Assembly (NCBI GenBank): GCA_964519305.1
Contig: CAZFHY010000008.1
Coordinates: 83,195 to 147,194 of the forward strand
Length of the DNA: 64,000 nt
Source: Candidatus Undinarchaeota archaeon
GTDB lineage: Archaea > SpSt-1190 > JASMDC01
Direction of reading: 5' to 3'
Under the pieces are notes generated by a model, which had not been told where the DNA came from, did not search any database, and saw only the letters and a program-made list of their open reading frames with translations. The stretch's first letter is position 1; each line of letters starts with the position of its first letter. Both the position numbers and the translations under genes were made by a program. This document shows, piece by piece, positions 1 to 64,000 of the stretch.

Positions 1-223
1 GGTCGATGTCCTTGGCAGGGATGACCGATAGACGATGGTCGGTCGCAGCTTCCCGGAGGGCTCCTGCCAATTTCTCACGTCGTGCGGGTGTCAGTTGTTT
101 GGAATCTTTTGCTCCCAGTGATCTAAGGTCGACGGTCTCATCGTACACATAACCGCATATGACGAGCGGACCGATAACGGGTCCACGTCCTGCCTCGTCG
201 ACACCCATTATCCGGGGGCTCAA
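1..223 (-). CDS. rnhB: Ribonuclease HII, N-terminal part (runs off window start)
   Basis: Manual translation MSPRIMGVDEAGRGPVIGPLVICG...GAKDSKQL gives the RNase HII GVDEAGRG and DSKxL motifs. TTG start overlaps the TGA stop of the upstream kinase, with GGAGG upstream. Absent from the ORF track. Confidence 0.93.
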   Translation of the reverse strand, partial: MSPRIMGVDEAGRGPVIGPLVICGYVYDETVDLRSLGAKDSKQLTPARREKLAGALREAATDHRLSVIPAKDID

Positions 224-1086
224 CGGTTATCCTCCAGGAACTTGTTAAGGTCCTCAAGGATGGGCATCCCGCCCCGGGCTCCAAGGCCACGCGTGTTCAT
301 CGCGGCGGTCGCACATCCCAGTCGTAGACGCTCAGCGGTAGGGAGTTCCTGTATGAGGCCGTATATGAAACCACCACAGAATGCGTCACCCGCCCCTGTT
401 GTATCAACAGGGTCCACCTTGAACGCGGGGACCTGCACCTCCTCTCCGTCGATGATGGCGAGTGCGCCCTCGGCCCCTTTGGTGATGACCACATCGCCGG
501 TGAAACCCGGGGAGACCTTCTGCACGAGATCCCATTCGTACTCGTTAAGGATCAGGAGGTCGGATAACTCGAGGAGAGGCTCTATCCCTTCTTTGATCAT
601 GTATCCTGATGGTGCGAAGATGGAATAGCGTGCACGCTGGAACGCGTCCTTTGCAAAAGCGATACCGCGCTCGTCGATCCCGGCAACGAACACGACATGG
701 ACATCCGCTGCGACTGGTGGTACGTCCCTGGGATCTAGGAGTGCGTTCGTCCCCTTGAAATCGTAGATGACACGCATGCCTTCTGGCTCGAGACCGATGA
801 ACGTGTAACCGCTCTTTCCTTTCATACGGACGACATGGTCAGTGATCACACCCTCGGCCTCGAGCCGGGAGATGATGAGGTCACCGTTATGATCGTTCCC
901 CACGCGTGCTACCATTGCCGTGCGGACACCAAGCCGCGCCAGGCAAGTGGCCGTGTTCGCGGCGCTCCCACCGTAGTACTGGGAGATGTCCTGGATCTTC
1001 ACCTTCTCATCAGTGCGAGGATTCCGTGTGACCGAGGCCACCATATCGATATTCGCGGACCCGAGGCAAAGGCACTGGATCTCCAT
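220..1086 (-). CDS. PfkB-family carbohydrate kinase (ribokinase-like)
   Basis: GGSAANTA...LARLG, VGND, NEYE and DTTGAGDAF PfkB signatures. Confidence 0.92.
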   Translation of the reverse strand: MEIQCLCLGSANIDMVASVTRNPRTDEKVKIQDISQYYGGSAANTATCLARLGVRTAMVARVGNDHNGDLIISRLEAEGVITDHVVRMKGKSGYTFIGLEPEGMRVIYDFKGTNALLDPRDVPPVAADVHVVFVAGIDERGIAFAKDAFQRARYSIFAPSGYMIKEGIEPLLELSDLLILNEYEWDLVQKVSPGFTGDVVITKGAEGALAIIDGEEVQVPAFKVDPVDTTGAGDAFCGGFIYGLIQELPTAERLRLGCATAAMNTRGLGARGGMPILEDLNKFLEDNR

Positions 1087-1144
1087 GTGCTCCCATCCAA
1101 CCTAAGAAAACTATATAAGGAGCGTGCCCAGCCCCCACTTAACA

Positions 1145-2794
1145 GTGACAGTTGGGGAGTATATAGATAGGATCGCTATTGCAGGTCAGAACGCCTATGA
1201 CCTTGCCGAGCGAACGGCTTGGCATATGGGCGACAGTACACATGACCAGTTCGCAAAATGTCACGATTACGTATCCGACGGCATCACTAACGCCTCGAAC
1301 GCCAACGGGAACACCGTGGACGAGCTGAAGAGCGCTTTCAAATCGGAGTTCTATGGTGTAAAGGCCGAGCCGGCCAAGTACGTGGAGTCGGCGTTCAAGA
1401 ACGGAGCCCTGTGGTTCATGCTGGGTGGCGGTCCACTATCACCGGCACCATGGGCTTTGGCAACATGTACAGTCACTGCTGGTCTCTCTTACCCCTTCGT
1501 TATGGGGAGTATCCAGCGCCTGTTCAATATCCATTATGGTGAGTATCGGGACGTCCATGCTCTCATAGCAAAGCAAGTGGTCAAGGAGTTCGATAACAAG
1601 TACCAAGCGGACTACACCACGGATGCGACGACCACCGCGCGTGCAGAGGCCGAGGTCCACCGTCAGGAGCTCACCGACCAGTTCCGTCACGAGCTCCGCC
1701 GGGCCAAAGGGATCCCTGAGGAGCAGTTGGACAGCTACGCGGACGACATGGCAGGATACGTCATCGACACCGCCGTGCAGACCGTAAGTGACCAGGTATC
1801 CAGTGCAACGTCAAGGTTCATCGGCCAGGAGACCTCACAGTTCATATCAAAGGCCTGGGCCGGCAATCACGAGATATTCGATTCCAACCTCCTAGAGACC
1901 GCCGTCCCGTACACGGAGATCGCCGAGAAGGCGCTCAATTATGCATCGCTTGACTCGGACAACATTGTCGACAAGGATATCTTCATGCATGCGAAGGGTG
2001 TCGAGGCCGAGCGTGGAAAGGACATCCTCGGCAGCTCCCGTATCAAGTATGTCGCAGCAAAGGCCGGAAGGAACCTTGCCAATGATATCCTCGGATCGGA
2101 GGCCATGAACGGATTGGTCCATGGCCTGTTGCAGAACCCGGAGTTCCGCAAGGACATGCACTCGACGATCTCTTCAACTCTCGATGAATACTCTCTCCTC
2201 ATCAGCGTGCTCAGGGCCAATCCCGCCAAGGGTGACGACCGGGAGCGGCTCAAGGAGTACATCCATACCTCGGAACGTGAGCATTGCGAGGACCTTGTTA
2301 CTGCGGCGGACGCGTTCGCTGACACTGTCATCAGGAACGAGTACGCGAGCATCAACGAGAAGGCGGCCAACAAGTACAGCAACCTCTTGGAGATGAAGCT
2401 CGGTACTTCCGGACAGTTCGATCTCTCACGCCGTATCAATGGCGCCCTGGGGGACTACAGCAAGGTTGTCGAGGAGATAACTGCTGACAGTACCATCAAG
2501 GAAGGTGACTGGGCCAAGTTCGACTTCTGTCTCACTTCCGAGAAGAGCACCGATGCGGACTACCATAAGCTGACCTCTGATATCGCGGGATATGCAATAG
2601 CTGCGCTCGCGGACCAGAGCGACTCCAATTCGATCGAGCGTGGTCGCAAGGCCGAGCAGCTCCTGCGGGACACCCTGGAGTTCGTTTACCTCACCTCCAT
2701 GCTAAAGGAGGAGGGCACGGTCACCGATACCGAGAAGGTGTCAGCGTGGCAGGCCAAGTTCGAGGATATCACCAAGAACTCCCTTATCGTGTAG
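1145..2794 (+). CDS. Orphan acidic helical protein with one hydrophobic hairpin
   Basis: Long ORF with host-like codon usage. TATA (CTATATAAG) at about 1110 favours GTG 1145 as start. Hydrophobic stretch ALWFMLGGGPLSPAPWALATCTVTAGLSYPFV. Confidence 0.75.
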   Translation: MTVGEYIDRIAIAGQNAYDLAERTAWHMGDSTHDQFAKCHDYVSDGITNASNANGNTVDELKSAFKSEFYGVKAEPAKYVESAFKNGALWFMLGGGPLSPAPWALATCTVTAGLSYPFVMGSIQRLFNIHYGEYRDVHALIAKQVVKEFDNKYQADYTTDATTTARAEAEVHRQELTDQFRHELRRAKGIPEEQLDSYADDMAGYVIDTAVQTVSDQVSSATSRFIGQETSQFISKAWAGNHEIFDSNLLETAVPYTEIAEKALNYASLDSDNIVDKDIFMHAKGVEAERGKDILGSSRIKYVAAKAGRNLANDILGSEAMNGLVHGLLQNPEFRKDMHSTISSTLDEYSLLISVLRANPAKGDDRERLKEYIHTSEREHCEDLVTAADAFADTVIRNEYASINEKAANKYSNLLEMKLGTSGQFDLSRRINGALGDYSKVVEEITADSTIKEGDWAKFDFCLTSEKSTDADYHKLTSDIAGYAIAALADQSDSNSIERGRKAEQLLRDTLEFVYLTSMLKEEGTVTDTEKVSAWQAKFEDITKNSLIV

Positions 2795-2811
2795 AAGGGA
2801 CGCCGTCAACG

Positions 2812-2824
2812 ATACCTATTTAAA
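2812..2824 (+). promoter_or_regulatory. BRE/TATA promoter of tRNA-iMet
   Basis: ATACCTATTTAAA about 30 nt upstream of the tRNA. The same 13-mer occurs at 31638 and 61066, upstream of genes. Confidence 0.75.
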
Positions 2825-2855
2825 CACTATCGGCCCTCTTCAGCTAATCCCACGT

Positions 2856-2930
2856 AGCGGGGTAGGGTAGCCTGGAGTGCCCGTCGGGCTCATAACCCGA
2901 AGATCGATGGTTCAAATCCATCCCCCGCTA
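2856..2930 (+). tRNA. tRNA-Met(CAT), initiator
   Basis: AGCGGGG/CCCCGCT acceptor stem with A1-U72, anticodon arm TCGGG-CT-CAT-AA-CCCGA with three consecutive G-C pairs, TTCAAAT T-loop. CCA not encoded. Confidence 0.97.
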
Positions 2931-2964
2931 CCTAACCTACTTGATCAGTTGGAGGAATGATCGT

Positions 2965-4689
2965 CTAGACGTCGTACGCGTCCTCGGGACCTTCCTTCAC
3001 GGGCGTGCCTTCAAGGTGTTCGATGTACGCTTTCGTACCGAAGGCATAGGTGTGATCGTCGACCTTGACCATGTCGTAGGCATCGGTGCTGAAGCGACCG
3101 ATCCGGAGGTCACCCTCCCCGATGTCCCAGCTCTCCTTCTCCTTGAAGAATGCCATTTTCTGTACGAACCCGGGCATCTTGTTGATGAATGAGCGATCCT
3201 CTGTGTAATCAGGGAAAACCCCGTCTCCGCCATACTTGAGCTTGACGCCCCATTCCATGTCGCCCATGTCCATCGGGATGTTCAGCTTCCCGTCCTTCCC
3301 GTGGTAGACCTTAGGGTTCTCGAGATTGTAGGATACGGTCTCTTCACCCTCAAGACGCTCGAACCTCATTTCCCAACCTGAGTCAAGGACGTACCCGTCC
3401 TGGAGGACTAGGTGCTCGTCGGCATCCACTTCCATCATCACGTCGGGTTTCGAACGGTAAGCGTACCAGACCATGTTGCCCCCGGCCCACATAGGGATGC
3501 CGATCGATGCTAGCGTGAAGGCGAGAGGGGAGACCGCACCGCCGGCCGCGAAGAGGGCACCCGTGGCGATGGCTGAACCGAGGAATGGGACGATGCGTGC
3601 GTACTTGGTGACCATGTCCTCGGTCCCTTTGAGCTGGTAGAAGTGCTTGTCATGGCCCTTGGCCTTCATCTTCTCGGAGTTCTTGATCAGCTCCTCACGT
3701 ACAGCGAAGCCGATCTTATCGTTCAAAGAGTCCTCGAGCGCATCGGTCGCCTGCTGGGCGAGGAACAATCCTGCGAGCGGGACCGCGGGGTTGGCCATTT
3801 CCGCAAGGAACTGTGGTTGCATGAGATAGGTGGCGACACCGCTGGCAGCGCAGAAGAGGCTCTTTACCAGGTAGGGTGACTTGAGCGATTCGCGAGGGTT
3901 CTCAGAATTGACAGCATCGTCTACGTATTTACCCACTAGACCGTCAGCGACGGCCTCCATCTGGTCCCGCCCGAGCTGTTGGGTCGCTGCCAGGAAACCC
4001 ACTACGCCGTAGACGGCACCCATGCTCATTGCGACACCGACGAGCGAACCTTGCACGAGCCCCTGGCCCATGCGACGCATGACCTTACCGGCCTGGAGCG
4101 CGGCATACTCCGGCTCTTCACCGATCACTTCCAGGTACTCCTTGAACTGTGACAGCTTGCTCGTCTCTGCAGGCTCGAAACCGAACGCCTCGGCATCAGC
4201 GGACACACCGAAGAAGTCGTACATGTCCGCAAGGAATCCAGAGTCCTCGCCGACCAGCACTTCCCCGAGACGGTGGGCCTCCTTCCGCTCGTACTGGAAC
4301 GCGCCTAGCTCCTGCTCGAGGTCGATATCCGAGTAGATGAGCAGACTTCGTCCGTCCATGTCGACCGCTGCGAGCGGTGTGACCGTCCTCTCCTCGTGAG
4401 AAGCGATTAGCCGGTCACCGTCCTCCTCGACGACGGTACCTTCAGTACTGGCTGCGCTCACTGGTCTGAACAGGTTCACCGATGTGTCCTCGGTATCGAG
4501 GGATAGACCGTAGCCCTGGACCTCGAGGGTCGTCGAATCGTAGGCGACCGTGAAGCGTGCTGAACTCTCTTTACCAGGTCTGTATTGGGAGAGCATCTCT
4601 GTGAAAGCAGGATCGAGGTCAAGACGTTCCTCCCAGAAGTCCAGCTTCTCGGGATTTATCTCAACGAAACGGTATCCTGCCTGCGACAT
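2965..4689 (-). CDS. Orphan acidic membrane-associated protein
   Basis: 574-aa ORF with TATA (GTATATAAA) upstream and several Gly/Ala-rich hydrophobic segments. Confidence 0.78.
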   Translation of the reverse strand: MSQAGYRFVEINPEKLDFWEERLDLDPAFTEMLSQYRPGKESSARFTVAYDSTTLEVQGYGLSLDTEDTSVNLFRPVSAASTEGTVVEEDGDRLIASHEERTVTPLAAVDMDGRSLLIYSDIDLEQELGAFQYERKEAHRLGEVLVGEDSGFLADMYDFFGVSADAEAFGFEPAETSKLSQFKEYLEVIGEEPEYAALQAGKVMRRMGQGLVQGSLVGVAMSMGAVYGVVGFLAATQQLGRDQMEAVADGLVGKYVDDAVNSENPRESLKSPYLVKSLFCAASGVATYLMQPQFLAEMANPAVPLAGLFLAQQATDALEDSLNDKIGFAVREELIKNSEKMKAKGHDKHFYQLKGTEDMVTKYARIVPFLGSAIATGALFAAGGAVSPLAFTLASIGIPMWAGGNMVWYAYRSKPDVMMEVDADEHLVLQDGYVLDSGWEMRFERLEGEETVSYNLENPKVYHGKDGKLNIPMDMGDMEWGVKLKYGGDGVFPDYTEDRSFINKMPGFVQKMAFFKEKESWDIGEGDLRIGRFSTDAYDMVKVDDHTYAFGTKAYIEHLEGTPVKEGPEDAYDV

Positions 4690-4752
4690 GCCGGCGATCG
4701 CTCGGTCCCCGATTTATATACCTAGACTTGAGCCTTCGTACATCCCGCGTTA

Positions 4753-6555
4753 CTACTTTTGCTTGCGCTCAGTGATGTCCTCTACCACCGCCACGATGAA
4801 CTGAGGCTTGCCGGTAGGATCGTGCAACATGGACGCGTTGAGGTTCCCCCAGATCTCTGAGCCGTTCTTCTTGAAGAACCGCTTCTCTATCTGGTAGTGT
4901 TCGCGTTTCCCATCGACCATCTCTTTGACAAGGGCGTAGTCCTTTAGCATATCCTCCGGATGCGACAGGTCGAACACGAGCTTACCACGCAGTTCGTCAC
5001 CAGAATATCCGAAGAAGCGCTGTAGTGCGCGATTGGTCTCGAAGATCCGACCATCAAGGTGCATGCGCGCGATACCCACAGCAGAGCGATCGAAGATGGC
5101 CCGGAAGAGCTCCTCGCTGGTCCGGAGCGCGTCCTGTGCTTCCTTCAGCGCGGTGAAATCCTCGACGACGGCGAGCACACGGTTGACGGAACCTTCCTCG
5201 TCCTTGATGGGCGAGAGGTGGTACCGCAGGTGGATCTTCTTCCCCCATGCGGTCGTGTACGGGTGCTCTGAGACCGTGATCTCGCCAGTGTCTATGCATT
5301 GGCGGAAATCGGCTGACACACCGACGTCGACCAGGGGCGGGAAGGTCAGGATGTTGATCGCTTTCGTGGCCTCCGCTGAGGGCGAACCGAGTATCTTGAG
5401 GATAGCCGGGTTTACAGCAAGGATGGCGCCGCCCATATCAGAGTTGAGGATCCCCACCGGTGCGTTGTCGAACAGGAGCCGGATGCGCTGTTCGCTCATC
5501 CTCAGGGCCGCCTCAGCCTTCTGACGCTCCATTGCGTTACCGATTATCTCTGCCACCACCTTTAGGAGAGTGACGTTCTCTTCGCTCCATTCCCCGATCT
5601 GCTCAATGTTATCGAAACCAAGGAATCCGGAAGTCTCGCCCCCGACCATCAACGGGAGCACCAGAAGTGACTTGATGTCCTGTTCCTCGAGGAGTTTCCG
5701 CTCGGCAGTGGCCTCCTTGGGGAGCTTCGAGACATCAGTGATATGTATAAGCTCGTTCTTGAGGATCCGGGACATCCACCAGGGCAACATGTCCGAGGGG
5801 AGACCTTGAAGATTCTCCTTCTGAGGTTCCACCCCCTCGCTACACCACTCATGGGTGTTGTCCATCATGCGCTGCTCGTCGCGAAGAGCGAACAGATAAG
5901 CGCGACTGGCACCGGATAGTGTCCCCATGTCCTTCAGCGTGGCCGATAGGGCCGAGTCCATGTCCGTCACGTTCACGAACCGTTCCGAGACGCCCGTGAT
6001 CGTCTCCTCCACTTTCAGCCTCCTGTTGAGCGCCGCCTCGACTTTCTTACGCGCGGTTATGTCGAGAATGGAAACGAAGACCTTGGAGAGACTCTCCTCA
6101 TGTCCGGGTGCCACGGCAAGGCTCAGCTGGATGTCGATCCGGTCCCCCTTCAGGGTATTGTTGATAGCCTCGGTCTCAAAGGTGGTCTTCCCCTCAGCGA
6201 GCGCGATGATCTCTTCCCTGAAAACAGGGAAGGACTCCTCCCCGAATACTATCGGAAGTCCCTTGAGCAGTTCATTCTTGTTCTTGGCCTTATAGAGATC
6301 GAGTGTACGCTGGTTGATATCGATGATCTTGACGAGACCAGCGCACTTTGCTACGTCCTCAGGATGTTCCTCGAAGTACTTACGGATGTCCTTGATACCC
6401 TTCTTCCGAAGTTCATCGAAGAAGGCCTTACCTGCCGTGAAGTCCTCTTCCCATAGGGATATGGGCGAGTACTCGAACAATCCGCGATAGCGTGACTCCT
6501 CTTCAGAAATATCATTCTTTACTCGTTGTTTCTCTTTCGTTGAACCCTTTGCCAT
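4753..6555 (-). CDS. PAS-GAF-PAS-PAS sensor protein with no output domain
   Basis: RYRGLFEYSPISLWEED PAS start, GAF (NTHEWC...GFLGFD), two further PAS/PAC units ending DITERK then TAG TAA. Start taken at ATG 6555 (MAKGS). Confidence 0.88.
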   Translation of the reverse strand: MAKGSTKEKQRVKNDISEEESRYRGLFEYSPISLWEEDFTAGKAFFDELRKKGIKDIRKYFEEHPEDVAKCAGLVKIIDINQRTLDLYKAKNKNELLKGLPIVFGEESFPVFREEIIALAEGKTTFETEAINNTLKGDRIDIQLSLAVAPGHEESLSKVFVSILDITARKKVEAALNRRLKVEETITGVSERFVNVTDMDSALSATLKDMGTLSGASRAYLFALRDEQRMMDNTHEWCSEGVEPQKENLQGLPSDMLPWWMSRILKNELIHITDVSKLPKEATAERKLLEEQDIKSLLVLPLMVGGETSGFLGFDNIEQIGEWSEENVTLLKVVAEIIGNAMERQKAEAALRMSEQRIRLLFDNAPVGILNSDMGGAILAVNPAILKILGSPSAEATKAINILTFPPLVDVGVSADFRQCIDTGEITVSEHPYTTAWGKKIHLRYHLSPIKDEEGSVNRVLAVVEDFTALKEAQDALRTSEELFRAIFDRSAVGIARMHLDGRIFETNRALQRFFGYSGDELRGKLVFDLSHPEDMLKDYALVKEMVDGKREHYQIEKRFFKKNGSEIWGNLNASMLHDPTGKPQFIVAVVEDITERKQK

Positions 6556-6729
6556 CGTGACCCCCCATTTTCCTGGATTGTGTCTCACGGAGCCCGCAGG
6601 TTCACTCTGTGCGCCGCGGTTTACTTGAATAGCACACATTGAGGCACGCCGCGCCAGGTCACGGCGCCACCAGTCATTTGTATCTCGCCGAAGTCTTAAA
6701 GGTTTTACGCTAACGTCGCGTCATCGGTG

Positions 6730-7503
6730 CTAAAGGGAGTCGAGGAGCCTCGGTAGGTCCGCGATGCTCTCAAGGACGTGATCGGGGCGTATATCCGTCG
6801 TTTCGAGATCGGCCTTTTCCGTAGCACCGGTGAGCACCAGGCATGTCCTGGTACCGGCTCGGATACCTGCTAGAATGTCGGTGTCCAACCTGTCGCCGAC
6901 CGTGAGGATGTGTTCGGGAGATGTTTCCAGCTCATCGAGGGCGATGTCCATGATGATGCGTTCGGGCTTTCCAACGACGAGCGGGTCTGTACCGGACGCG
7001 CGCTGGAGAGCAGCGACCTGGGCCCCGTTCCCGGGGAGGAAGCCTTTCTCATCAGGTATGGTCGGGTCGGGATTCGTTGCCACGAACAGGGCACCTTCCA
7101 GGACCTCTCTTAGCCCAGATGCCATCTTCTCATAGGAGAACGACCGGTCGAGGCCGACGACAACGGCCTCGGCCCCGTGATCGACGACCTTGATGTCCTC
7201 GAGAGCGAGCTCGTCCACAAGACCTCGCTCCCCGATGACGAGGGCACTGTGTATCCCGGTCCGGGAAAGGTGCAGTGCCGTCGCTCGTGACGAGTTGAGC
7301 ACTGAACAGCGCTCCATGTCTATACCCATGGATGAGAGCCTCTTACGATACTGGGCCCGTGAACGTGTCGAGTTGTTGGTGAGAAAAAGGACTTTCAGCC
7401 GTTCCGAGAGAGTATTGATCGCATCGATTGCCCCCGGCAGTGGAGTGTTCCCGCGGTAGACCACACCGTCGATGTCCACGATGAGGCCGGTGATGGATGC
7501 CAT
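6730..7503 (-). CDS. HAD-IIA family hydrolase (NagD-like phosphatase)
   Basis: DIDGVVY motif I, LTNNS, GKP, VGDRLDTDI. Confidence 0.92.
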   Translation of the reverse strand: MASITGLIVDIDGVVYRGNTPLPGAIDAINTLSERLKVLFLTNNSTRSRAQYRKRLSSMGIDMERCSVLNSSRATALHLSRTGIHSALVIGERGLVDELALEDIKVVDHGAEAVVVGLDRSFSYEKMASGLREVLEGALFVATNPDPTIPDEKGFLPGNGAQVAALQRASGTDPLVVGKPERIIMDIALDELETSPEHILTVGDRLDTDILAGIRAGTRTCLVLTGATEKADLETTDIRPDHVLESIADLPRLLDSL

Positions 7504-7508
7504 GTCCG

Positions 7509-8945
7509 CTATCCCTTAGCGACTGCCAGCGGGACCATCCGGGCGACCTTCCGGGCAAGACCTGCCGCGTTGACTGAGTCGACCACGGCAGATACGTCCT
7601 TGTATGCACCAGGGGCCTCCTCGGCAATGACCTTCGGGTTCGTGGCCATTACGGCGATACCCTTGTTGGACAGTTCTTGTTTCAGTGTGTTCCCGCTGAA
7701 CTCGCGAAGTGCCTGATGTCGGCTCATTACCCTGCCCGCACCGTGACAGGTCGAACCGAAACATTCGCTCATTGCTTTTTCAGTGCCAGCAAGAAGATAG
7801 GACGCAGTGCCCATATCTCCGGGGATGATCACCGGCTGGCCAACGTCACGATAGTCGGCAGGGACCTCGCTACGTCCTGGACCGAATGCCCGGGTCGCAC
7901 CCTTCCTGTGAACGCACACCTTTGACCGTGTGCCGTCCACGTCATGCTCTTCCATCTTGGCGATATTGTGGCATACGTCGTACACAAGGCGCATCTCGGG
8001 ATCGCCCCCGAACACCTGCTTGAAGCTCTCCCTCACCCAGTGAGTCATGACCTGTCTGTTGCAGAACGCATAGTTGACAGCGCAGAACATCGCTGCCAGA
8101 TAGTTATCGGCCTCGCGGCTCCCAAGTGGAGCACATGCGAGCTCTTTGTCCGGGAGCGTGATCCCATATGCTCGCGATGCTGCTAGCATGATCTTCACAT
8201 AATCGCTGCACACCTGATGTCCGAACCCTCGTGAACCGCAGTGGAGCATGACCATCGCCTGCCCCTCCTCCACACCGAACGCCTTGGCGGCACGCTCGTC
8301 GTACACCTCAGCGACCTCCTGCACCTCCAGGAAGTGATTGCCTGCGCCCAGCGTCCCCAGTTGGGGAACACCGCGCTTCCGGGCCCGTACATCTACCCTG
8401 CTCGGATCAGCTCCATCGATGCACCCGCTCTCTTCCATATGCTCAAGGTCGGCAGTGGTCCCATAGCCGTTCTCCACGGCCCACCCCGCACCTTGGACCA
8501 TGACATCCTCGAGGTGGCGTCCGCCAACGCGTAACCTGCCCTTGCTGCCTACTCCGGACGGGATGTTCTTGAAAAGCGTCGGAAGGAGGTCCTTAAGCCC
8601 GGGCCTGATCTCCTCACCGGTGAACGGCGTTGTCAGGAGACGGACACCGCAGTTGATGTCGTATCCCACGCCACCGGGCGAGACCACGCCGTCCTCGAGC
8701 GAGAATGCAGCGACACCACCGATGGGGAACCCGTAACCCTGATGGCCGTCGGGCATGACGAATGATCTGGAGATGATCCCGGGAAGCTTGGCCACGTTCG
8801 TTGCCTGCTCCAGGGTCTTGTCCCGTCGCATGGTCGTTGCGATACTCTTGCTCCCGTACACGCGAACTGGCACTCTCATGCCATGGTCGGCGGGGATCTC
8901 CCATGTAACGTCAGAGACCTGCTCAAGTGCTCCATCCCAGGCCAT
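7509..8945 (-). CDS. rtcB: RNA-splicing ligase RtcB
   Basis: MPDGHQGYGFPIGGV, GYDINCGVRL, GNHFLE, HCGSRG, HRKGAT, CHGAGR, EEAPGAYK. Confidence 0.97.
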   Translation of the reverse strand: MAWDGALEQVSDVTWEIPADHGMRVPVRVYGSKSIATTMRRDKTLEQATNVAKLPGIISRSFVMPDGHQGYGFPIGGVAAFSLEDGVVSPGGVGYDINCGVRLLTTPFTGEEIRPGLKDLLPTLFKNIPSGVGSKGRLRVGGRHLEDVMVQGAGWAVENGYGTTADLEHMEESGCIDGADPSRVDVRARKRGVPQLGTLGAGNHFLEVQEVAEVYDERAAKAFGVEEGQAMVMLHCGSRGFGHQVCSDYVKIMLAASRAYGITLPDKELACAPLGSREADNYLAAMFCAVNYAFCNRQVMTHWVRESFKQVFGGDPEMRLVYDVCHNIAKMEEHDVDGTRSKVCVHRKGATRAFGPGRSEVPADYRDVGQPVIIPGDMGTASYLLAGTEKAMSECFGSTCHGAGRVMSRHQALREFSGNTLKQELSNKGIAVMATNPKVIAEEAPGAYKDVSAVVDSVNAAGLARKVARMVPLAVAKG

Positions 8946-9036
8946 GATGCGGCACCTGCCCCCCAAACCTATAAAGGTTATCGAGCGCGGCCCCGCGCCA
9001 TCACGCTTTTATGTATTCCCCGCAAAGCTGTCGACG

Positions 9037-9690
9037 ATGGAGAACCCGCTTGTGGGGCCGTTCGAACGTCTCGGCGGCAGACCGGCGACGGATACTGACA
9101 GACGGCTTCTCCTTGTGCTCTTGTTCATGCTAAGGTTCATCGCATTATCGCTCCCTTTCTACCTTCTTCTGGACACGGGTGTTGGCCTGCTACCGCTCCA
9201 GCGAGTGGTCGCTTCCCACACGGCGTTAGCCGCCCGTATCGTCGGTGGCGAGGCCACGCTCGTTCAGGGATGCACTGACTTTTGCACGGCAGGGGGGAAC
9301 ATCACCATGTGCGGTCCATGCAGCTCGGGCATACTCCTGCACGTCCCAGCTGAACCCCTGGTGACATATATCGAGATAGTGGAGGCTTGCACAGGATGGC
9401 GGTCCATCATGGCGTTCACCGCACTGGTCTTCGCCCTTCCCGGGACCAGCTTGCACCGCAGGCTCCTCGGGATTGCGATCGGATACCCGGTTATCTATCT
9501 TGTGAACATCGTCCGACTCTCCTCTCTTGCATTCATCGTGCACCGGTGGGGGACCGAGTGGTTCGACCTGTGGCATACATTCCTCTGGCGGGAGGGGCTC
9601 GTCCTCGTCCTGTTCTTGATGTGGGTCACGTGGGTGGAACGTGTGGCATGGGCGGGGCCTGAACCACGCGATATCAGCGGCAATATCTGA
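9037..9690 (+). CDS. Archaeosortase/exosortase family membrane transpeptidase
   Basis: EIVEACTG (catalytic Cys), NIVR (Arg) and WHTFLW (His) in a multi-TM protein. Start placed at ATG 9037. Confidence 0.82.
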   Translation: MENPLVGPFERLGGRPATDTDRRLLLVLLFMLRFIALSLPFYLLLDTGVGLLPLQRVVASHTALAARIVGGEATLVQGCTDFCTAGGNITMCGPCSSGILLHVPAEPLVTYIEIVEACTGWRSIMAFTALVFALPGTSLHRRLLGIAIGYPVIYLVNIVRLSSLAFIVHRWGTEWFDLWHTFLWREGLVLVLFLMWVTWVERVAWAGPEPRDISGNI

Positions 9691-9802
9691 CCACTTGCAT
9701 GGTGTACGGGAGGGGGCGGCGCCGTCCCCGGCTCAGTTTTATAAAACAGGAAGCATTCTGAACGGTAAGAGCGCAGCTATAGCACAAGCGGTGAGTGAAC
9801 GG

Positions 9803-10846
9803 ATGGCATTGAGATACAGGTTCGGAGTGCGGCTCGTGGTTGCAGTTCTACTCCTTTCGATCGCTCTGGGTGCCGCAGACTTCGTCGTGGCCAAGGGAGT
9901 CAACAATCTGAAGGGAACCCTAATGCGCTGTCCTTCTCAGCCAGGACAGGAACCCAAATGTGATGCCCATTCAAAGGAAGCATCAGCGTTCATCCCTGCT
10001 GACGGTTCGGTACCGATCGTTCTTTCCATGAACGTTCCCGAGACAGTGAATGTGGACGGGGTCAAGGTCTGGGCCACTGTCGAAGCGGACAGGACCAAGG
10101 GTGTGCTCGATAGCACCTCGATCAAGGTCTCGTTCTGTACCGATTATGAGGATCCCGTTACCTGCTGTGACATGGGTATCCTCAAGATACATTGCGACCA
10201 ACTCATCTACGATGATTGTGTCGTCCTGGATCAGGACTGGCACACGTACAACGTTACGGGCGGTGATTGTTCCCTCCAGCCTGGAGAGAACCAGATCGTG
10301 CTCGCAGTCGAAGAGAGCGTTCTCGCGATTCTTATTACTCGTGTGGAGGCCCACTACGGGCTCTCGGACGAGATGATCTCAGCGATGACACCCACGTGGT
10401 ATCCATCGCAGACCCAGTTCGCCCTCGTCATTGTCGTTATCGTGCTGGGTCTAGTCGTCGGTCTCGTCAAGATGGGTATAATCAAGGGTAAGAAGGTCGA
10501 TGCTTGTGCTGTATGCAGCGAAGAGAAGGAAGTACTCTTCGAGTGTCCGCAGTGCAAGCTGAAGGTGTGCTCGGAGTGCTTCATCAACGACGGTACCAAC
10601 TACTGCTGCAAGAACTGCATCGCGTACAGCGGCGAATACAAGTACACCTCCGGGCTCGATGAAGGAGCGGAGATGAAGGCCGCAACGAAGTCCGAGGACA
10701 GCTTCAAGAACCTCATCGCTGATGTTGAGGCCGGAGATGTCGGTGATAAAGGGGAAGGCGTAGGTCCGTCGGAACAAGACCGGAAACAGGTGCGCGAGCA
10801 AAGTTATGCTCCTCAACAGCAACAAGAGCAGGCCCCGCAGGGCTAG
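9803..10846 (+). CDS. Single-pass membrane protein with extracellular domain and cytoplasmic Cys8 zinc finger
   Basis: N-terminal signal-like segment, TM FALVIVVIVLGLVVGLV, then CAVC-x9-CPQC-x4-CSEC-x9-CKNC and an acidic/Gln tail. Confidence 0.75.
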   Translation: MALRYRFGVRLVVAVLLLSIALGAADFVVAKGVNNLKGTLMRCPSQPGQEPKCDAHSKEASAFIPADGSVPIVLSMNVPETVNVDGVKVWATVEADRTKGVLDSTSIKVSFCTDYEDPVTCCDMGILKIHCDQLIYDDCVVLDQDWHTYNVTGGDCSLQPGENQIVLAVEESVLAILITRVEAHYGLSDEMISAMTPTWYPSQTQFALVIVVIVLGLVVGLVKMGIIKGKKVDACAVCSEEKEVLFECPQCKLKVCSECFINDGTNYCCKNCIAYSGEYKYTSGLDEGAEMKAATKSEDSFKNLIADVEAGDVGDKGEGVGPSEQDRKQVREQSYAPQQQQEQAPQG

Positions 10847-10876
10847 AGCCTCACTGACCCTCGAACTGGACCTTCT

Positions 10877-11707
10877 TTACATCCCTCGTTTCTGGTACTT
10901 AACCTCGCCGGATAGGAATACCTTCTTGGTCCTTCCTACCGGTTCGCGACGGATAATGCTACGTCCCTCGAGCCCTGCGAGGATGCGGGTCAACTTGGGT
11001 GCGGAGAAGCCGGTCTCGCGCCTCAGCTCACGCTGGGTCATACCTTCGCTCCCGAGCAGTGTATCCAGCACCGTCTCCTCGTCCTTGGTGAGCATCGCAA
11101 GAAGATACGAGAAGTCCTCGCGTGTCGTACGCGGGGCCGTCTCCTTCTCACGCTGCTTCTCGATGGACCTGGAGAACACCAGGATGATGATGATGATCGC
11201 TGCGGCATATAGCGCGAGAAAGATATCGAACAGGGATGATAGCACCCGGCCCTGACGTCGCCGTAGCGGGATCACGATAGTGAGCGCGCCGTCATGGATA
11301 GCCCGTTTGAGCTCGACATTGCCTTCGAGAACAATAAGGTCCTGCGGAAGTGGTAGCGACGGTACCGAGCTGTTGTCGATGACCATCTCGTACGGCCCGA
11401 GGTCATAAGTGATCGAAAGGTCATGCAGTGTGCACGTCGGTTCGAACGTATCGACCAGGAGCGCATGCCCCTCCAGGGGGAAGATGTTGTCGACTGTGAA
11501 TCGAAGGTCATCGCCCTCGAAGGAATGCTCCTGTGCACGTTGCAGGATACCGAGGTGGGGCTCGAGCGTCCGTCCTCCTTTTAGCATACAACGGGAGGTC
11601 TCACCCTCTATCGAACAGGCGAGCTTGACGTCAGTGACCTCGCATGCTCCAGAGGCAAGAAGGAGGATCACGGTGGCCACAACCAACAGGATGCGCCCGT
11701 ACCCCAT
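10877..11707 (-). CDS. Membrane-anchored wHTH (MarR-like) transcriptional regulator
   Basis: Signal segment, TM, then LTKDEETVL...MTQRELRRETGFSAPKLTRILAGLEGRSIIRREPVGRTKKV, a typical archaeal membrane-associated HTH C-terminus. Confidence 0.85.
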   Translation of the reverse strand: MGYGRILLVVATVILLLASGACEVTDVKLACSIEGETSRCMLKGGRTLEPHLGILQRAQEHSFEGDDLRFTVDNIFPLEGHALLVDTFEPTCTLHDLSITYDLGPYEMVIDNSSVPSLPLPQDLIVLEGNVELKRAIHDGALTIVIPLRRRQGRVLSSLFDIFLALYAAAIIIIILVFSRSIEKQREKETAPRTTREDFSYLLAMLTKDEETVLDTLLGSEGMTQRELRRETGFSAPKLTRILAGLEGRSIIRREPVGRTKKVFLSGEVKYQKRGM

Positions 11708-11759
11708 GGTCGAGGGCATGCCGCGAATCAATATAAAGGTTGTTGGACCTGCCAAGGCC

Positions 11760-12257
11760 ATGCATGGGAAGTCGTCGGACGAGCGTGAGGACAAGATCCT
11801 CGAGATGCTGGTCGCTTTAGAGGACCGGCTCCGTTCGATCGAACGGCTCACGTTCTCGGTTTGCCTCGTCGTCGGGTTCTTCATGGTCACGATCTTGTTC
11901 CGCGTCAATATGGTCTCCTATAAGGCAGAGTACATCGTGCTCTCCGACGGTGCCGACAAGGCACGCGAGACCCTGGGCGAACTGGTCAGCTCCTATTACT
12001 GGTCATCACAGTTCTTCTTCCTCGCGGCAGTATGCTATCTCTTTGCGACCTATTACAGAGGGATGCGTGAACAGGAGAAGCTCGCCCGAATGCTCGAAGT
12101 TGTCTCGGGATCATGTTTCGCGATCGGCGGACTGACCTTTGTGTACGCGGGTTTCAGGCTCCAGTTCGTTCAGGAGTCGGTGACGGTGTTCATAGGTGTG
12201 CTGCTCCTTGCGTTCATCGGCTTCCAGGTCGCCTTGGTCAAGGCCAGGCACAGTTGA
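11760..12257 (+). CDS. Hypothetical 4-TM membrane protein
   Basis: Four hydrophobic segments. Shares a divergent TATA (ATATAAA, about 11731) with the wHTH gene. Confidence 0.65.
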   Translation: MHGKSSDEREDKILEMLVALEDRLRSIERLTFSVCLVVGFFMVTILFRVNMVSYKAEYIVLSDGADKARETLGELVSSYYWSSQFFFLAAVCYLFATYYRGMREQEKLARMLEVVSGSCFAIGGLTFVYAGFRLQFVQESVTVFIGVLLLAFIGFQVALVKARHS

Positions 12258-12258
12258 A

Positions 12259-12840
12259 TCACTGGGCCAGCGTGAGCGTCAGGAACTCCGTGCGCCGTGA
12301 ACCGCTCCCGGGCTCGAGCACTACGACTACCCGGGTGATGCTCACCTTCTCAAGACGGGGATTGGTGGTACGGTTCGTGTCCCCGATCTCGATAGTGAGG
12401 CCGCCGGCACCGCGGTTCGGTGCAAGTCGTATATGAACGTACGGTGCGAAGTCCTTGATCAGCTCCTCTGAGTCGGTGACATGCTCCGTGAAGAACGCAT
12501 TGACCTTGCGCTGGTCTAGCACTGAAGGTCTGACGAGGTTGCGGGCCGGGTCGATATAGGCAAGACCTGGCCGTCGGAGTGTCGAGACAGCACACGCCGG
12601 AGGCACGCACTCCCATACAGCACCGCTCAGGAGCTGACCTGGTTCCCGCACCAGGGCGTCGATGAGGTCGTTGGTGCTCTTCTCCAGATGGAACCGTGAC
12701 GCCCACTCTGAGCGTTCGTTGGCAAGACGGGTGCGGGCCGAGCGTATGAGCGATACGAGGAGCAGGATGATAATGATCGCCAGAAGACCGTCCATGGCGA
12801 ACACCTGCCCCCGTCGGGCGATAGCTAGCCGGCCCCGCAT
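12259..12840 (-). CDS. Type IV pilin-like protein (class III signal)
   Basis: RRGQVFAMDGLLAIIIILLLV N-terminus. Start overlaps the upstream stop (TGATG). Confidence 0.75.
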   Translation of the reverse strand: MRGRLAIARRGQVFAMDGLLAIIIILLLVSLIRSARTRLANERSEWASRFHLEKSTNDLIDALVREPGQLLSGAVWECVPPACAVSTLRRPGLAYIDPARNLVRPSVLDQRKVNAFFTEHVTDSEELIKDFAPYVHIRLAPNRGAGGLTIEIGDTNRTTNPRLEKVSITRVVVVLEPGSGSRRTEFLTLTLAQ

Positions 12841-13649
12841 CAAGGACACCTCCCGTCGTACGAACTTACGCAAAGGGTCTGGAACCTCGCCGTCGTGCAG
12901 GTCGCAGGTGACAGTGACATGTCCTGGAGGCTGCCTTTATTGCTCGACAGGATGATGTCCTGCCCACGCTTGTTCGTCACGGTGATGCGCAGCTCCTTGC
13001 CCTCCATCTCGAGGATGGACTTGATCTTGTTGAAGTCGTTGCGGAGGACATCGTCATCATCCGACGTGACATGGATCGTGAGCGTCGTCGCGGCCTTGCA
13101 GTGCAGTTCCTCGCATATGTAGATGGAGCGATAGAGCTCACCTTCGAGGAAGATATGAAGGAGTTCGTCCAGGAACTGTGTACAACCGCCCCCGTCGGGC
13201 GGATTCGGATTGGGCTGGAACCCCAGGCCGCACGTAACTTCCTTCATACGCTCGGCCATCTCGTTGGAAAGGTCGAACCTGATGAGCGCGTAATGTTGCT
13301 GGAAGTTGATAGTGCTGTTCGGTGATGGATGGACCCTGAGCACGGACCGTGTGATCTCCTCTTCACCGATCATCAGGATGAACTTCCCTGTCGTGACCGA
13401 CTCTATCGATACGGTCTCGTTAGGATTGCACGGGATGCGCATGCTCACGGTACCGTTATGGCCTGAGAGCCGGTCAATGGCCGTCTTGAGCTGTCGGCCA
13501 GTGACGGCAGCGCGCTCGTAGTCAGCATGTGCTGAGTACTGCCGGTGCTGCATGGACATGAATGAGCCCAGGGACCCCACAGCGATGATGTACACCGTGA
13601 CCATGAAGAGGAGCTCCTGGGTCGCGGATCCCCTGCGTGAGGCCCTCAT
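12840..13649 (-). CDS. Type IV pilin-like protein (class III signal)
   Basis: MRASRRGSATQELLFMVTVYIIAVG, with Glu near +5. ATGA overlap with the upstream gene. Confidence 0.7.
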   Translation of the reverse strand: MRASRRGSATQELLFMVTVYIIAVGSLGSFMSMQHRQYSAHADYERAAVTGRQLKTAIDRLSGHNGTVSMRIPCNPNETVSIESVTTGKFILMIGEEEITRSVLRVHPSPNSTINFQQHYALIRFDLSNEMAERMKEVTCGLGFQPNPNPPDGGGCTQFLDELLHIFLEGELYRSIYICEELHCKAATTLTIHVTSDDDDVLRNDFNKIKSILEMEGKELRITVTNKRGQDIILSSNKGSLQDMSLSPATCTTARFQTLCVSSYDGRCP

Positions 13650-14122
13650 CGCGAATCACCCACACGAACACGACCCTGTCGGTCGCTCCATACAAGAATG
13701 ATGTCGTTCTGATTGAACAGGGTGGTGTTGTCCGGCATCACGAGCGCCGGATTCATCAGGAGGGTCTTATCGATAAAAGCGCCCGATGGGAACCTGTCCT
13801 GGTCCTCGATAAGGAACCGGAGCACCGTCGTGTCCGGATCACCTGTATCCCGTTTAGTAATTCGGATACCGGCTACCGGCGCCCGCATGGGGACCGAGAG
13901 GACCGATGCATTACCGCCCATGGCCTTGGCCTCGAACACCCGGGCGGCGACCGTGTCGACGAAGGATTCGGTCGCGCGGATATCGAGGTTGGTGCGCGTA
14001 TTGCGCCAGTTGTAGGTGTTTAGGAACGCGGCGAACCCGAGGATGACCACACCTACCGAGAGGGCGAGCAGGAACTCGAGCGAGAACTGACCCCGGTCGA
14101 CCGGGGAGGGTTTCCTACGCAT
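13646..14122 (-). CDS. Type IV pilin-like protein (class III signal, GQxSLEF type)
   Basis: DRGQFSLEFLLALSVGVVILGF, a canonical archaeal prepilin motif. Start could be 14137. Confidence 0.8.
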   Translation of the reverse strand: MRRKPSPVDRGQFSLEFLLALSVGVVILGFAAFLNTYNWRNTRTNLDIRATESFVDTVAARVFEAKAMGGNASVLSVPMRAPVAGIRITKRDTGDPDTTVLRFLIEDQDRFPSGAFIDKTLLMNPALVMPDNTTLFNQNDIILVWSDRQGRVRVGDSR

Positions 14123-14231
14123 AATGTACCCACTCATCCTGTTAGAGCCTATGGTGGTGTGGCTTAAAAACCTATTGTACTGATCGTATTGGGCGCCCGT
14201 ACCACGGATGGAATGTCTATGGCGATGGTCG

Positions 14232-15803
14232 TTAATCGTCCTCTTCCTGCATGGCATGGAGCACGAACGGATTGTCATCCGTCGAGATCATGACATTCGG
14301 ATCGGAAAGAGCCGTCTCGACCGAACCGGGGAGGATGAAGAGACGTGCATGTGCACGCGATGTGTAATGGTCCGTCGTAACACCACGCGCTACCAATCTT
14401 GAACTGATGGCCTCTGTTGTCATGGTCGAAGGATCTGGACCGTCCGATGCCATGACGTAACCCCACATCCCGAAGGTCGGTACCCACGTCACCATGGGAC
14501 GGACCACTTTGAACGAGTCTGTCAGCGTTAGGGCGATCGATCCGTACGCATCGGGGTACCAATAGGGCGATGTAGCCTGGGTGGCGAACACGCCGCCCTC
14601 GTCCAGAACCGACCTGACCAGCTGATAGAACTCACGGGTGTAGAGAAGAGCCACCCCGCCGGTAGTTGGATCCGAGAGGTCGCATATGATCACGTCCCAC
14701 TTTCTTCCGGACTCGACCGCCGATTTGAGCACGAACCGCCCATCGTTGAACTCGAGTGTGACCCTTGGATCATCGAAAGCGCCCTGGTTCACCTCGGGAA
14801 GGAGATTGCGTGCGACGCTCACCACTCGCTCATCGAGCTCGACGAGGGTGACCTCCTCGGGACCGTGCTTGAGCACCTCCCTGAGGGCGCCCCCGTCCCC
14901 TCCGCCGATGATGAGGACACGTCGTGGCGATGGATGGGCCACCATGACCGGGTGTATGAGGTTCTCATGGTACATGGGCTCGTCCTCGACGGTCATCTGG
15001 AGCTGTCCGTTGAGGAAGAGGGACTTCCCGAATTCGGTATGATTGATGATATCGATGCGCTGGTAGACGGTCTGCTCTGTATAGATGACACGGTACTCAT
15101 AGATGCGATTGACGAGCTGGAGCTCGATGCTGGTTATGTCCACCGCCTGAAGGCCGACGATGAGAATGAGGGCGAGAGGGAGCGCGGCCATGACGGGGAC
15201 TTCACTTCGTGGTAGGGTCCGGCGTACGGACAGGACCGCACCCGAAAGCACATTGAGCATCGCGCCCAGTATCATCGTCTTGATCGCTCCGAGATATGGG
15301 ATGAGGAACAGTCCCGTGGCGGCGGCGCCGACTATACCTCCCAGAGTATCTGCTGAATAAGCATAGCCGACATATTCTCCCGTCCGCTCCTCCTCACCAC
15401 GCCGCCGGTCCTCCTGGGCGAGCAAGCGTCCCGCCACGGGCAGCTCACCGCCCATGAGAATGGTGGGCGGCATGAGGGCCACCATCGCGACGAACACCTC
15501 GACCGTCCAGTCGTGGATCTGCGGGAGCATCCGAGCAAGAGGGAGGAGGTAGAGAGCGCAGGCGGCGATCGCGAGCTCCATACGGATGAACAGGCCGGTA
15601 GGGTCCTCTACGCGCTCCGAGTAACCACCGAACGCTTTGCTACCGATGGCAAGTCCCGCCATGAAGGAGGAGAGGATGATGCCCGCGGCCGTCTCGGTGG
15701 CGCCCAGGACGATGGCCAGCTCCCGCAGGAGAACCACCTCATAGATCATCGCAGCAGCGCCGGTCGTGAAGAGGGCAATGAACACTGCACGTCGCACGCT
15801 CAT
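14232..15803 (-). CDS. speE: Polyamine aminopropyltransferase (spermidine synthase) with N-terminal membrane domain
   Basis: TM region followed by LFLNGQLQ, YHE, VLIIGGGDGG, VELD, DLSDP, LYTREFY. Confidence 0.92.
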   Translation of the reverse strand: MSVRRAVFIALFTTGAAAMIYEVVLLRELAIVLGATETAAGIILSSFMAGLAIGSKAFGGYSERVEDPTGLFIRMELAIAACALYLLPLARMLPQIHDWTVEVFVAMVALMPPTILMGGELPVAGRLLAQEDRRRGEEERTGEYVGYAYSADTLGGIVGAAATGLFLIPYLGAIKTMILGAMLNVLSGAVLSVRRTLPRSEVPVMAALPLALILIVGLQAVDITSIELQLVNRIYEYRVIYTEQTVYQRIDIINHTEFGKSLFLNGQLQMTVEDEPMYHENLIHPVMVAHPSPRRVLIIGGGDGGALREVLKHGPEEVTLVELDERVVSVARNLLPEVNQGAFDDPRVTLEFNDGRFVLKSAVESGRKWDVIICDLSDPTTGGVALLYTREFYQLVRSVLDEGGVFATQATSPYWYPDAYGSIALTLTDSFKVVRPMVTWVPTFGMWGYVMASDGPDPSTMTTEAISSRLVARGVTTDHYTSRAHARLFILPGSVETALSDPNVMISTDDNPFVLHAMQEEDD

Positions 15804-15898
15804 GCACGTCTCATCGTCCTCCGGCGATACCTTGGGGACGAGCTTCTCAGTGGGCTTATGCTCCTTGACCCGTTTTTTTCGGGCCGACCCTCCGACGC

Positions 15899-17770
15899 TC
15901 AGGACTTGACCCTCTTGATCGAGCCATTGAGCGCGAGCCCGTAGGCGGTGATGTAGTTCTCGATCTGTCTCCGCCAGTCGGACAGCTCGGCGATGTCCCG
16001 GCCATTGAGCTTGAGCTCTATGAGGTCGCCCTTGTCCATGAGAGCGACCTTCTCCATGAAGTCCGCTAGCTGGGTGACCACATCGGAGCGTTTCTTTCCT
16101 TCCATGCCAAGGACCTGGATACCATTATTCTTGCCCTTCGTGTTCTCAAGCACGAACTGGCCGAAACCGGCCTGGTCGGTCGTCACCGAGAGCGCCATCT
16201 GGGCTGCAGCTTCGGCAGGTGTGTACCCCCACGGCTCGTACCGGGACGGGAACACGCCCATGTCTCCTGCATTGAGGGCCTCGTAATAGGAGAGCCCGAG
16301 CACCTGGTCCGACTTGGTCAGGTAGGAGGGGTAATGGATCACACGGACCTTGTCCTTCTCACCGTTGTTGAGCCCTGCACGCTTGAGATGGTTAATGACC
16401 ATATCATGGTTCTCATCGTACATGAGGTTGAAGGCGCAATGGGGAGGCGAACCCTCTTTCTTGAACTGGCCCACGAGACCGGTGACATCAGCCACAAACC
16501 TGTCGGAGACCTTTGTGCCTTTCTTAATGGACTTCATGTCCTTGGACGTGATAGAGTCGATGAGCTCGAACCGGACGTTCTCCAGCTCCTCGTCCACCAG
16601 CTCCTCGAGACGGTCGAGCATGACCTTAGTGCGGAGCACCCAGTCCTTGATCCCGGCTATACCGGAAGGGACCCAGACGAAGGCATAGACCTCGTTGGTG
16701 TCCTTCTTCTTCTTCAGACGCTTGTTCAGCTCACCGAGCGCATCGATGAATATGTCGATACCCTTGTTGCTGAACTCGTACCGTCCGCAGGTATAGAAGA
16801 CAAGGCATCCGAGTAGGTTGATGTCGTAGTAGGGTGCGAAGTACGACCGGAGGAACCGCTTCACTTTCTTCCTGTTCTTGGCATGGCTCACCGAGAGCTT
16901 CTCGGCCGAACCGAACGTGGAGAAGTCAAGAGCGTTCGGTAGTACAGCGTCCACCTTCTTGCCAAGGATGAACTGGGCCTCTTTGGCGGTCGTCTTGCTG
17001 ACCGTCGTGAAGGCGTCGGCGTTCTTGGCACAGGCCACCTCCATCAGGTGTTTCCCCTCGCATTTGTAGTTGTACGCCTCATGGGGATCGACGACAGCGT
17101 TCTTCTTGGCCCCTTCGAACACCATGCGGAAGAGGTCCCTGCCGGAAGAAGCGATTGACCGGCCAAGGATGGTCGCGTGGGTCGTGAACACGAGGCCTAC
17201 TTTGGATTTCTGCTTGTGAAGATGAAGGAGAGCGCCGCCCGCGAGCCACTCATGGAACTGCGCGACGACCCGCTTTCCCTCGAGAAGCGGAGATTGAGTG
17301 AGCTCCTCGATGACCTCACCGCAGGCAGTTGACCACCCGATGGGTTCGTTGAAGTCGTGGCCCATCATCATTGAGTCGACACCATAGTCCTTCCAAAGGT
17401 CCCACTTGAGGACGTTGATGCGCTTCTCGACACCGTTATCCGACTGGATGTCGTTCATGATGTAGTCACCGGCGTCAACGAGGATGAGGCGCACATTGCT
17501 CCCCCTGACCCAGCGTCCCCAATGGCATATGATACCCCTGTCGGCAAGACGCTTGAGCGCAGGGACCACCTCTGGAGGTGGTTCCTCGGGCACGAGCTCG
17601 GTCCGCGCATCGTCGGGCCAGTAGAATCCGATGAGGTAGTAATTATCGCCCCAGTTGCGTCGCATCTGTTCGGACTTGGAAAGGAGTACCGTGTAGATAC
17701 CCCCTACCTTGTGGCCTCCTTCGAACGATACCTCGATAACAGCATCGATGGGTTGCTTGGCCTCCGTCAT
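15899..17770 (-). CDS. Glycogen synthase, GT3 family
   Basis: KVGGIYTVL, FHEWLAG, FTTHATILGRS, GRYEFSNKGIDIF, FPSRYEPWGYTPAE. Confidence 0.93.
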   Translation of the reverse strand: MTEAKQPIDAVIEVSFEGGHKVGGIYTVLLSKSEQMRRNWGDNYYLIGFYWPDDARTELVPEEPPPEVVPALKRLADRGIICHWGRWVRGSNVRLILVDAGDYIMNDIQSDNGVEKRINVLKWDLWKDYGVDSMMMGHDFNEPIGWSTACGEVIEELTQSPLLEGKRVVAQFHEWLAGGALLHLHKQKSKVGLVFTTHATILGRSIASSGRDLFRMVFEGAKKNAVVDPHEAYNYKCEGKHLMEVACAKNADAFTTVSKTTAKEAQFILGKKVDAVLPNALDFSTFGSAEKLSVSHAKNRKKVKRFLRSYFAPYYDINLLGCLVFYTCGRYEFSNKGIDIFIDALGELNKRLKKKKDTNEVYAFVWVPSGIAGIKDWVLRTKVMLDRLEELVDEELENVRFELIDSITSKDMKSIKKGTKVSDRFVADVTGLVGQFKKEGSPPHCAFNLMYDENHDMVINHLKRAGLNNGEKDKVRVIHYPSYLTKSDQVLGLSYYEALNAGDMGVFPSRYEPWGYTPAEAAAQMALSVTTDQAGFGQFVLENTKGKNNGIQVLGMEGKKRSDVVTQLADFMEKVALMDKGDLIELKLNGRDIAELSDWRRQIENYITAYGLALNGSIKRVKS

Positions 17771-17887
17771 GGGCGCGCGTGCATGCCTCACTATTAAAAA
17801 ACTAGGCTCGCGGCGCCAGTTCGCGGGATTGATAGAGCTTCTATTCCAACAGGGGCCCGGCAGTGCGATTCCGGTATCAGTGCGGTC

Positions 17888-19111
17888 TCAGCCGTTAATC
17901 TGTTCCTCGATCAGTCTGCGCGCAAGCTCCATCGCTTCGTCGAGTCGTTCGCAGTCCTTGCCCCCGCCGCTGGCGAACGTTGGCTTACCGCCACCTCCGC
18001 CCCCGAGGACCGAGCAGGCCTGGCGAAGGACAGGGGACACGTCGATGCCCGCATCGTCCGAGGACCCGAAAGCTAGGAACGGCTTCTCATCATCGCTGGC
18101 GAGGAGTGCGACCGTTCTCTCACCCGCGATAAGGCGGTTGACGGTCTTGATGACCTCCTCACGCTTGAGGGGAAGTACCTCGCAGAAAAGCTTCAGGCCT
18201 GACATGTCCACGGGCTCCATATGCTCGAGCTTGAACCGTGCAAGATGGCTGGACGCGCTCTTGTACCGCGACCATAGCGCTTCTTTCTCGGTGATGAGGT
18301 TCTCGATGGTAGGCTTCAGCCGCTCAAGATCAGCACTGAGCAGTTCACTAAGCTCACCGGCACAGCATGTAGCCTCGATGAGGTGTGACCGGGCACGCTC
18401 ACCGGTGAGGAAACTCAGTATGGTCTGCCCACCGGTACGGTTCCTGCCCGTGATGGAGATTGTACCGATCTCTCCCGTCGATCCCAGATGGGTCCCCGAG
18501 CACGCCGCCGCATCGAACCCGTCGACAACGACCACGCGGGCCACGTCACCCTTTATCCGGTCGACCTTGATCCGGGCATCGGGATGACGGCCCAGGACCT
18601 CCTCCTTGGGAACGAGGTCGGTATGGACAGCTATGTCGTTTATCACTGCCTTGTTCGCCTCTGCCAGAGCCTTTATCAGGACGGGCCAATCGAGAGCGTG
18701 TCCTTCAACAAAGAGCTTCCCACCATCCTCTTCGAGAGCGATCTTACTGACCGATGCTTCACCTTGGGTCACCTTGTCTATGGCCCTGAACAGCACGTGC
18801 TCGCCAGTATGCGCACGCATGAGAGCTCTTCTGCGCACTACGTCGATGTGGCCTGTGACCTCTGCGCCCTCGGGGGGCAGTGGTGTATCAGGACCTGTGA
18901 TGTGGACGATGTCGTCACCGGAGCCCTGGGTATCGACCACGGTGGTCTCACCATCGCTCCAGATCAACTTACCCGTGTCACCCGGTTGACCGCCACCCTG
19001 TGGGTGGAAGAGCGTCCTTTCGAGCACCACGCCCTCCTTTCGCAAGGAGACGACGTGCGCTGTGAAGCTGTCGCCTACCGGATCATCCTCGTAGAGCCTC
19101 TGGGTGGGCAT
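17888..19111 (-). CDS. alaX: Alanyl-tRNA editing protein AlaX with C-terminal DHHA1 domain
   Basis: TLFHPQGGGQPGDTG, HTGEH and CSGTH zinc motifs, GGGGGKPTFASGGG. Confidence 0.9.
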   Translation of the reverse strand: MPTQRLYEDDPVGDSFTAHVVSLRKEGVVLERTLFHPQGGGQPGDTGKLIWSDGETTVVDTQGSGDDIVHITGPDTPLPPEGAEVTGHIDVVRRRALMRAHTGEHVLFRAIDKVTQGEASVSKIALEEDGGKLFVEGHALDWPVLIKALAEANKAVINDIAVHTDLVPKEEVLGRHPDARIKVDRIKGDVARVVVVDGFDAAACSGTHLGSTGEIGTISITGRNRTGGQTILSFLTGERARSHLIEATCCAGELSELLSADLERLKPTIENLITEKEALWSRYKSASSHLARFKLEHMEPVDMSGLKLFCEVLPLKREEVIKTVNRLIAGERTVALLASDDEKPFLAFGSSDDAGIDVSPVLRQACSVLGGGGGGKPTFASGGGKDCERLDEAMELARRLIEEQING

Positions 19112-19168
19112 GAGTCGGCGCTTTAGCTGGAAGACATAAAAACCCATCCTCACAGTTGATGGGCCGGC

Positions 19169-20209
19169 TCAGGGCGGAGGCAGTACGTCCTGGTTGAACG
19201 CGGCCAGGCATCTCTCCTTGTAGGATGCAGAGATGATGCTCTCACAGACCGTACGGTCACCTATATCGACCGCCAGATAGCCGAAGCACATGTCACGGTA
19301 CCAGTTATCGTTGATCCGCAGGCAGAGCTTCGGATCCTGTTTCCGTGTAGCGATATGGCCGATACAGAAGTCCCGCTGGCCGGTGATTATCAGCTCACAG
19401 AGGTCCGGGTTCTGGGAGACTGTGGCCTCGCACGTGGTCTTGATCCCGGCGTCCTTCACACCTGAACAGAGTGCAGGATCCTTCTTCTCCATGGCGACGT
19501 TCGTTGTGCATCGGTCCTGCTCAGAGACATTGACCGCCTCAGCGCATAGGTTCACGTCCTTGAGCGTCAGTGCAACGTTGGAGATGCACGCGTCCCGTTC
19601 CGACGGCACCAGTAGCTGTTTGCACGGTTCCGTATCCTGAGTGATGAACGAAAGCGTCCGGTGACACTGATTGAAAACGTCCTTGTCCACGATCTTCATA
19701 CAGAGCGTGTTGTCCTCGAGCACGAGTGCCGCATCCAGGATACACATCTCACGGTCGTCCGCAAGGTAATCGCATCTGAAGGTCCGTAGCTGGGGGGATG
19801 CCTTGAGGATGAGCACGACCGCGAGGACGGTCAGGACGATGTAGAAGACGATGCGCCCGATAGGTAACTCGACGAACTCTTCTTCCTCCTCTTCATCCTT
19901 GGAAGGGGGAGCTTCGACGACTTCCTTCTTCTTCTTTTTCTTCTTCGGGACCTCTTCCTCTTCTTCCGACTCTTCTTCTTCTTTCTCAGAGGTCTCTTCC
20001 TTTTCCTCTTCTTCCGACTCTTCTTCTTCTTTCTCAGAGGTCTCTTCCTTTTCCTCTTCTTCGGAAGTGGCCTCTATCTCATCTTTATCGGTCTTCTTGG
20101 ACGATTCATCCGTTTTGGAGGTCGTTTCTTTGTCCTCGGATTCTTTTTTGGGATCCTCGGTCTTGATTTCGATCTCCTCGTCCTTTGAGTCCTTCTTCTC
20201 CCCGGCCAC
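19169..20209 (-). CDS. Membrane protein with Glu/Lys-rich N-terminal tail and extracellular Cys-pair repeats
   Basis: Acidic low-complexity N-terminus, TM, then repeated DxxLCxxI-x4-RDxC units. Confidence 0.82.
   Translation of the reverse strand: MAGEKKDSKDEEIEIKTEDPKKESEDKETTSKTDESSKKTDKDEIEATSEEEEKEETSEKEEEESEEEEKEETSEKEEEESEEEEEVPKKKKKKKEVVEAPPSKDEEEEEEFVELPIGRIVFYIVLTVLAVVLILKASPQLRTFRCDYLADDREMCILDAALVLEDNTLCMKIVDKDVFNQCHRTLSFITQDTEPCKQLLVPSERDACISNVALTLKDVNLCAEAVNVSEQDRCTTNVAMEKKDPALCSGVKDAGIKTTCEATVSQNPDLCELIITGQRDFCIGHIATRKQDPKLCLRINDNWYRDMCFGYLAVDIGDRTVCESIISASYKERCLAAFNQDVLPPP
19955..20062. repeat. 48-bp coding tandem repeat (about 2.2 copies; EEEEKEETSEKEEEES)
   Basis: CCGACTC at 19966 and 20014 with identical intervening sequence. 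Confidence 0.85.
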
Positions 20210-20247
20210 GGTGCTTCCTCATTGGACCATTATGGTTTAAAAATACG

Positions 20248-21033
20248 TCACATGCGGGCGAGGTTCAGAGCCAGTGCCACAAGTGATGCACCTACGAGCG
20301 AAGCGGCCGTCCCGATCCACACACCCCAGACCGGATAGAGGTTCACTATCAGGAACGCGTACACCCCTGTGGACGCGAATCCGGACCAAGAGTGCTTCAC
20401 GACGGAATCCGTGACCTCATGGCCGTTCGCCAGGTGGAGAAGCACGAGGACCGGTAGGATCGTGCCTGGGAACGCAGAGAGGAGCCCACCCCAGGCCGGT
20501 CCCAGAGTGTCGGCTGCCAGTGTGACACCTGCGACCACTAGTCCTGCGAACAGCGCCCGTGGGATAAGAGCGCCCTTGGCTCCTGAGCCCGTGGGACTAT
20601 CGGTGATATCGCGTGTAAGGAGAGCAAGGACTACTATGGCGGACGCGAGGAGAGCGAGCCGACCCATGAACGCATTGGGAGCGATTGCTTCGAGCGTCCA
20701 TACGGACGTTGCCAGCACGGTGAGCGCCCCGATGAGAGCGATCGCCACCTCGGTACTACGGGAGTTCCCAGCAGAGAGCCGACAACACGCGACGTACGCC
20801 AGAACGAAGAACACGTCGGCAGTGAGCCCGACAGGGTTCCATGTAGCGCTCTCGGCAGCAAAGGTCGGACCGTGAGAGAGGCCGATGAAGTGAAGGTTGA
20901 TCGCCGTCATTGTCGGGAATGCCATGAGGACCCCTGCAACACGTGGACCTGAACGTTCGGCGAGCGCCGTCACGATTAGCACGATGGCAGCACCAGCGAT
21001 GCCGCGAATGAGGAGCAGTGAAGGATCGACCAT
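20248..21033 (-). CDS. Integral membrane protein (DUF3147-like, two-fold internal repeat)
   Basis: GPRVAGVLMAFP and GPAWGGLLSAFP duplicated motifs, about 8 TM segments. Confidence 0.75.
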   Translation of the reverse strand: MVDPSLLLIRGIAGAAIVLIVTALAERSGPRVAGVLMAFPTMTAINLHFIGLSHGPTFAAESATWNPVGLTADVFFVLAYVACCRLSAGNSRSTEVAIALIGALTVLATSVWTLEAIAPNAFMGRLALLASAIVVLALLTRDITDSPTGSGAKGALIPRALFAGLVVAGVTLAADTLGPAWGGLLSAFPGTILPVLVLLHLANGHEVTDSVVKHSWSGFASTGVYAFLIVNLYPVWGVWIGTAASLVGASLVALALNLARM

Positions 21034-21131
21034 GGCTAACGACCGGTTTGTTGATTACAGGGACCGGTCGCAAGCCTGTTGATTTATAATGGTTCTCTCT
21101 GGGTTCTCGCGGGGGAAGGGGGAGTCCCTCT

Positions 21132-21596
21132 TCACATAACGGGATTGAGCTCGAGGTACAGGGGCGTCCGCCTGACCTGGATGCGCTGGTACGGGGCGTT
21201 CACGCGCTGTACGAGCTCGGATATGTTGTCCTGGATGTAGCGCAGTGCCCTGAGATCGTCCTTGTTGGCACCGAACATGGGGATCTTCCCTGTCCGGAGA
21301 CCTTCGATGACCATCTCTCGGATGCGCATGTACTCTTCAGCGTGGTTCCGCTTGGGGCGCTCGCTGGGCCGCTTGAACGATGGGAGCGAATAGTGCTTGA
21401 TGGACCCGATCTTTCGGGACTTGATACCGCCGTGCTTCTCGATCGCGAGCAATGCGTGCATGATGGCACGGTATTCGCTCGTGTTGGAACGAGGCTTATC
21501 ACATTCTTCGAACATGGCATCTAGAAGCTCTGCCATGGTGAATTCGCTTTCGCTTAATGTTTCCTTGATGGACTCTAATAGCTGCTCTGTCTTCAT
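21132..21596 (-). CDS. Putative winged-helix DNA-binding protein
   Basis: FTMAELLD...IMHALLAIEKHGGIKSRKIGSIKHYSL has a wHTH pattern. GGAGG RBS before ATG 21596. Confidence 0.65.
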   Translation of the reverse strand: MKTEQLLESIKETLSESEFTMAELLDAMFEECDKPRSNTSEYRAIMHALLAIEKHGGIKSRKIGSIKHYSLPSFKRPSERPKRNHAEEYMRIREMVIEGLRTGKIPMFGANKDDLRALRYIQDNISELVQRVNAPYQRIQVRRTPLYLELNPVM

Positions 21597-21711
21597 TGTT
21601 CCCAACCTCCGTCCCGGGATGTCTCACCGGACTGTGTTCCCGCTCATCAAGGTGCGTACCTGGGGGGTGGCCGCTTCACCTTGGGGGTGAGAGAAAAGGT
21701 GTCGTCCGAGC

Positions 21712-21766
21712 TTTATATTCAAATAACATAACGTTTCTATAACGGCACTATAACATATTGTTAACA
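21712..21766 (+). promoter_or_regulatory. TATA box plus four TAAC(G/A) direct repeats phased at 11 bp
   Basis: TTTATATT at 21712; TAAC at 21729, 21740, 21751, 21762. Confidence 0.7.
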
Positions 21767-21775
21767 GGTGGTACC

Positions 21776-22321
21776 ATGCGCCTTGGAACTGTTCAACGTC
21801 ACGTCATCAGAAGCCTCGGAATCTCACGAAAAGTCGTCGGGGACATAGTCGAGGAGTATGCTCCGAACCGAAGGGAAAGCGGATACGCATCCGTTTCCCG
21901 AGCCTTGAGCGTCCTTAAGAACGAGGGAGTCGTCATGAAGGACGATAATTTCTACACGCTCACCGACAAGGGGATGAAGCTGTATAAGGAGCTCTTCCCG
22001 GAAGAGTGGAAGGAGAACTATTCCAAGGACATCCGGGGAGCGGTCCAGCACATAATGTCGACCGTCAAGAACCCGGAACGACAACCAGCGGTCCAGAAGA
22101 TCGTGTTCGCCTACTTCGGTCATTTCGGTCGCTCGACCCTGGTCGAACTCTCGGAGGCGCTGGGCATGGACCAGGAGCAGTGCGGGTACGTCGTTGCCGT
22201 GCTCTATAAGATGGGGCTCCTCGAGCTCAAGCCGGACAACAGTGCTGCCATAAGCCAGGACCTACTGTCCTCGACGTTCGACGCAGCATTGAACAAGAAG
22301 AAAACGATGTCACGTAATTGA
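21776..22321 (+). CDS. Tandem winged-helix DNA-binding protein
   Basis: YASVSRALSVLKNEGVV...YTLTDKG plus a second HTH (STLVELSEALGMDQEQCGYVVAVLYKMGLL). Confidence 0.75.
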   Translation: MRLGTVQRHVIRSLGISRKVVGDIVEEYAPNRRESGYASVSRALSVLKNEGVVMKDDNFYTLTDKGMKLYKELFPEEWKENYSKDIRGAVQHIMSTVKNPERQPAVQKIVFAYFGHFGRSTLVELSEALGMDQEQCGYVVAVLYKMGLLELKPDNSAAISQDLLSSTFDAALNKKKTMSRN

Positions 22322-22328
22322 TACCGTT

Positions 22329-24569
22329 CTAGGCGGTCGGCTCTTTGACCGCATAGTCGTACTCGTTACGGGACACGACCTCGCCCTCTTTCTCGAGCTC
22401 CAGCCTGAGCTTGAAGGCCCCGGTGGTCTCGGGGGTCCACTCCAGGGTACCGAACTCCTTGGAAGAGCTCTCACCGACATCGATGACGGACTCCTGCTCC
22501 TTGACGACGTTCCCTTCCGCATCGACGAGGGTCGCGCGCAGTGACGCTCCGTCGTATGCCTTGTAGAGGTCGTTCGTCACCCAGAGGGGGACCTCTAGGT
22601 TCTCACCGAGCCTGACCTTCTCATGCTCCTGGTCTGCTGAGACGAGCACGGGCTGGTAGGCTGTGGCCACGGCCTCGAACGCCTGCTTGGGGCGCCTGTC
22701 GTAGTCGACGAGCGACCAGGTGATTGCGTCCTCCCAACAGTCAACGAACATGAACTGGAACAGCGCAGTAACGGGCTCGTGCTTGTGGCGGCGATAGTTC
22801 TCTATGGCGAACTTGTTCACGCGCGCCTGGTAATCCTGCGAGTTGGCGACGAAATCCTCGATGGACCCGCTCCGGTCGATACCAGCGATCATGTGGGTCT
22901 GGAGCGGCTGGAAGTCCTTGGGCATCCATGACCTGGCGTAGTTCCAGTTGGTCGGCTCCATATCCTTCTCTGTGAATATCCTGCGCATGGTCTCCATGTT
23001 AGGGAGGCCCTGGGCACCGAACTCGCTGATGATGGGTTCGGCGTTGGCGGCGTCCTCACGGAACTGGTGATAGTCGCCCGTGTACCAGCCGAAGTACTTG
23101 TGCTCGTACGTCGGGGATGATACCTTGACGAGCCGCGTGGGATCCTCTTCCACAGCAGCAGATCGAAGGGCCTCGTCGAACTCCTCGACGTTGGCCTGCA
23201 CCAGCCAGTGACGGCCGTCCAGGGCGCCCATGAGCGTGTTACGCCGGTGCTGCTCCTCCTCGGGGCTGTCCCCCTTCCGTCCGAAACCCAGGGATTCCCA
23301 GACGAACCCGAGCACATCCCCGATGTTGTCGACGGAGATCGGCTCGTTATGGCAGGCGTACACCATCACGGAAGGATGGTTGTATAGGTTCCTGACCATC
23401 TTGCGCATCATGCCTACGGCCCTGTCCTGGAGCTTGGGATCATAGTTCCACTGAAGGATGAAGTCCTGCCATACGAGGATACCTTCCTCGTCGCATCGGT
23501 TGTAGAAGTCATCATCCTCGATATGAGCATGGACACGGACACCGTTCATGTTCGCCTTCCTGAGAAGTTCGAAATCGCGATCGTAGAAGGATGGGCCCTC
23601 GCTCATCCATTGTGTCGATATGTAGTTCGTACCGCGGACGAAGAGGGGCTTACCGTTAAGGTACCAGCCACCGTCCTCGCGTTGTTCGAACTCACGTACG
23701 CCGATATTGCCCGTGTCGCGGTCGGAAACCCGTCCGCCGTCGACGACGGCCACCTCGTAGTTGTAGAGGTTGGGGTCGCCCATGTCCCAGGTCCACCATT
23801 TCTTGGCCCCGTTCATGGACATGTCGAACATGGCCTCGTTCTCGCCCTCCTTGACATCGACGGTCTGTTCGATCTCGTACGACTCGCCGTCGAAGTTCTT
23901 GGGGGTCAGGCGTACACGGACGGTCGTTTCCCCATCCCGGTAGGCCTTTATCGGTACCGTGACCGACATGTCAGCGCCACTCTCCCGGATCGTGGGGGTG
24001 AGCTTGACGTCGCCCAGGACATAGTCGCCCGTACGCTTGATAGTGACATCGCGCCAGATGCCGCCGGTGTTGGCGTCCCGACCCCTGAACGGATCTAGCC
24101 CGCCGGGTCGGCAATCCCACTGGTCCAGCACACCTTTGATGTACTTCTTACCAGTGATGTATGAAAAGAACGGTTCCTTGGGAGAATCCACGCGCACGGC
24201 CAGGGAGTTCTCGTCCTTGATGACGTCGGTGACGTCGTAGGAGAACTCGTCGAAGTAGCCCTCGTGGGCGCCTAGTTTCTCGCCGTTGAGCGTTACGTCG
24301 GCTTTGTAATCGACGCTCTTGAACACAAGATGATATCGGGCACCGTCCTCACGTTCGGGCATGTCGAAACCGTGCCGGAACCAGACCGTCCCTGAGTGGT
24401 CCAGGCCTTCCCGGTACCAGTTCGACGGGATCTTCATGGTGTCCCAGCCATCGTCGTTGAACCCCTCGCGAGCATACCCACGCAACCCGCCAAGATGGAA
24501 GCGGTCCGTACGGTAGGCCCACTCTCCCTCCAGAGATGTCTCTTCGACGATGTCCCGTTCGACTTCCAT
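22329..24569 (-). CDS. Glycoside hydrolase family 2 (beta-mannosidase-like)
   Basis: HEGYF, GGIWRDV, WWTWDMGDPNLY, RGTNYI, VRVHAH, CHNEP (acid/base), ISEFGAQ (nucleophile). Confidence 0.92.
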   Translation of the reverse strand: MEVERDIVEETSLEGEWAYRTDRFHLGGLRGYAREGFNDDGWDTMKIPSNWYREGLDHSGTVWFRHGFDMPEREDGARYHLVFKSVDYKADVTLNGEKLGAHEGYFDEFSYDVTDVIKDENSLAVRVDSPKEPFFSYITGKKYIKGVLDQWDCRPGGLDPFRGRDANTGGIWRDVTIKRTGDYVLGDVKLTPTIRESGADMSVTVPIKAYRDGETTVRVRLTPKNFDGESYEIEQTVDVKEGENEAMFDMSMNGAKKWWTWDMGDPNLYNYEVAVVDGGRVSDRDTGNIGVREFEQREDGGWYLNGKPLFVRGTNYISTQWMSEGPSFYDRDFELLRKANMNGVRVHAHIEDDDFYNRCDEEGILVWQDFILQWNYDPKLQDRAVGMMRKMVRNLYNHPSVMVYACHNEPISVDNIGDVLGFVWESLGFGRKGDSPEEEQHRRNTLMGALDGRHWLVQANVEEFDEALRSAAVEEDPTRLVKVSSPTYEHKYFGWYTGDYHQFREDAANAEPIISEFGAQGLPNMETMRRIFTEKDMEPTNWNYARSWMPKDFQPLQTHMIAGIDRSGSIEDFVANSQDYQARVNKFAIENYRRHKHEPVTALFQFMFVDCWEDAITWSLVDYDRRPKQAFEAVATAYQPVLVSADQEHEKVRLGENLEVPLWVTNDLYKAYDGASLRATLVDAEGNVVKEQESVIDVGESSSKEFGTLEWTPETTGAFKLRLELEKEGEVVSRNEYDYAVKEPTA

Positions 24570-24795
24570 GTACAGTCCCCGATAATCGAGCCGTGGCCCG
24601 ATGTCTCAGTCAAATCCGGCAAGACAGGTCCCTTAAAAGCTTTCTGGTTAACCGGCGAGGTGCTAATTGCACCGGGAAAAGGTAATATCTTCTTGGCCCT
24701 TCGACCTATAGGGTTGCCTTCGATGCCCTCTTTACGCGGGCAGGCGAGCAAATCTATATAAACCGGCTTCCCTGCCGGGATTCACAGGGGTGTAC

Positions 24796-25842
24796 ATGGT
24801 ACCGGTCGAGGAATCCCTCTTAGAGAGGGATGAACATAATCCTTTCTTGGAGCCAGTGGAGGATGATCCCTTCCGCTCGGGCGTGGTTTTCAACGCTGCC
24901 GCGGTGAAGTGGGACGATGGCTACCTCCTGCTCGTGCGCGACCAAGGCGCACCGGGCAAGCTCTTCGATGGCGATGCCGACCTTACTGACCATGTATCCA
25001 AGCCCGAACAACTCGAGCGATGGAACAACTACTCACGCTCGAGGTTCGAACGCGTCGTACTGGCCGCTGACGGACACACGGTCCTCGAGCGCTCCGAAGC
25101 GCCCGTGATGCTGCCTGACAGCGACTTCGACTACATCGGCGTGGAGGACCCTCGGGCCACCCTGATACCCGGGTCCGACGAGTACGCAGTGCTCTACACG
25201 GGCCTCAAGCACAGGGACGATCCGGACGATGGTTTCCACTATCAGATCTGCCTGGCCACGACCAAGGACTTCAACACTTTCGACAAGAAGGGACCCGTGG
25301 ATATCGAAGGCTTCGAGGGTGTACGCAACAAGGACGCTTTCCTCTTCCCCGAGAAGGTCAACGGACGGTACGCCATGATGCACCGGCCTAACACCGACCT
25401 GTCCATGCACGTAGCCTACTCGGACGACCTGATCCACTGGGATGACGCAGGTATCGTCATGGAGATGGGCACTCAGGAGTGGGAGGGTGCAAAGATCGGT
25501 GCGAACGCGCCGCCCATCCGGACCGAGCACGGCTGGCTCGTCATCTACCACGGTGTGGACCCGGAGAAGCACTACCGTCTGGGCGTTGCCATGCTCGATC
25601 CGGACACGCTCGAGTGCACGTGGCGGTACACCGAACCTATCCTGTCTCCGGACATGCCATACGAGGCGGAGGGTCACCCTACTCTGGGTGTGCCCAACGT
25701 GGTATTCTCGTGCGGTGCCGTGGACGCTGACGACAAGATATGGATCCCCTACGGAGGGGCCGACACGGTCATGTGCTCTGCCTGGCTCGACAAGGAAAAG
25801 GTGCTCGAGCTCTACGAGAACGACATGGGTATCGGGTACTAA
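24796..25842 (+). CDS. Glycoside hydrolase family 130 (mannoside phosphorylase/hydrolase)
   Basis: VFNAAAV, GVEDPR, NKDAFLFPEKVNG, MHRP, WLVIYHGV, NVVFSCG. Confidence 0.93.
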   Translation: MVPVEESLLERDEHNPFLEPVEDDPFRSGVVFNAAAVKWDDGYLLLVRDQGAPGKLFDGDADLTDHVSKPEQLERWNNYSRSRFERVVLAADGHTVLERSEAPVMLPDSDFDYIGVEDPRATLIPGSDEYAVLYTGLKHRDDPDDGFHYQICLATTKDFNTFDKKGPVDIEGFEGVRNKDAFLFPEKVNGRYAMMHRPNTDLSMHVAYSDDLIHWDDAGIVMEMGTQEWEGAKIGANAPPIRTEHGWLVIYHGVDPEKHYRLGVAMLDPDTLECTWRYTEPILSPDMPYEAEGHPTLGVPNVVFSCGAVDADDKIWIPYGGADTVMCSAWLDKEKVLELYENDMGIGY

Positions 25843-25857
25843 AAGGGCCTTTTTACG

Positions 25858-25919
25858 CGTTATGTGAGCGTTAACTCAGCGTTAGCCTATCGTTAAGTGG
25901 GGCTTACCGTATAGCGTTA
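25858..25919. repeat. Phased CGTTA (TAACG) direct repeats, 11-bp period
   Basis: CGTTA at 25858, 25869, 25880, 25891; degenerate GCTTA at 25902; CGTTA at 25915. Confidence 0.75.
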
Positions 25920-25984
25920 CGCGAACTTATATCAAGGTGGCCCAAAGGCAGGTTTATTAACCGACCTTTCAGCGTGCTGGAGCA

Positions 25985-27292
25985 GTGGACGAGTACGATG
26001 TGGCCATCATCGGAGCTGGTCCTGCGGGCCTCTCCTTGGCAGCTGACCTCTCCCGCGACTACAAGGTAGCACTCATAGAGCGGGGCGAGATTGGCCACAC
26101 CGACAAGGCCTGGGGAGTGCTCGAGACCGATGGTTACCGCGTTGACGACGACCTTGTCATCAACCGTTTGTACCGTGGTGCGATCCGTCTGCGCTCCGAC
26201 GACAGGTCGATCACAATCGACGAGCCAGTTGCCGAGGGAGACAGCTGTGCTCTTGTCGATGAGGAGAAGGTCATGGCCAAGTGGAAGGGCCAGGCGGAAT
26301 CGTACGGATGCAGCCTCTTCGAGAACACATCATACCGTGACCTCAGTTATACTGGCGATGGTGTCGAGGTGGAGACCGATTCGGGGCAGTTCAAGGCCAG
26401 GCTACTGATCGATGCCACCGGCTACAACTCGCCCATAGCACAGAAGGTCGGTCTGCACAAGGAACCGGACTACTACGTGCCCACCTTTGGTGGCTACGTG
26501 GAAGGGGCATCCTTCCCGGACCCGACATCGGGGCTCGTGGCCGTCCGTGATGCCGACACCGACGTTATCGGCGAGTATTTCCCTCTCTCCAAGGAACGTG
26601 GCGTGTCCTGGGTGTTCCAGGCCATCACTCCCGATGAGTACGCGACGAAGAGCGAGGATGAATGGATCCAGGGGCTCAGGGACGCATATGATGTCTTTAC
26701 ATCGAATGATCCCGAAGTGGAGGGCTCACACCTCGTCAAGGAGTGCTACGGTGTGATCCCGATGAGGCAGATGGACAGGAAGGCCGCTGACCGTGTGCTC
26801 ATGGTGGGTGACGCTGGTGGCCAGACCCCCTTCTGCACCCTCGGCTTCAATGCGATCTTCAAGGGTCATGAGCGCGTGGCCGAACAGGTGGGTTACCTTC
26901 TTGAAAAGGACGACCTCTCCGCAAGCTCCCTCAACTCAGTCTCCTATAGGGACAAGAACCCTCTCTCGGACATCCTGATGCCGATCCTCATAAAACAGGG
27001 GCTCGAGATGCCCGTGGACGAGATGATGGGCCTTGTTGAGCCCTTGATCGAGTACGGTAGCTCAAAAGCGTTCTCCCAGCTACAGGTGCGTGCCCTGGAC
27101 GATTCGGTGCGTATCGAGGACCTCGAGTCCTTCTTCCGTGCTTCGAGCGAGATGCCAATGCGAGAAAAGGCACGCATGGCATGGAGCGGGGCAAAGACGT
27201 CCGGCTTCGTCGACTCGTGCAAGGCAGCGTACGCCGTAGGCCGTGCATACATCGACCACTGGTTCTCTGACAAGGAAGAGGACGACCAGTGA
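25985..27292 (+). CDS. FAD-dependent oxidoreductase (lycopene cyclase/geranylgeranyl reductase superfamily)
   Basis: DVAIIGAGPAG, LIDATG, VGDAGG. Confidence 0.82.
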   Translation: MDEYDVAIIGAGPAGLSLAADLSRDYKVALIERGEIGHTDKAWGVLETDGYRVDDDLVINRLYRGAIRLRSDDRSITIDEPVAEGDSCALVDEEKVMAKWKGQAESYGCSLFENTSYRDLSYTGDGVEVETDSGQFKARLLIDATGYNSPIAQKVGLHKEPDYYVPTFGGYVEGASFPDPTSGLVAVRDADTDVIGEYFPLSKERGVSWVFQAITPDEYATKSEDEWIQGLRDAYDVFTSNDPEVEGSHLVKECYGVIPMRQMDRKAADRVLMVGDAGGQTPFCTLGFNAIFKGHERVAEQVGYLLEKDDLSASSLNSVSYRDKNPLSDILMPILIKQGLEMPVDEMMGLVEPLIEYGSSKAFSQLQVRALDDSVRIEDLESFFRASSEMPMREKARMAWSGAKTSGFVDSCKAAYAVGRAYIDHWFSDKEEDDQ

Positions 27293-27341
27293 GTCGGCCT
27301 GAACGCAACAGATATAACACTTGATTAGGCCGCCTGATGTG

Positions 27342-29051
27342 ATGACGTCGGACCACCTGCCGCGCAATGGCATCGTGCTCGGGCTCATCGACAGCCAGAA
27401 CGACTGTGGTGCCTGTGTGGTCGAGGACGGTCGTGTCCTTTCTGCTGTCAACGAGGAGAGGCTCACAGGAAGGAAGCTCCAGGGCGGTTTCCCGACCGAA
27501 TCGCTCGAGGAAGTGCTCGACATCGCCGGGCTCGGGTACGGTGACGTCGACGTTATCGCTGTGAGCGGGCTTCTCACGCCACCACCATACGCACGTTTGG
27601 TCCGTGGTATCCAGGAGATCGAATGTGATGTCCGTGCATCGAAGAAGGAGGGGCCGGTCTCAGTGGTGTCCGATCTCGTGAAGTTCAGGTTCGGACTGAA
27701 CATCATCGAGCCTACGTCCACAGCCGGACGGAATCTGAGCAGGACCATACCTGCCCTGATCCGGAAGGACCTGCCACGACCGCTCCGTGACACGCCGATC
27801 GTACCCATCGACCATCACATCACCCATCTGGCAGGAGCGTACTTCATCTCGGGGAGGGATGAAGTGCTCGCCATCACCGCTGACGGCCAGGGCGACGGCC
27901 GCTCCCTCTCGGTCGCCAAGTGCGAGGGAGGGGCGATCGACATAGTCCACGAGATGTCGGCCAACGACTCGTTCGGACTGTTCTATTCAGAGGTGACCCG
28001 ATGGATGGGGTTCCTGCGTCACCGTCATGAAGGCAAGACGCTAGGCCTCTCAGCACACGGTGACGCTGCTGCGGTCGACATCGAATTCCCGTTCACCGAT
28101 GAGGGCGTCTACACTGGTCGCTTGGGACGCGCTGCCCAAAGCGATCTGGCCCGCTCGTTCGCCGGGTACCGGAAGGAGGACGTGGCTGCATGGGTACAGC
28201 ACAACCTGGAGGAACGGATGACCGCGCTCGTCGACCGGTTGGTCGAACGCACCGGGATTCCACACCTTGCCCTCTCCGGCGGCGTCTTCGCGAACGTACG
28301 ATTGAACCAGCGACTGTGGGAGCTTCCTTCCGTAAAGTCAGTGTTCGTCGTCCCGCATATGGGCGATGGCGGTTGCGCGATGGGCGCGGCACTGGCCTGG
28401 GCACGCCCCCGACCACGTCTGTTGGACGATGTGTTCCTCGGTCGATCATACACTGATGACGAGGTGGAACGTTCGCTCGACCGGTCAGGAGTAGGACATG
28501 AACGCCCCGCTGACCGTGAATCGACCGTCGCTGACCTTCTGGCCAAGGGTGACGTCGTAGGACGTTTCCACGGACGTGCTGAATGGGGGCCGAGGGCGCT
28601 CGGTAACCGGAGCATACTTCTACAGGCCACTGACGGCAAGGTGCTCGACTGGCTCAACGAACGGTTGAAGCGTACAGAGTTCATGCCGTTCGCACCCTTG
28701 GTGCTCGAGGAAGAGGTCCGGAAGTGCTTCAAGCGAGTGTCCGGAGCGCGACAACCGGCAGCTTACATGACGATCACGTTCGACACGACGACATGGATGC
28801 GTGAGCACTGCCCAGGAGCGGTCCATGTGGACGGCACGGCACGGCCACAGATCGTGTCGGCACGGACGACGCCGATGCTCCACAAGATACTCGCGCTCTA
28901 TCACGAGGCTACCGGTCTGCCCGTGCTCATAAATACGAGCTTCAACCTGCACGAGTCACCGATGGTGTACCGTCCCGAGGACGCGATACGTTCCTACAAG
29001 GCCGGTGCGGTCGACCACCTCGCGATCGGACCCTTCCTGGCCTCGGCTTGA
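27342..29051 (+). CDS. Carbamoyltransferase (NodU/CmcH family)
   Basis: NEERL, DHHITH, DGQGD, EGKTLGL, GGVFAN, GPRALGNRS, VHVDGTARPQ, NTSFNLH. Confidence 0.93.
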   Translation: MTSDHLPRNGIVLGLIDSQNDCGACVVEDGRVLSAVNEERLTGRKLQGGFPTESLEEVLDIAGLGYGDVDVIAVSGLLTPPPYARLVRGIQEIECDVRASKKEGPVSVVSDLVKFRFGLNIIEPTSTAGRNLSRTIPALIRKDLPRPLRDTPIVPIDHHITHLAGAYFISGRDEVLAITADGQGDGRSLSVAKCEGGAIDIVHEMSANDSFGLFYSEVTRWMGFLRHRHEGKTLGLSAHGDAAAVDIEFPFTDEGVYTGRLGRAAQSDLARSFAGYRKEDVAAWVQHNLEERMTALVDRLVERTGIPHLALSGGVFANVRLNQRLWELPSVKSVFVVPHMGDGGCAMGAALAWARPRPRLLDDVFLGRSYTDDEVERSLDRSGVGHERPADRESTVADLLAKGDVVGRFHGRAEWGPRALGNRSILLQATDGKVLDWLNERLKRTEFMPFAPLVLEEEVRKCFKRVSGARQPAAYMTITFDTTTWMREHCPGAVHVDGTARPQIVSARTTPMLHKILALYHEATGLPVLINTSFNLHESPMVYRPEDAIRSYKAGAVDHLAIGPFLASA

Positions 29052-29058
29052 TCACCGG

Positions 29059-29736
29059 TCAGGCGTTCTCCGGTCCGTCTTCCTCGAGAACGGGCGCCAG
29101 CTCACCCTCGAGATATCTTCTGACCACTTCCCTGAGGATGGCAGAGGACGATCCCGGATCATCGCGGTACTCGGAGAACCGGACGATCTTCGGGCTCAGG
29201 CCGTGCTCTTTGAGCGCCTTACGAAGCTCTTCCTCGTCCTTGGGCTGGTTGAATCCGAGGATGACGACATCGGGTTCGATGTCGAGGAGCGGGTGGAGCG
29301 GGTCATCTATATCACCGAGCACGGCCAGGTCCACGGGCTTCAGGGCCGATACGAGCGTTACCCGTTCCTGTTCATCGAGGATCGGGTCCCGTCCCTTGAT
29401 CTTGCGCACGTTAGCATCACGAGCGAGCACCACGGCGAGAACGTCCCCGTAATCCTTGGCACGTTCGAGCGTGAACACGTGACCCCCGTGAATGATGTCG
29501 AAGGTACCGGCCGTGAGGACGATCGTGAGCTCCTTCCTGCCGGTCTTTGTGAGATGTACCCGGCTTTCCGGATCACGCTCTGCAAGCCCATTGTCCACAA
29601 GGTCGTCAACGAGCGAATCGAGCGATGCCTTGGGGATACCGAGCACACGGGACAGCTCCTCACCGTCCGGTCGCCAGGCCGTCCGGTTCAGCACCCATAA
29701 GGCCTTGAGCAACGGACGGCGGAGGGAAGCTCGCAT
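29059..29736 (-). CDS. ribL: FAD synthase-like cytidylyltransferase with N-terminal HTH
   Basis: AGTFDIIHGGH, VLARD, LKPVD, SSS. The N-terminal ~70 aa are wHTH-like. Confidence 0.75.
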   Translation of the reverse strand: MRASLRRPLLKALWVLNRTAWRPDGEELSRVLGIPKASLDSLVDDLVDNGLAERDPESRVHLTKTGRKELTIVLTAGTFDIIHGGHVFTLERAKDYGDVLAVVLARDANVRKIKGRDPILDEQERVTLVSALKPVDLAVLGDIDDPLHPLLDIEPDVVILGFNQPKDEEELRKALKEHGLSPKIVRFSEYRDDPGSSSAILREVVRRYLEGELAPVLEEDGPENA

Positions 29737-29788
29737 TGGCGCACCGCCTTACCGAACGAATATAAGTCTATTGGCTGCACGCCGACCC

Positions 29789-31615
29789 ATGTCTGCGCCC
29801 GTGCTCGGAAAGACCTACCTGGGCTGGTGCGAGCAATGTAATGTGCCCGTCATTGGCAGGAAATGTGGACGATGTGGGGAACAACCCAGGACCATCGGCC
29901 TCACACCTCCGGCGGACACCAAGCCCGCGTTCCCTTGGGACATAGAGCACATCAACGCGTTCTTCCTTGAGCATTACGGCGCACCCCTCCTCCGGGATGA
30001 CCGGGTGGCCGTGATGAGCAGCACGGCCGGTTTCGACTGCGCCTATGAGATCCTGACAGACGGCGTGAAGCTCTGCATCATCGGGACCGATGACGCAGGA
30101 GTGGAGTTCTGCAAGCTCTATATCCCGGGTGCCCAGAGGTTGGCCGATGGTGGGGCCCGTGGAGGCGTGGCCATAGAGGAGGATGTCGTCAGGTTCCTCG
30201 AGCATGGCGATCTTCTCAGGCCGGGCGTGGACGGAGCGGATCCGGGGATCCGAAATGGACAGGAGGCGTTCGTCCATGTCAACGGACGCGTCGTGGCCAC
30301 CGGGACCGCCCGTATGAACGGCGATGAGATGTGCACCGGAGAGCGAGGTGTCGCAGTGAAGGTCCGCAGGTTCGGACGTTCCGACGGTGACGACTTGGGC
30401 CCGTCTACCTGGGATGACGCGGTCGAGGCGAACACGCGACGTCTGGACAATATCGAGCGACATGCAGTGGCCTTCATGCGCAAGGCCGTTCATCGTAACA
30501 AGGGACACCCCCTGGTGGCCATGAGCGGTGGTAAGGACTCGATGGTCACTCTTGTCCTCGCATCGAAGGCCCTCGAGGGATTCGATGTCCTCTTCGTCGA
30601 TACAGGACTTGAGTTCGATGAGACCGTGAAGTGCGTGCACGAGTCATGTGAGGCGCTCGACCTCGAGGACAGGCTCATCGTCGCCTCCGCAGGTGACGGT
30701 TTCTGGCGCAGTCTGCCGACATTCGGGCCTCCTGCAATGGACTACAGGTGGTGCTGCAAGGTCGCTAAGCTCGGTCCCGTTTCCCGGACAATCGGGGAGC
30801 GATGGGGGTCGACACTGACCTTCGGGGGCGAGCGGAAGTACGAGTCTTTCTCCCGGGCAAAACGTCCGCCGATCGACCGCAACCCGTGGGTCCCCAACCA
30901 GCTCTCAGCCTACCCGATCCTCGACTGGACCGGGCTGGACGTGTGGCTCTACCTCATGCGGGAAAAGGTACCCGTGAACCCCATGTACCACCGGGGTCAC
31001 GAGCGTGTCGGATGCTGGATGTGCCCTGCGTCCAACGCGTGGGGGTTCAAGCGACTGTCCGAGACGCACCCTGACCTCTCAAAGCGATGGGATGATATCG
31101 TCCGGGAGCATGCCAAACGCCATAATCTGGACGATGAATGGGTCCAAGGTGGCTGGCGCCGACACGGTCACGGTGAGAAGCAGGAGCTGAAGGGCGGCGC
31201 GCCAACGGCCACCTACCTCTCTGAGAGCGGCGGCGGCGACATCCCGATGTTCGATGTCAGGATCGAAGGATGGGAGGACAGCCATCTTCTTTCGATGCTG
31301 GGAGAAGTCCATCATGAGGACGATATCACCATCGAGATGCGTGAGGCCTCGCTGGTCATCGGACCCGAGGGTAGTGCTACTGTTATGGGTGAGGGGCTCA
31401 CACGCGAGGTAGCGCAAGAGCTCCTTGAGCGTGTGTGCAAGGTGCTCGTCCGTGACCGGGCGTGCACGGGATGCGGTATTTGTGTGGCCGCCTGTCCGCG
31501 TGATGCGCTCTCGTTCTTCGGTCGTCTCATGCTGGATGATAAGCGGTGCGCGAGGTGCGGGAAGTGTCTCGATCAGGCGTGTCCGCTTGACTTCCTTGGC
31601 AGGGAAGAGGCGTGA
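29789..31615 (+). CDS. PAPS reductase family protein with Zn-ribbon, PUA and 4Fe-4S domains
   Basis: WCEQCNVP...CGRCG, PUA-like segment, SGGKDS, RWCCKVAK, RVGCWMCP, CTGCGICVAACP. Confidence 0.9.
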   Translation: MSAPVLGKTYLGWCEQCNVPVIGRKCGRCGEQPRTIGLTPPADTKPAFPWDIEHINAFFLEHYGAPLLRDDRVAVMSSTAGFDCAYEILTDGVKLCIIGTDDAGVEFCKLYIPGAQRLADGGARGGVAIEEDVVRFLEHGDLLRPGVDGADPGIRNGQEAFVHVNGRVVATGTARMNGDEMCTGERGVAVKVRRFGRSDGDDLGPSTWDDAVEANTRRLDNIERHAVAFMRKAVHRNKGHPLVAMSGGKDSMVTLVLASKALEGFDVLFVDTGLEFDETVKCVHESCEALDLEDRLIVASAGDGFWRSLPTFGPPAMDYRWCCKVAKLGPVSRTIGERWGSTLTFGGERKYESFSRAKRPPIDRNPWVPNQLSAYPILDWTGLDVWLYLMREKVPVNPMYHRGHERVGCWMCPASNAWGFKRLSETHPDLSKRWDDIVREHAKRHNLDDEWVQGGWRRHGHGEKQELKGGAPTATYLSESGGGDIPMFDVRIEGWEDSHLLSMLGEVHHEDDITIEMREASLVIGPEGSATVMGEGLTREVAQELLERVCKVLVRDRACTGCGICVAACPRDALSFFGRLMLDDKRCARCGKCLDQACPLDFLGREEA

Positions 31616-31672
31616 ACGGATCGGCCACGGGCCTCGAATACCTATTTAAATGTTGACACCGGGGCGAATCCC

Positions 31673-32143
31673 ATGCCGATCCAGATCGTGTACACCGATG
31701 TCGCAGGCAAGCGGAACCATGATGTCTCTGCCGAGGAGATCTCCATCCAGACCAGGCCGGGCATCACTGCTATCGAACGCATCAAGTTAGCCGGGCGTGA
31801 CGCAGTCGCCGTAAGGTTCCAGCTCATCACCGATTATTCACCCTCCGTCGGAACACTCAACGTGCAGGGTATCATGATTATCTCGGGAGAGCGTGTCGAC
31901 AACATCCTGGAAGGTGAGGGCGATATGATCGGACTCCTCATGCCTGCCAAGGAACGTGTGTTCCAGGCCATGTTGCAGGATCCTCTAATCCTGTCCATCA
32001 ACCTCGCGCGGGACCTCAAGCTGCCGCCACCCATCTCGTCCCCCAAGATCCTGCTCGGTGACGACTCCCCCCGCATGCCGGAGAAGAAGAAGGCTCCGAA
32101 GAAGGCGAAGAAGTCCGCTGCCAAGAGCGGTAAAAAGAAGTAG
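31673..32143 (+). CDS. Conserved archaeal hypothetical protein with Lys-rich tail
   Basis: Beta-rich body ending INLARDLKLPPPI. ATACCTATTTAAA promoter at 31638. Confidence 0.7.
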   Translation: MPIQIVYTDVAGKRNHDVSAEEISIQTRPGITAIERIKLAGRDAVAVRFQLITDYSPSVGTLNVQGIMIISGERVDNILEGEGDMIGLLMPAKERVFQAMLQDPLILSINLARDLKLPPPISSPKILLGDDSPRMPEKKKAPKKAKKSAAKSGKKK

Positions 32144-32200
32144 GCGACGTCCCTTGGTGGCACGGGGCGAAAGGGGCAATCCCTACGAGTGGTGACCTCA

Positions 32201-34180
32201 ATGGAAGGAGTGCTCCACAGACGTATCCGGGATATCCTCGTCAACTACCATGATGGTGGTGAGGACGCGCTCGCCACGATCGGTGAGGACGCGGTAGGTC
32301 CCCTTATTGAAGCCCTCCGTGATGAAGATCAGACCATCCGACAGTTCGCAGCGCTCGCACTGGGTGATCTTGGGAGCGTCAAAGCGGTCGAACCCCTCAC
32401 CGACCTGCTCGGTGACAAGGACATGTACGCCAGGTACGGGGCCGCGCTGGCTCTGGGCAAGATCGGGAAGCACGCTGTCGAACCGCTCATCGGTGTTCTT
32501 GCGAACGGTGACGAGGACAAACGTCACGCAGCTATCTTGGCCCTTGGAAGGATCGGTGACAACAAGGCCGTGGAACCTCTGATCGAAGCGCTCGCTCACG
32601 ACGACGATGAGGTCCGTAAGCACGCTGCAGAGGCGCTCGGTCGTATGAAGGACAAACGGGCCATCACACCGCTCATTCGAACGCTGGATGACGACTACAT
32701 CTACGCGCGGTACGGTGCCGCCATGGCGCTGGGCGAGATCGGCGAGGATGCTGTCGACCATCTCTTGAAGGAGCTGGAATCGCCCAATGAACGGGTCGTT
32801 GTGGGGGCCATCATTTCGCTCATGCGCATCCGGGATTCCCGTGCGCTCGAACCGGTGACCGTCCTCGTGACGCATCCGTCCGCTGAGGTGCGCAAGCATG
32901 CAGTGGAGGCACTGGGCAGGTTCGGTGACTACTCATCCATCCCGATACTCAAGGAGGCTGTCGTTGACGATGAAGATGGCGACGTGCGTGCCAAGGCCGC
33001 TGAAGCACTGGGACGTATAGGCTCGAAGGACGCGATCGCCGCGCTCACCGATTGCGCTAAAGACCATCACATCTATGTGAGACGTGCAGCCGCCGAGGCC
33101 ATGGCAAGGATCGGTGAAAGGGCTGCTGTCCTGCCGCTCCTGACGCTCCTTCGGGACGAGTACGAGGAAGTGCGATGGTGTGCCGCGGAGGCGCTCGGTA
33201 GCATCGGTGACAGAGATGCCGGTTCCGCGCTCATGGACGCGCTCAAGGACGAGTCCAGTCATGTACGCTGGAGCTCTGCCGAGGCACTGGGCAATCTGTC
33301 GATCCGTGCAGCCACGCCCTACCTCCTCATGGCGCTGAAGGACAACAACAGTCACGTCCGCTGGTCAGCCGCAGAGGCACTGGGCCGTATCGGGAGCAGG
33401 TCCTCGGTCAACGGACTGATCGCCCTCCTCGACGACGAGCACATGTACGTGAGACGCTATGCAGTAGAGGCCCTGGGTGAGATCGGTGACGCCCGGGCCG
33501 TTCGCAAGGTCATCGTCGCTCTACGTGACAGGTACGAGGACGTGCGGCTCTGTGCAGTGGAGTCCCTTGGAAGGCTCAGCGATCCTCTGGCCGTCGAACC
33601 TCTAATCAGCATGGTCGACAACCATCACGAACAGGTACGCACGAGGGTCGTAGAAGCGCTCGGTCGTATCGGGGACGTGCGCGCCGTCGAACCGCTGCTC
33701 GACCTGATCAACGACGCTCATGACGATGTTCGATGGGCCGCGGCCGAAGCCCTTGGACGCATCGGTGATTCACGGGGAACGGTCCCGCTCATCCAGCTGC
33801 TCAAGGACGATTACGTGGACCTGCGCTGGTGCGCGGCAGAAGCGCTCGGTCATATCGGCGACGTTCGTGCAAGGGATGCGCTCCATGGTGCACTCGATGA
33901 CATGAACGGACGGGTGCGGCTCTCCGCGGCCGAGGCACTGGGTCGCATCGGTTCTCCGGCCTCGCTCAAGCCTCTTGTGAAGGTCACAAAGGACACGAAC
34001 CCGCATGTCCGCAAGCACGCCGCGGACTCTCTTGGAAGGATTGGCGAAAAAGGTGCTGTGAATGCGCTCCGCTCTCTCATGGATGACGATGATGCTTTCG
34101 TGAGGTCCGCTGCAGAGGGGGCCCTGGAGCGTCTCGGTGAGCCCATATCGAAGGTGAAGAAAGTAAAGAAGAAGGGCTGA
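32201..34180 (+). CDS. HEAT/PBS-lyase repeat protein (about 20 repeats of ~31 aa)
   Basis: Repeated VRxxAAEALGRIGDxRAVEPLIxxLxD. Confidence 0.95.
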   Translation: MEGVLHRRIRDILVNYHDGGEDALATIGEDAVGPLIEALRDEDQTIRQFAALALGDLGSVKAVEPLTDLLGDKDMYARYGAALALGKIGKHAVEPLIGVLANGDEDKRHAAILALGRIGDNKAVEPLIEALAHDDDEVRKHAAEALGRMKDKRAITPLIRTLDDDYIYARYGAAMALGEIGEDAVDHLLKELESPNERVVVGAIISLMRIRDSRALEPVTVLVTHPSAEVRKHAVEALGRFGDYSSIPILKEAVVDDEDGDVRAKAAEALGRIGSKDAIAALTDCAKDHHIYVRRAAAEAMARIGERAAVLPLLTLLRDEYEEVRWCAAEALGSIGDRDAGSALMDALKDESSHVRWSSAEALGNLSIRAATPYLLMALKDNNSHVRWSAAEALGRIGSRSSVNGLIALLDDEHMYVRRYAVEALGEIGDARAVRKVIVALRDRYEDVRLCAVESLGRLSDPLAVEPLISMVDNHHEQVRTRVVEALGRIGDVRAVEPLLDLINDAHDDVRWAAAEALGRIGDSRGTVPLIQLLKDDYVDLRWCAAEALGHIGDVRARDALHGALDDMNGRVRLSAAEALGRIGSPASLKPLVKVTKDTNPHVRKHAADSLGRIGEKGAVNALRSLMDDDDAFVRSAAEGALERLGEPISKVKKVKKKG

Positions 34181-34453
34181 GCACCCCTTTCTCGTTAGTA
34201 TATACGATAATTCCCGAGGCTTAATATCATCAGAAATACAATCGATTATTTGGGGGACACGACGCCACCCGAGTCCCCCTGGGGGCGGCGAGATAGATCC
34301 TTGCGTTGCCTTGGGTTGCCATTCCTTTATGGCTCCCGCCCCCGTATTCTAATCCCTTGTACTGATAAGAGCCCTTCTCCCTCGATTGCACCCTCGCCGG
34401 GTTCCCAAAACCTTATAAACCGCCTGAGGGGCTCGATACTGTCATAGGGTGAC

Positions 34454-36274
34454 ATGGTGGAGTTGGACGCCATCTCCAATGGCTACATTTGGAGCGTGAC
34501 TCCTAGAGAGGAGAACTACAAGCTCGTAGAGGGAGACCGCCCGCTCGATGTCACCAACGCTTCGAACGTCTTCGTACGGGGGAACTGGATCCTCGACTAT
34601 GAACTGCGTACCGAGGCAAGGATGGTCTCGTCCACCGTCGACAAGGACCGTGCAGAAGCGACCTACGAGCTCGGCGGGAAGGAATACACCCGCACCATCC
34701 ATTACGATGGCAACACCATCAATGACACCACCGATCTGCCCGATGCCGAATACTCGGTCATCCCTCGTGGCGAGACGGCATTCCAACACCGTCTCTGGGG
34801 CATGATGCCATCTGTACAATGCCCTCCCTATGAGAAGGTGGGGGACCGGTACGAGAAGACCGGCCTGGACGGTGTAGAGCGCTCATTCTCGTACGACACA
34901 TCAAGCTCCAACGGAAAGACCAGCCTTTCCATAGATGTGGACGACCGTTTCCCGGAAAAGGAGTTCATCGATCCGCAGCAGTGGGCCGCGTCCCGCCCCG
35001 CACCCAACAGCGGAAACGACCGGTACGACACCGCTTTCCAGGGTGCCGTCGATGCTATCGCGCAGCTTGTCACCTATGTTCCCGTGGAGGGCGACCGACA
35101 GGTCAGGGCGCTGGTCGCCGGATATCCGGTATTCCCGAGTGTGTTCGGACGCGATTCCGACATCACGAACTTCGGCCTCGTCTATGTCGATCCCGACCTC
35201 GTCCGGGACAACGTCGAGTTCCGTCTGACCTGCCTGGGCACCAAGATGGACCATCACAAGTCCGAGGAACCGGGGAAAGCGGTACACGAGTACAACATCG
35301 ACGAGCTCACCGAGTCAGGTTCATTCAAGCGCTTCCCCAACTACATCGGCACCGATGAGAGCCCGCTCATAGGCATCTCAGTGGCACGCTACACGCGGAT
35401 CGCTGACGACGATGCCCTCCTGGATTCCCGTGCGGCCGAGCTTGGCCGTCTCTTCACGTTCATCCGCGACCACGAGGACGCTGACGGTCTCCTATCTTTC
35501 AAGGGGGACGACCGCGATCCTGTCACCAACGAGCCTGTGTACTTCACCCGGTACCACACCTGGCGCGATGCTGACAACAGCGTTCTTCATCCGGAAGGTC
35601 AGCATCCTGACCAACCGCTCCGCGTGCTCTGGGACCAGCTATGTCTGTTCGGTATGTACGAGGAGTTCCACCGCCTCGCATCCAGCGACAAGAGCACCAA
35701 CGCCAAGCTATCGTCCATCATGGGTGTAAACGATGCCATGACCTTCCTCGCGTCCAAGCGTGATGCGCTGAAGCTAACTATCAACGAGAAGTACTGGATG
35801 GACGACCTCGACGCGTACGCCATCGCCCTTGACAAGGACGGGGACCAGGTGCGGACCGTGAACTCGGACGTATGCATGGGTCTGTACTACCGCGCTTTCG
35901 ATGATGACAAGGCCCATCGCCTTGTCACCAACGTGCTCTCCGATCCCGACCGGCTCGGTGACAAGTTCGGCATGCGCACCATCTCCAAGGAGCACGGGTC
36001 GTATGCCCCCGACGGGTACCACCTCGGTGGTGTCTGGCCTTTCCAGAGCCCCTTTGCCGCGGTCGGTGCACGTAACTACGGGGAGGACGCTTACGCCGAC
36101 AGCCTCGAGTCCGCCAACGTCGAGGTCATAGAGAAGATGGGTTCCATCCCCGAGGTACTGAGGGCCGATTGCGATGAACCGACCATCCGTGGTCACTCCT
36201 GCAATCCCCAGGCCTGGTCGGCAGCGGCCATCTTCCTGGCCCATTTCGAGGGTAAGGGCGCAAAGAAGGCTTAG
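34454..36274 (+). CDS. Amylo-alpha-1,6-glucosidase (glycogen debranching enzyme-like)
   Basis: AGYPVFPSVFGRD, EEPGKAVHE, TWRD, YHLGGVWP, CNPQAWSAA. Confidence 0.85.
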   Translation: MVELDAISNGYIWSVTPREENYKLVEGDRPLDVTNASNVFVRGNWILDYELRTEARMVSSTVDKDRAEATYELGGKEYTRTIHYDGNTINDTTDLPDAEYSVIPRGETAFQHRLWGMMPSVQCPPYEKVGDRYEKTGLDGVERSFSYDTSSSNGKTSLSIDVDDRFPEKEFIDPQQWAASRPAPNSGNDRYDTAFQGAVDAIAQLVTYVPVEGDRQVRALVAGYPVFPSVFGRDSDITNFGLVYVDPDLVRDNVEFRLTCLGTKMDHHKSEEPGKAVHEYNIDELTESGSFKRFPNYIGTDESPLIGISVARYTRIADDDALLDSRAAELGRLFTFIRDHEDADGLLSFKGDDRDPVTNEPVYFTRYHTWRDADNSVLHPEGQHPDQPLRVLWDQLCLFGMYEEFHRLASSDKSTNAKLSSIMGVNDAMTFLASKRDALKLTINEKYWMDDLDAYAIALDKDGDQVRTVNSDVCMGLYYRAFDDDKAHRLVTNVLSDPDRLGDKFGMRTISKEHGSYAPDGYHLGGVWPFQSPFAAVGARNYGEDAYADSLESANVEVIEKMGSIPEVLRADCDEPTIRGHSCNPQAWSAAAIFLAHFEGKGAKKA

Positions 36275-36378
36275 GGCTCAATGCGGCCCGGTGTCCCGTT
36301 CTCACTGATAGCACGTCCCACACCAAACGAAAAGTATATAAACGACAAGGGGGTGTCGTCACTTGCTGGTGACAACTT

Positions 36379-36954
36379 ATGTACGGAGATGCTCTTGAAC
36401 TGGGTGGGATTCGAGATGACCTCGAATCGTATACAGGCGTTCTGCAGAAATACGGGCAGGAAATTGCCTCAGGAAAGGCCAACTGGGAAAAGCTCAAGGA
36501 GAGCGGTGACTGGTTAGGCAATGCTGAGGAATACATCAAGGGTGCCCATGGCAGCGACGCCAAGTCAGTGTACAACGCGCTGAAGGCGACCGGTGACGCG
36601 ACCACGCTCATGTCCATGGGCATGAAGCAAAAGCACGGCGCCGAAGGCGTGAACGCACTGTGCTCAGAGCTCGCAGAGGAAACAAGAGGAAGATACCTCG
36701 GGTTCATGAAGATCGCCGAAGAGGCAGGTATGCCGAAGTTCGGAGATTACTTCGCCAAGATCGGTGACGGCCTGGGAGACCTCTACTCTGGATCGATAGC
36801 ATCCTACATGCAGGCAGAGGGAATGATGCACCTCACCGATGCTTCCGAAGGCATCGCAAAGAGCCTGAAGGACTTCGGCGGAAAGATCGAACAGCAGCTC
36901 GAACAGCTGACCACTACGATCGAGAAGCTGTCCGACAGGTACGGGGACATCTGA
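36379..36954 (+). CDS. Orphan 191-aa helical protein, paralog 1
   Basis: Own TATA and GGTGA RBS. About 74% identical (142/191 by hand, no gaps) to the next gene. Confidence 0.88.
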   Translation: MYGDALELGGIRDDLESYTGVLQKYGQEIASGKANWEKLKESGDWLGNAEEYIKGAHGSDAKSVYNALKATGDATTLMSMGMKQKHGAEGVNALCSELAEETRGRYLGFMKIAEEAGMPKFGDYFAKIGDGLGDLYSGSIASYMQAEGMMHLTDASEGIAKSLKDFGGKIEQQLEQLTTTIEKLSDRYGDI

Positions 36955-36962
36955 CCCCAAAA

Positions 36963-36998
36963 AGGATAGGCGCGGGGGCAAAAAGCCCCCGCGCATCC
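36963..36998 (+). terminator. GC-rich hairpin followed by pyrimidine run
   Basis: GCGCGGGGGC-AAAA-GCCCCCGCGC stem-loop, then TTCTTTTCTCCTTTT. Confidence 0.65.
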
Positions 36999-37084
36999 AT
37001 TCTTTTCTCCTTTTCCCAGCGGTAGCACCGAAACGAAACATTTAAATAGCTGGAGAAACATTTACTACTGTCTGGTGACAAAAC

Positions 37085-37660
37085 ATGTACGCTGATGCTC
37101 CTGATACCGGTGGGATACGAGAGGACCTGGGAGGCTATATGGGCATCCTGGGCAAGTATGGACAGGATATTTCTGGCGGAAAGGCCAACTGGGAGAAGCT
37201 CAAAGAGAGCGGCGACTGGATGGAAAACGCCGAGGCATATATCAAAGAAGCTCATGGAAAGGACGCAAAGACGGTATATAATGCTCTAAAGATGACCGGC
37301 GATGCGATGACCCTGATGTCCTTCGGTATGAAGCAGAAGTACGGTGAGGAAGGGGTCAACGAGATGCTGGGCGAACTGGCGGCAGAGACCCGTGAGAGAT
37401 ACACCGGCATGAAGAAGATCGCCGAGGACGCGGGGATGCCAAAGTTCGGAGGCTACTTCGACAGCATCGGTGACAGTCTGGCCGGTCTATACTCAAACTC
37501 GATGGCAGGGTACCTGCAGGCCGAGGGAATGATGCATCTCACAGAGGCATCCGAGGGAATAGCCAACGGCCTCAAGGACTTCGGCGGCAAGATCGAGAAG
37601 CAGCTCGAACAGCTGACGGCCACCATCGAGAAGCTGTCGGACCGGTACGGGGACATCTAG
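37085..37660 (+). CDS. Orphan 191-aa helical protein, paralog 2
   Basis: Tandem paralog with its own TATA (ATTTAAATA) and GGTGA RBS. Confidence 0.88.
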   Translation: MYADAPDTGGIREDLGGYMGILGKYGQDISGGKANWEKLKESGDWMENAEAYIKEAHGKDAKTVYNALKMTGDAMTLMSFGMKQKYGEEGVNEMLGELAAETRERYTGMKKIAEDAGMPKFGGYFDSIGDSLAGLYSNSMAGYLQAEGMMHLTEASEGIANGLKDFGGKIEKQLEQLTATIEKLSDRYGDI

Positions 37661-37813
37661 TCCCCGTACTTCTCCTCCCCATACCTGGACCGATAGTCAG
37701 CACTATCAAGAATCATCCTCATATATCGCACGGTCCCCGGGGCGGATACCTGGAAACAGGGGGACGCGAACTCCAACGACACACATTTAAGGCTTGTTCA
37801 GCGACCGGCAGGC

Positions 37814-39235
37814 ATGACGCTAGTCGTGTACAACACTCTGGGCAGGGAAAAGCAGGAGTTCAAGCCGGCCGAAGGGAACAACGTACGGATGTACGTGTGC
37901 GGACCCACGGTGTACGACTATTGTCACATAGGTCATGCCCGGTCCTACGTCGCATTCGACGTCATACGGCGATGGCTGGAGCGTAAGGGGTTCAACGTCA
38001 TCTACGTTCAGAACTTCACGGACATCGACGACAAGATAATCAACAGAGCGAACGAGAAGGGCGAGGATCCCGTCAAGCTCGCCAAGAAGTTCATCGATGC
38101 GTATGTCGAGGACATGTCAGCGCTAGGTGTAAGGGACGCGGACGTGCATCCCCGGGTATCCGCACATATCCAGGACATCATCGAAACGGTGAAAGGGCTG
38201 ATCGATAAAGGGTTCGCGTACGAGGCAGGGGGAGACGTGTACTTCTCGGTCGAGTCTTTCTCCAACTATGGGAAGCTCTCGAACATATCCTTGGACGATA
38301 TGCGCAACGAGCAATCCGCTCTCAAGCAGCACTCGCGAGACTTCGCTCTATGGAAGGCTTCGAAGCCCGGCGAGCCCAAGTGGGAGAGCCCGTGGAGCGA
38401 GGGACGTCCCGGATGGCATATCGAGTGCTCGGTCATGTCATCGAAATACCTCGGTCCTTCTTTCGACATTCACGGAGGGGGCGCGGACCTCGTGTTCCCA
38501 CATCACGAGAACGAGATCGCGCAGGCAGAGGCGGCGTCAGGGAAGACACCTTTCGCCCGATACTGGCTGCATAACGGTTTCATCACCATCGACAAGGAGA
38601 AGATGTCAAAATCGCTCGATAACTTCTTCACAATCCGCGAGGTACTCGAGAAGTTCGAGCCGGAAGCCGTCAGGTTCTTCTTAGTGCTCACGCAATACCG
38701 GAGCCCCATCGACTTCTCGGACAAGGGGATCGAAGAGGCATCACGCGGCTTAGAGCGGTTGCGGAACACGGTCCGGAAGCTCCAGGCATTGATCCGGGAC
38801 GCCACAGACACGGGAGCTCTCTCGACGGCGGAAGAGGGGATGCTCAAGGCGGCCGTGAAGGCTGAAGAGGATTTCGCCTACGCGATGGACAGCGACTTCA
38901 ACACGGCAGGCGCCGTGGCCGCGCTCTTCGAGCTGGCGTCCGCGACCAACGCTTTCCTCCAGAAGAACGATGAGCCCAACCGGCTAGTCCTGAAGAGGCT
39001 CATGGGGACCTTCCTGGACCTCGGGGACGTCCTTAACATCTTCTGGGAGTTCAGGGAAGGCTCGAGCGGCGACGATGAAGTGACGGACGGTCTGGTCAAG
39101 CTCCTCATCGAGCAGCGGAAGAACGCACGTACGAACAAGGACTGGGCCGCAGCGGATGCCATCCGCGACAAGCTCGCAGAGATGGGGATCGCGCTGGAGG
39201 ACAACGCGGGCGGGACCGTGTGGAAGCAAGTTTAA
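37814..39235 (+). CDS. cysS: Cysteine--tRNA ligase
   Basis: YVCGPTVYD, HIGH, GRPGWHIECS, HGGGADL, KMSKS, ADAIRDKL. Confidence 0.98.
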   Translation: MTLVVYNTLGREKQEFKPAEGNNVRMYVCGPTVYDYCHIGHARSYVAFDVIRRWLERKGFNVIYVQNFTDIDDKIINRANEKGEDPVKLAKKFIDAYVEDMSALGVRDADVHPRVSAHIQDIIETVKGLIDKGFAYEAGGDVYFSVESFSNYGKLSNISLDDMRNEQSALKQHSRDFALWKASKPGEPKWESPWSEGRPGWHIECSVMSSKYLGPSFDIHGGGADLVFPHHENEIAQAEAASGKTPFARYWLHNGFITIDKEKMSKSLDNFFTIREVLEKFEPEAVRFFLVLTQYRSPIDFSDKGIEEASRGLERLRNTVRKLQALIRDATDTGALSTAEEGMLKAAVKAEEDFAYAMDSDFNTAGAVAALFELASATNAFLQKNDEPNRLVLKRLMGTFLDLGDVLNIFWEFREGSSGDDEVTDGLVKLLIEQRKNARTNKDWAAADAIRDKLAEMGIALEDNAGGTVWKQV

Positions 39236-39267
39236 CGTCGGATGATGGTACTCCATGTTAAATTTGA

Positions 39268-42200
39268 TTAGTCGTCCGGACAATGGCTTAGCGCTGATTT
39301 GGCCGAGTCGCGGACCAGATCGAAGTCATCATCGAGCGCGGACTTCAACGCGGGGATAGCTGGTTCGATAAGGCTGGGATCCTTGGCAGCGAGGACATCA
39401 AGCGCGATCGCGACACTTGCTCTAATGTTACGATCCGTGTCAGAGAGTGCCTGCGAGAGGGGTCCAATAGCTAGTTTGATGATTTCAGGTCTCTTATCAC
39501 CGAAGGAAAAAAGGGCACTGACGGCTTCATCCCGAACATCAGCATTATCATCCTTGAGTAGATTGATGGTTGCGGGAACGACCGTGATGACTGACTCGGG
39601 ATCATCCCCACCTATATGGCTCAGGACTACTAAAGCAGCCTCCCGGACAGAAGGATCCTTGTTCTTCAATAATCTCTTGAGCGTGGGGATTGCTTTATTG
39701 GTACTTCCAGGATGCCTTATACTATACCAACGGAGGGCATAAGCGGCATCAACGATTGTCTGCACATCATCCGACATGAGGCCGTCAAGAAGAATCGGTA
39801 TATGTTCTGTTCCTGCGTCAGGATCCTTCTCGATGGTCTTGCGGAGCTCATGCAGCGATGATATTGGTTTGTCAGCATCTATAGGTTCTGTAGCGATGGT
39901 CTCTTCGACATCCTGCGGTGCTGTTTCATGCTTTACATCCTCTTCTTCGTCTTCTTCCTCCACTTCCTCTTCGTCTTCTTCCTCTTCTTCCTCCCCGATC
40001 ACGTGCGGGACCTTCGTGACGATCTCTGCTCCCGTTACCCTGGACCTCCACACCGCGATGAGAAGGGCCAGTATGACGATGGCGGCGATGACGCCGGGAT
40101 GGACCGGGTACTGAATCTTGCCGGACGGACCTGAGACGGTCTCCGGCTGAGCGGGCCCTTCTACGTCAGCAGCGAAGACGCGGTCAACATCGACCGTGCT
40201 CAGGTCGGCCCACGTGTTTATTGGAGTGCTGCCTTCTGTATCCTTGGATATGTCCACTCCTTCATCGAGAGCGAGACCTGATTCCACGTAAGAGATCTCG
40301 TGGGACCGGACCGTCCCCTTCACGATCCTGTTCGAGACCGTCGGTGATTCGTACACCCTGTCGTTGAGCATCATTCCTGCAGTAAGGTTATACTCCTCGA
40401 CCTCTTCATGGGCATCGTGCGCGCTCACGAACGTGGAGTATCCGATCTCGTATGGCACGTAGATGATCTCGGACCCTCCCTCCATATCATATGACGTCCG
40501 TGCATTGGGGATCTGGACCTCGTACTCGCCCGTCTCGTAGTTCATCCCCACATGCCTGCCCAACGAATCGACCACGTGGAGGTCGAGGTCTAACTGCTCA
40601 CCCTCGACCATCTGCACCCATGTCCTGGTTATGCCGAAGAGGACCTCGTTGACACAACTCCAGAACCCGGCGTATTCGAGAATGGCGTTTTCGGGGAGCA
40701 CGTTGCTCGCAAGACCCACGTGTTTGGCGGCTTTATCGGACAGGGAGAGGAAATAGCTCATCCTTTCGACCGCATCGATGCAGGCTTCGCCTTGATCGGT
40801 GAATCTGCCGTGCTTCTCATAGCACCGGGTCTTGAGCACATCCCTGTACTCGTGGATACGCGCCAGCTGGTCGAACTCTCCATAGCTGCCGCACATGAAC
40901 TCGAAGAAGTCGTGCTGCTCCGCACCTATCGAATCGAGCAGTGCCTTGTAATGACCTCTCATACAGTTGACGAAGGCCGCTCTAAGGTACTTGCGCGCGT
41001 CATCTTCATCGACACCCTCTTCCTTGACGATGTCGTTGACGACCGTCTTGCAGTCCTTGATCAGGCCGATGCTCTCGAAGCTCTTCTTCATGACGTGGGT
41101 GAACATGTCGTTGGCCTTGCAGGTGGTCCCTCCAGTACACCCGCGCTCATCGCTCACCGAACAGGACAGGTCGCACGTCCCCTTGACATAATACCCGCTC
41201 GATAGAAGGACATACGGGCATGCACAGTCGTTCTCGCTCGTGTAGCAGTTCTCGCCCAGGTTGGGCTCGCAACGATTATTGTCACGGCATACGCGCCTAG
41301 GTTTTTTCAGGGAGCGGAGACCGATGAGATACTCCCTGTGCTCCTCGTAGCTGTCGCTGTCCTTCAGGATACCTGGATCGCCGAAGTAGGAACAGTCCTG
41401 CGGGCAGTTAACGCACTCGCTGGGATTACAATTCCCGTCCCCACAGACGACGTCCGGGGGCATCCGGTCATGCTCAGAGAGCACTAGCAGCTCGAAATAT
41501 GTTTCGAAGGGGGATGATTTTGAAATGACGACCTCGCATGCCTGGCCGCGTTCCAGCCTCACTCGTTTCTCGATGTACTCGGGTATAATTCTATCAGAGA
41601 CCCAGCGACCGCATCCCGCGACGTTGATCTTGTACTCTGTGCCGAGGGTGAACATCGCGATCTTGTATATCCCCGTATCCCTTGCCTTGAACCCGTACCT
41701 GACCTCTTTCGTATCGAACTTTGCACAGAATTCCGCTGTTTCGCTGATGACACCGAGATTCCTGCCCGTGCATCTGACGGGAACAGGGCTTACTTCGGGG
41801 GGGCGTGGACAGTCGCGGGGACAACTCTCGTACGACTCGTCATCTTCACAGACCACGTTCCCGCAGTACTGCTCTACACAATTTCCCTCGAAACATAAGC
41901 CGTTGTCACAACCACAGTCCTCGCAGCAATTGGCCCTGGTCTCGTGCGTTCTGCACTCACCATCGCCGCAGACCTCGGTCCTGACCTCAACTGATATGTC
42001 GTCCAGTCCCCTGCTGTCCCAGTCCAGCTCAGCACCGTGGGCGATGCCCTCCCATCTGAAGATGCACGTCTCGTCAGAATCGTGCTGCAAGCTCTGGCAG
42101 ATGATATCCTCGTTGGAATCCACGATGCTCATCTTGTAGATGATGTCCCGTTCCTTAGTCCCGAACGTGCGGAAACTTATGATCCTCGGACCTGAAGGTA

Positions 42201-44940
42201 CGTATGATGAATCCGAGTCCATGAGCAGGTACCACTGGTCCCTTCCGAGTCCGTAGCAGTCACCGGAGAAGTACGGTTCCACGATGATCTTCCTGTTATC
42301 GTTCGATCTTGGACCACCGCACCCGTCGCTGACTTCCACGGACCAGGTATTGAAGGTGAAGGTGGCGAGGTATCCTTTGTCGATATTTCCGATCTCGATG
42401 ATGTACGTCTCCCCTCTGGCGAGCTCGGACTGCAGACTGCTCGAGCTCGCCGAGACACTAGACTTTTCTCCGACAATGTCGAGTTCAGAGTCCTTTATCA
42501 CGATACTGATACTCCGCTCCTTCTTGAACGAGCGGGCCTTTATGGCGAACGGGGTGTCCCGGAAAACGTGCACCTTGTAGAAGACCTTGTTGGCCTTTGG
42601 GGACAAGCACTTCGTCTCGATACCGTTGTAGCTTTCCTCGATCTCAACGACATCGCCGAAGTCCGTGCTGCCGCAGAGATTGAGCACAAGGGGCCCACAA
42701 AAACCTCCGTCGCATACCTCGCCATCGGGACACGCTTCTTCGGCCATGTACGGGCACCCGCTGTCGTCCGCCTTGCAGGTCCACTTTATCGTTTCCCCGT
42801 TGCATCCACTATCACCTGTCGAGCACGCCTCGATGCACATCGCATCCTTTTTCACACATTCTCCGTTCATGCATTTCTGACCGCTCCCGCAGTCGGTGTC
42901 CGCGCAGCACTCGTAGTCGCATGCCTGCTCGTCATCGCTGTCCACGCAGTGATGCTCGGGACCGCACTCTTGTCCGTTCGGGCAATGTGCTACCTCCTTA
43001 CAACATCGCTTTCCGCTTTCGCAGCAGACCTGTGCAATGCAGTTACCTGAACGGCACTCGTCATTATCGGAGCATGATTTGCCATTGTCAGCAAGGGGGG
43101 AGCATGTCTTTAATTCTGGTTGACAGTACCATCCTTCTTGGCAATTAACTGTATCTTCACAGCAGGTGATAAAATCCGGTTGGCATTTTCCCCCGCAACA
43201 GTTGTCAGAACCGCAATCTTCGTGCGATGAACAGGCTTGATACAGCGTTTTTTTCTCAACGGGCTCCGGTTCTTCACTGACAACGCAGATATGCTCTTTC
43301 TGGTCACAGTAATAGTCGCCCGGACAATCACCCGAGGATCGGCAGCAGTAGGACCCGTCCTGGCAGCAGAGACCGTTGTTGCAGTTGTTGGACGAGCACT
43401 CGTCGTCGGACGAGCACGACTCGCCGTCGTCCTTCTTCTCATCCTGGCAGCGTTTCGTGCTCCCGTCGCAGTCCAACGATGCACAGTGCGCATCGGCCGT
43501 GCAGCATACACCGCTGTCGATCGCGGGATCGCAGCAGATGCCCGTGGAGGTCCCAGAAGGGATGTAGCACTTCCTGCTCTCACATTCCGAGTTCGAATGA
43601 CATGTCTCGTACAGCTCGGCGAGGTCCGGTGTTTCGACGCATATCTTCGTGTTCGTGTTGCAGTCACCTGAATCGCAGTGGTCATCAGAGGTACAGCATT
43701 TCGCGTACAAGGATTCGTATTTACAGCAGATCCCCGTACTCGCGCCGCTCTTCCGGTGGCAGTTGTCCGACTTGCAGTCAGCGTCCGACGAGCATGGTCC
43801 GTAGTTCTCCGCGCCCGAATAGGAACATGCGTGGTAATCGAGATCGCACACGTGGTTGCCCTGGAGGGGCTCGCAGTCGGCGTCGGTGTTACAGCAGTGG
43901 GGCTCGTCGAACGGATACATGCAGCACACGCGCTCGACAGGGCCTTGAGGGGAGGGCGTGGGCTTCTGTCTGCAATAGCTGTTCTCCCCCGCACAGTCGT
44001 CGTCCGACGTACAGGACCCGCCATCGGCAGCACCGGCGCTCACGCACGTCCCTTCCGAGCAGACCTTGTCGGGTGAGCAGTCAGTATCCATCTTCTTAAG
44101 GCAGTTGCCCTGCCGCGAGCAAGACCATCGTGTGTCACCGTCCGTGCATCCATAGCTCCCTTCGCCGCACTCGTCGTCACAAGCCGTGCAGTAGTGGTCG
44201 TCCCCGCAGTACTGACCCAAGGAACAGTGACCATCGCTTGTGCAGCACGTCTTCCCGGCAGCGCAGCAGATGCCGTTGCCGGCATTGGCCGACGCACATG
44301 CGTACTCGCGCACCGGATCGCCCGCAGGCTCGCCGTCCTCGGCCGGGCGCACGTTGCAGATGGCGTAGTCGAGTGCGTTGGCCGGGATGCTGTAGGAGGC
44401 GCAGTCGCCCTGAGGTCCGTAGTTACCGTATTCATCATCGTTCTGGTAGGCGAACCAGTAGTTGGTCCCGTCGGTGGCCTTCCACGCGTACGCCACGGGG
44501 CCGTCCCAGCCGGTGCCCTCCCAGCCAGGATCCACGTCCGACCTGTAGACCTCTGCGTGGTACATGGTCACCCCGCAGAACGTGTACACGGACTCATCGA
44601 AGACATCCCACTCAGAACGGGTGAACTGGGCCTCGAAATCAGCGAACCACGCAGCTCCGCCTGTGGTCCTGTGCTCGATGTACGATCCGTAGCATCTGCC
44701 GCTGGACCATATGCTGTCGATATCGGTCCTTCCGGGCGACATGGACGATGGCAGGCAGATGTGCGCGAAGTGAGGATTGGTCCTGCCTGCGCACACGAGC
44801 CCCGGGTCGCAGGTCACGTCGTTGTCATCGTGCTCATTGCAGAACCCGCCGATGCCGCTGGCAGCGAGAACGTCCGCGGATTGTAGGAATAACAGAACGA
44901 GAACAATGAATATAGGACTGAGGACCTTCCTTCCCACCAT
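39268..44940 (-). CDS. Giant Cys-rich single-pass surface protein with cytoplasmic HEAT repeats
   Basis: Signal peptide, many CxxDxxC...CC units, CGDGxC motifs, beta-sandwich-like segments, TM GVIAAIVILALLIAVW, poly-Glu linker, HEAT repeats. Confidence 0.9.
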   Translation of the reverse strand: MVGRKVLSPIFIVLVLLFLQSADVLAASGIGGFCNEHDDNDVTCDPGLVCAGRTNPHFAHICLPSSMSPGRTDIDSIWSSGRCYGSYIEHRTTGGAAWFADFEAQFTRSEWDVFDESVYTFCGVTMYHAEVYRSDVDPGWEGTGWDGPVAYAWKATDGTNYWFAYQNDDEYGNYGPQGDCASYSIPANALDYAICNVRPAEDGEPAGDPVREYACASANAGNGICCAAGKTCCTSDGHCSLGQYCGDDHYCTACDDECGEGSYGCTDGDTRWSCSRQGNCLKKMDTDCSPDKVCSEGTCVSAGAADGGSCTSDDDCAGENSYCRQKPTPSPQGPVERVCCMYPFDEPHCCNTDADCEPLQGNHVCDLDYHACSYSGAENYGPCSSDADCKSDNCHRKSGASTGICCKYESLYAKCCTSDDHCDSGDCNTNTKICVETPDLAELYETCHSNSECESRKCYIPSGTSTGICCDPAIDSGVCCTADAHCASLDCDGSTKRCQDEKKDDGESCSSDDECSSNNCNNGLCCQDGSYCCRSSGDCPGDYYCDQKEHICVVSEEPEPVEKKTLYQACSSHEDCGSDNCCGGKCQPDFITCCEDTVNCQEGWYCQPELKTCSPLADNGKSCSDNDECRSGNCIAQVCCESGKRCCKEVAHCPNGQECGPEHHCVDSDDEQACDYECCADTDCGSGQKCMNGECVKKDAMCIEACSTGDSGCNGETIKWTCKADDSGCPYMAEEACPDGEVCDGGFCGPLVLNLCGSTDFGDVVEIEESYNGIETKCLSPKANKVFYKVHVFRDTPFAIKARSFKKERSISIVIKDSELDIVGEKSSVSASSSSLQSELARGETYIIEIGNIDKGYLATFTFNTWSVEVSDGCGGPRSNDNRKIIVEPYFSGDCYGLGRDQWYLLMDSDSSYVPSGPRIISFRTFGTKERDIIYKMSIVDSNEDIICQSLQHDSDETCIFRWEGIAHGAELDWDSRGLDDISVEVRTEVCGDGECRTHETRANCCEDCGCDNGLCFEGNCVEQYCGNVVCEDDESYESCPRDCPRPPEVSPVPVRCTGRNLGVISETAEFCAKFDTKEVRYGFKARDTGIYKIAMFTLGTEYKINVAGCGRWVSDRIIPEYIEKRVRLERGQACEVVISKSSPFETYFELLVLSEHDRMPPDVVCGDGNCNPSECVNCPQDCSYFGDPGILKDSDSYEEHREYLIGLRSLKKPRRVCRDNNRCEPNLGENCYTSENDCACPYVLLSSGYYVKGTCDLSCSVSDERGCTGGTTCKANDMFTHVMKKSFESIGLIKDCKTVVNDIVKEEGVDEDDARKYLRAAFVNCMRGHYKALLDSIGAEQHDFFEFMCGSYGEFDQLARIHEYRDVLKTRCYEKHGRFTDQGEACIDAVERMSYFLSLSDKAAKHVGLASNVLPENAILEYAGFWSCVNEVLFGITRTWVQMVEGEQLDLDLHVVDSLGRHVGMNYETGEYEVQIPNARTSYDMEGGSEIIYVPYEIGYSTFVSAHDAHEEVEEYNLTAGMMLNDRVYESPTVSNRIVKGTVRSHEISYVESGLALDEGVDISKDTEGSTPINTWADLSTVDVDRVFAADVEGPAQPETVSGPSGKIQYPVHPGVIAAIVILALLIAVWRSRVTGAEIVTKVPHVIGEEEEEEDEEEVEEEDEEEDVKHETAPQDVEETIATEPIDADKPISSLHELRKTIEKDPDAGTEHIPILLDGLMSDDVQTIVDAAYALRWYSIRHPGSTNKAIPTLKRLLKNKDPSVREAALVVLSHIGGDDPESVITVVPATINLLKDDNADVRDEAVSALFSFGDKRPEIIKLAIGPLSQALSDTDRNIRASVAIALDVLAAKDPSLIEPAIPALKSALDDDFDLVRDSAKSALSHCPDD

Positions 44941-45077
44941 GGTTTCGGTTATGACCGGTCATTAATAAATAACAAAGCTCGGCAACGTTCCTGTCCGATT
45001 AAGCCGTTAAATCCGAACTGACCAAACTATAAAAACCAACAGCACTTATCCTCCAAACAACCGCAAGGCAATACCGA

Positions 45078-45151
45078 GCAGGGGTGGCAGAGCGGTTACG
45101 CCGCCGGCTGCAGACCGGCTTACCGGAGTTCAAATCTCTGCCCCTGCTCCA
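45078..45151 (+). tRNA. tRNA-Cys(GCA)
   Basis: GCAGGGG/CCCCTGC acceptor stem, U73, encoded CCA; anticodon arm GCCGG-CT-GCA-GA-CCGGC; TTCAAAT T-loop. Confidence 0.96.
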
Positions 45152-45190
45152 ATCCATCATCCCAGTCCGAGGTCCGGCCGGGGTGGGGCC

Positions 45191-45772
45191 TCAGGGCTTT
45201 CCCGGTTTGCCGGGTTCTATCTTTACCGGAGTGATCAGTGATCGCATGATAACAAGGAAGATATATGTGAACCCGAAACACAGGAACGGAATGACCATCG
45301 GCACCAGGACATGAACGAGGGTCGGTGATCCATAAGGCAGATAGGTCGCTCTTGTGGCCGGGGCCACGGCCATATCCCCCATATCAAAGAAGATGTTGAA
45401 CGAGATGATCCACTTGACGAAGGGGAACAGCCCTCCGAACCTCGATGGCAGATTATACTTTAGCGTGACGATCGCGGCAGAGATGGCGAACACACCCACG
45501 GTCAATCTGTTGTAGACTGTGCGATCGTGATCTTCGTTGTACTTGGGTCCGTGTCCCCCATCATGAGATGACGCGACCAATAATACGATTTGTAAGGGTA
45601 CCAGCACCAGAACAAGACCCATTTCATAACTATAACACGCCTCCTCGATGCCCTGGTAGCATGCTCGAACGGGTCCAGCGATGAACGTTAAGAAGAAAAG
45701 GACGGTCACGAGCATGAACCTGAACTTCCAGGTCCATACCTCTGGATGGTCCTCGTACACTGGCCGATGCAT
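45191..45772 (-). CDS. Hypothetical multi-TM membrane protein
   Basis: 193-aa ORF with 4-5 hydrophobic segments. Start uncertain. Confidence 0.6.
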   Translation of the reverse strand: MHRPVYEDHPEVWTWKFRFMLVTVLFFLTFIAGPVRACYQGIEEACYSYEMGLVLVLVPLQIVLLVASSHDGGHGPKYNEDHDRTVYNRLTVGVFAISAAIVTLKYNLPSRFGGLFPFVKWIISFNIFFDMGDMAVAPATRATYLPYGSPTLVHVLVPMVIPFLCFGFTYIFLVIMRSLITPVKIEPGKPGKP

Positions 45773-45821
45773 TCTTCTTCACACGTCCATCTGTCCTATC
45801 TAAGGGAGATCATGGAATTGC

Positions 45822-45871
45822 TTCCAACCCCGGTAAGAATATGAATTTCTTTCTTTTATATCTGGTTATGC
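45822..45871 (-). mobile_element. Short or degenerate attC-like site
   Basis: Minus strand GCATAAC...GTTGGAA bounding an imperfect AT-rich hairpin. At 50 bp it is short for an attC. Confidence 0.4.
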
Positions 45872-45959
45872 ACCAGCCCGTATATTGTTGATAATGTATG
45901 AATATTAGGATTGTGACCAAGATTAATAATAACGAGGACTGTATGAGAAGTCAGGATGA

Positions 45960-46133
45960 ATGACCATGGGTGATGAAGAATCTGAGTTATCTCTACAAAG
46001 TCTTTCATCCATGCTACCCTTCTTCCTTGGCATAGCCGTAGTATATGCTGGGATACAAACTCTAGATAGGAGAGTCCTGGTAATAGGATACGTCCTCCTT
46101 TTCGTATCAACGGTACGTTGGTATCAATCTTAA
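45960..46133 (+). CDS. Small 57-aa two-TM protein (cassette gene; not in ORF track)
   Basis: MTMGDEESELSLQSLSSMLPFFLGIAVVYAGIQTLDRRVLVIGYVLLFVSTVRWYQS. AT-rich; stop 10 nt before the repeat core. Confidence 0.55.
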   Translation: MTMGDEESELSLQSLSSMLPFFLGIAVVYAGIQTLDRRVLVIGYVLLFVSTVRWYQS

Positions 46134-46142
46134 CGGGCCAGC

Positions 46143-46285
46143 GCATAACAACCGGCCTTCTAGCTACGGGCCGCTGAGACGGCCCTCCGTCCACACGTCC
46201 CCGGGGGCCCTGGAGCCTGGCCGATCTGAACCTCGCATGAAATACGTGTCACGGGGCCGTGATCGGGGACACCGGACCGTTATAC
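46143..46285 (-). mobile_element. attC-like imperfect palindromic element, full copy A (143 bp)
   Basis: GCATAAC...GTTATAC termini, ATAAC/GTTAT and CCGG/CCGG pairing, further imperfect arm pairing. Homologous to partial copies at 46692, 47853 and 48666. Confidence 0.65.
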
Positions 46286-46297
46286 AAAAGACGGCCT

Positions 46298-46315
46298 TAT
46301 TGCTTTAAAGCAATA
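46298..46315. promoter_or_regulatory. Perfect 18-bp palindrome centred on a TATA-like box
   Basis: TATTGCTTT|AAAGCAATA about 25 nt upstream of the cupin ATG at 46333. Confidence 0.6.
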
Positions 46316-46332
46316 TGATTACAGCTCTAATC

Positions 46333-46668
46333 ATGTCGGAGTTCTTTCCACCCCCGATTTTATCATTACCAAAAGCCGATATCCCCTTTGATGGTGTCAA
46401 AGCACATTTATCACAAGGAGATAATCATCAGGTCCTTTTCATGCAATTTGAAAAGGGTGTCGAGGTTCCCGAGCACTCACACGAGGATCAATGGGGTGTT
46501 GTACTGGAAGGGAAGATTGAACTAACAATCTCCGGTAGAAAAAGGACATATCAAAAGGGAGACCGATATTATATCCCACATGGTGTCAAACACTCGGCTA
46601 AAGTATATGCCGGATATGCCGATATAACCTATTTCGATCAGAAAGACCGATATAAGAAAAAGGACTAA
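46333..46668 (+). CDS. Cupin domain protein (cassette gene)
   Basis: PEHSHEDQWGVVLEG...GDRYYIPHGVKHSA cupin motifs. AT-rich (24/60 GC in 46381-46440). Confidence 0.9.
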   Translation: MSEFFPPPILSLPKADIPFDGVKAHLSQGDNHQVLFMQFEKGVEVPEHSHEDQWGVVLEGKIELTISGRKRTYQKGDRYYIPHGVKHSAKVYAGYADITYFDQKDRYKKKD

Positions 46669-46691
46669 TTCAATTTCATTGGCCGTCCTTC

Positions 46692-46746
46692 GTATATCAA
46701 TCGGCCTTCTAGCTCCGGGCCACTGAGACGGCCTTCCGCCCACACG
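46692..46746 (-). repeat. Partial copy B of the attC-like element
   Basis: 48/55 identical to 46143-46197; core mutated (GTATATC). Confidence 0.85.
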
Positions 46747-46771
46747 CCACTGATCTTCTGAAGACTCGTGT

Positions 46772-46843
46772 TCCTAACGTCGCTTGAGTATGACTAAGCG
46801 GGGTCGCGTCTGTGAGCCCTTGACCATTATGCGTTCGTTAGCT
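46772..46843 (-). mobile_element. Second-type attC-like site (72 bp)
   Basis: CTAACGtCGC...GCGttCGTTAG terminal pairing with an imperfect inner stem. Confidence 0.45.
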
Positions 46844-46908
46844 CAAAATGTATTCCTATTAGTGGAGAAATGTATTTCCGCGATGGGACGTATGATTGGA
46901 ACCCGTGT

Positions 46909-47763
46909 CTACGATACCATCTCGAGGCAGGTCTTTCTCTGCGCGTTGCTCGTAATCTTCTCGCAGAGATCGGGAGTCTGATCGGCCACTGCCTTGTCGA
47001 AGTAGCACTTATTCCTTGAGTTCTGGTCCTTTAGATCATCACAGTTAGTGCCGCTCTCGCCTCCGCTCTCGCCTCCGCTCTCGCCTCCGCTCTCGCCTCC
47101 GCTCTCGCCTCCACTCTCGCCTCCGCCCCCGCTAGCCGCTGGGGCGGAGTCGCACAGGTTCGCGCAGTTCTGGTTCTGCTCGGGCTGCCTCGCACAGCAA
47201 TCCTCGCAGCTGATCTCCACATTAGCACCGCTGCCCATGGGGGGTGTGACCTTGAAGTGGAGCGAGCCACCGGGGAATTTGGCGATGTCGCCACAGGCCT
47301 TCTTCAATACGAAGTTCTTCGTACCACCAGCAGCCCACGCCTTGTTGAAGTCAGTGGTGATGCCCCACTCGGTCTCGTTAGCGAGGGGCACGTCGTTCGC
47401 GTAGAGCTTCATGTCCCACAGTTGATTGGCACGGATGGGGTTCTTGCCCCCGTTCTTCACCTCGAGGATGAGCTTGGCACCGTTCACGTTGGTCGTGGAC
47501 AATTCGCACTTGTTGTCAGATGCTGTACCGCAGAACCCGTTCTTCAGGTAGTCGACGGTCGGATAGATAGCCGTGATCTCGAGCTGGGTGTTCAGCACCT
47601 CGTCCATAGTCGTGGTTTCCTTCTTACTTGTGGTCATAGCATCTGATACGGTGTCCTTGAAGTACATGCCCACGAAGGATACGACCATGAGGCCGATGAC
47701 AAGGATGATGACGAGGATGATGGGCTGGGCCTGACCGCGTAGGGCTCTCGACCGGCGCACCAT
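46909..47763 (-). CDS. Pilin/archaellin-like protein with GGES linker and C-terminal Cys-pair repeats
   Basis: RGQAQPIILVIILVIGL class III signal, AGGAGG RBS, VKNGG motif, tail RNKCY...PDLCEKI...RKTC. Confidence 0.8.
   Translation of the reverse strand: MVRRSRALRGQAQPIILVIILVIGLMVVSFVGMYFKDTVSDAMTTSKKETTTMDEVLNTQLEITAIYPTVDYLKNGFCGTASDNKCELSTTNVNGAKLILEVKNGGKNPIRANQLWDMKLYANDVPLANETEWGITTDFNKAWAAGGTKNFVLKKACGDIAKFPGGSLHFKVTPPMGSGANVEISCEDCCARQPEQNQNCANLCDSAPAASGGGGESGGESGGESGGESGGESGGESGTNCDDLKDQNSRNKCYFDKAVADQTPDLCEKITSNAQRKTCLEMVS
47051..47122. repeat. 12-bp coding tandem repeat x6 (GGES)
   Basis: CCGCTCTCGCCT x5 plus CCACTCTCGCCT. Confidence 0.95.
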
Positions 47764-47852
47764 ATACCTCCTGTTAGGGAACATCCCGTTTGAAAAGGAA
47801 GCTCCTTGATTATTATATTTTGCACCGACTCAATAAAACACAAGCGTGCCCG

Positions 47853-47890
47853 GCTCCAGGCCGCTGAGACGGCTCCCCTCCGATCCGCAC
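47853..47890 (-). repeat. Partial copy C (left arm) of the attC-like element
   Basis: GCTCCAGGCCGCTGAGACGGC vs GCTACGGGCCGCTGAGACGGC in copy A. Confidence 0.75.
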
Positions 47891-47953
47891 CCAAAACCTA
47901 AGGTTAAAAACTGGCTCCTTTTTCCCGGGACGCTTAGTAGTTAGGTGGACACG

Positions 47954-48652
47954 ATGTACGAGGACCTTGAAACTGCCGGCCATGACCGGGATTACCCCGA
48001 GCACGGGGAGAACTTCCTTGACAAAGCTATCGATTTCATGGTCCCTGTTTACGATTTCTTCTTCAAGCACGTGCATCGCGAGCACAGGTTCCGTGAGCCG
48101 CTCCTGGAGATGTCCGACCTTCGCGGGGGCGAGACCGTGCTCGACATCGGCTGTGGCACGGGCACCTACGCCATGATGATGGCGGACAGTCTCCCGGACG
48201 GCGAGGTCCACGGTATCGACTACTCCGAAAGGCTGGTCGACCATGCGAAGGGCAAGGCCGGGGAGCAGGGGTACGACATCGAATACCGTGTGGGCCCCAC
48301 GACGGCACTGCCCTATGACGACAACACCTTCGACGTGGTATCGTCGACACTGTTCTTCCCCTACCTCAACGAAGAGGAAACGAAGGGGACGCTGGAAGAG
48401 GTTTACCGCGTCCTGAAGCCGGGCGGTAGGTTCGTCTCGTACGATATGGTAGAGTTCCCCCAGAACAGGTTCTTCGACAACGTACGCAAGCTCATCGGCG
48501 ACGAGCCGGGGCTGCTGGACGGTCTCTACTCACATGACGTGATCGAGGGAGCGGGGTTCACCATCGTCGACGAGCGGGTGGGTCCCAAGTTCAAGGTCTT
48601 CTACGACACGAAGTTCTTCGTGCTCGAGAAACCCGGCGTTCAGGAGCAGTAG
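47954..48652 (+). CDS. Class I SAM-dependent methyltransferase (UbiE-like)
   Basis: VLDIGCGTG, GIDYS, LPYDDNTFDVV, EVYRVLKPGG. Confidence 0.92.
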   Translation: MYEDLETAGHDRDYPEHGENFLDKAIDFMVPVYDFFFKHVHREHRFREPLLEMSDLRGGETVLDIGCGTGTYAMMMADSLPDGEVHGIDYSERLVDHAKGKAGEQGYDIEYRVGPTTALPYDDNTFDVVSSTLFFPYLNEEETKGTLEEVYRVLKPGGRFVSYDMVEFPQNRFFDNVRKLIGDEPGLLDGLYSHDVIEGAGFTIVDERVGPKFKVFYDTKFFVLEKPGVQEQ

Positions 48653-48665
48653 GTCCCTTTTCCCC

Positions 48666-48784
48666 CGCCGAGATCGACAACCTTCCGCTCACACGTTGCC
48701 GAATGTCCGGAAAGATACCTATGGCTTGGACATTGCTGAGAACATGCGTCCAGCGACGCGATCGGGGACCTCGGACCGTTATTT
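48666..48784 (-). repeat. Partial copy D (centre and right arm) of the attC-like element
   Basis: GATCGGGGACCTCGGACCGTTAT is 21/23 identical to 46261-46283; CCTTCCGCTCACACG matches the A/B centre. Confidence 0.75.
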
Positions 48785-49051
48785 GGCCTCTTCCTCGCTC
48801 TCTTTCTTCTCTTCACCTTCGGTTTCAGGTTCCGCTTCGGCCGCTTCAGCCTTCGCCTGTTCTACCTTGAGGTCCTCGAGCTTCTGCTTATCCTTTTCCG
48901 CTTGAGCTTCGAGTTGTTGCTGGTGTTTTGCAGCGAGCACTTCGGTTATCCCGGATCCTGCAGCTTCTCGATTGCATTTCTTACAAAGACCAGCGTAATT
49001 TAGGAAATTGGTTGTGTTGCACGCTTTACATTCGCTGTATTTTTTTGCCAT
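48779..49051 (-). CDS. Small CxxC-CxxC zinc-binding protein with acidic coiled-coil tail
   Basis: CKAC...CKKC, GGTGA RBS, AT-rich. TAA stop lies inside the AAATAAC core of repeat D. Confidence 0.7.
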   Translation of the reverse strand: MAKKYSECKACNTTNFLNYAGLCKKCNREAAGSGITEVLAAKHQQQLEAQAEKDKQKLEDLKVEQAKAEAAEAEPETEGEEKKESEEEAK

Positions 49052-49195
49052 CATAATCACCTTACTTCAAGGTACGTCCACTTCATAGGTACTATTCTTT
49101 CTTATAGGTGACCTCGGTGCCATGGACGGTTCTCGAACGAGAAGACGCCTTCGACCACTTATTAAATACTTTCTTTCGAATCAGGATGGATGCTC

Positions 49196-50173
49196 ATGAA
49201 AGCGATCGTATGCACAGAATACGGATCACCGGACGTTCTTCAGCTCAAAGAGGTGGAGAAACCCACTCCCAATGACAATGAAGTGCTCATCAAGGTATTC
49301 GCGACAACTGTGAACCGGACCGACACACACATGCTCAGGGCGGAACCCTTCTTTGCACGATTGGTCACAGGTATGTTCAGGCCGAAGAAAGAGATACTTG
49401 GTACCGAGTTCGCCGGCGAGATCGAGGCTATTGGCAAGGGCGTGACAAGGTTCGCGGTGGGCGACCGGGTGTTCGGGTTCGAGGACGACGAGTTCGGAAC
49501 CCATGCCCAGTACATGACGATCGCTGCGGACAAGGCGCTCGAGACGATACCCGAGGGTTGTACCTACGAGCAGGCGGCGGCCAGCACCGAGGGCACGTAT
49601 TACGGGTACAATCTCATCAAGAAGATCGGTCTCGGGCCCGGGGATGACGTGTTCGTGAACGGGGCCACCGGGACCATCGGTTCAGCGGTGGTCCAGCTCC
49701 TGAAATATCAGGACGCCACGATCTCGACGACCTGCAGGACCAAGGACCTCGAGATGGTGAGGTCACTGGGGGCCAAGAGGGTGATCGATTACACGAAAGA
49801 GGACTTCACCAAGGATGATGGGGAGTATCGGGCGGTCATAGACGCCGTGGGCAAGAGCACCTTCGGGAAATGCAAGGGATTGCTGGGGCCCGGGGGTGTC
49901 TACATCTCGACCGACCTGGGGCCCTGGGGTCAGAACGCCTTCCTGCCGCTAGTAACGTCGCTGGTCGGGAGCAAGAAGGTCCTCTCACCCATCCCAACGG
50001 ACCTCAAGGGGTGTGTACGCCTCGTAAGAAAGCTCATCGAGGAAGGAAGGTTCACGGCACTCATCGACAAGACATACCCTCTCGAGAAGATCGCCGATGC
50101 CTACCGGTACGTCGAGCTGGGGCAGAAGACGGGGAACGTGGTCATAACCGTAGGGCATGATGACAGAGCGTGA
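49196..50173 (+). CDS. NAD(P)-dependent medium-chain dehydrogenase/reductase (quinone oxidoreductase-like)
   Basis: MKAIVCTEYGSPDVL, GTEFAGEI, NGATGTIGS, VIDYTKEDF, KTGNVVI. Confidence 0.92.
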   Translation: MKAIVCTEYGSPDVLQLKEVEKPTPNDNEVLIKVFATTVNRTDTHMLRAEPFFARLVTGMFRPKKEILGTEFAGEIEAIGKGVTRFAVGDRVFGFEDDEFGTHAQYMTIAADKALETIPEGCTYEQAAASTEGTYYGYNLIKKIGLGPGDDVFVNGATGTIGSAVVQLLKYQDATISTTCRTKDLEMVRSLGAKRVIDYTKEDFTKDDGEYRAVIDAVGKSTFGKCKGLLGPGGVYISTDLGPWGQNAFLPLVTSLVGSKKVLSPIPTDLKGCVRLVRKLIEEGRFTALIDKTYPLEKIADAYRYVELGQKTGNVVITVGHDDRA

Positions 50174-50224
50174 TGGTGTCGCCGATGAGATCCCTATTGA
50201 TACTGTTCTCACGTTATACGGCTA

Positions 50225-52102
50225 TTATCTATCATGAACTAGCCTGAACACCTGACCCGAATGGATGGCGACCACGTTGCCGTCGGGGTTCTCGCTGATG
50301 GCGAAGTTGTCGACAGCACCGCTGTTGTGAGCGAAGATGGACCTTCCAGACCCGTCTAGGGGCCAGAGGTCGTACGTCACGATTGTGCTGACGAGCAGCG
50401 CGTCCTCGTTGGACAGGTACTCGATCTTGGGGACGGTGATCGCCTCGTTCTCCAGCACGGAGGTCGCGAACACGGTCGCTGTCGTGTCACCATTGGCGAT
50501 GCGATGGATGACGTTGGCCTGGCGCTCGAGCACGTAGATGTTCCCCGACACGTCAACGGTGCCGGCGGGAAGGGACGAAGTGACGCGCACGTCGTCGAGC
50601 TCGAGAACCTTCTCCCGTTCATCGGGATCATCTATGGGGATGCGCCAGACCTCGGCGGACGAACGCTCATCATCACCTGTGATGGCCACGAACGCGTCGT
50701 TGAGCGCATCGAACTGGAGGGAGACTATGGGACGGTCTGATACATGGTCGAGCCAAAGGGAAGCGGTACCGTCATCTTCGATGGTCCAGATACTGCCGTC
50801 GGTCATGCCTGCATAGACCGTGCCGTGACCGTCGCGCTCGAGGTGCTGGCAGTTCGTGCGCAGGTCATCGGTGAAGGGAACGAACCCGGACGCGTCCACG
50901 GAGACAACGCGTCCCTCGAAGTAGTGGCCGTCGCACGCCAGCACCTTGCAGTCGACCGTCTCCACGACGGCGATGGCGTTCAGGTAGGGTGTGAGATGTT
51001 CAGCGGTAAGTGCGGATGGATCGTACGCTATTACGTTGGCGCCGACGCCGTTGGCCATCAGGAACGCGTCGTGGACCGGTGACCAGAGCAACGCTCCCGC
51101 ACCGGCGATGGAGTCCATGACCTTCTCAAAGGACCCTTCCTCGTACCTGAAAAGACCATGGGCGTTGGGGAATGAATGGAGGACACCGTCACCGTCGAGG
51201 CTGAGCCCGATGGGCTCGTAAGTACCGGGGATGCCGACACCTTCGACGAGCACTTCCCGGGTGCCGTCGGAGAGGTCGACCGCTGTTATGCGGCCAGGGA
51301 ACGTCTCCGAGTAATAGAGCATATCGTTCGCCGCATCGAGCACGAGCTGGGAGCACCCCTCCGTCCCCTCGACGATGGTCGCGATGGGATCACCGTCGGC
51401 ATCGAAATGAACGAGGGATCCTCCGGGCGCGCCGGAGCAGCCGTAGAAAGAGTCGTCTTCGGTATCAACGGCCAGTGCGTTGGCCATGACGCCCCACATC
51501 TGGAGCGTGGAGAGCTCACCGTCGGAAAGCGCGTACAGCCCCGTCATCATTGTGGTCATGATCAGCCGGTCGGAGCCGGGCTGGTACGCCAAGGTGAAGA
51601 CCTCGGCCAGCCCGCTCACGTCCGCGAAGGTCGATAGCTCACCGCCCGGCCCCATCTTCAGTATCTTCCCGTTCCCGCGGGAGACGACCAGAACGTTGCC
51701 CTCGCCATCGAGGGCCAGCTTGGAGGGATAGGTGATGGGATGGTCGTAGATGACCTCCTGGCCCCAACCTTCCGGCAGTCCCTGGACCGCGGTGACCGGG
51801 GGGAGGGGTGTGGGCGTCGGTACCGGAGTAGGCTCCGGTGTAGGGATCGGTGTGGCCACAGGCGTCGGTACGGGTGAAGGACGTCGGGTAGGTGCGATCG
51901 TCGGTGTGGGTGTAGGGACCGCAGTGGGTTCCGATGTCGGTGCGGGAGTGGTAGCAGGTGTCGTTACCGGTCCGGGCGTTGACGTAGGGGCCGGGGATGG
52001 AGCGGGGGTCGCGGCGACCCCGGTGGGCGAGGTCGGTCCCGTGCCATCGGAACCGCCCGTGCAACCACTTGTGATAAGGAGACAGAGGATGAGCGATGAC
52101 AT
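50225..52102 (-). CDS. Secreted lipoprotein with Pro/Thr-rich linker and beta-propeller repeats
   Basis: LLITSGC lipobox-like motif, PT-rich stalk, repeated LALDxxGNxY blades. Start could be upstream (to 52165). Confidence 0.8.
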   Translation of the reverse strand: MSSLILCLLITSGCTGGSDGTGPTSPTGVAATPAPSPAPTSTPGPVTTPATTPAPTSEPTAVPTPTPTIAPTRRPSPVPTPVATPIPTPEPTPVPTPTPLPPVTAVQGLPEGWGQEVIYDHPITYPSKLALDGEGNVLVVSRGNGKILKMGPGGELSTFADVSGLAEVFTLAYQPGSDRLIMTTMMTGLYALSDGELSTLQMWGVMANALAVDTEDDSFYGCSGAPGGSLVHFDADGDPIATIVEGTEGCSQLVLDAANDMLYYSETFPGRITAVDLSDGTREVLVEGVGIPGTYEPIGLSLDGDGVLHSFPNAHGLFRYEEGSFEKVMDSIAGAGALLWSPVHDAFLMANGVGANVIAYDPSALTAEHLTPYLNAIAVVETVDCKVLACDGHYFEGRVVSVDASGFVPFTDDLRTNCQHLERDGHGTVYAGMTDGSIWTIEDDGTASLWLDHVSDRPIVSLQFDALNDAFVAITGDDERSSAEVWRIPIDDPDEREKVLELDDVRVTSSLPAGTVDVSGNIYVLERQANVIHRIANGDTTATVFATSVLENEAITVPKIEYLSNEDALLVSTIVTYDLWPLDGSGRSIFAHNSGAVDNFAISENPDGNVVAIHSGQVFRLVHDR

Positions 52103-52321
52103 CAATACGAGGTCCCTGGCTTGGTTTGTTCTCACGACATATCCCTCATTTCGGAGGACATGCAACGCTTATTAAGAGGATGCTATCCTTTCCGGATTTC
52201 ACCGATAATCCTTCTGATACCCGGAAATTCCGGCGCACAAGGTGAAAAATTAATAAATAGAACCCATAATCTCCAGACTGTACGATCCTACGGGAGACAT
52301 ACATGATCAGAAGGTGAACAC

Positions 52322-52522
52322 ATGAAAGGAACTATCAAGAAGTTGGTCGGCGATCGGGGCTTCGGCTTCATTGTCACGGAAGAGGGCGACGAAATCTTCT
52401 TCCACCGCTCAGGCCTCAAAGAGGTCGAGTTCGAGACGCTGAAAGAAGGCGCTGCAGTGGAGTTCGATCGCGAACAGAGCGAGAAGGGACCCCGCGCTGC
52501 GAACGTCACGCTTTCCGCCTAG
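52322..52522 (+). CDS. Cold-shock domain protein, copy 1
   Basis: MKGTIK, RGFGFI (RNP1), IFFHRS (RNP2), KGPRAANV. Confidence 0.95.
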   Translation: MKGTIKKLVGDRGFGFIVTEEGDEIFFHRSGLKEVEFETLKEGAAVEFDREQSEKGPRAANVTLSA

Positions 52523-52668
52523 GAAAAAAACAACGGATTCCTCCGGGATTTGCCGTTAAATCGGCTCCCGGAGGTCTCCTCGCACTAGATGGTAAATTAA
52601 TAAAGTAAACTATTGAACCGCTGACCGTACTATCCTTCGGGAGACATACATGATCAGAAGGTGAACAC

Positions 52669-52869
52669 ATGAAAGGAACTATCAAGAAATTGGTCGGTGA
52701 TCGGGGCTTCGGCTTCATTGTCACGGAAGAGGGCGACGAGATCTTCTTCCACCGCTCGGGCCTCAAAGAGGTCGAGTTCGAGACCCTCAAAGAGGGCGCT
52801 GCAGTGGAGTTCGACAGAGAGCAGGGACCCAAGGGCCCCCGCGCTGCGAACGTCACGGTCCCCGCCTAG
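52669..52869 (+). CDS. Cold-shock domain protein, copy 2
   Basis: 62/66 aa identical to copy 1; the duplicated leader gives a 347-bp period. Confidence 0.95.
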   Translation: MKGTIKKLVGDRGFGFIVTEEGDEIFFHRSGLKEVEFETLKEGAAVEFDREQGPKGPRAANVTVPA

Positions 52870-52887
52870 ACCAATTATTACTGGATA

Positions 52888-52923
52888 CTCCAGGAGCACC
52901 CCTTCGGGGACATGCTCCTGGGG
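52888..52923 (+). terminator. Stable 3' hairpin with cUUCGg loop
   Basis: CTCCAGGAGCA-CCCC-TTCG-GGGA-CA-TGCTCCTGGGG. Confidence 0.55.
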
Positions 52924-53111
52924 CTCCATAATTTGTACGCACGTGAGGGCCGGGGACCCTTCGCGATGACTATTATCGTTAATCAGAACATCGTCTGTAC
53001 AACGATACGCTCCTTCCATATGAACGGGGCCGCTTGTAGCCTTTTCCACCATGTCGGAAGGCGGGCGCACGGGGAAAGGATAAATACCGGAGGTAGTGCA
53101 TCTGCGCGACA

Positions 53112-54035
53112 GTGACGGAGTACGAGTTGGACCTCGAATCCCACGGGTACGGTAGTGCATGTAACGCTGACAGCTATGCGACCGCGGGAGACCTCAACGG
53201 GCGAGGTGCGGCCATGGCCGGTGTGCTGACCGCAGTGGTCCTTGGAGCGCTCGCCGGGTGCTCCCCGAAGGTGTACACGAAGCCCGAGGAGGACGGGGTG
53301 ATCGATGCGTACGATCCAGCGGAGGTGCCGGCACTGAAAGAAGCGCTGGAGGACCGGAAACTGGCACTGGCGCTCATAACGACACATGATTACAATAATG
53401 CCACTGAGGGTATGGAAGGGATGTTCGCGGCCGACTTCGAGGACATCCCCGGGTACGTGCTCCGCACGGGACGTCCCGAGGACATCGAGGCCATTCTCAA
53501 CCACGTCCGCGACTATGCCGCCGTAAAGAAGATCGACGCGCTCATCCTCGCCTACCACGGCAGCTCGTCGTCCATGACCGTGAACGGGATGGACTCTCTT
53601 AACGAGTGGAACGTAGACGAGATCTTCGCTGGTTACGAGGACTGCTTCACGCCGGACGCGCGCATCATCCTCTACTCATGCTCGGTAGGTGCCGGTAAGG
53701 AGAACGTCACGACCGCCATCTCACAGGCTCTCGACCGCGATGTGATAGGCCCGAGAGCCGACCTTATCCCCGAGACCGAGCTCGCTGCGAGCGCACGCAT
53801 CGGCGAGTTCGATGTCGACGATGATGGACGGCTGACCTTCGATCCGGACAACTACGTGAGGTTCGACAAGCTCAGGTTCAGGGGTTCGACGTACTACGAT
53901 GCCGTGGCACCGCGGTCGTACGAGGGGGTCGGCAACAACGTGGTCGACGCCGACGGACCTCACGGCGAGTCACTCTTCTTGTTCGTTGACATCGATCCTG
54001 CGGCAAAGGACGCACCGACCGATAGCGGAAAATGA
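53112..54035 (+). CDS. Putative lipoprotein with caspase-hemoglobinase-like (DUF4347-type) domain
   Basis: LGALAGC lipobox; ILAYHG and IILYSCSVG His/Cys motifs. Confidence 0.65.
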   Translation: MTEYELDLESHGYGSACNADSYATAGDLNGRGAAMAGVLTAVVLGALAGCSPKVYTKPEEDGVIDAYDPAEVPALKEALEDRKLALALITTHDYNNATEGMEGMFAADFEDIPGYVLRTGRPEDIEAILNHVRDYAAVKKIDALILAYHGSSSSMTVNGMDSLNEWNVDEIFAGYEDCFTPDARIILYSCSVGAGKENVTTAISQALDRDVIGPRADLIPETELAASARIGEFDVDDDGRLTFDPDNYVRFDKLRFRGSTYYDAVAPRSYEGVGNNVVDADGPHGESLFLFVDIDPAAKDAPTDSGK

Positions 54036-54095
54036 GCGGGCCGCCCGCGAATTGACGGGCATATCCATTTTAAACATAGTTCGTAACCCGCGTAT

Positions 54096-54791
54096 ATGGG
54101 GGATGTGGACCCGGATGTGATATCCATTCTCACTTTCGTGAGAGAGAACCACGAGATCGCACCCACATCGGACACAGAGTTCCATTATCCGGAGATCGAA
54201 GCGTTGCTCGGTACGACCGCTGACCGGGTGAAAGAGCTCCTGGCAGAGATGGAGAGCAAGGACCTCCTGAGGCATCTTGAGGAGTCCACGTCGGTCGGTT
54301 GTCCGAACTGCAGGTCGCTCTCTATTGGCAGGAATAACATATGCCCCGTATGTTCGAGCGACCAGGTCGCAGTCCAGAACGAGACGACGGGAATGATGGG
54401 ATGCAGTTCCTGCCAGAACGTCTTCTACTTCCCGGCCACGAACCTCAAATGCGAAAGTTGCGAGACGGTCCTTCCCGAGATCGGTCTCGGCATGATCACT
54501 GCGAACAGCTACGGCATGACCAGCAAGGGGCTCGGGCTCCTATCCGAGAGAAAACAGGAGGGTCAGGAGGACGTGGTCAAGCGAATGATGGCCTCCATCT
54601 TCCTCGCGCTCATTCTTACGTTCACGTTCGCCGTTTACCTCATCTACAAGACGAAGGGGCTCACTGACATATTGATGTTCGTTCTGTACGGGTTGGTCAT
54701 CCTCTCCTACATGAGCACCTCGTACTACATCGGCAAGAGCGGCGTGTACAACGCGGGGGGGGCCTCCCAGCCGTTACAGGGGATCCCCTGA
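54096..54791 (+). CDS. TackOD1-like wHTH/Zn-ribbon protein with two C-terminal TMs
   Basis: FHYPEIE...LLAEMESKDLL followed by CPNC, CPVC, CSSC, CESC. Confidence 0.7.
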   Translation: MGDVDPDVISILTFVRENHEIAPTSDTEFHYPEIEALLGTTADRVKELLAEMESKDLLRHLEESTSVGCPNCRSLSIGRNNICPVCSSDQVAVQNETTGMMGCSSCQNVFYFPATNLKCESCETVLPEIGLGMITANSYGMTSKGLGLLSERKQEGQEDVVKRMMASIFLALILTFTFAVYLIYKTKGLTDILMFVLYGLVILSYMSTSYYIGKSGVYNAGGASQPLQGIP

Positions 54792-54803
54792 AGGAGTGAT
54801 ATC

Positions 54804-55499
54804 ATGGCTATCGAAAGGTTGACGTCCGGTGTTCCCGGCCTTGACAAGATGATCGAGGGCGGGTTCGTTAAGGGTTCGAGCGTGCTGCTCTCTGGTACAC
54901 CGGGTGCCGGCAAGACGACGCTCGCCATGCAGTTCCTGATCGATGGTGCGTTGAACGCGGGAGAGCCCAGCATGTTCATCAGCTTCGAGGAGGGGCTCGA
55001 GCTCATACGAGAGAACTTCACACGGTTCGGATGGATCATCGAGGACCTGGAACGTAAGGGCAAGCTCGTCCTCGTGCAGAAGGATTCGACGCTAGTTAAG
55101 GCGCTCCTGGACAACGACCTCGGCCAGCTGCAGGAGATACTGGAGAGGGTTGGAGCGAAACGCGTTGTCATCGACTCCGTTAGCGTGATGAACGAGAAAT
55201 CGGACAAGGTCACCCGGCAAACGCTCTCCCGGCTCGTGGACTTCCTGCGGGCGAAGGGATGCACGACCCTGTTCATCCATGAGCGTAGTGTCGCGGCGGT
55301 CGACGAGCTCAAGTACGAGTCGGTCGACTTCCTTTTCGACGGGATCATACTCCTTGCCAGGATGCGGACGGGTAACTCCTTCCGCCAGATATTGCGAGTA
55401 CCGAAGATGCGCTACACGAAGATAATGCCCAAGATAGTACCTGTGCAGATATCTGACAAGGGCGTTGCCGTGTACCCGGAGATGTCCGTCTTCGAATAG
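54804..55499 (+). CDS. Single-domain KaiC/RAD55-like ATPase
   Basis: SGVPGLDKMIEGG, GTPGAGKT, SFEE, VIDS, DGIILL, KMR. Confidence 0.93.
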   Translation: MAIERLTSGVPGLDKMIEGGFVKGSSVLLSGTPGAGKTTLAMQFLIDGALNAGEPSMFISFEEGLELIRENFTRFGWIIEDLERKGKLVLVQKDSTLVKALLDNDLGQLQEILERVGAKRVVIDSVSVMNEKSDKVTRQTLSRLVDFLRAKGCTTLFIHERSVAAVDELKYESVDFLFDGIILLARMRTGNSFRQILRVPKMRYTKIMPKIVPVQISDKGVAVYPEMSVFE

Positions 55500-55500
55500 A

Positions 55501-57456
55501 TTGGAAAACCAAGAGGTGTCCGCTATCGCGGGGAAGGATCGGACCACACTGGAGAAGGCACAGGCAGAGCTGCGCAAGAGCGAGGAGCGCACCCGGTCCA
55601 TCCTCGACGCTATACCCGACCTGATGTTCCAGATAAGCAAGGACGGCGTGTTCCTGAGCTACAAGGGTGGTGTGGACGAGCTGTACGCTCCTCCAAATCA
55701 GTTCCTGGGGAAGAAGGTCCAGGACGTACTTCCCGGGGAGCTCGCCGAACTGACGATGAAGCACGTGAAAGCCGCTCTCGGCGATGGGACGCAGACGTAC
55801 GAGTACGAGCTCAAGATCAACGATGAGACACGCTGCTTCGAGTCGCGGATGGTCAGGAGCGGGACGGACGAGGTCGTTGCCGTAGTGCGCGACATCACCG
55901 AGAGAAAGAGGAACGAGCGTGAGATAAAGGGCTCTGAGGAACGGCTCAAGCTCATCTTCGAACACGCTCCAGACGGTTACTTCGTCAGCGACTTCAAGGG
56001 GTACTTCCTCGACGGGAACAGGGCCACCGAGGTGATCACCGGCTACAAGCGTGATGACATAATCGGTACCAACTTCCTCCGCAACTGTCCCATCGTACCC
56101 ATCGACCAGATACCAAAGGTGGCCAAGATCCTTGCCAAGAACATCAAGGAGAAGGCTACTGGACCCGACGAGCTGGTGATCGTGCGCAAGGACGGTGTCA
56201 AGCGGATCGTCGAAGTGAAGACGTTCGTTGTGAAGATCAAGGGCTCTCCCCGGGTGCTCGGTATAGTCAGGGATATCCATGAGCGCAAGGAGGCCGAGGC
56301 CAAGGCAAGAGAGTTCCAGGAACAGCTCACGTCCATATTCGAGACAGTACGGGACGGTCTGGCTCTCATCGACCTCTCCGGCACCATCCTCCGTGTCAAC
56401 AAGGCGTTCGCCACCATGTCGGACTACGAGGAGGACGAGCTTGTCGGTAAACAGATCCACAAGCTGGAGATGTTATCGAGTGCCGGGAGAGCGCAGCTCA
56501 TGACCGGGTACGCCAAGATGCGGCTGGGCCGACGGACCCCGGCGTTCGAGCTCGAGGCGAACAGGAAGGGCGGCGAGCGGTTCTACCTCGAGATATCGGC
56601 CGATCCGATCAAGAAGGAGGGGACGGTCGCTGGGATGGCTGTGTCGCTCAAGGACATTACCGAGCACAAACGCATGGAGGGAGAGCTGCGCGAGCACGCC
56701 AAGAACCTCGAGGGAGAGGTAAGGGCAAGAACGAACGAGATGATACAGTCGGAGAAGATGGCCTCGATAGGTCTCCTCGTCGCAGGGGTCGCCCACGAAG
56801 TGAACAATCCACTGGCCTTCATCAAGTCCAACTCCGAGGATATCCAAGAGGACATCACCGAGGTCCTGGATGGGATAGGGAAGGGGAATAAGATTGAGAC
56901 GGATCTCCTTGACGAGGTCGATGCGCTGATCGAGACCAACCTCAAGGGCATCGACAGGATAGCCGAGATCACGAGGACGCTGAAGCGGTTCGCGCGTCCG
57001 GAGACGACGGATATGGTACCGTCGGACATCAACCAGGGTATACAGGATACCCTCGTCATGGTCCACAACAAGATCAAGTACAGGGTCGACGTCCACGAGG
57101 ACTATGGCGATGTCCCAGTAGTGCTAGGTCACATCGGCCAGCTTAACCAGGTATTCATGAACATCATACTCAATGCATCACAGGCAATGGATAAAGGGAA
57201 CATCTGGGTGCGGACACTGGAAAAGGGCGATAAAGTGCTCGTTGAGATCCGCGACGATGGGAAGGGCATCCCGGAAGAGGACCTTGTCCGCATATTCGAT
57301 CCCTTCTTCACGACGAAGGAGAAGGGGACCGGGCTCGGGCTCAGTGCATGCTACAGGATAGTGCAGGAACATAAAGGCTCCATCGATGTAAGGAGCAAGG
57401 TGGGAAAGGGAACCACCTTCACGATAATCATACCGGCAGGTGTAAAGAATGGATGA
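55501..57456 (+). CDS. Triple-PAS sensor histidine kinase
   Basis: Three PAS/PAC units, AGVAHEVNNPL H-box, NQVFMNIILNA, DDGKG, FFTTK, GTGLGL. Start TTG 55501 or GTG 55516. Confidence 0.94.
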   Translation: MENQEVSAIAGKDRTTLEKAQAELRKSEERTRSILDAIPDLMFQISKDGVFLSYKGGVDELYAPPNQFLGKKVQDVLPGELAELTMKHVKAALGDGTQTYEYELKINDETRCFESRMVRSGTDEVVAVVRDITERKRNEREIKGSEERLKLIFEHAPDGYFVSDFKGYFLDGNRATEVITGYKRDDIIGTNFLRNCPIVPIDQIPKVAKILAKNIKEKATGPDELVIVRKDGVKRIVEVKTFVVKIKGSPRVLGIVRDIHERKEAEAKAREFQEQLTSIFETVRDGLALIDLSGTILRVNKAFATMSDYEEDELVGKQIHKLEMLSSAGRAQLMTGYAKMRLGRRTPAFELEANRKGGERFYLEISADPIKKEGTVAGMAVSLKDITEHKRMEGELREHAKNLEGEVRARTNEMIQSEKMASIGLLVAGVAHEVNNPLAFIKSNSEDIQEDITEVLDGIGKGNKIETDLLDEVDALIETNLKGIDRIAEITRTLKRFARPETTDMVPSDINQGIQDTLVMVHNKIKYRVDVHEDYGDVPVVLGHIGQLNQVFMNIILNASQAMDKGNIWVRTLEKGDKVLVEIRDDGKGIPEEDLVRIFDPFFTTKEKGTGLGLSACYRIVQEHKGSIDVRSKVGKGTTFTIIIPAGVKNG

Positions 57457-58372
57457 AGAAACGGGAGGAACCAGCTACAATATATTGATCGTGGACGACG
57501 ACGTGGACGTCCTCAGGGCCCTTGAGCGGAACCTGTCAAGGGCAAAGGATTTCACGAGTGTCGTCGAAACGGCCAACAACGGTGAAGAGGCGCTCACGAA
57601 GTTGGCCGCACAGGATTTCGCTCTCGTGATCTCGGACTTCAAGATGCCTGGCATGAGCGGCGTGGACCTGTTGAAGCTAGTGAAGGAACGCTATCCTGCG
57701 ACGGTGCGTGCCCTCATCACCGGCTATTCCGATGTATCGATCGCCAGAGAGGCCATCAACAGGGCAAAGATCGACCATTACATGGAGAAACCCTGGGACC
57801 GCGATGAGATCCGCAGCGCGGTCAAGGGATTGCTCGAGCTCTACGAGTTCAAGCGACGTGTCGATATCACCCCCGACACCGAGCAGGCCTCAGAAGGCGA
57901 ACAGCGGTTCTCCCTGGAATCCGGCTATATCTACATGGTCGAAGAGCGTAAGGGGATGAAGAGCTTCGAGATCCTCTCGGACCTCGTGACACACGGACGT
58001 CAGGGACTGGGGATCACCATCCAGTCGCCAAAGATCCTGAGACATAAGTACGGGTTCGACAAGACACGGATCGTCTACTTGGGAAAAGAGCAGCACGGGG
58101 ATGAGTGGGTCGATGCCTCTGATATCGTTGAGATCGGCATCATCATCCGCAGCTTCCTCGAGGAAGCGGAGAACGGCGTCGTGGTGATCGACGGTATCGA
58201 GTACCTAATCTCGTGCTTCAGCTTCGATACGATCGTCAAGCTCATCCAGAACCTGTACGAGTTCAACACCTTCAACGGTTCGGTGATCATCTTCCCCGTT
58301 AACCCGAAAGCTCTTGAGAGGAAGGAGCTTGCGATCCTCGAACGCTACCTCGAGCCTATCGAGGGAGAATGA
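57449..58372 (+). CDS. Response regulator, REC plus DUF835 (inactive KaiC-like) domain
   Basis: ILIVDDD, SDFKMPGMSG, ITG, KPW; C-terminal VVVIDGIEYL...LAILER. Confidence 0.9.
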   Translation: MDEETGGTSYNILIVDDDVDVLRALERNLSRAKDFTSVVETANNGEEALTKLAAQDFALVISDFKMPGMSGVDLLKLVKERYPATVRALITGYSDVSIAREAINRAKIDHYMEKPWDRDEIRSAVKGLLELYEFKRRVDITPDTEQASEGEQRFSLESGYIYMVEERKGMKSFEILSDLVTHGRQGLGITIQSPKILRHKYGFDKTRIVYLGKEQHGDEWVDASDIVEIGIIIRSFLEEAENGVVVIDGIEYLISCFSFDTIVKLIQNLYEFNTFNGSVIIFPVNPKALERKELAILERYLEPIEGE

Positions 58373-60978
58373 TAATGAGCTTCCTACTGGACCCACCGCT
58401 CCTTTTCGCTGTCGGCTTCCTCATCCATCTCGTGGGGAAGGCGCTCGGATGGGAGCGACGTGCGAAGATCGCTCTAGGCACGGGCGCAGTATTGCTGTTC
58501 TGGGTGGTGAGTTCGTTACTATATCTGAACGTACTGGGCTGCGTATTCCCGTGCTTCTGCTACAGTGTGACGTGGATGCCGACGACGGTGTGCCATCAGG
58601 GGGCACCGCTCGACGCCGCCACGTTCATGGTGTCGGGCGTGCCATGGGTACCGTTCGTTGGTGACGTACCGCTCTGGGGTGCCATCGCGCTCTTCTCCCT
58701 CTACATAATATGGGTGTTCATCGGGTACGACCTCGCGCTCAAGTTCACCAAGCGCATGGTGAGCGACGGGTCCGGGTATCTCTCTATCCTGGTCCTCTTC
58801 CCCCTGTGGACGCTCATCGGTTACTGGATCTCTGCAGAGATAGGGTCCGCCGTCGGCCCCGGGACCGCTAACCTACTGAACTACCTGCTCCGGACACAGG
58901 TAACCACGGGGCTCGGGTTTGCCAGGACACTACAGTTCGTTCTCAATCCGCTGTGGCTGGTCCTCGGCTATGGGATCGCGCTGTGGAGGACCACACCCCG
59001 GCCCGCGAGCGGTCAGGTCCTTACCAAGGACGACGTCAAGAGCAACGGTCTCGACCTGGGGGACACGCAGTTCGCTGTCGCCAGGGACGAGGATTCAGTG
59101 AAGTGCGTACAGCAGGCGCTCAAGGACCTCGGGACCAAGGCCGGGTGGATCGACGATAACGGTACCGCCGAGGACGCCATGAAACACGTGGTGAAGGAGG
59201 GGGACAAGGTCCTCATCAAGGTGAACATCTGCGGCGGTGTCGCCCAGCGGAAGGGGACATGGACGTCCACGGACGTGGCCGGCGAGGTAGTGCGGCTGGT
59301 GGAGGCCGCTGGCGGAAAGCCCTTCGTTTGCGACGCGGACATGATATGGACCCACTTCTGGCCTGCTGCCGAGTTCAAGGGATGGAAGAAGTGGGCTGAG
59401 GATAATGATGTCGACCTGAGGAACCTTGCTGAAACGGACCGCGTGCGGTTCGACTTCGGTCTGGACAGCCACTCATGGGAGGTGGACGTCTCGAAGGATA
59501 TCGTCGAGGCCGACGTAATCATCACTGTCCCGGTGATGAAGACGCACGTGCTCACGGGCATCACCATCGCCATGAAGAACATGTACGGTACCTATCCCCA
59601 GATCGACAAGGCGATGTTCCACAAGAAGGGCATCGAGGACGTCATCTATTACGTGAACAAAGCGTTCACTCCCAACCTCGCCATCATCGACGGTAGCATC
59701 GGCGGGGAGGGTCAGGGACCGCTCACAGCGGACGACGTCAACTGTCAGACCATCATCGCGTCGAACGACGTTGTCTGCGCTGATGCCATCGCCTGCAGGA
59801 TAATGGGATACGATCCCCTCGAGGACATCGTCCATCTGCGTCTGGCCCATGAGAGGAACCTCGGTGACGGATCGGTGGACTTCGACCTCGGTGACCTGCC
59901 GTACCCGCATCCCAAGGACGGGAACTGGAGGCACCCGGACCGAGAAGTGTTCTCCTTCTATAACAGGTTCATTGAAGGCGTGCTCAATTTCCCCGTGCTC
60001 GGGCCCCTGTTCAAGAGCTTCTTCAACATGGGAGCCGATTTCCTGATGTACGATACCGCAAAGCTGCCCACCATCGGGTACGTCACGCCAGGGATATTGA
60101 CGGCTGTACATGACGGGTTCGACTGGGCGCTCGAAGGTCAGGAGGACACAGGTCCGGACGATAGTAGGAGGTGGAACAATACGTACCTACTCGCGCTGAT
60201 GGGCGTCCTCTCCCTGGTCCTGTTCGTACTGGACGGGTACGTGGGCCTCCTTACTGCGTTCCTAGTTCTCAACTTCGCCGGGTTCGTGGTGCTCGCATGG
60301 GTGATGGGGATGTGGCTTGGGACCGGTCCTTACATGGTATTGTTGGGGGCCTCGGCGGTCATGGGATTCGTGCTCGAGTCCATCACGTCATCGGGAGGGA
60401 TGTGGACCTATGCCAACGGATTGATGCCCCCCCTCTCCGCAGTGCCGACGTGGGCTGTGCTCATGGCGTCGGTCCTCGCGCTCACGAGCATCGTCGCTCC
60501 GTACCTCGAGTGGCTGGACGTGTTCAAGCGGCTGAGGAACGGCATCTGGGTGTTCCCTGGCTGGCTCTGCAGGACGATACCGTTCCTGCTGGCCTCGGCA
60601 GGTTTCACCGTCCTCCTCTTCTGGGAGGGCTACATAAACCAGGCGCTCACGTCCTTCACCTGGAATGCGTTCATGTGGCAGGGGCCCCAGGGGATGTGGG
60701 TGGTCTACCTCTATAGCGCCATGTGGCTCCTTGGCTTCTACTATGCCCTGAGCCGTACGATGGAATGGAACGCTGCCCTGATGGTGTCGGGGATCGTCTT
60801 CGGAGGATGGATCGAGCTCATCGGGTGGAATGCCGATATGTGGTTCTATCTCCACAATCGTTCGCTTCCGCTCTTCCTGTGCATAGCGTGGGCGCTCAAC
60901 GCGTTCGCCGTACAGGGGCTCGCGTACCTGATCGGCTACGACCTGGAGAAGGCCATCGTTAGAGGACGCCAGAGCTAG
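58369..60978 (+). CDS. DUF362 domain protein embedded between multi-TM regions
   Basis: VLIKVN, PVMKTH, IAMKNMYG, IIDG...GP, DAIACRIMG; hydrophobic N- and C-terminal thirds. Confidence 0.85.
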   Translation: MIMSFLLDPPLLFAVGFLIHLVGKALGWERRAKIALGTGAVLLFWVVSSLLYLNVLGCVFPCFCYSVTWMPTTVCHQGAPLDAATFMVSGVPWVPFVGDVPLWGAIALFSLYIIWVFIGYDLALKFTKRMVSDGSGYLSILVLFPLWTLIGYWISAEIGSAVGPGTANLLNYLLRTQVTTGLGFARTLQFVLNPLWLVLGYGIALWRTTPRPASGQVLTKDDVKSNGLDLGDTQFAVARDEDSVKCVQQALKDLGTKAGWIDDNGTAEDAMKHVVKEGDKVLIKVNICGGVAQRKGTWTSTDVAGEVVRLVEAAGGKPFVCDADMIWTHFWPAAEFKGWKKWAEDNDVDLRNLAETDRVRFDFGLDSHSWEVDVSKDIVEADVIITVPVMKTHVLTGITIAMKNMYGTYPQIDKAMFHKKGIEDVIYYVNKAFTPNLAIIDGSIGGEGQGPLTADDVNCQTIIASNDVVCADAIACRIMGYDPLEDIVHLRLAHERNLGDGSVDFDLGDLPYPHPKDGNWRHPDREVFSFYNRFIEGVLNFPVLGPLFKSFFNMGADFLMYDTAKLPTIGYVTPGILTAVHDGFDWALEGQEDTGPDDSRRWNNTYLLALMGVLSLVLFVLDGYVGLLTAFLVLNFAGFVVLAWVMGMWLGTGPYMVLLGASAVMGFVLESITSSGGMWTYANGLMPPLSAVPTWAVLMASVLALTSIVAPYLEWLDVFKRLRNGIWVFPGWLCRTIPFLLASAGFTVLLFWEGYINQALTSFTWNAFMWQGPQGMWVVYLYSAMWLLGFYYALSRTMEWNAALMVSGIVFGGWIELIGWNADMWFYLHNRSLPLFLCIAWALNAFAVQGLAYLIGYDLEKAIVRGRQS

Positions 60979-61101
60979 GACCGGTACGTGGCTGTTCTGT
61001 ACAGAGGTTAGATGGGAAGGGGGACGAGAAGTCCGATCAAAAGACAGGTCCCACGCCTCGGACTAATACCTATTTAAACCATCCACGGGTTCGGATTTCG
61101 T

Positions 61102-64000
61102 ATGAGAGGGCACATCATTTGGGTCTTGCTCCCAATCTTTCTGGTCACCACGGTACTGGGTACTGGGGTAGGCTGTACGACGGTCGCCGATTGCGGTGGC
61201 TCGGACCACCATTGCGAGGGTAACACTCTCGTGCAGAACGTGTGCACACAGGGTTCTTGTATGCAGGACTTCCGCCCGTGTGAGAACTCGTACTATGACA
61301 ACGGTCCTGCCGTATGCTTGGAGGGTGCGTGCGCTCGTGCTCCCGACGCGGCCGAACCTGTTGTCACTAACACAGGCTGCAATACGGTCGCCGACTGCGG
61401 CGGTTCTGACCTCCATTGCGAGGGGAACACGCTGGTGCAGAATGTCTGCACACAAGGTTATTGTTCGCTCGACTATCGTCCTTGTGAGAACTCCTATTAT
61501 GATAACGGCCCTGCCGTATGTCAGTCCGGTGCGTGCGCTCGTGCTCCCGACACGTCCGGTCCTGTGATCACTAACACCGGCTGCACGACGGTCGCGGATT
61601 GCGGCGGTTCGGACCACCACTGCGAGGGTAACACTCTCGTGCAGACTGTGTGCTCACAGGGTTCCTGTACGCTCGACTTCCGTCCATGCGAGAACTCGTA
61701 CTACGATAATGGTCCCGCCGTTTGTCAGGAGGGTGCGTGTGCTCGTGCTCCCGAAACAACCGGCCCTGAGGTCACAAACACCGGTTGCACTTCGGTAGCG
61801 GACTGCGGCGGTTCGAACCACAACTGCGAGGGTAATACTCTGGTGCAGACCGTGTGCTCCCAGAATTCATGTGTACTCGACTATCGTCCTTGCGAGAACT
61901 CGTATTATGATAACGGCCCCGCTGTGTGCATGAACGGCGCGTGCGCTCGTGCTCCCGATTCGACCGGTCCTGTGGTCGATGATACCAGCTGTACTACTGT
62001 CGCCGATTGCGGCGGTTCTGACCATCACTGCGAGGGGAACACGCTTGTACAGACCGTGTGCTCACAGGGTTCCTGTACGCTCGACTTCCGTCCATGCGAG
62101 AACTCATATTATGATAACGGCCCTGCCGTATGTCAGGAGGGCGCGTGTGCTCGTGCTCCCGATACGACCGGTCCTGTGGTCACTAACACCGGTTGCACTA
62201 CCGTCGCCGATTGCGGCGGTTCGAACCACAACTGCGAGGGTAACACGCTGGTGCAGACGGTGTGCTCACAAGGTTCCTGTGTGCTGGACTACCGTCCGTG
62301 CGAGAACTCGTACTATGATAACGGTCCTGCCGTATGTCAGAACGGAGCGTGTGCCCGCGCCCCTGATGCGCCCGTACCCACCACAAGTAGTGGCGGTTGT
62401 ACGACCGTCGCCGACTGCGGAGGCTCGAATCATCATTGCGAGGGTAACACTCTCGTGCAGAACGTCTGCTCACAGGGTTCCTGTACGCTAGACTACCGGC
62501 CGTGCGAGAACTCGTACTACGATAATGGTCCTGCCGTTTGTCAGGAGGGTTCGTGCGCGCGGGCCCCGGACCCGATCGGGCCTGCTACGGGCGTTGGCGG
62601 CTGTACTACGGTAGCCGACTGTGGCGGACCGGGCCATCACTGCGATGGGAACACTCTCGTGCAGACCGTGTGCTCACAAGGTTCTTGTGTGCTCGACAAC
62701 CGTCCTTGCGAGAACTCATATTACGACAACGGCCCTGCCGTTTGCTCGAGCGGAGCATGCGTAAGAGCACCTGACACAACCTCCACCTCTGGCTGTACTA
62801 CGGTAGCCGACTGTGGTGGCTCGAATCACCATTGCGAGGGTAATACTCTCGTGCAGACAGTGTGCACACAGGGGTCTTGTATGCAGGACTTCCGTCCTTG
62901 CGAGAACTCCTACTATGATAATGGTCCTGCTGTTTGTCAGGAGGGTGCGTGTGCTCGTGCTCCCGATTCGACCGGTCCTGTGGTCGATGATACCAGCTGT
63001 ACTACTGTCGCTGATTGCGGCGGTTCTGACCATCATTGCGAGGGGAACACCCTTGTGCAGACCGTGTGCTCACAGGGTTCCTGTACGCTCGACTTCCGTC
63101 CTTGCGAGAACTCGTACTACGACAACGGTCCTGCCGTTTGTCAGGCCGGTGCGTGTGCGCGAGCTCCCGATACGATCGGTCCTGTGATCGCTGACACCGG
63201 CTGCACTACTGTCGCCGACTGCGGCGGTTCGGACCATCACTGTGAGGGTAACACGCTGGTACAGACCGTGTGCTCACAAGGTTCTTGTACGCTTGACTTC
63301 CGTCCTTGCGAGAACTCGTACTACGATAACGGCCCTGCCGTATGTCAGGAAGGTGCGTGCGCTCGTGCGCCAGATACCTCCGGTCCTGTGGTCACCGACA
63401 CCGGCTGCATAACCGTCGCCGACTGCGGTGGCTCGGCCCATCACTGCGAGGGTAACACGCTGGTACAGACCGTGTGCTCACAGGGTTCTTGTGTGCTCGA
63501 CTTCCGCCCGTGCGAGAACTCGTACTACGACAACGGCCCTGCCGTATGTCAGAACGGTGCATGCGCTCGTGCCCCCGACACCGTCGGTCCTGTGGTCGAT
63601 GATACCAGCTGCACTACCGTCGCCGACTGTGGCGGTTCGGACCACCATTGCGAGGGTAACACTCTCGTGCAGACGGTGTGCGCTACTGGCGAGTGCAAGC
63701 TCGACTTCCGTCCGTGCGAGAACTCGTACTATGACAACGGCCCTGCCGTATGTCAGGCCGGTTCGTGCGCGCGAGCACCCGATACAGCAGGTCCTGTGGT
63801 CGATGATACCAGCTGCACCACCGTCGCCGACTGCGGCGGCTCGGCCCATCACTGCGAGGGTAACACACTGGTGCAGACGGTGTGCGCTACTGGCGAATGC
63901 AAGCTCGACTTCCGTCCGTGCGAGAACTCGTACTACGACAACGGTCCTGCGGTGTGCGTGAGCGGCTCATGCGCTCGTGCTCCAGATACCGCCGGTCCTG
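61102..64000 (+). CDS. Secreted Cys-rich tandem-repeat protein (runs off window end; not in ORF track)
   Basis: Promoter ATACCTATTTAAA at 61066, signal peptide MRGHIIWVLLPIFLVTTVLG, then an open frame of 68-aa repeats to the window end. Confidence 0.92.
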   Translation, partial: MRGHIIWVLLPIFLVTTVLGTGVGCTTVADCGGSDHHCEGNTLVQNVCTQGSCMQDFRPCENSYYDNGPAVCLEGACARAPDAAEPVVTNTGCNTVADCGGSDLHCEGNTLVQNVCTQGYCSLDYRPCENSYYDNGPAVCQSGACARAPDTSGPVITNTGCTTVADCGGSDHHCEGNTLVQTVCSQGSCTLDFRPCENSYYDNGPAVCQEGACARAPETTGPEVTNTGCTSVADCGGSNHNCEGNTLVQTVCSQNSCVLDYRPCENSYYDNGPAVCMNGACARAPDSTGPVVDDTSCTTVADCGGSDHHCEGNTLVQTVCSQGSCTLDFRPCENSYYDNGPAVCQEGACARAPDTTGPVVTNTGCTTVADCGGSNHNCEGNTLVQTVCSQGSCVLDYRPCENSYYDNGPAVCQNGACARAPDAPVPTTSSGGCTTVADCGGSNHHCEGNTLVQNVCSQGSCTLDYRPCENSYYDNGPAVCQEGSCARAPDPIGPATGVGGCTTVADCGGPGHHCDGNTLVQTVCSQGSCVLDNRPCENSYYDNGPAVCSSGACVRAPDTTSTSGCTTVADCGGSNHHCEGNTLVQTVCTQGSCMQDFRPCENSYYDNGPAVCQEGACARAPDSTGPVVDDTSCTTVADCGGSDHHCEGNTLVQTVCSQGSCTLDFRPCENSYYDNGPAVCQAGACARAPDTIGPVIADTGCTTVADCGGSDHHCEGNTLVQTVCSQGSCTLDFRPCENSYYDNGPAVCQEGACARAPDTSGPVVTDTGCITVADCGGSAHHCEGNTLVQTVCSQGSCVLDFRPCENSYYDNGPAVCQNGACARAPDTVGPVVDDTSCTTVADCGGSDHHCEGNTLVQTVCATGECKLDFRPCENSYYDNGPAVCQAGSCARAPDTAGPVVDDTSCTTVADCGGSAHHCEGNTLVQTVCATGECKLDFRPCENSYYDNGPAVCVSGSCARAPDTAGP
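61171..64000 (+). repeat. 204-bp coding tandem repeat, 14 copies visible
   Basis: GAGAACTC anchor at 61282, 61486, 61690, 61894, 62098, 62302, 62506, 62710, 62902 (192-bp unit), 63106, 63310, 63514, 63718, 63922. Confidence 0.95.

Follow-up and report, generated by a model that had tools for sequence, protein, structure and literature searches.

The window, a stretch of 64,000 nucleotides on contig C8 of a Candidatus Undinarchaeota genome (G000), includes a variable region (39228..50216) that holds a gene for a protein of 1890 aa, a tRNA-Cys (GCA) gene (45078..45151, plus strand; found by ARAGORN, with 48.8 bits against the Rfam tRNA model), a gene for a 193-aa predicted membrane protein without a Pfam family (45191..45772, minus strand) and an array of gene units separated by repeated elements, which begins ~700 nt to the right of the tRNA gene, past the membrane-protein gene. 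A preliminary description of this DNA had placed an integron-like cassette array at 45822..46843, beside an archaeal tRNA-Cys gene: the array and its neighbor are confirmed, but the array runs on to ~50219. As had also been proposed, its units are AT-rich, with a GC content of 0.37–0.44 versus 0.51–0.67 in the flanks and ~0.60 in the genome.

The array opens with a half-site on the plus strand, GTTATGC and a 10-nt extension (45865..45881), which is complementary to the TAAC of the first element and to the bases that precede it. Between the two lies an ORF of 57 aa with a hydrophobic stretch and without a Pfam family (45960..46133, plus strand). Element A follows (GCATAAC...GTTATAC, 46143..46285, plus strand), its length of 143 bp being as first described, and after it come a 117-aa cupin gene (46315..46668, plus strand; Pfam Cupin_2, E = 6.8e-12) and element B (GTATATC..., 46692..46843, plus strand). 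The motif TTTAAAG stands ~23 nt 5' of the cupin ATG at 46333 and would be a candidate for the gene's own promoter that the preliminary description had proposed. The complementary 7-mers reported around these two genes were correctly placed (GTTATGC at 45865–45871 with GCATAAC at 46143–46149, and GTTATAC at 46279–46285 with GTATATC at 46692–46698), and the complementarity reaches further than they do, over 17 nt at 82% in the first cassette (45865–45881/46133–46149) and over 16 nt at 88% in the second (46281–46296/46681–46696). Element B resembles element A as claimed (88% over 56 nt), and has a homologous R' of ATTATGC at 46826–46832, then GTTAGCT at 46837–46843. The 72-bp CTAAC...GTTAG feature (46774/46837–46841) is indeed present and unlike the 3' half of A, but it is no separate hairpin: the stretch 46774–46841 aligns with the 3' halves of other members of the family and is thus part of B. 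Mismatched outer ends had been noted in element A; the inner stems are mismatched in A and B alike, and in A the 5' arm is of the GGCCTTCT type and the 3' arm, which does not pair with it, resembles that of element E.

Further to the right, a gene on the opposite (minus) strand (46909..47784) encodes a protein of 291 aa that has a GGES repeat and, at its N terminus, a hydrophobic segment. It is followed by the degenerate element D (~47820..47946, plus strand), which is weakly evidenced by nhmmer (E = 0.5–1.4 at contig positions C8:131035–131077), retains the inner GGCC..GCTGAGACGGC motif and terminates with GTTAGGT at 47940–47946. The fourth cassette carries a gene for a SAM-dependent methyltransferase of 235 aa (47945..48652, plus strand; Pfam Methyltransf_25, E = 4.6e-26) and is closed by element E (48618..48792, plus strand; nhmmer E = 1.6e-6; covariance model 25.3 bits, E = 1.8e-5/4.9e-4), whose 5' half is decayed and whose 3' half is conserved, with R' = GTTATTT at 48778–48784. 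An ORF of 93 aa (48779..49060, minus strand) and a gene for a zinc-type alcohol dehydrogenase/quinone oxidoreductase of 327 aa (49190..50173, plus strand; Pfam ADH_zinc_N_2, E = 9.2e-21) complete the array up to the right boundary half-site GTTATAC (50213..50219, plus strand); a full element is absent 3' of the dehydrogenase unit, as it is in both of the last two units. The suspicion of partial decay is thus borne out, in the unpaired inner (L) arms of A and B, in the weak matches of D and E and at the right end of the array.

A and B are members of a family of repeats of ~140–165 nt with the form xxxTAAC...GTTAxxx, 65–88% identical to one another. A covariance model (CM) built from six copies matches A at 46135–46293 (148.6 bits, E = 5.7e-40) and B at 46684–46840 (139.8 bits, E = 1.6e-37), scores that are not due to chance. 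The search for further copies that the preliminary description had suggested returned 7 matches at E<=5e-4 that form three clusters in this genome (at the start of C8, in the window, and at the end of C17), and 27 in the congeneric genome G001, in arrays of 2–5; over 101 genomes, matches occur in 3 only, the third being one weak match in G096. Copies sit in co-oriented arrays, 3' of single genes or of toxin–antitoxin (TA) pairs. On the coding strand, the attC sites of integrons open 5' with R'' (RYYYAAC) and close 3' with R' (GTTRRRY), and they measure 57–141 bp. AAC/GTT cores are found in most of 30 elements, and the R''-to-R' length in the genus is 124–145 nt; the strict consensus is present in some elements (GCCTAAC, GTTAGGC) and not in A (GCATAAC/GTTATAC) or B (GTATATC/ATTATGC).

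The fold of these elements is conserved with compensatory changes, which RNAalifold detects in 5 of 22 pairs. An uninterrupted inner stem of at least 7 bp exists in 17 of 30 full-length elements, in 14 different sequences, whereas swapping 3' arms between elements gave such stems in 4.5 elements on average and in 10 at most over 200 trials. This L''/L' stem characterizes the family and not A or B; since these two have no pairing inner stem and since D and E match weakly, the window copy taken alone is a poor witness for an integron-like system. Furthermore, when folded singly as DNA, A, B, and C reach energies no better than those of shuffled sequences (z from -0.21 to -1.77), a point against our reading, so that the description of the elements as palindromic holds through covariation across copies and not through stability. 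The attC-like fold, whose absence would have spoken against an integron-like array, is present in the family. The sole consistent asymmetry lies in the unpaired spacers, of 4 nt on one side versus 6–7 nt on the other (4/6 in 7 elements, 5/7 in 3, 4/7 in 2), the extra bases being on the GTTA-side arm in 17/17 elements. The AAC arm of the inner stem carries no extrahelical base in any of these 17 stemmed elements, whereas both class 1 attCs inspected as a control have an extra C in L''; PMC5027507 places extrahelical bases on the R''–L'' arm, that is, the AAC arm of the top strand. Finally, in 26 of 30 elements the more stable fold is that of the ORF-complementary strand. Such a preference is the canonical arrangement and does not support the earlier proposal that the attC top strand is the minus strand and the genes inverted.

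The boundaries of the cassettes obey an integron-style logic, in which the variable bases 3' of each GTTA match those preceding the TAAC of the next element. Over 21 cassettes (a count in which C115 and C26 may represent the same locus twice), the 11 nt after GTTA agree with the 11 pre-TAAC nt of the following element, read as their reverse complement, at 6.33 of 11 positions on average, against 4.5 within the same element (n = 28) and 4.23 over all 930 pairs, the comparison being one of means only. Two observations count against this reading: 6 of the 21 cognate junctions show a poor match, in some cases with a degenerate element in between, and the 5' junction 7-mer of the cupin cassette differs by species (GTTATAC vs. 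GCTAGGC), which is not what a simple G|TT crossover would give. As in a CALIN, a cluster of attC sites lacking an integrase, at least two sites are found less than 4 kb apart, co-oriented and with chained ends, and no recombinase is encoded on C8.

Comparison with G001 indicates that cassettes have been reshuffled between species. Four of them, with the cupin, the 93-aa ORF, a ParE pair, and an AbrB/RelE pair, are common to both genomes at 77–86% nucleotide identity and have different neighbors in each. The cupin cassette (46287–46704) is 83% identical to one in an integrase-linked array on G001 contig C53, and 48776–49137, with the 93-aa ORF, is 77% identical to a cassette between two elements on C82; homologs of the 291-aa protein are found on C84 (two copies) and C34, contigs without a CM match. 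The chromosomal flanks are conserved, window positions 38000–39227 corresponding to C23:5680–4453 and 50217–51794 to C23:1587–9, and from 50217 on the sequence is 86% identical to C23, where an element of the family abuts the same flank. The same chromosomal site therefore differs between relatives, as the comparison envisaged in the preliminary description might have revealed, with 11 kb between the flanks here versus 2.9 kb in G001, and gene content between the repeats is not invariant across the two species. Overall, the cargo (ParE/RelE/MazF pairs, cupin, PKD, TBP, MerR/GyrI, NTase, and MTase) is typical of chromosomal integrons.

The preliminary description had called the array integrase-less, which holds for the window, contig C8 having zero tyrosine-recombinase matches, but not for the genome, since contig C14 encodes a candidate recombinase that is not an IntI. 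The IntI that a genome search might have recovered was found neither here nor in G001 (99.8% and 98% complete, respectively): against a TIGR02249 cut-off of 265, the best score in G000 is 237 bits, and the cut-off is unreached in G001. The C14 protein is XerA/IntI-like, measures 357 aa, possesses an extra N-terminal domain of ~80 aa and lacks the IntI-specific domain. It aligns with XerA (PDB 5hxy and 4a8e, 139.8 and 138.5 bits) throughout the catalytic and SAM-like domains; unlike XerA, it has the N-terminal extension and scores slightly higher against VchIntIA (2a3v, 151.3 bits), in an alignment that skips VchIntIA residues 170–238, and IntI1 needs 960 nt for query residues 72–349. On the XerA model NF040815, it scores 232 bits versus a cut-off of 220. 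As this genome has no second XerA-like gene, the protein could serve as the housekeeping resolvase of chromosome dimers, which counts against a role in the array. Its second-best full-length relative among named genomes is in a Treponemataceae MAG (45% identity). Plasmids often encode relatives of the integrase that have the N-terminal domain, another point against our reading; the 84 N-terminal residues returned a best score of 0.84 in the ESM Atlas, below the useful range.

With regard to genomic context, the intact integrase gene on C14 is followed by TA cassettes and by a distinct element of ~150 nt, hereafter type II, which contains three TCGGATAT repeats, ends 3' in GTTA and is a candidate attI; C14 itself breaks off right at a GTTA. 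G001 has four copies of the integrase. On C53, a degenerate copy, an antitoxin–MazF pair, a type II element, and six cassettes, that of the cupin among them, are contiguous, with one TA cassette less than on C14; the copy on C76, like that on C53, is followed by TA genes, and the one on C31 runs straight into the contig end. On this basis, the C14 recombinase is, as far as sequence and context can tell, most likely the enzyme of the array. Against this, the integrase next to the sole contiguous array is internally deleted, and in the present genome the integrase lies on a contig other than that of the window, the join to an array not being assembled.

Homologs of this integrase also head arrays in bacteria. 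In Cohnella endophytica (NZ_RBZM01000004.1), an integrase of 42% identity precedes at least 14 elements of ~190 nt (168–199 nt), with 12 of 13 junctions matching as 7-mers, and in Flavobacteriales bacterium ALC-1, 11 repeat positions lie 3' of the integrase, of which 7 were read, with 6/6 junctions matching over 10 nt. Such arrays are thus found in three lineages, the archaeal genus, Cohnella (Bacillota), and Flavobacteriales. In all, 160 integrase-relative loci were screened by self-BLAST repeat counting. Locus L144, second in repeat count, was rejected as its repeats are coding and form no array, and L111 has an inverted repeat around the integrase gene only; at L077, L078, L080, L081, L085, L086, L114, L140, and L152, whose integrases have the N-terminal domain, the sequence ends 0.15–1.6 kb past the integrase gene, so that an array there would escape detection.

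Taken together, these observations make it likely that window positions 45865–50219 are a secondary array without an integrase, made up of some six gene cassettes, within an integron-like site-specific recombination system. As the window has no type II element and its sites A, B, D, and E show some chimerism or decay, this copy is probably a storage array that now rarely changes. In such a system, each cassette would start just inside the GTTA core, hold one gene or operon and end with its own site of ~140–165 nt, which would comprise cassette-specific bases and TAAC, a 4-nt spacer, an inner stem arm of ~8 bp, a branched variable middle, the partner arm, a 6–7-nt spacer, and GTTA. Once a cassette is free, its ends would pair with each other, and the folded single strand, probably that complementary to the ORFs, would thereby mimic the two-arm core site of a recombinase; a tyrosine recombinase, presumably that of C14, would then cut and exchange strands in or beside GTTA, and cassettes may leave as circles and re-enter at a primary site.

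Whether this system is distinct from known integrons is a separate question. Integrons are defined by a special domain of IntI, which reads the extrahelical bases of attC. Here, an enzyme without the domain is associated with sites without extrahelical bases, two deviations that fit each other. We give an even chance to the possibility that this is a previously unrecognized sister system spanning two domains of life, with an enzyme intermediate between Xer and IntI that has no patch III domain but an additional N-terminal one, its own attI-like site and co-oriented arrays of long attC-like hairpins devoid of extrahelical bases; within the limited scope of our literature search, we found no description of domain-less integrases heading cassette arrays. 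The resemblance to the sedentary chromosomal integrons and CALINs of bacteria, such as the Vibrio super-integron (as defined in Cury et al. 2016, PMC4889954), is otherwise extensive: co-oriented single-gene cassettes, long and similar structured sites with AAC...GTT cores, an R' complementary to the R'' of the next site, a cargo rich in TA and unknown genes and AT-richer than the genome, and arrays without a nearby integrase. Unlike in those integrons, an IntI with the patch III domain is in neither genome, unpaired spacers are of 4 versus 6–7 nt, cassette-specific complementarity extends 10–17 nt beyond the 7-mer, and the candidate integrase is co-oriented with the cassettes. In the archaeal integrons of Ghaly et al. 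(2022, PMC9668308), the IntIs have the specific domain, unlike the C14 enzyme, and the attCs passed IntegronFinder/HattCI; the "inverted" integrons of Spirochaetota/Treponema also have IntIs with this domain, according to the same paper and PMC4889954.

These differences bear on the hypothesis that the window holds an ordinary CALIN, with bona fide attCs made by a canonical IntI since lost, unassembled or acting in trans, the Xer-like gene being a housekeeping XerA that happens to be nearby. Archaeal CALINs are documented, with 75 MAGs, 539 attCs, and only 6 IntIs in PMC9668308. The R boxes of some elements resemble RYYYAAC/GTTRRRY, as in element C, whose GCCTAAC follows a GTTAGGC; the array organization and the TA-rich cargo are typical, the ORF-complementary strand folds better, as do canonical bottom strands (PMC5027507), and the C14 protein passes the XerA model. 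We nevertheless regard this explanation as unlikely: no IntI reaches the cut-off in two nearly complete genomes, the inner stem has no extrahelical base on its AAC arm, unlike the two class 1 attCs, the elements are nearly confined to one genus, and the integrase gene exists in several copies in G001 and stands at the head of arrays in three unrelated lineages, which chance proximity does not explain.

More doubtful still is the view that the elements are structured intergenic repeats (terminators, 3'-UTR RNAs, or REP/MITE-like sequences) without a dedicated recombinase, spread by tandem duplication and homologous recombination. The identity among elements would suffice for homologous exchange, A and B look chimeric, the 5' half of each belonging to another subtype than the 3' half, three Cys-rich cassettes are paralogs of one another down to their conserved 5' leaders, and the elements, always 3' of genes as terminators are, have an unremarkable folding energy. 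Yet this view explains neither the cassette-specific complementary flanks around each gene beside a constant core nor an element on each of several unrelated genes. Moreover, copies are not scattered as MITEs would be, either in this genome or in G001, the only single dispersed ones being at G001 C29:180162 and on C70; no target-site duplications were seen around copies, and Rfam matched tRNAs only, leaving the elements unmatched, at 44500–47500 (E<=10) and over the whole window (gathering scores). Least probable, and put forward by analogy with the Xer-dependent modules of Acinetobacter plasmids, is a scheme in which host XerA would act on duplex dif-like sites and the long hairpin would be irrelevant, for although the only candidate enzyme scores as XerA, the type II repeats could be duplex binding sites and the cupin 7-mer varies like an overlap region resolved either way, the inner stem is kept paired by compensatory changes through 14 sequence variants, the strand bias in foldability argues for a folded single strand, the integrase is multi-copy with an extra domain, next to TA cassettes and arrays, and the sites are in one orientation rather than alternating.

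If the integron-like reading is true, the capture of gene cassettes would have an earlier origin, or more numerous origins, than is assumed, would run in Archaea on an archaeal-type recombinase and would extend to Gram-positive bacteria and Bacteroidota, two groups in which integrons are reportedly scarce or lacking; existing finders would under-count such arrays. To our knowledge, canonical integrons are reported as rare or absent in the clades of this archaeal genus, of Cohnella and of Flavobacteriales. The sister-system reading, if true, would further explain part of the "orphan" CALIN population: Cury et al. (2016, PMC4889954) do not count domain-less recombinases near attC as integron integrases and leave most CALINs unexplained.

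As regards present activity, eight public runs from two studies contain 96–100% of the words sampled from window positions 45700–50300, and six of these runs may be its source. No excision joint appears in the contigs of four of these runs, contigs being unable to reveal rare forms. Three flanks joined to an element core in public-run contigs are missing from this assembly. The contigs of the same four runs show the array in the same arrangement as in the window.

The preliminary description had proposed an integron-like array beside the tRNA-Cys gene (45078-45151), and we find this array to be real and its reading to be right in substance, given that the repeat family is confined to arrays, that cassette boundaries match and that cassettes are shared with the congener G001. 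The motifs on which the proposal relied are all present exactly where they had been placed: GTTATGC (45865) and GCATAAC (46143) bracket a 57-aa ORF, and GTTATAC (46279) and GTATATC (46692) bracket a 117-aa cupin (Pfam Cupin_2, E 6.8e-12). According to a repeat finder, the complementarity at the unit ends even exceeds 7 nt (17 nt at 82% and 16 nt at 88%), and elements A and B share 88% identity over 56 nt in common. Both units are poorer in GC (0.37-0.44) than the genome as a whole (about 0.60). The "different 72-bp hairpin" reported after B is not separate: it can be aligned to other family members in their 3' halves and is thus the remainder of element B. Further along the window lie a very weak element D (~47820-47946, nhmmer only), a decayed element E (48618-48792, covariance model and nhmmer) and, at the right end of the array, a GTTATAC half-site (50213-50219) that abuts the conserved chromosomal flank. 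At 47051-47098, several perfect tandem copies of the 12-mer CCGCTCTCGCCT encode the GGES repeat of a 291-aa minus-strand ORF.

Other copies of A were found by BLAST and nhmmer only on the window's contig C8, namely in its first 2.5 kb and in the window, and at the C17 end. In the source genome (3.63 Mb), a covariance model trained on six family copies gave seven matches with E<=5e-4 and an eighth at chance level (E 0.8), and across 101 genomes (the source and 100 relatives) it found matches in three only: the source, G001, with 27 matches in arrays of two to five on nine contigs, and G096, with a single weak match. In contigs of four public sequencing runs (X5-X8), the element core (46142-46203) is joined to three flanks absent from the assembly, which means that the community or the unassembled fraction of the source genome holds additional copies. 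On C8 (L027, ~1545-1575), after an AbrB/RelE pair, a minimal remnant cgtcagc-atacct-GTTAGCTGACATCGG takes the place of the expected full element, which looks to have been deleted to its two ends.

The alignment of 33 distinct family matches, 30 of them full length, revealed a common plan that leads from cassette-specific bases, TAAC, a 4-nt spacer, a stem of about 8 bp, a small GGGCC...GGCCC hairpin and ACACG into a second long-range stem (GCCCCG/CGGGGC, with variants including GCTCAG/CTGAGC and GCCGAC/GTCGGC), and then through a variable middle with TGAACYTCGC to the partner arm of the 8-bp stem, a 6-7-nt spacer, GTTA and cassette-specific bases. The inner stem is uninterrupted over at least 7 bp in 17 of the 30 elements, in 14 different sequences, against a mean of 4.5 and a maximum of 10 when 5' and 3' arms were swapped between elements (200 trials). 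Atypically, A and B have 5' arms (GGCCTTCT) that stand opposite the 3' arms of other subtypes and stay unpaired. Single-sequence energies speak against strong hairpins, as the values for A, B and the further copy C all lie among those of shuffled sequences (z -0.21 to -1.77). In 26/30 elements, the better folder is the strand complementary to the ORFs (mean -25.05 vs -22.4 kcal/mol; Wilcoxon p 9e-6). Since the bottom strand of canonical attC sites is described as folding better (PMC5027507), foldability makes the coding strand "top" here too, as in ordinary integrons, and we do not follow the earlier suggestion that the genes are inverted relative to attC. The extrahelical bases of canonical sites are placed on the top strand's AAC arm (PMC5027507), and both attCs read as a control from a class 1 integron (L157, NZ_CP145492.1) have one additional C there, within L'', and nearly equal spacers. 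By contrast, the archaeal family has no extrahelical base, and its sole asymmetry is spacer length, the GTTA-side spacer being 2-4 nt longer in all 17 stem-bearing elements. The same class 1 integron holds a chlorite-dismutase-family cassette and a cupin cassette (3779-4816), so that cupins are cargo of ordinary integrons as well.

The cassette-boundary logic extends beyond the two units. Leaving out end-lacking partial matches and neighbours more than 4 kb apart, the 11 nt after GTTA and the reverse complement of the 11 nt before the next TAAC match at 6.33 positions on average (21 junctions), compared with 4.5 inside a single element (n=28) and 4.23 across all 930 combinations; six junctions match poorly, some of them spanning a degenerate element. 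Four cassettes are also present in G001, in other surroundings: the cupin (46287-46704, C53:8399-8816, 83%), a 93-aa ORF (48776-49137, C82:4610-4970, 77%; between two elements in G001), a ParE pair (86%) and the AbrB/RelE pair (82%). The cupin cassette starts with GTTATAC in the window (46279-46285) vs GCTAGGC in G001 (L065, ~2811-2817), while its downstream R'' is kept (GTATATC/GTATACC); the junction 7-mer is therefore not always carried along with the cassette. The chromosomal site is itself conserved, as 38000-39227 (83%) and 50217-51794 (86%) match G001 C23, and the interval between these flanks differs in content and in length (11 kb in the window vs 2.9 kb in G001). Overall, array cargo comprises ParE/RelE/MazF pairs, cupin, PKD, TBP, MerR-GyrI, nucleotidyltransferase, DUF3795, methyltransferase, zinc dehydrogenase and paralogous Cys-rich secreted proteins. 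The variable region also encodes a cysteine-rich protein of 1890 aa (39268-44940, minus strand), which has a region of HEAT-like repeats at its C-terminus and is absent at the syntenic site of G001. There, just inside the conserved left flank (L156, ~4390-4350, minus strand), a stretch of about 35 nt resembles the 5' part of the window tRNA-Cys; ARAGORN called no tRNA at it, with introns allowed or not.

The array had been described as integrase-less, which holds for the window but not for the source genome, where an Xer-like integrase lies on C14. TIGR02249 stayed below cut-off in both G000 (the source genome) and G001, which thus yielded no integron integrase, and the best match, a protein of 357 aa encoded 1.5 kb short of the C14 end, scores 237 bits with the integron-integrase model (cut-off 265) and 232 bits with XerA (cut-off 220). 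Among solved structures, it is closest to VchIntIA (151.3 bits), then XerA (139.8 and 138.5); its alignment skips VchIntIA residues 170-238, the IntI-specific region, and about 80 additional N-terminal residues belong to no Pfam family. Downstream on the same strand follow an antitoxin-MazF pair, a second TA pair and a distinct "type II" element of ~150 nt, which contains the repeat TCGGATAT three times; the contig ends exactly at ...GTTA. Between integrase stop and antitoxin start (L021, 1810-1850), three direct repeats of GTATACCTA could be an operator or an arm-type binding site. In G001, C53 carries this module unbroken: an internally deleted integrase, antitoxin-MazF and a type II element whose end reads CACTA|GTTAGAC lead into six cassettes that carry family elements, of which the cupin is the last. 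From this adjacency, we infer that the Xer-like enzyme is the mover of the cassettes. G001 has three further integrase copies: two intact tandem paralogues of 360 and 377 aa at a contig end (L066, C31, 2-2571; 64% and 50% identity to the C14 protein) and one that contains a stop codon and precedes a TA pair and then the contig end. A type II element heads the G001 array syntenic with the window and none occurs in the window array, which is a secondary, integrase-less and partly decayed copy.

The system departs from integrons twice, with an integrase lacking the IntI-specific domain and sites lacking extrahelical bases, two deviations that fit each other. Archaeal integrons and CALINs have already been published, with IntIs that carry the specific domain (PMC9668308), and the source genus may already be listed among the CALIN carriers. 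Recombinases without intI_Cterm were reported to co-localise with fewer than three attCs and were concluded not to be IntI (Cury et al. 2016, PMC4889954), and our literature search found no account of domain-less integrases heading arrays. For Firmicutes, IntegronFinder 2 (PMC9024848) reports one complete integron and a few CALINs.

Beyond archaea, a scan of species-representative genomes detected full-length integrase relatives with the N-terminal domain in bacteria (41-45% identity). Apart from the two described below, most of them lie on contigs that stop less than 1.6 kb past the gene and are uninformative about arrays. The system recurs in three distant lineages. In Flavobacteriales bacterium ALC-1, eleven repeat positions lie downstream of the integrase, and the 10-nt ends chain at 6/6 junctions among the seven repeats read. 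In Cohnella endophytica, the integrase (385 aa, without the insertion) stays under both the integron-integrase and XerA cut-offs, and at least 14 elements, each about 190 nt long, lie downstream of it on its own strand. Their ends are of the GCCTAAC and GTTAGGC types, their stem reads TGTTCACG/CGTGAACA and their spacers measure 4/7 or 3/6; the 7-mers chain at 12 of 13 junctions, and in 11 of 12 elements the strand complementary to the ORFs is the better folder. Four tandem repeats of about 45 nt separate this integrase from the first element (L079, 11560-11730).
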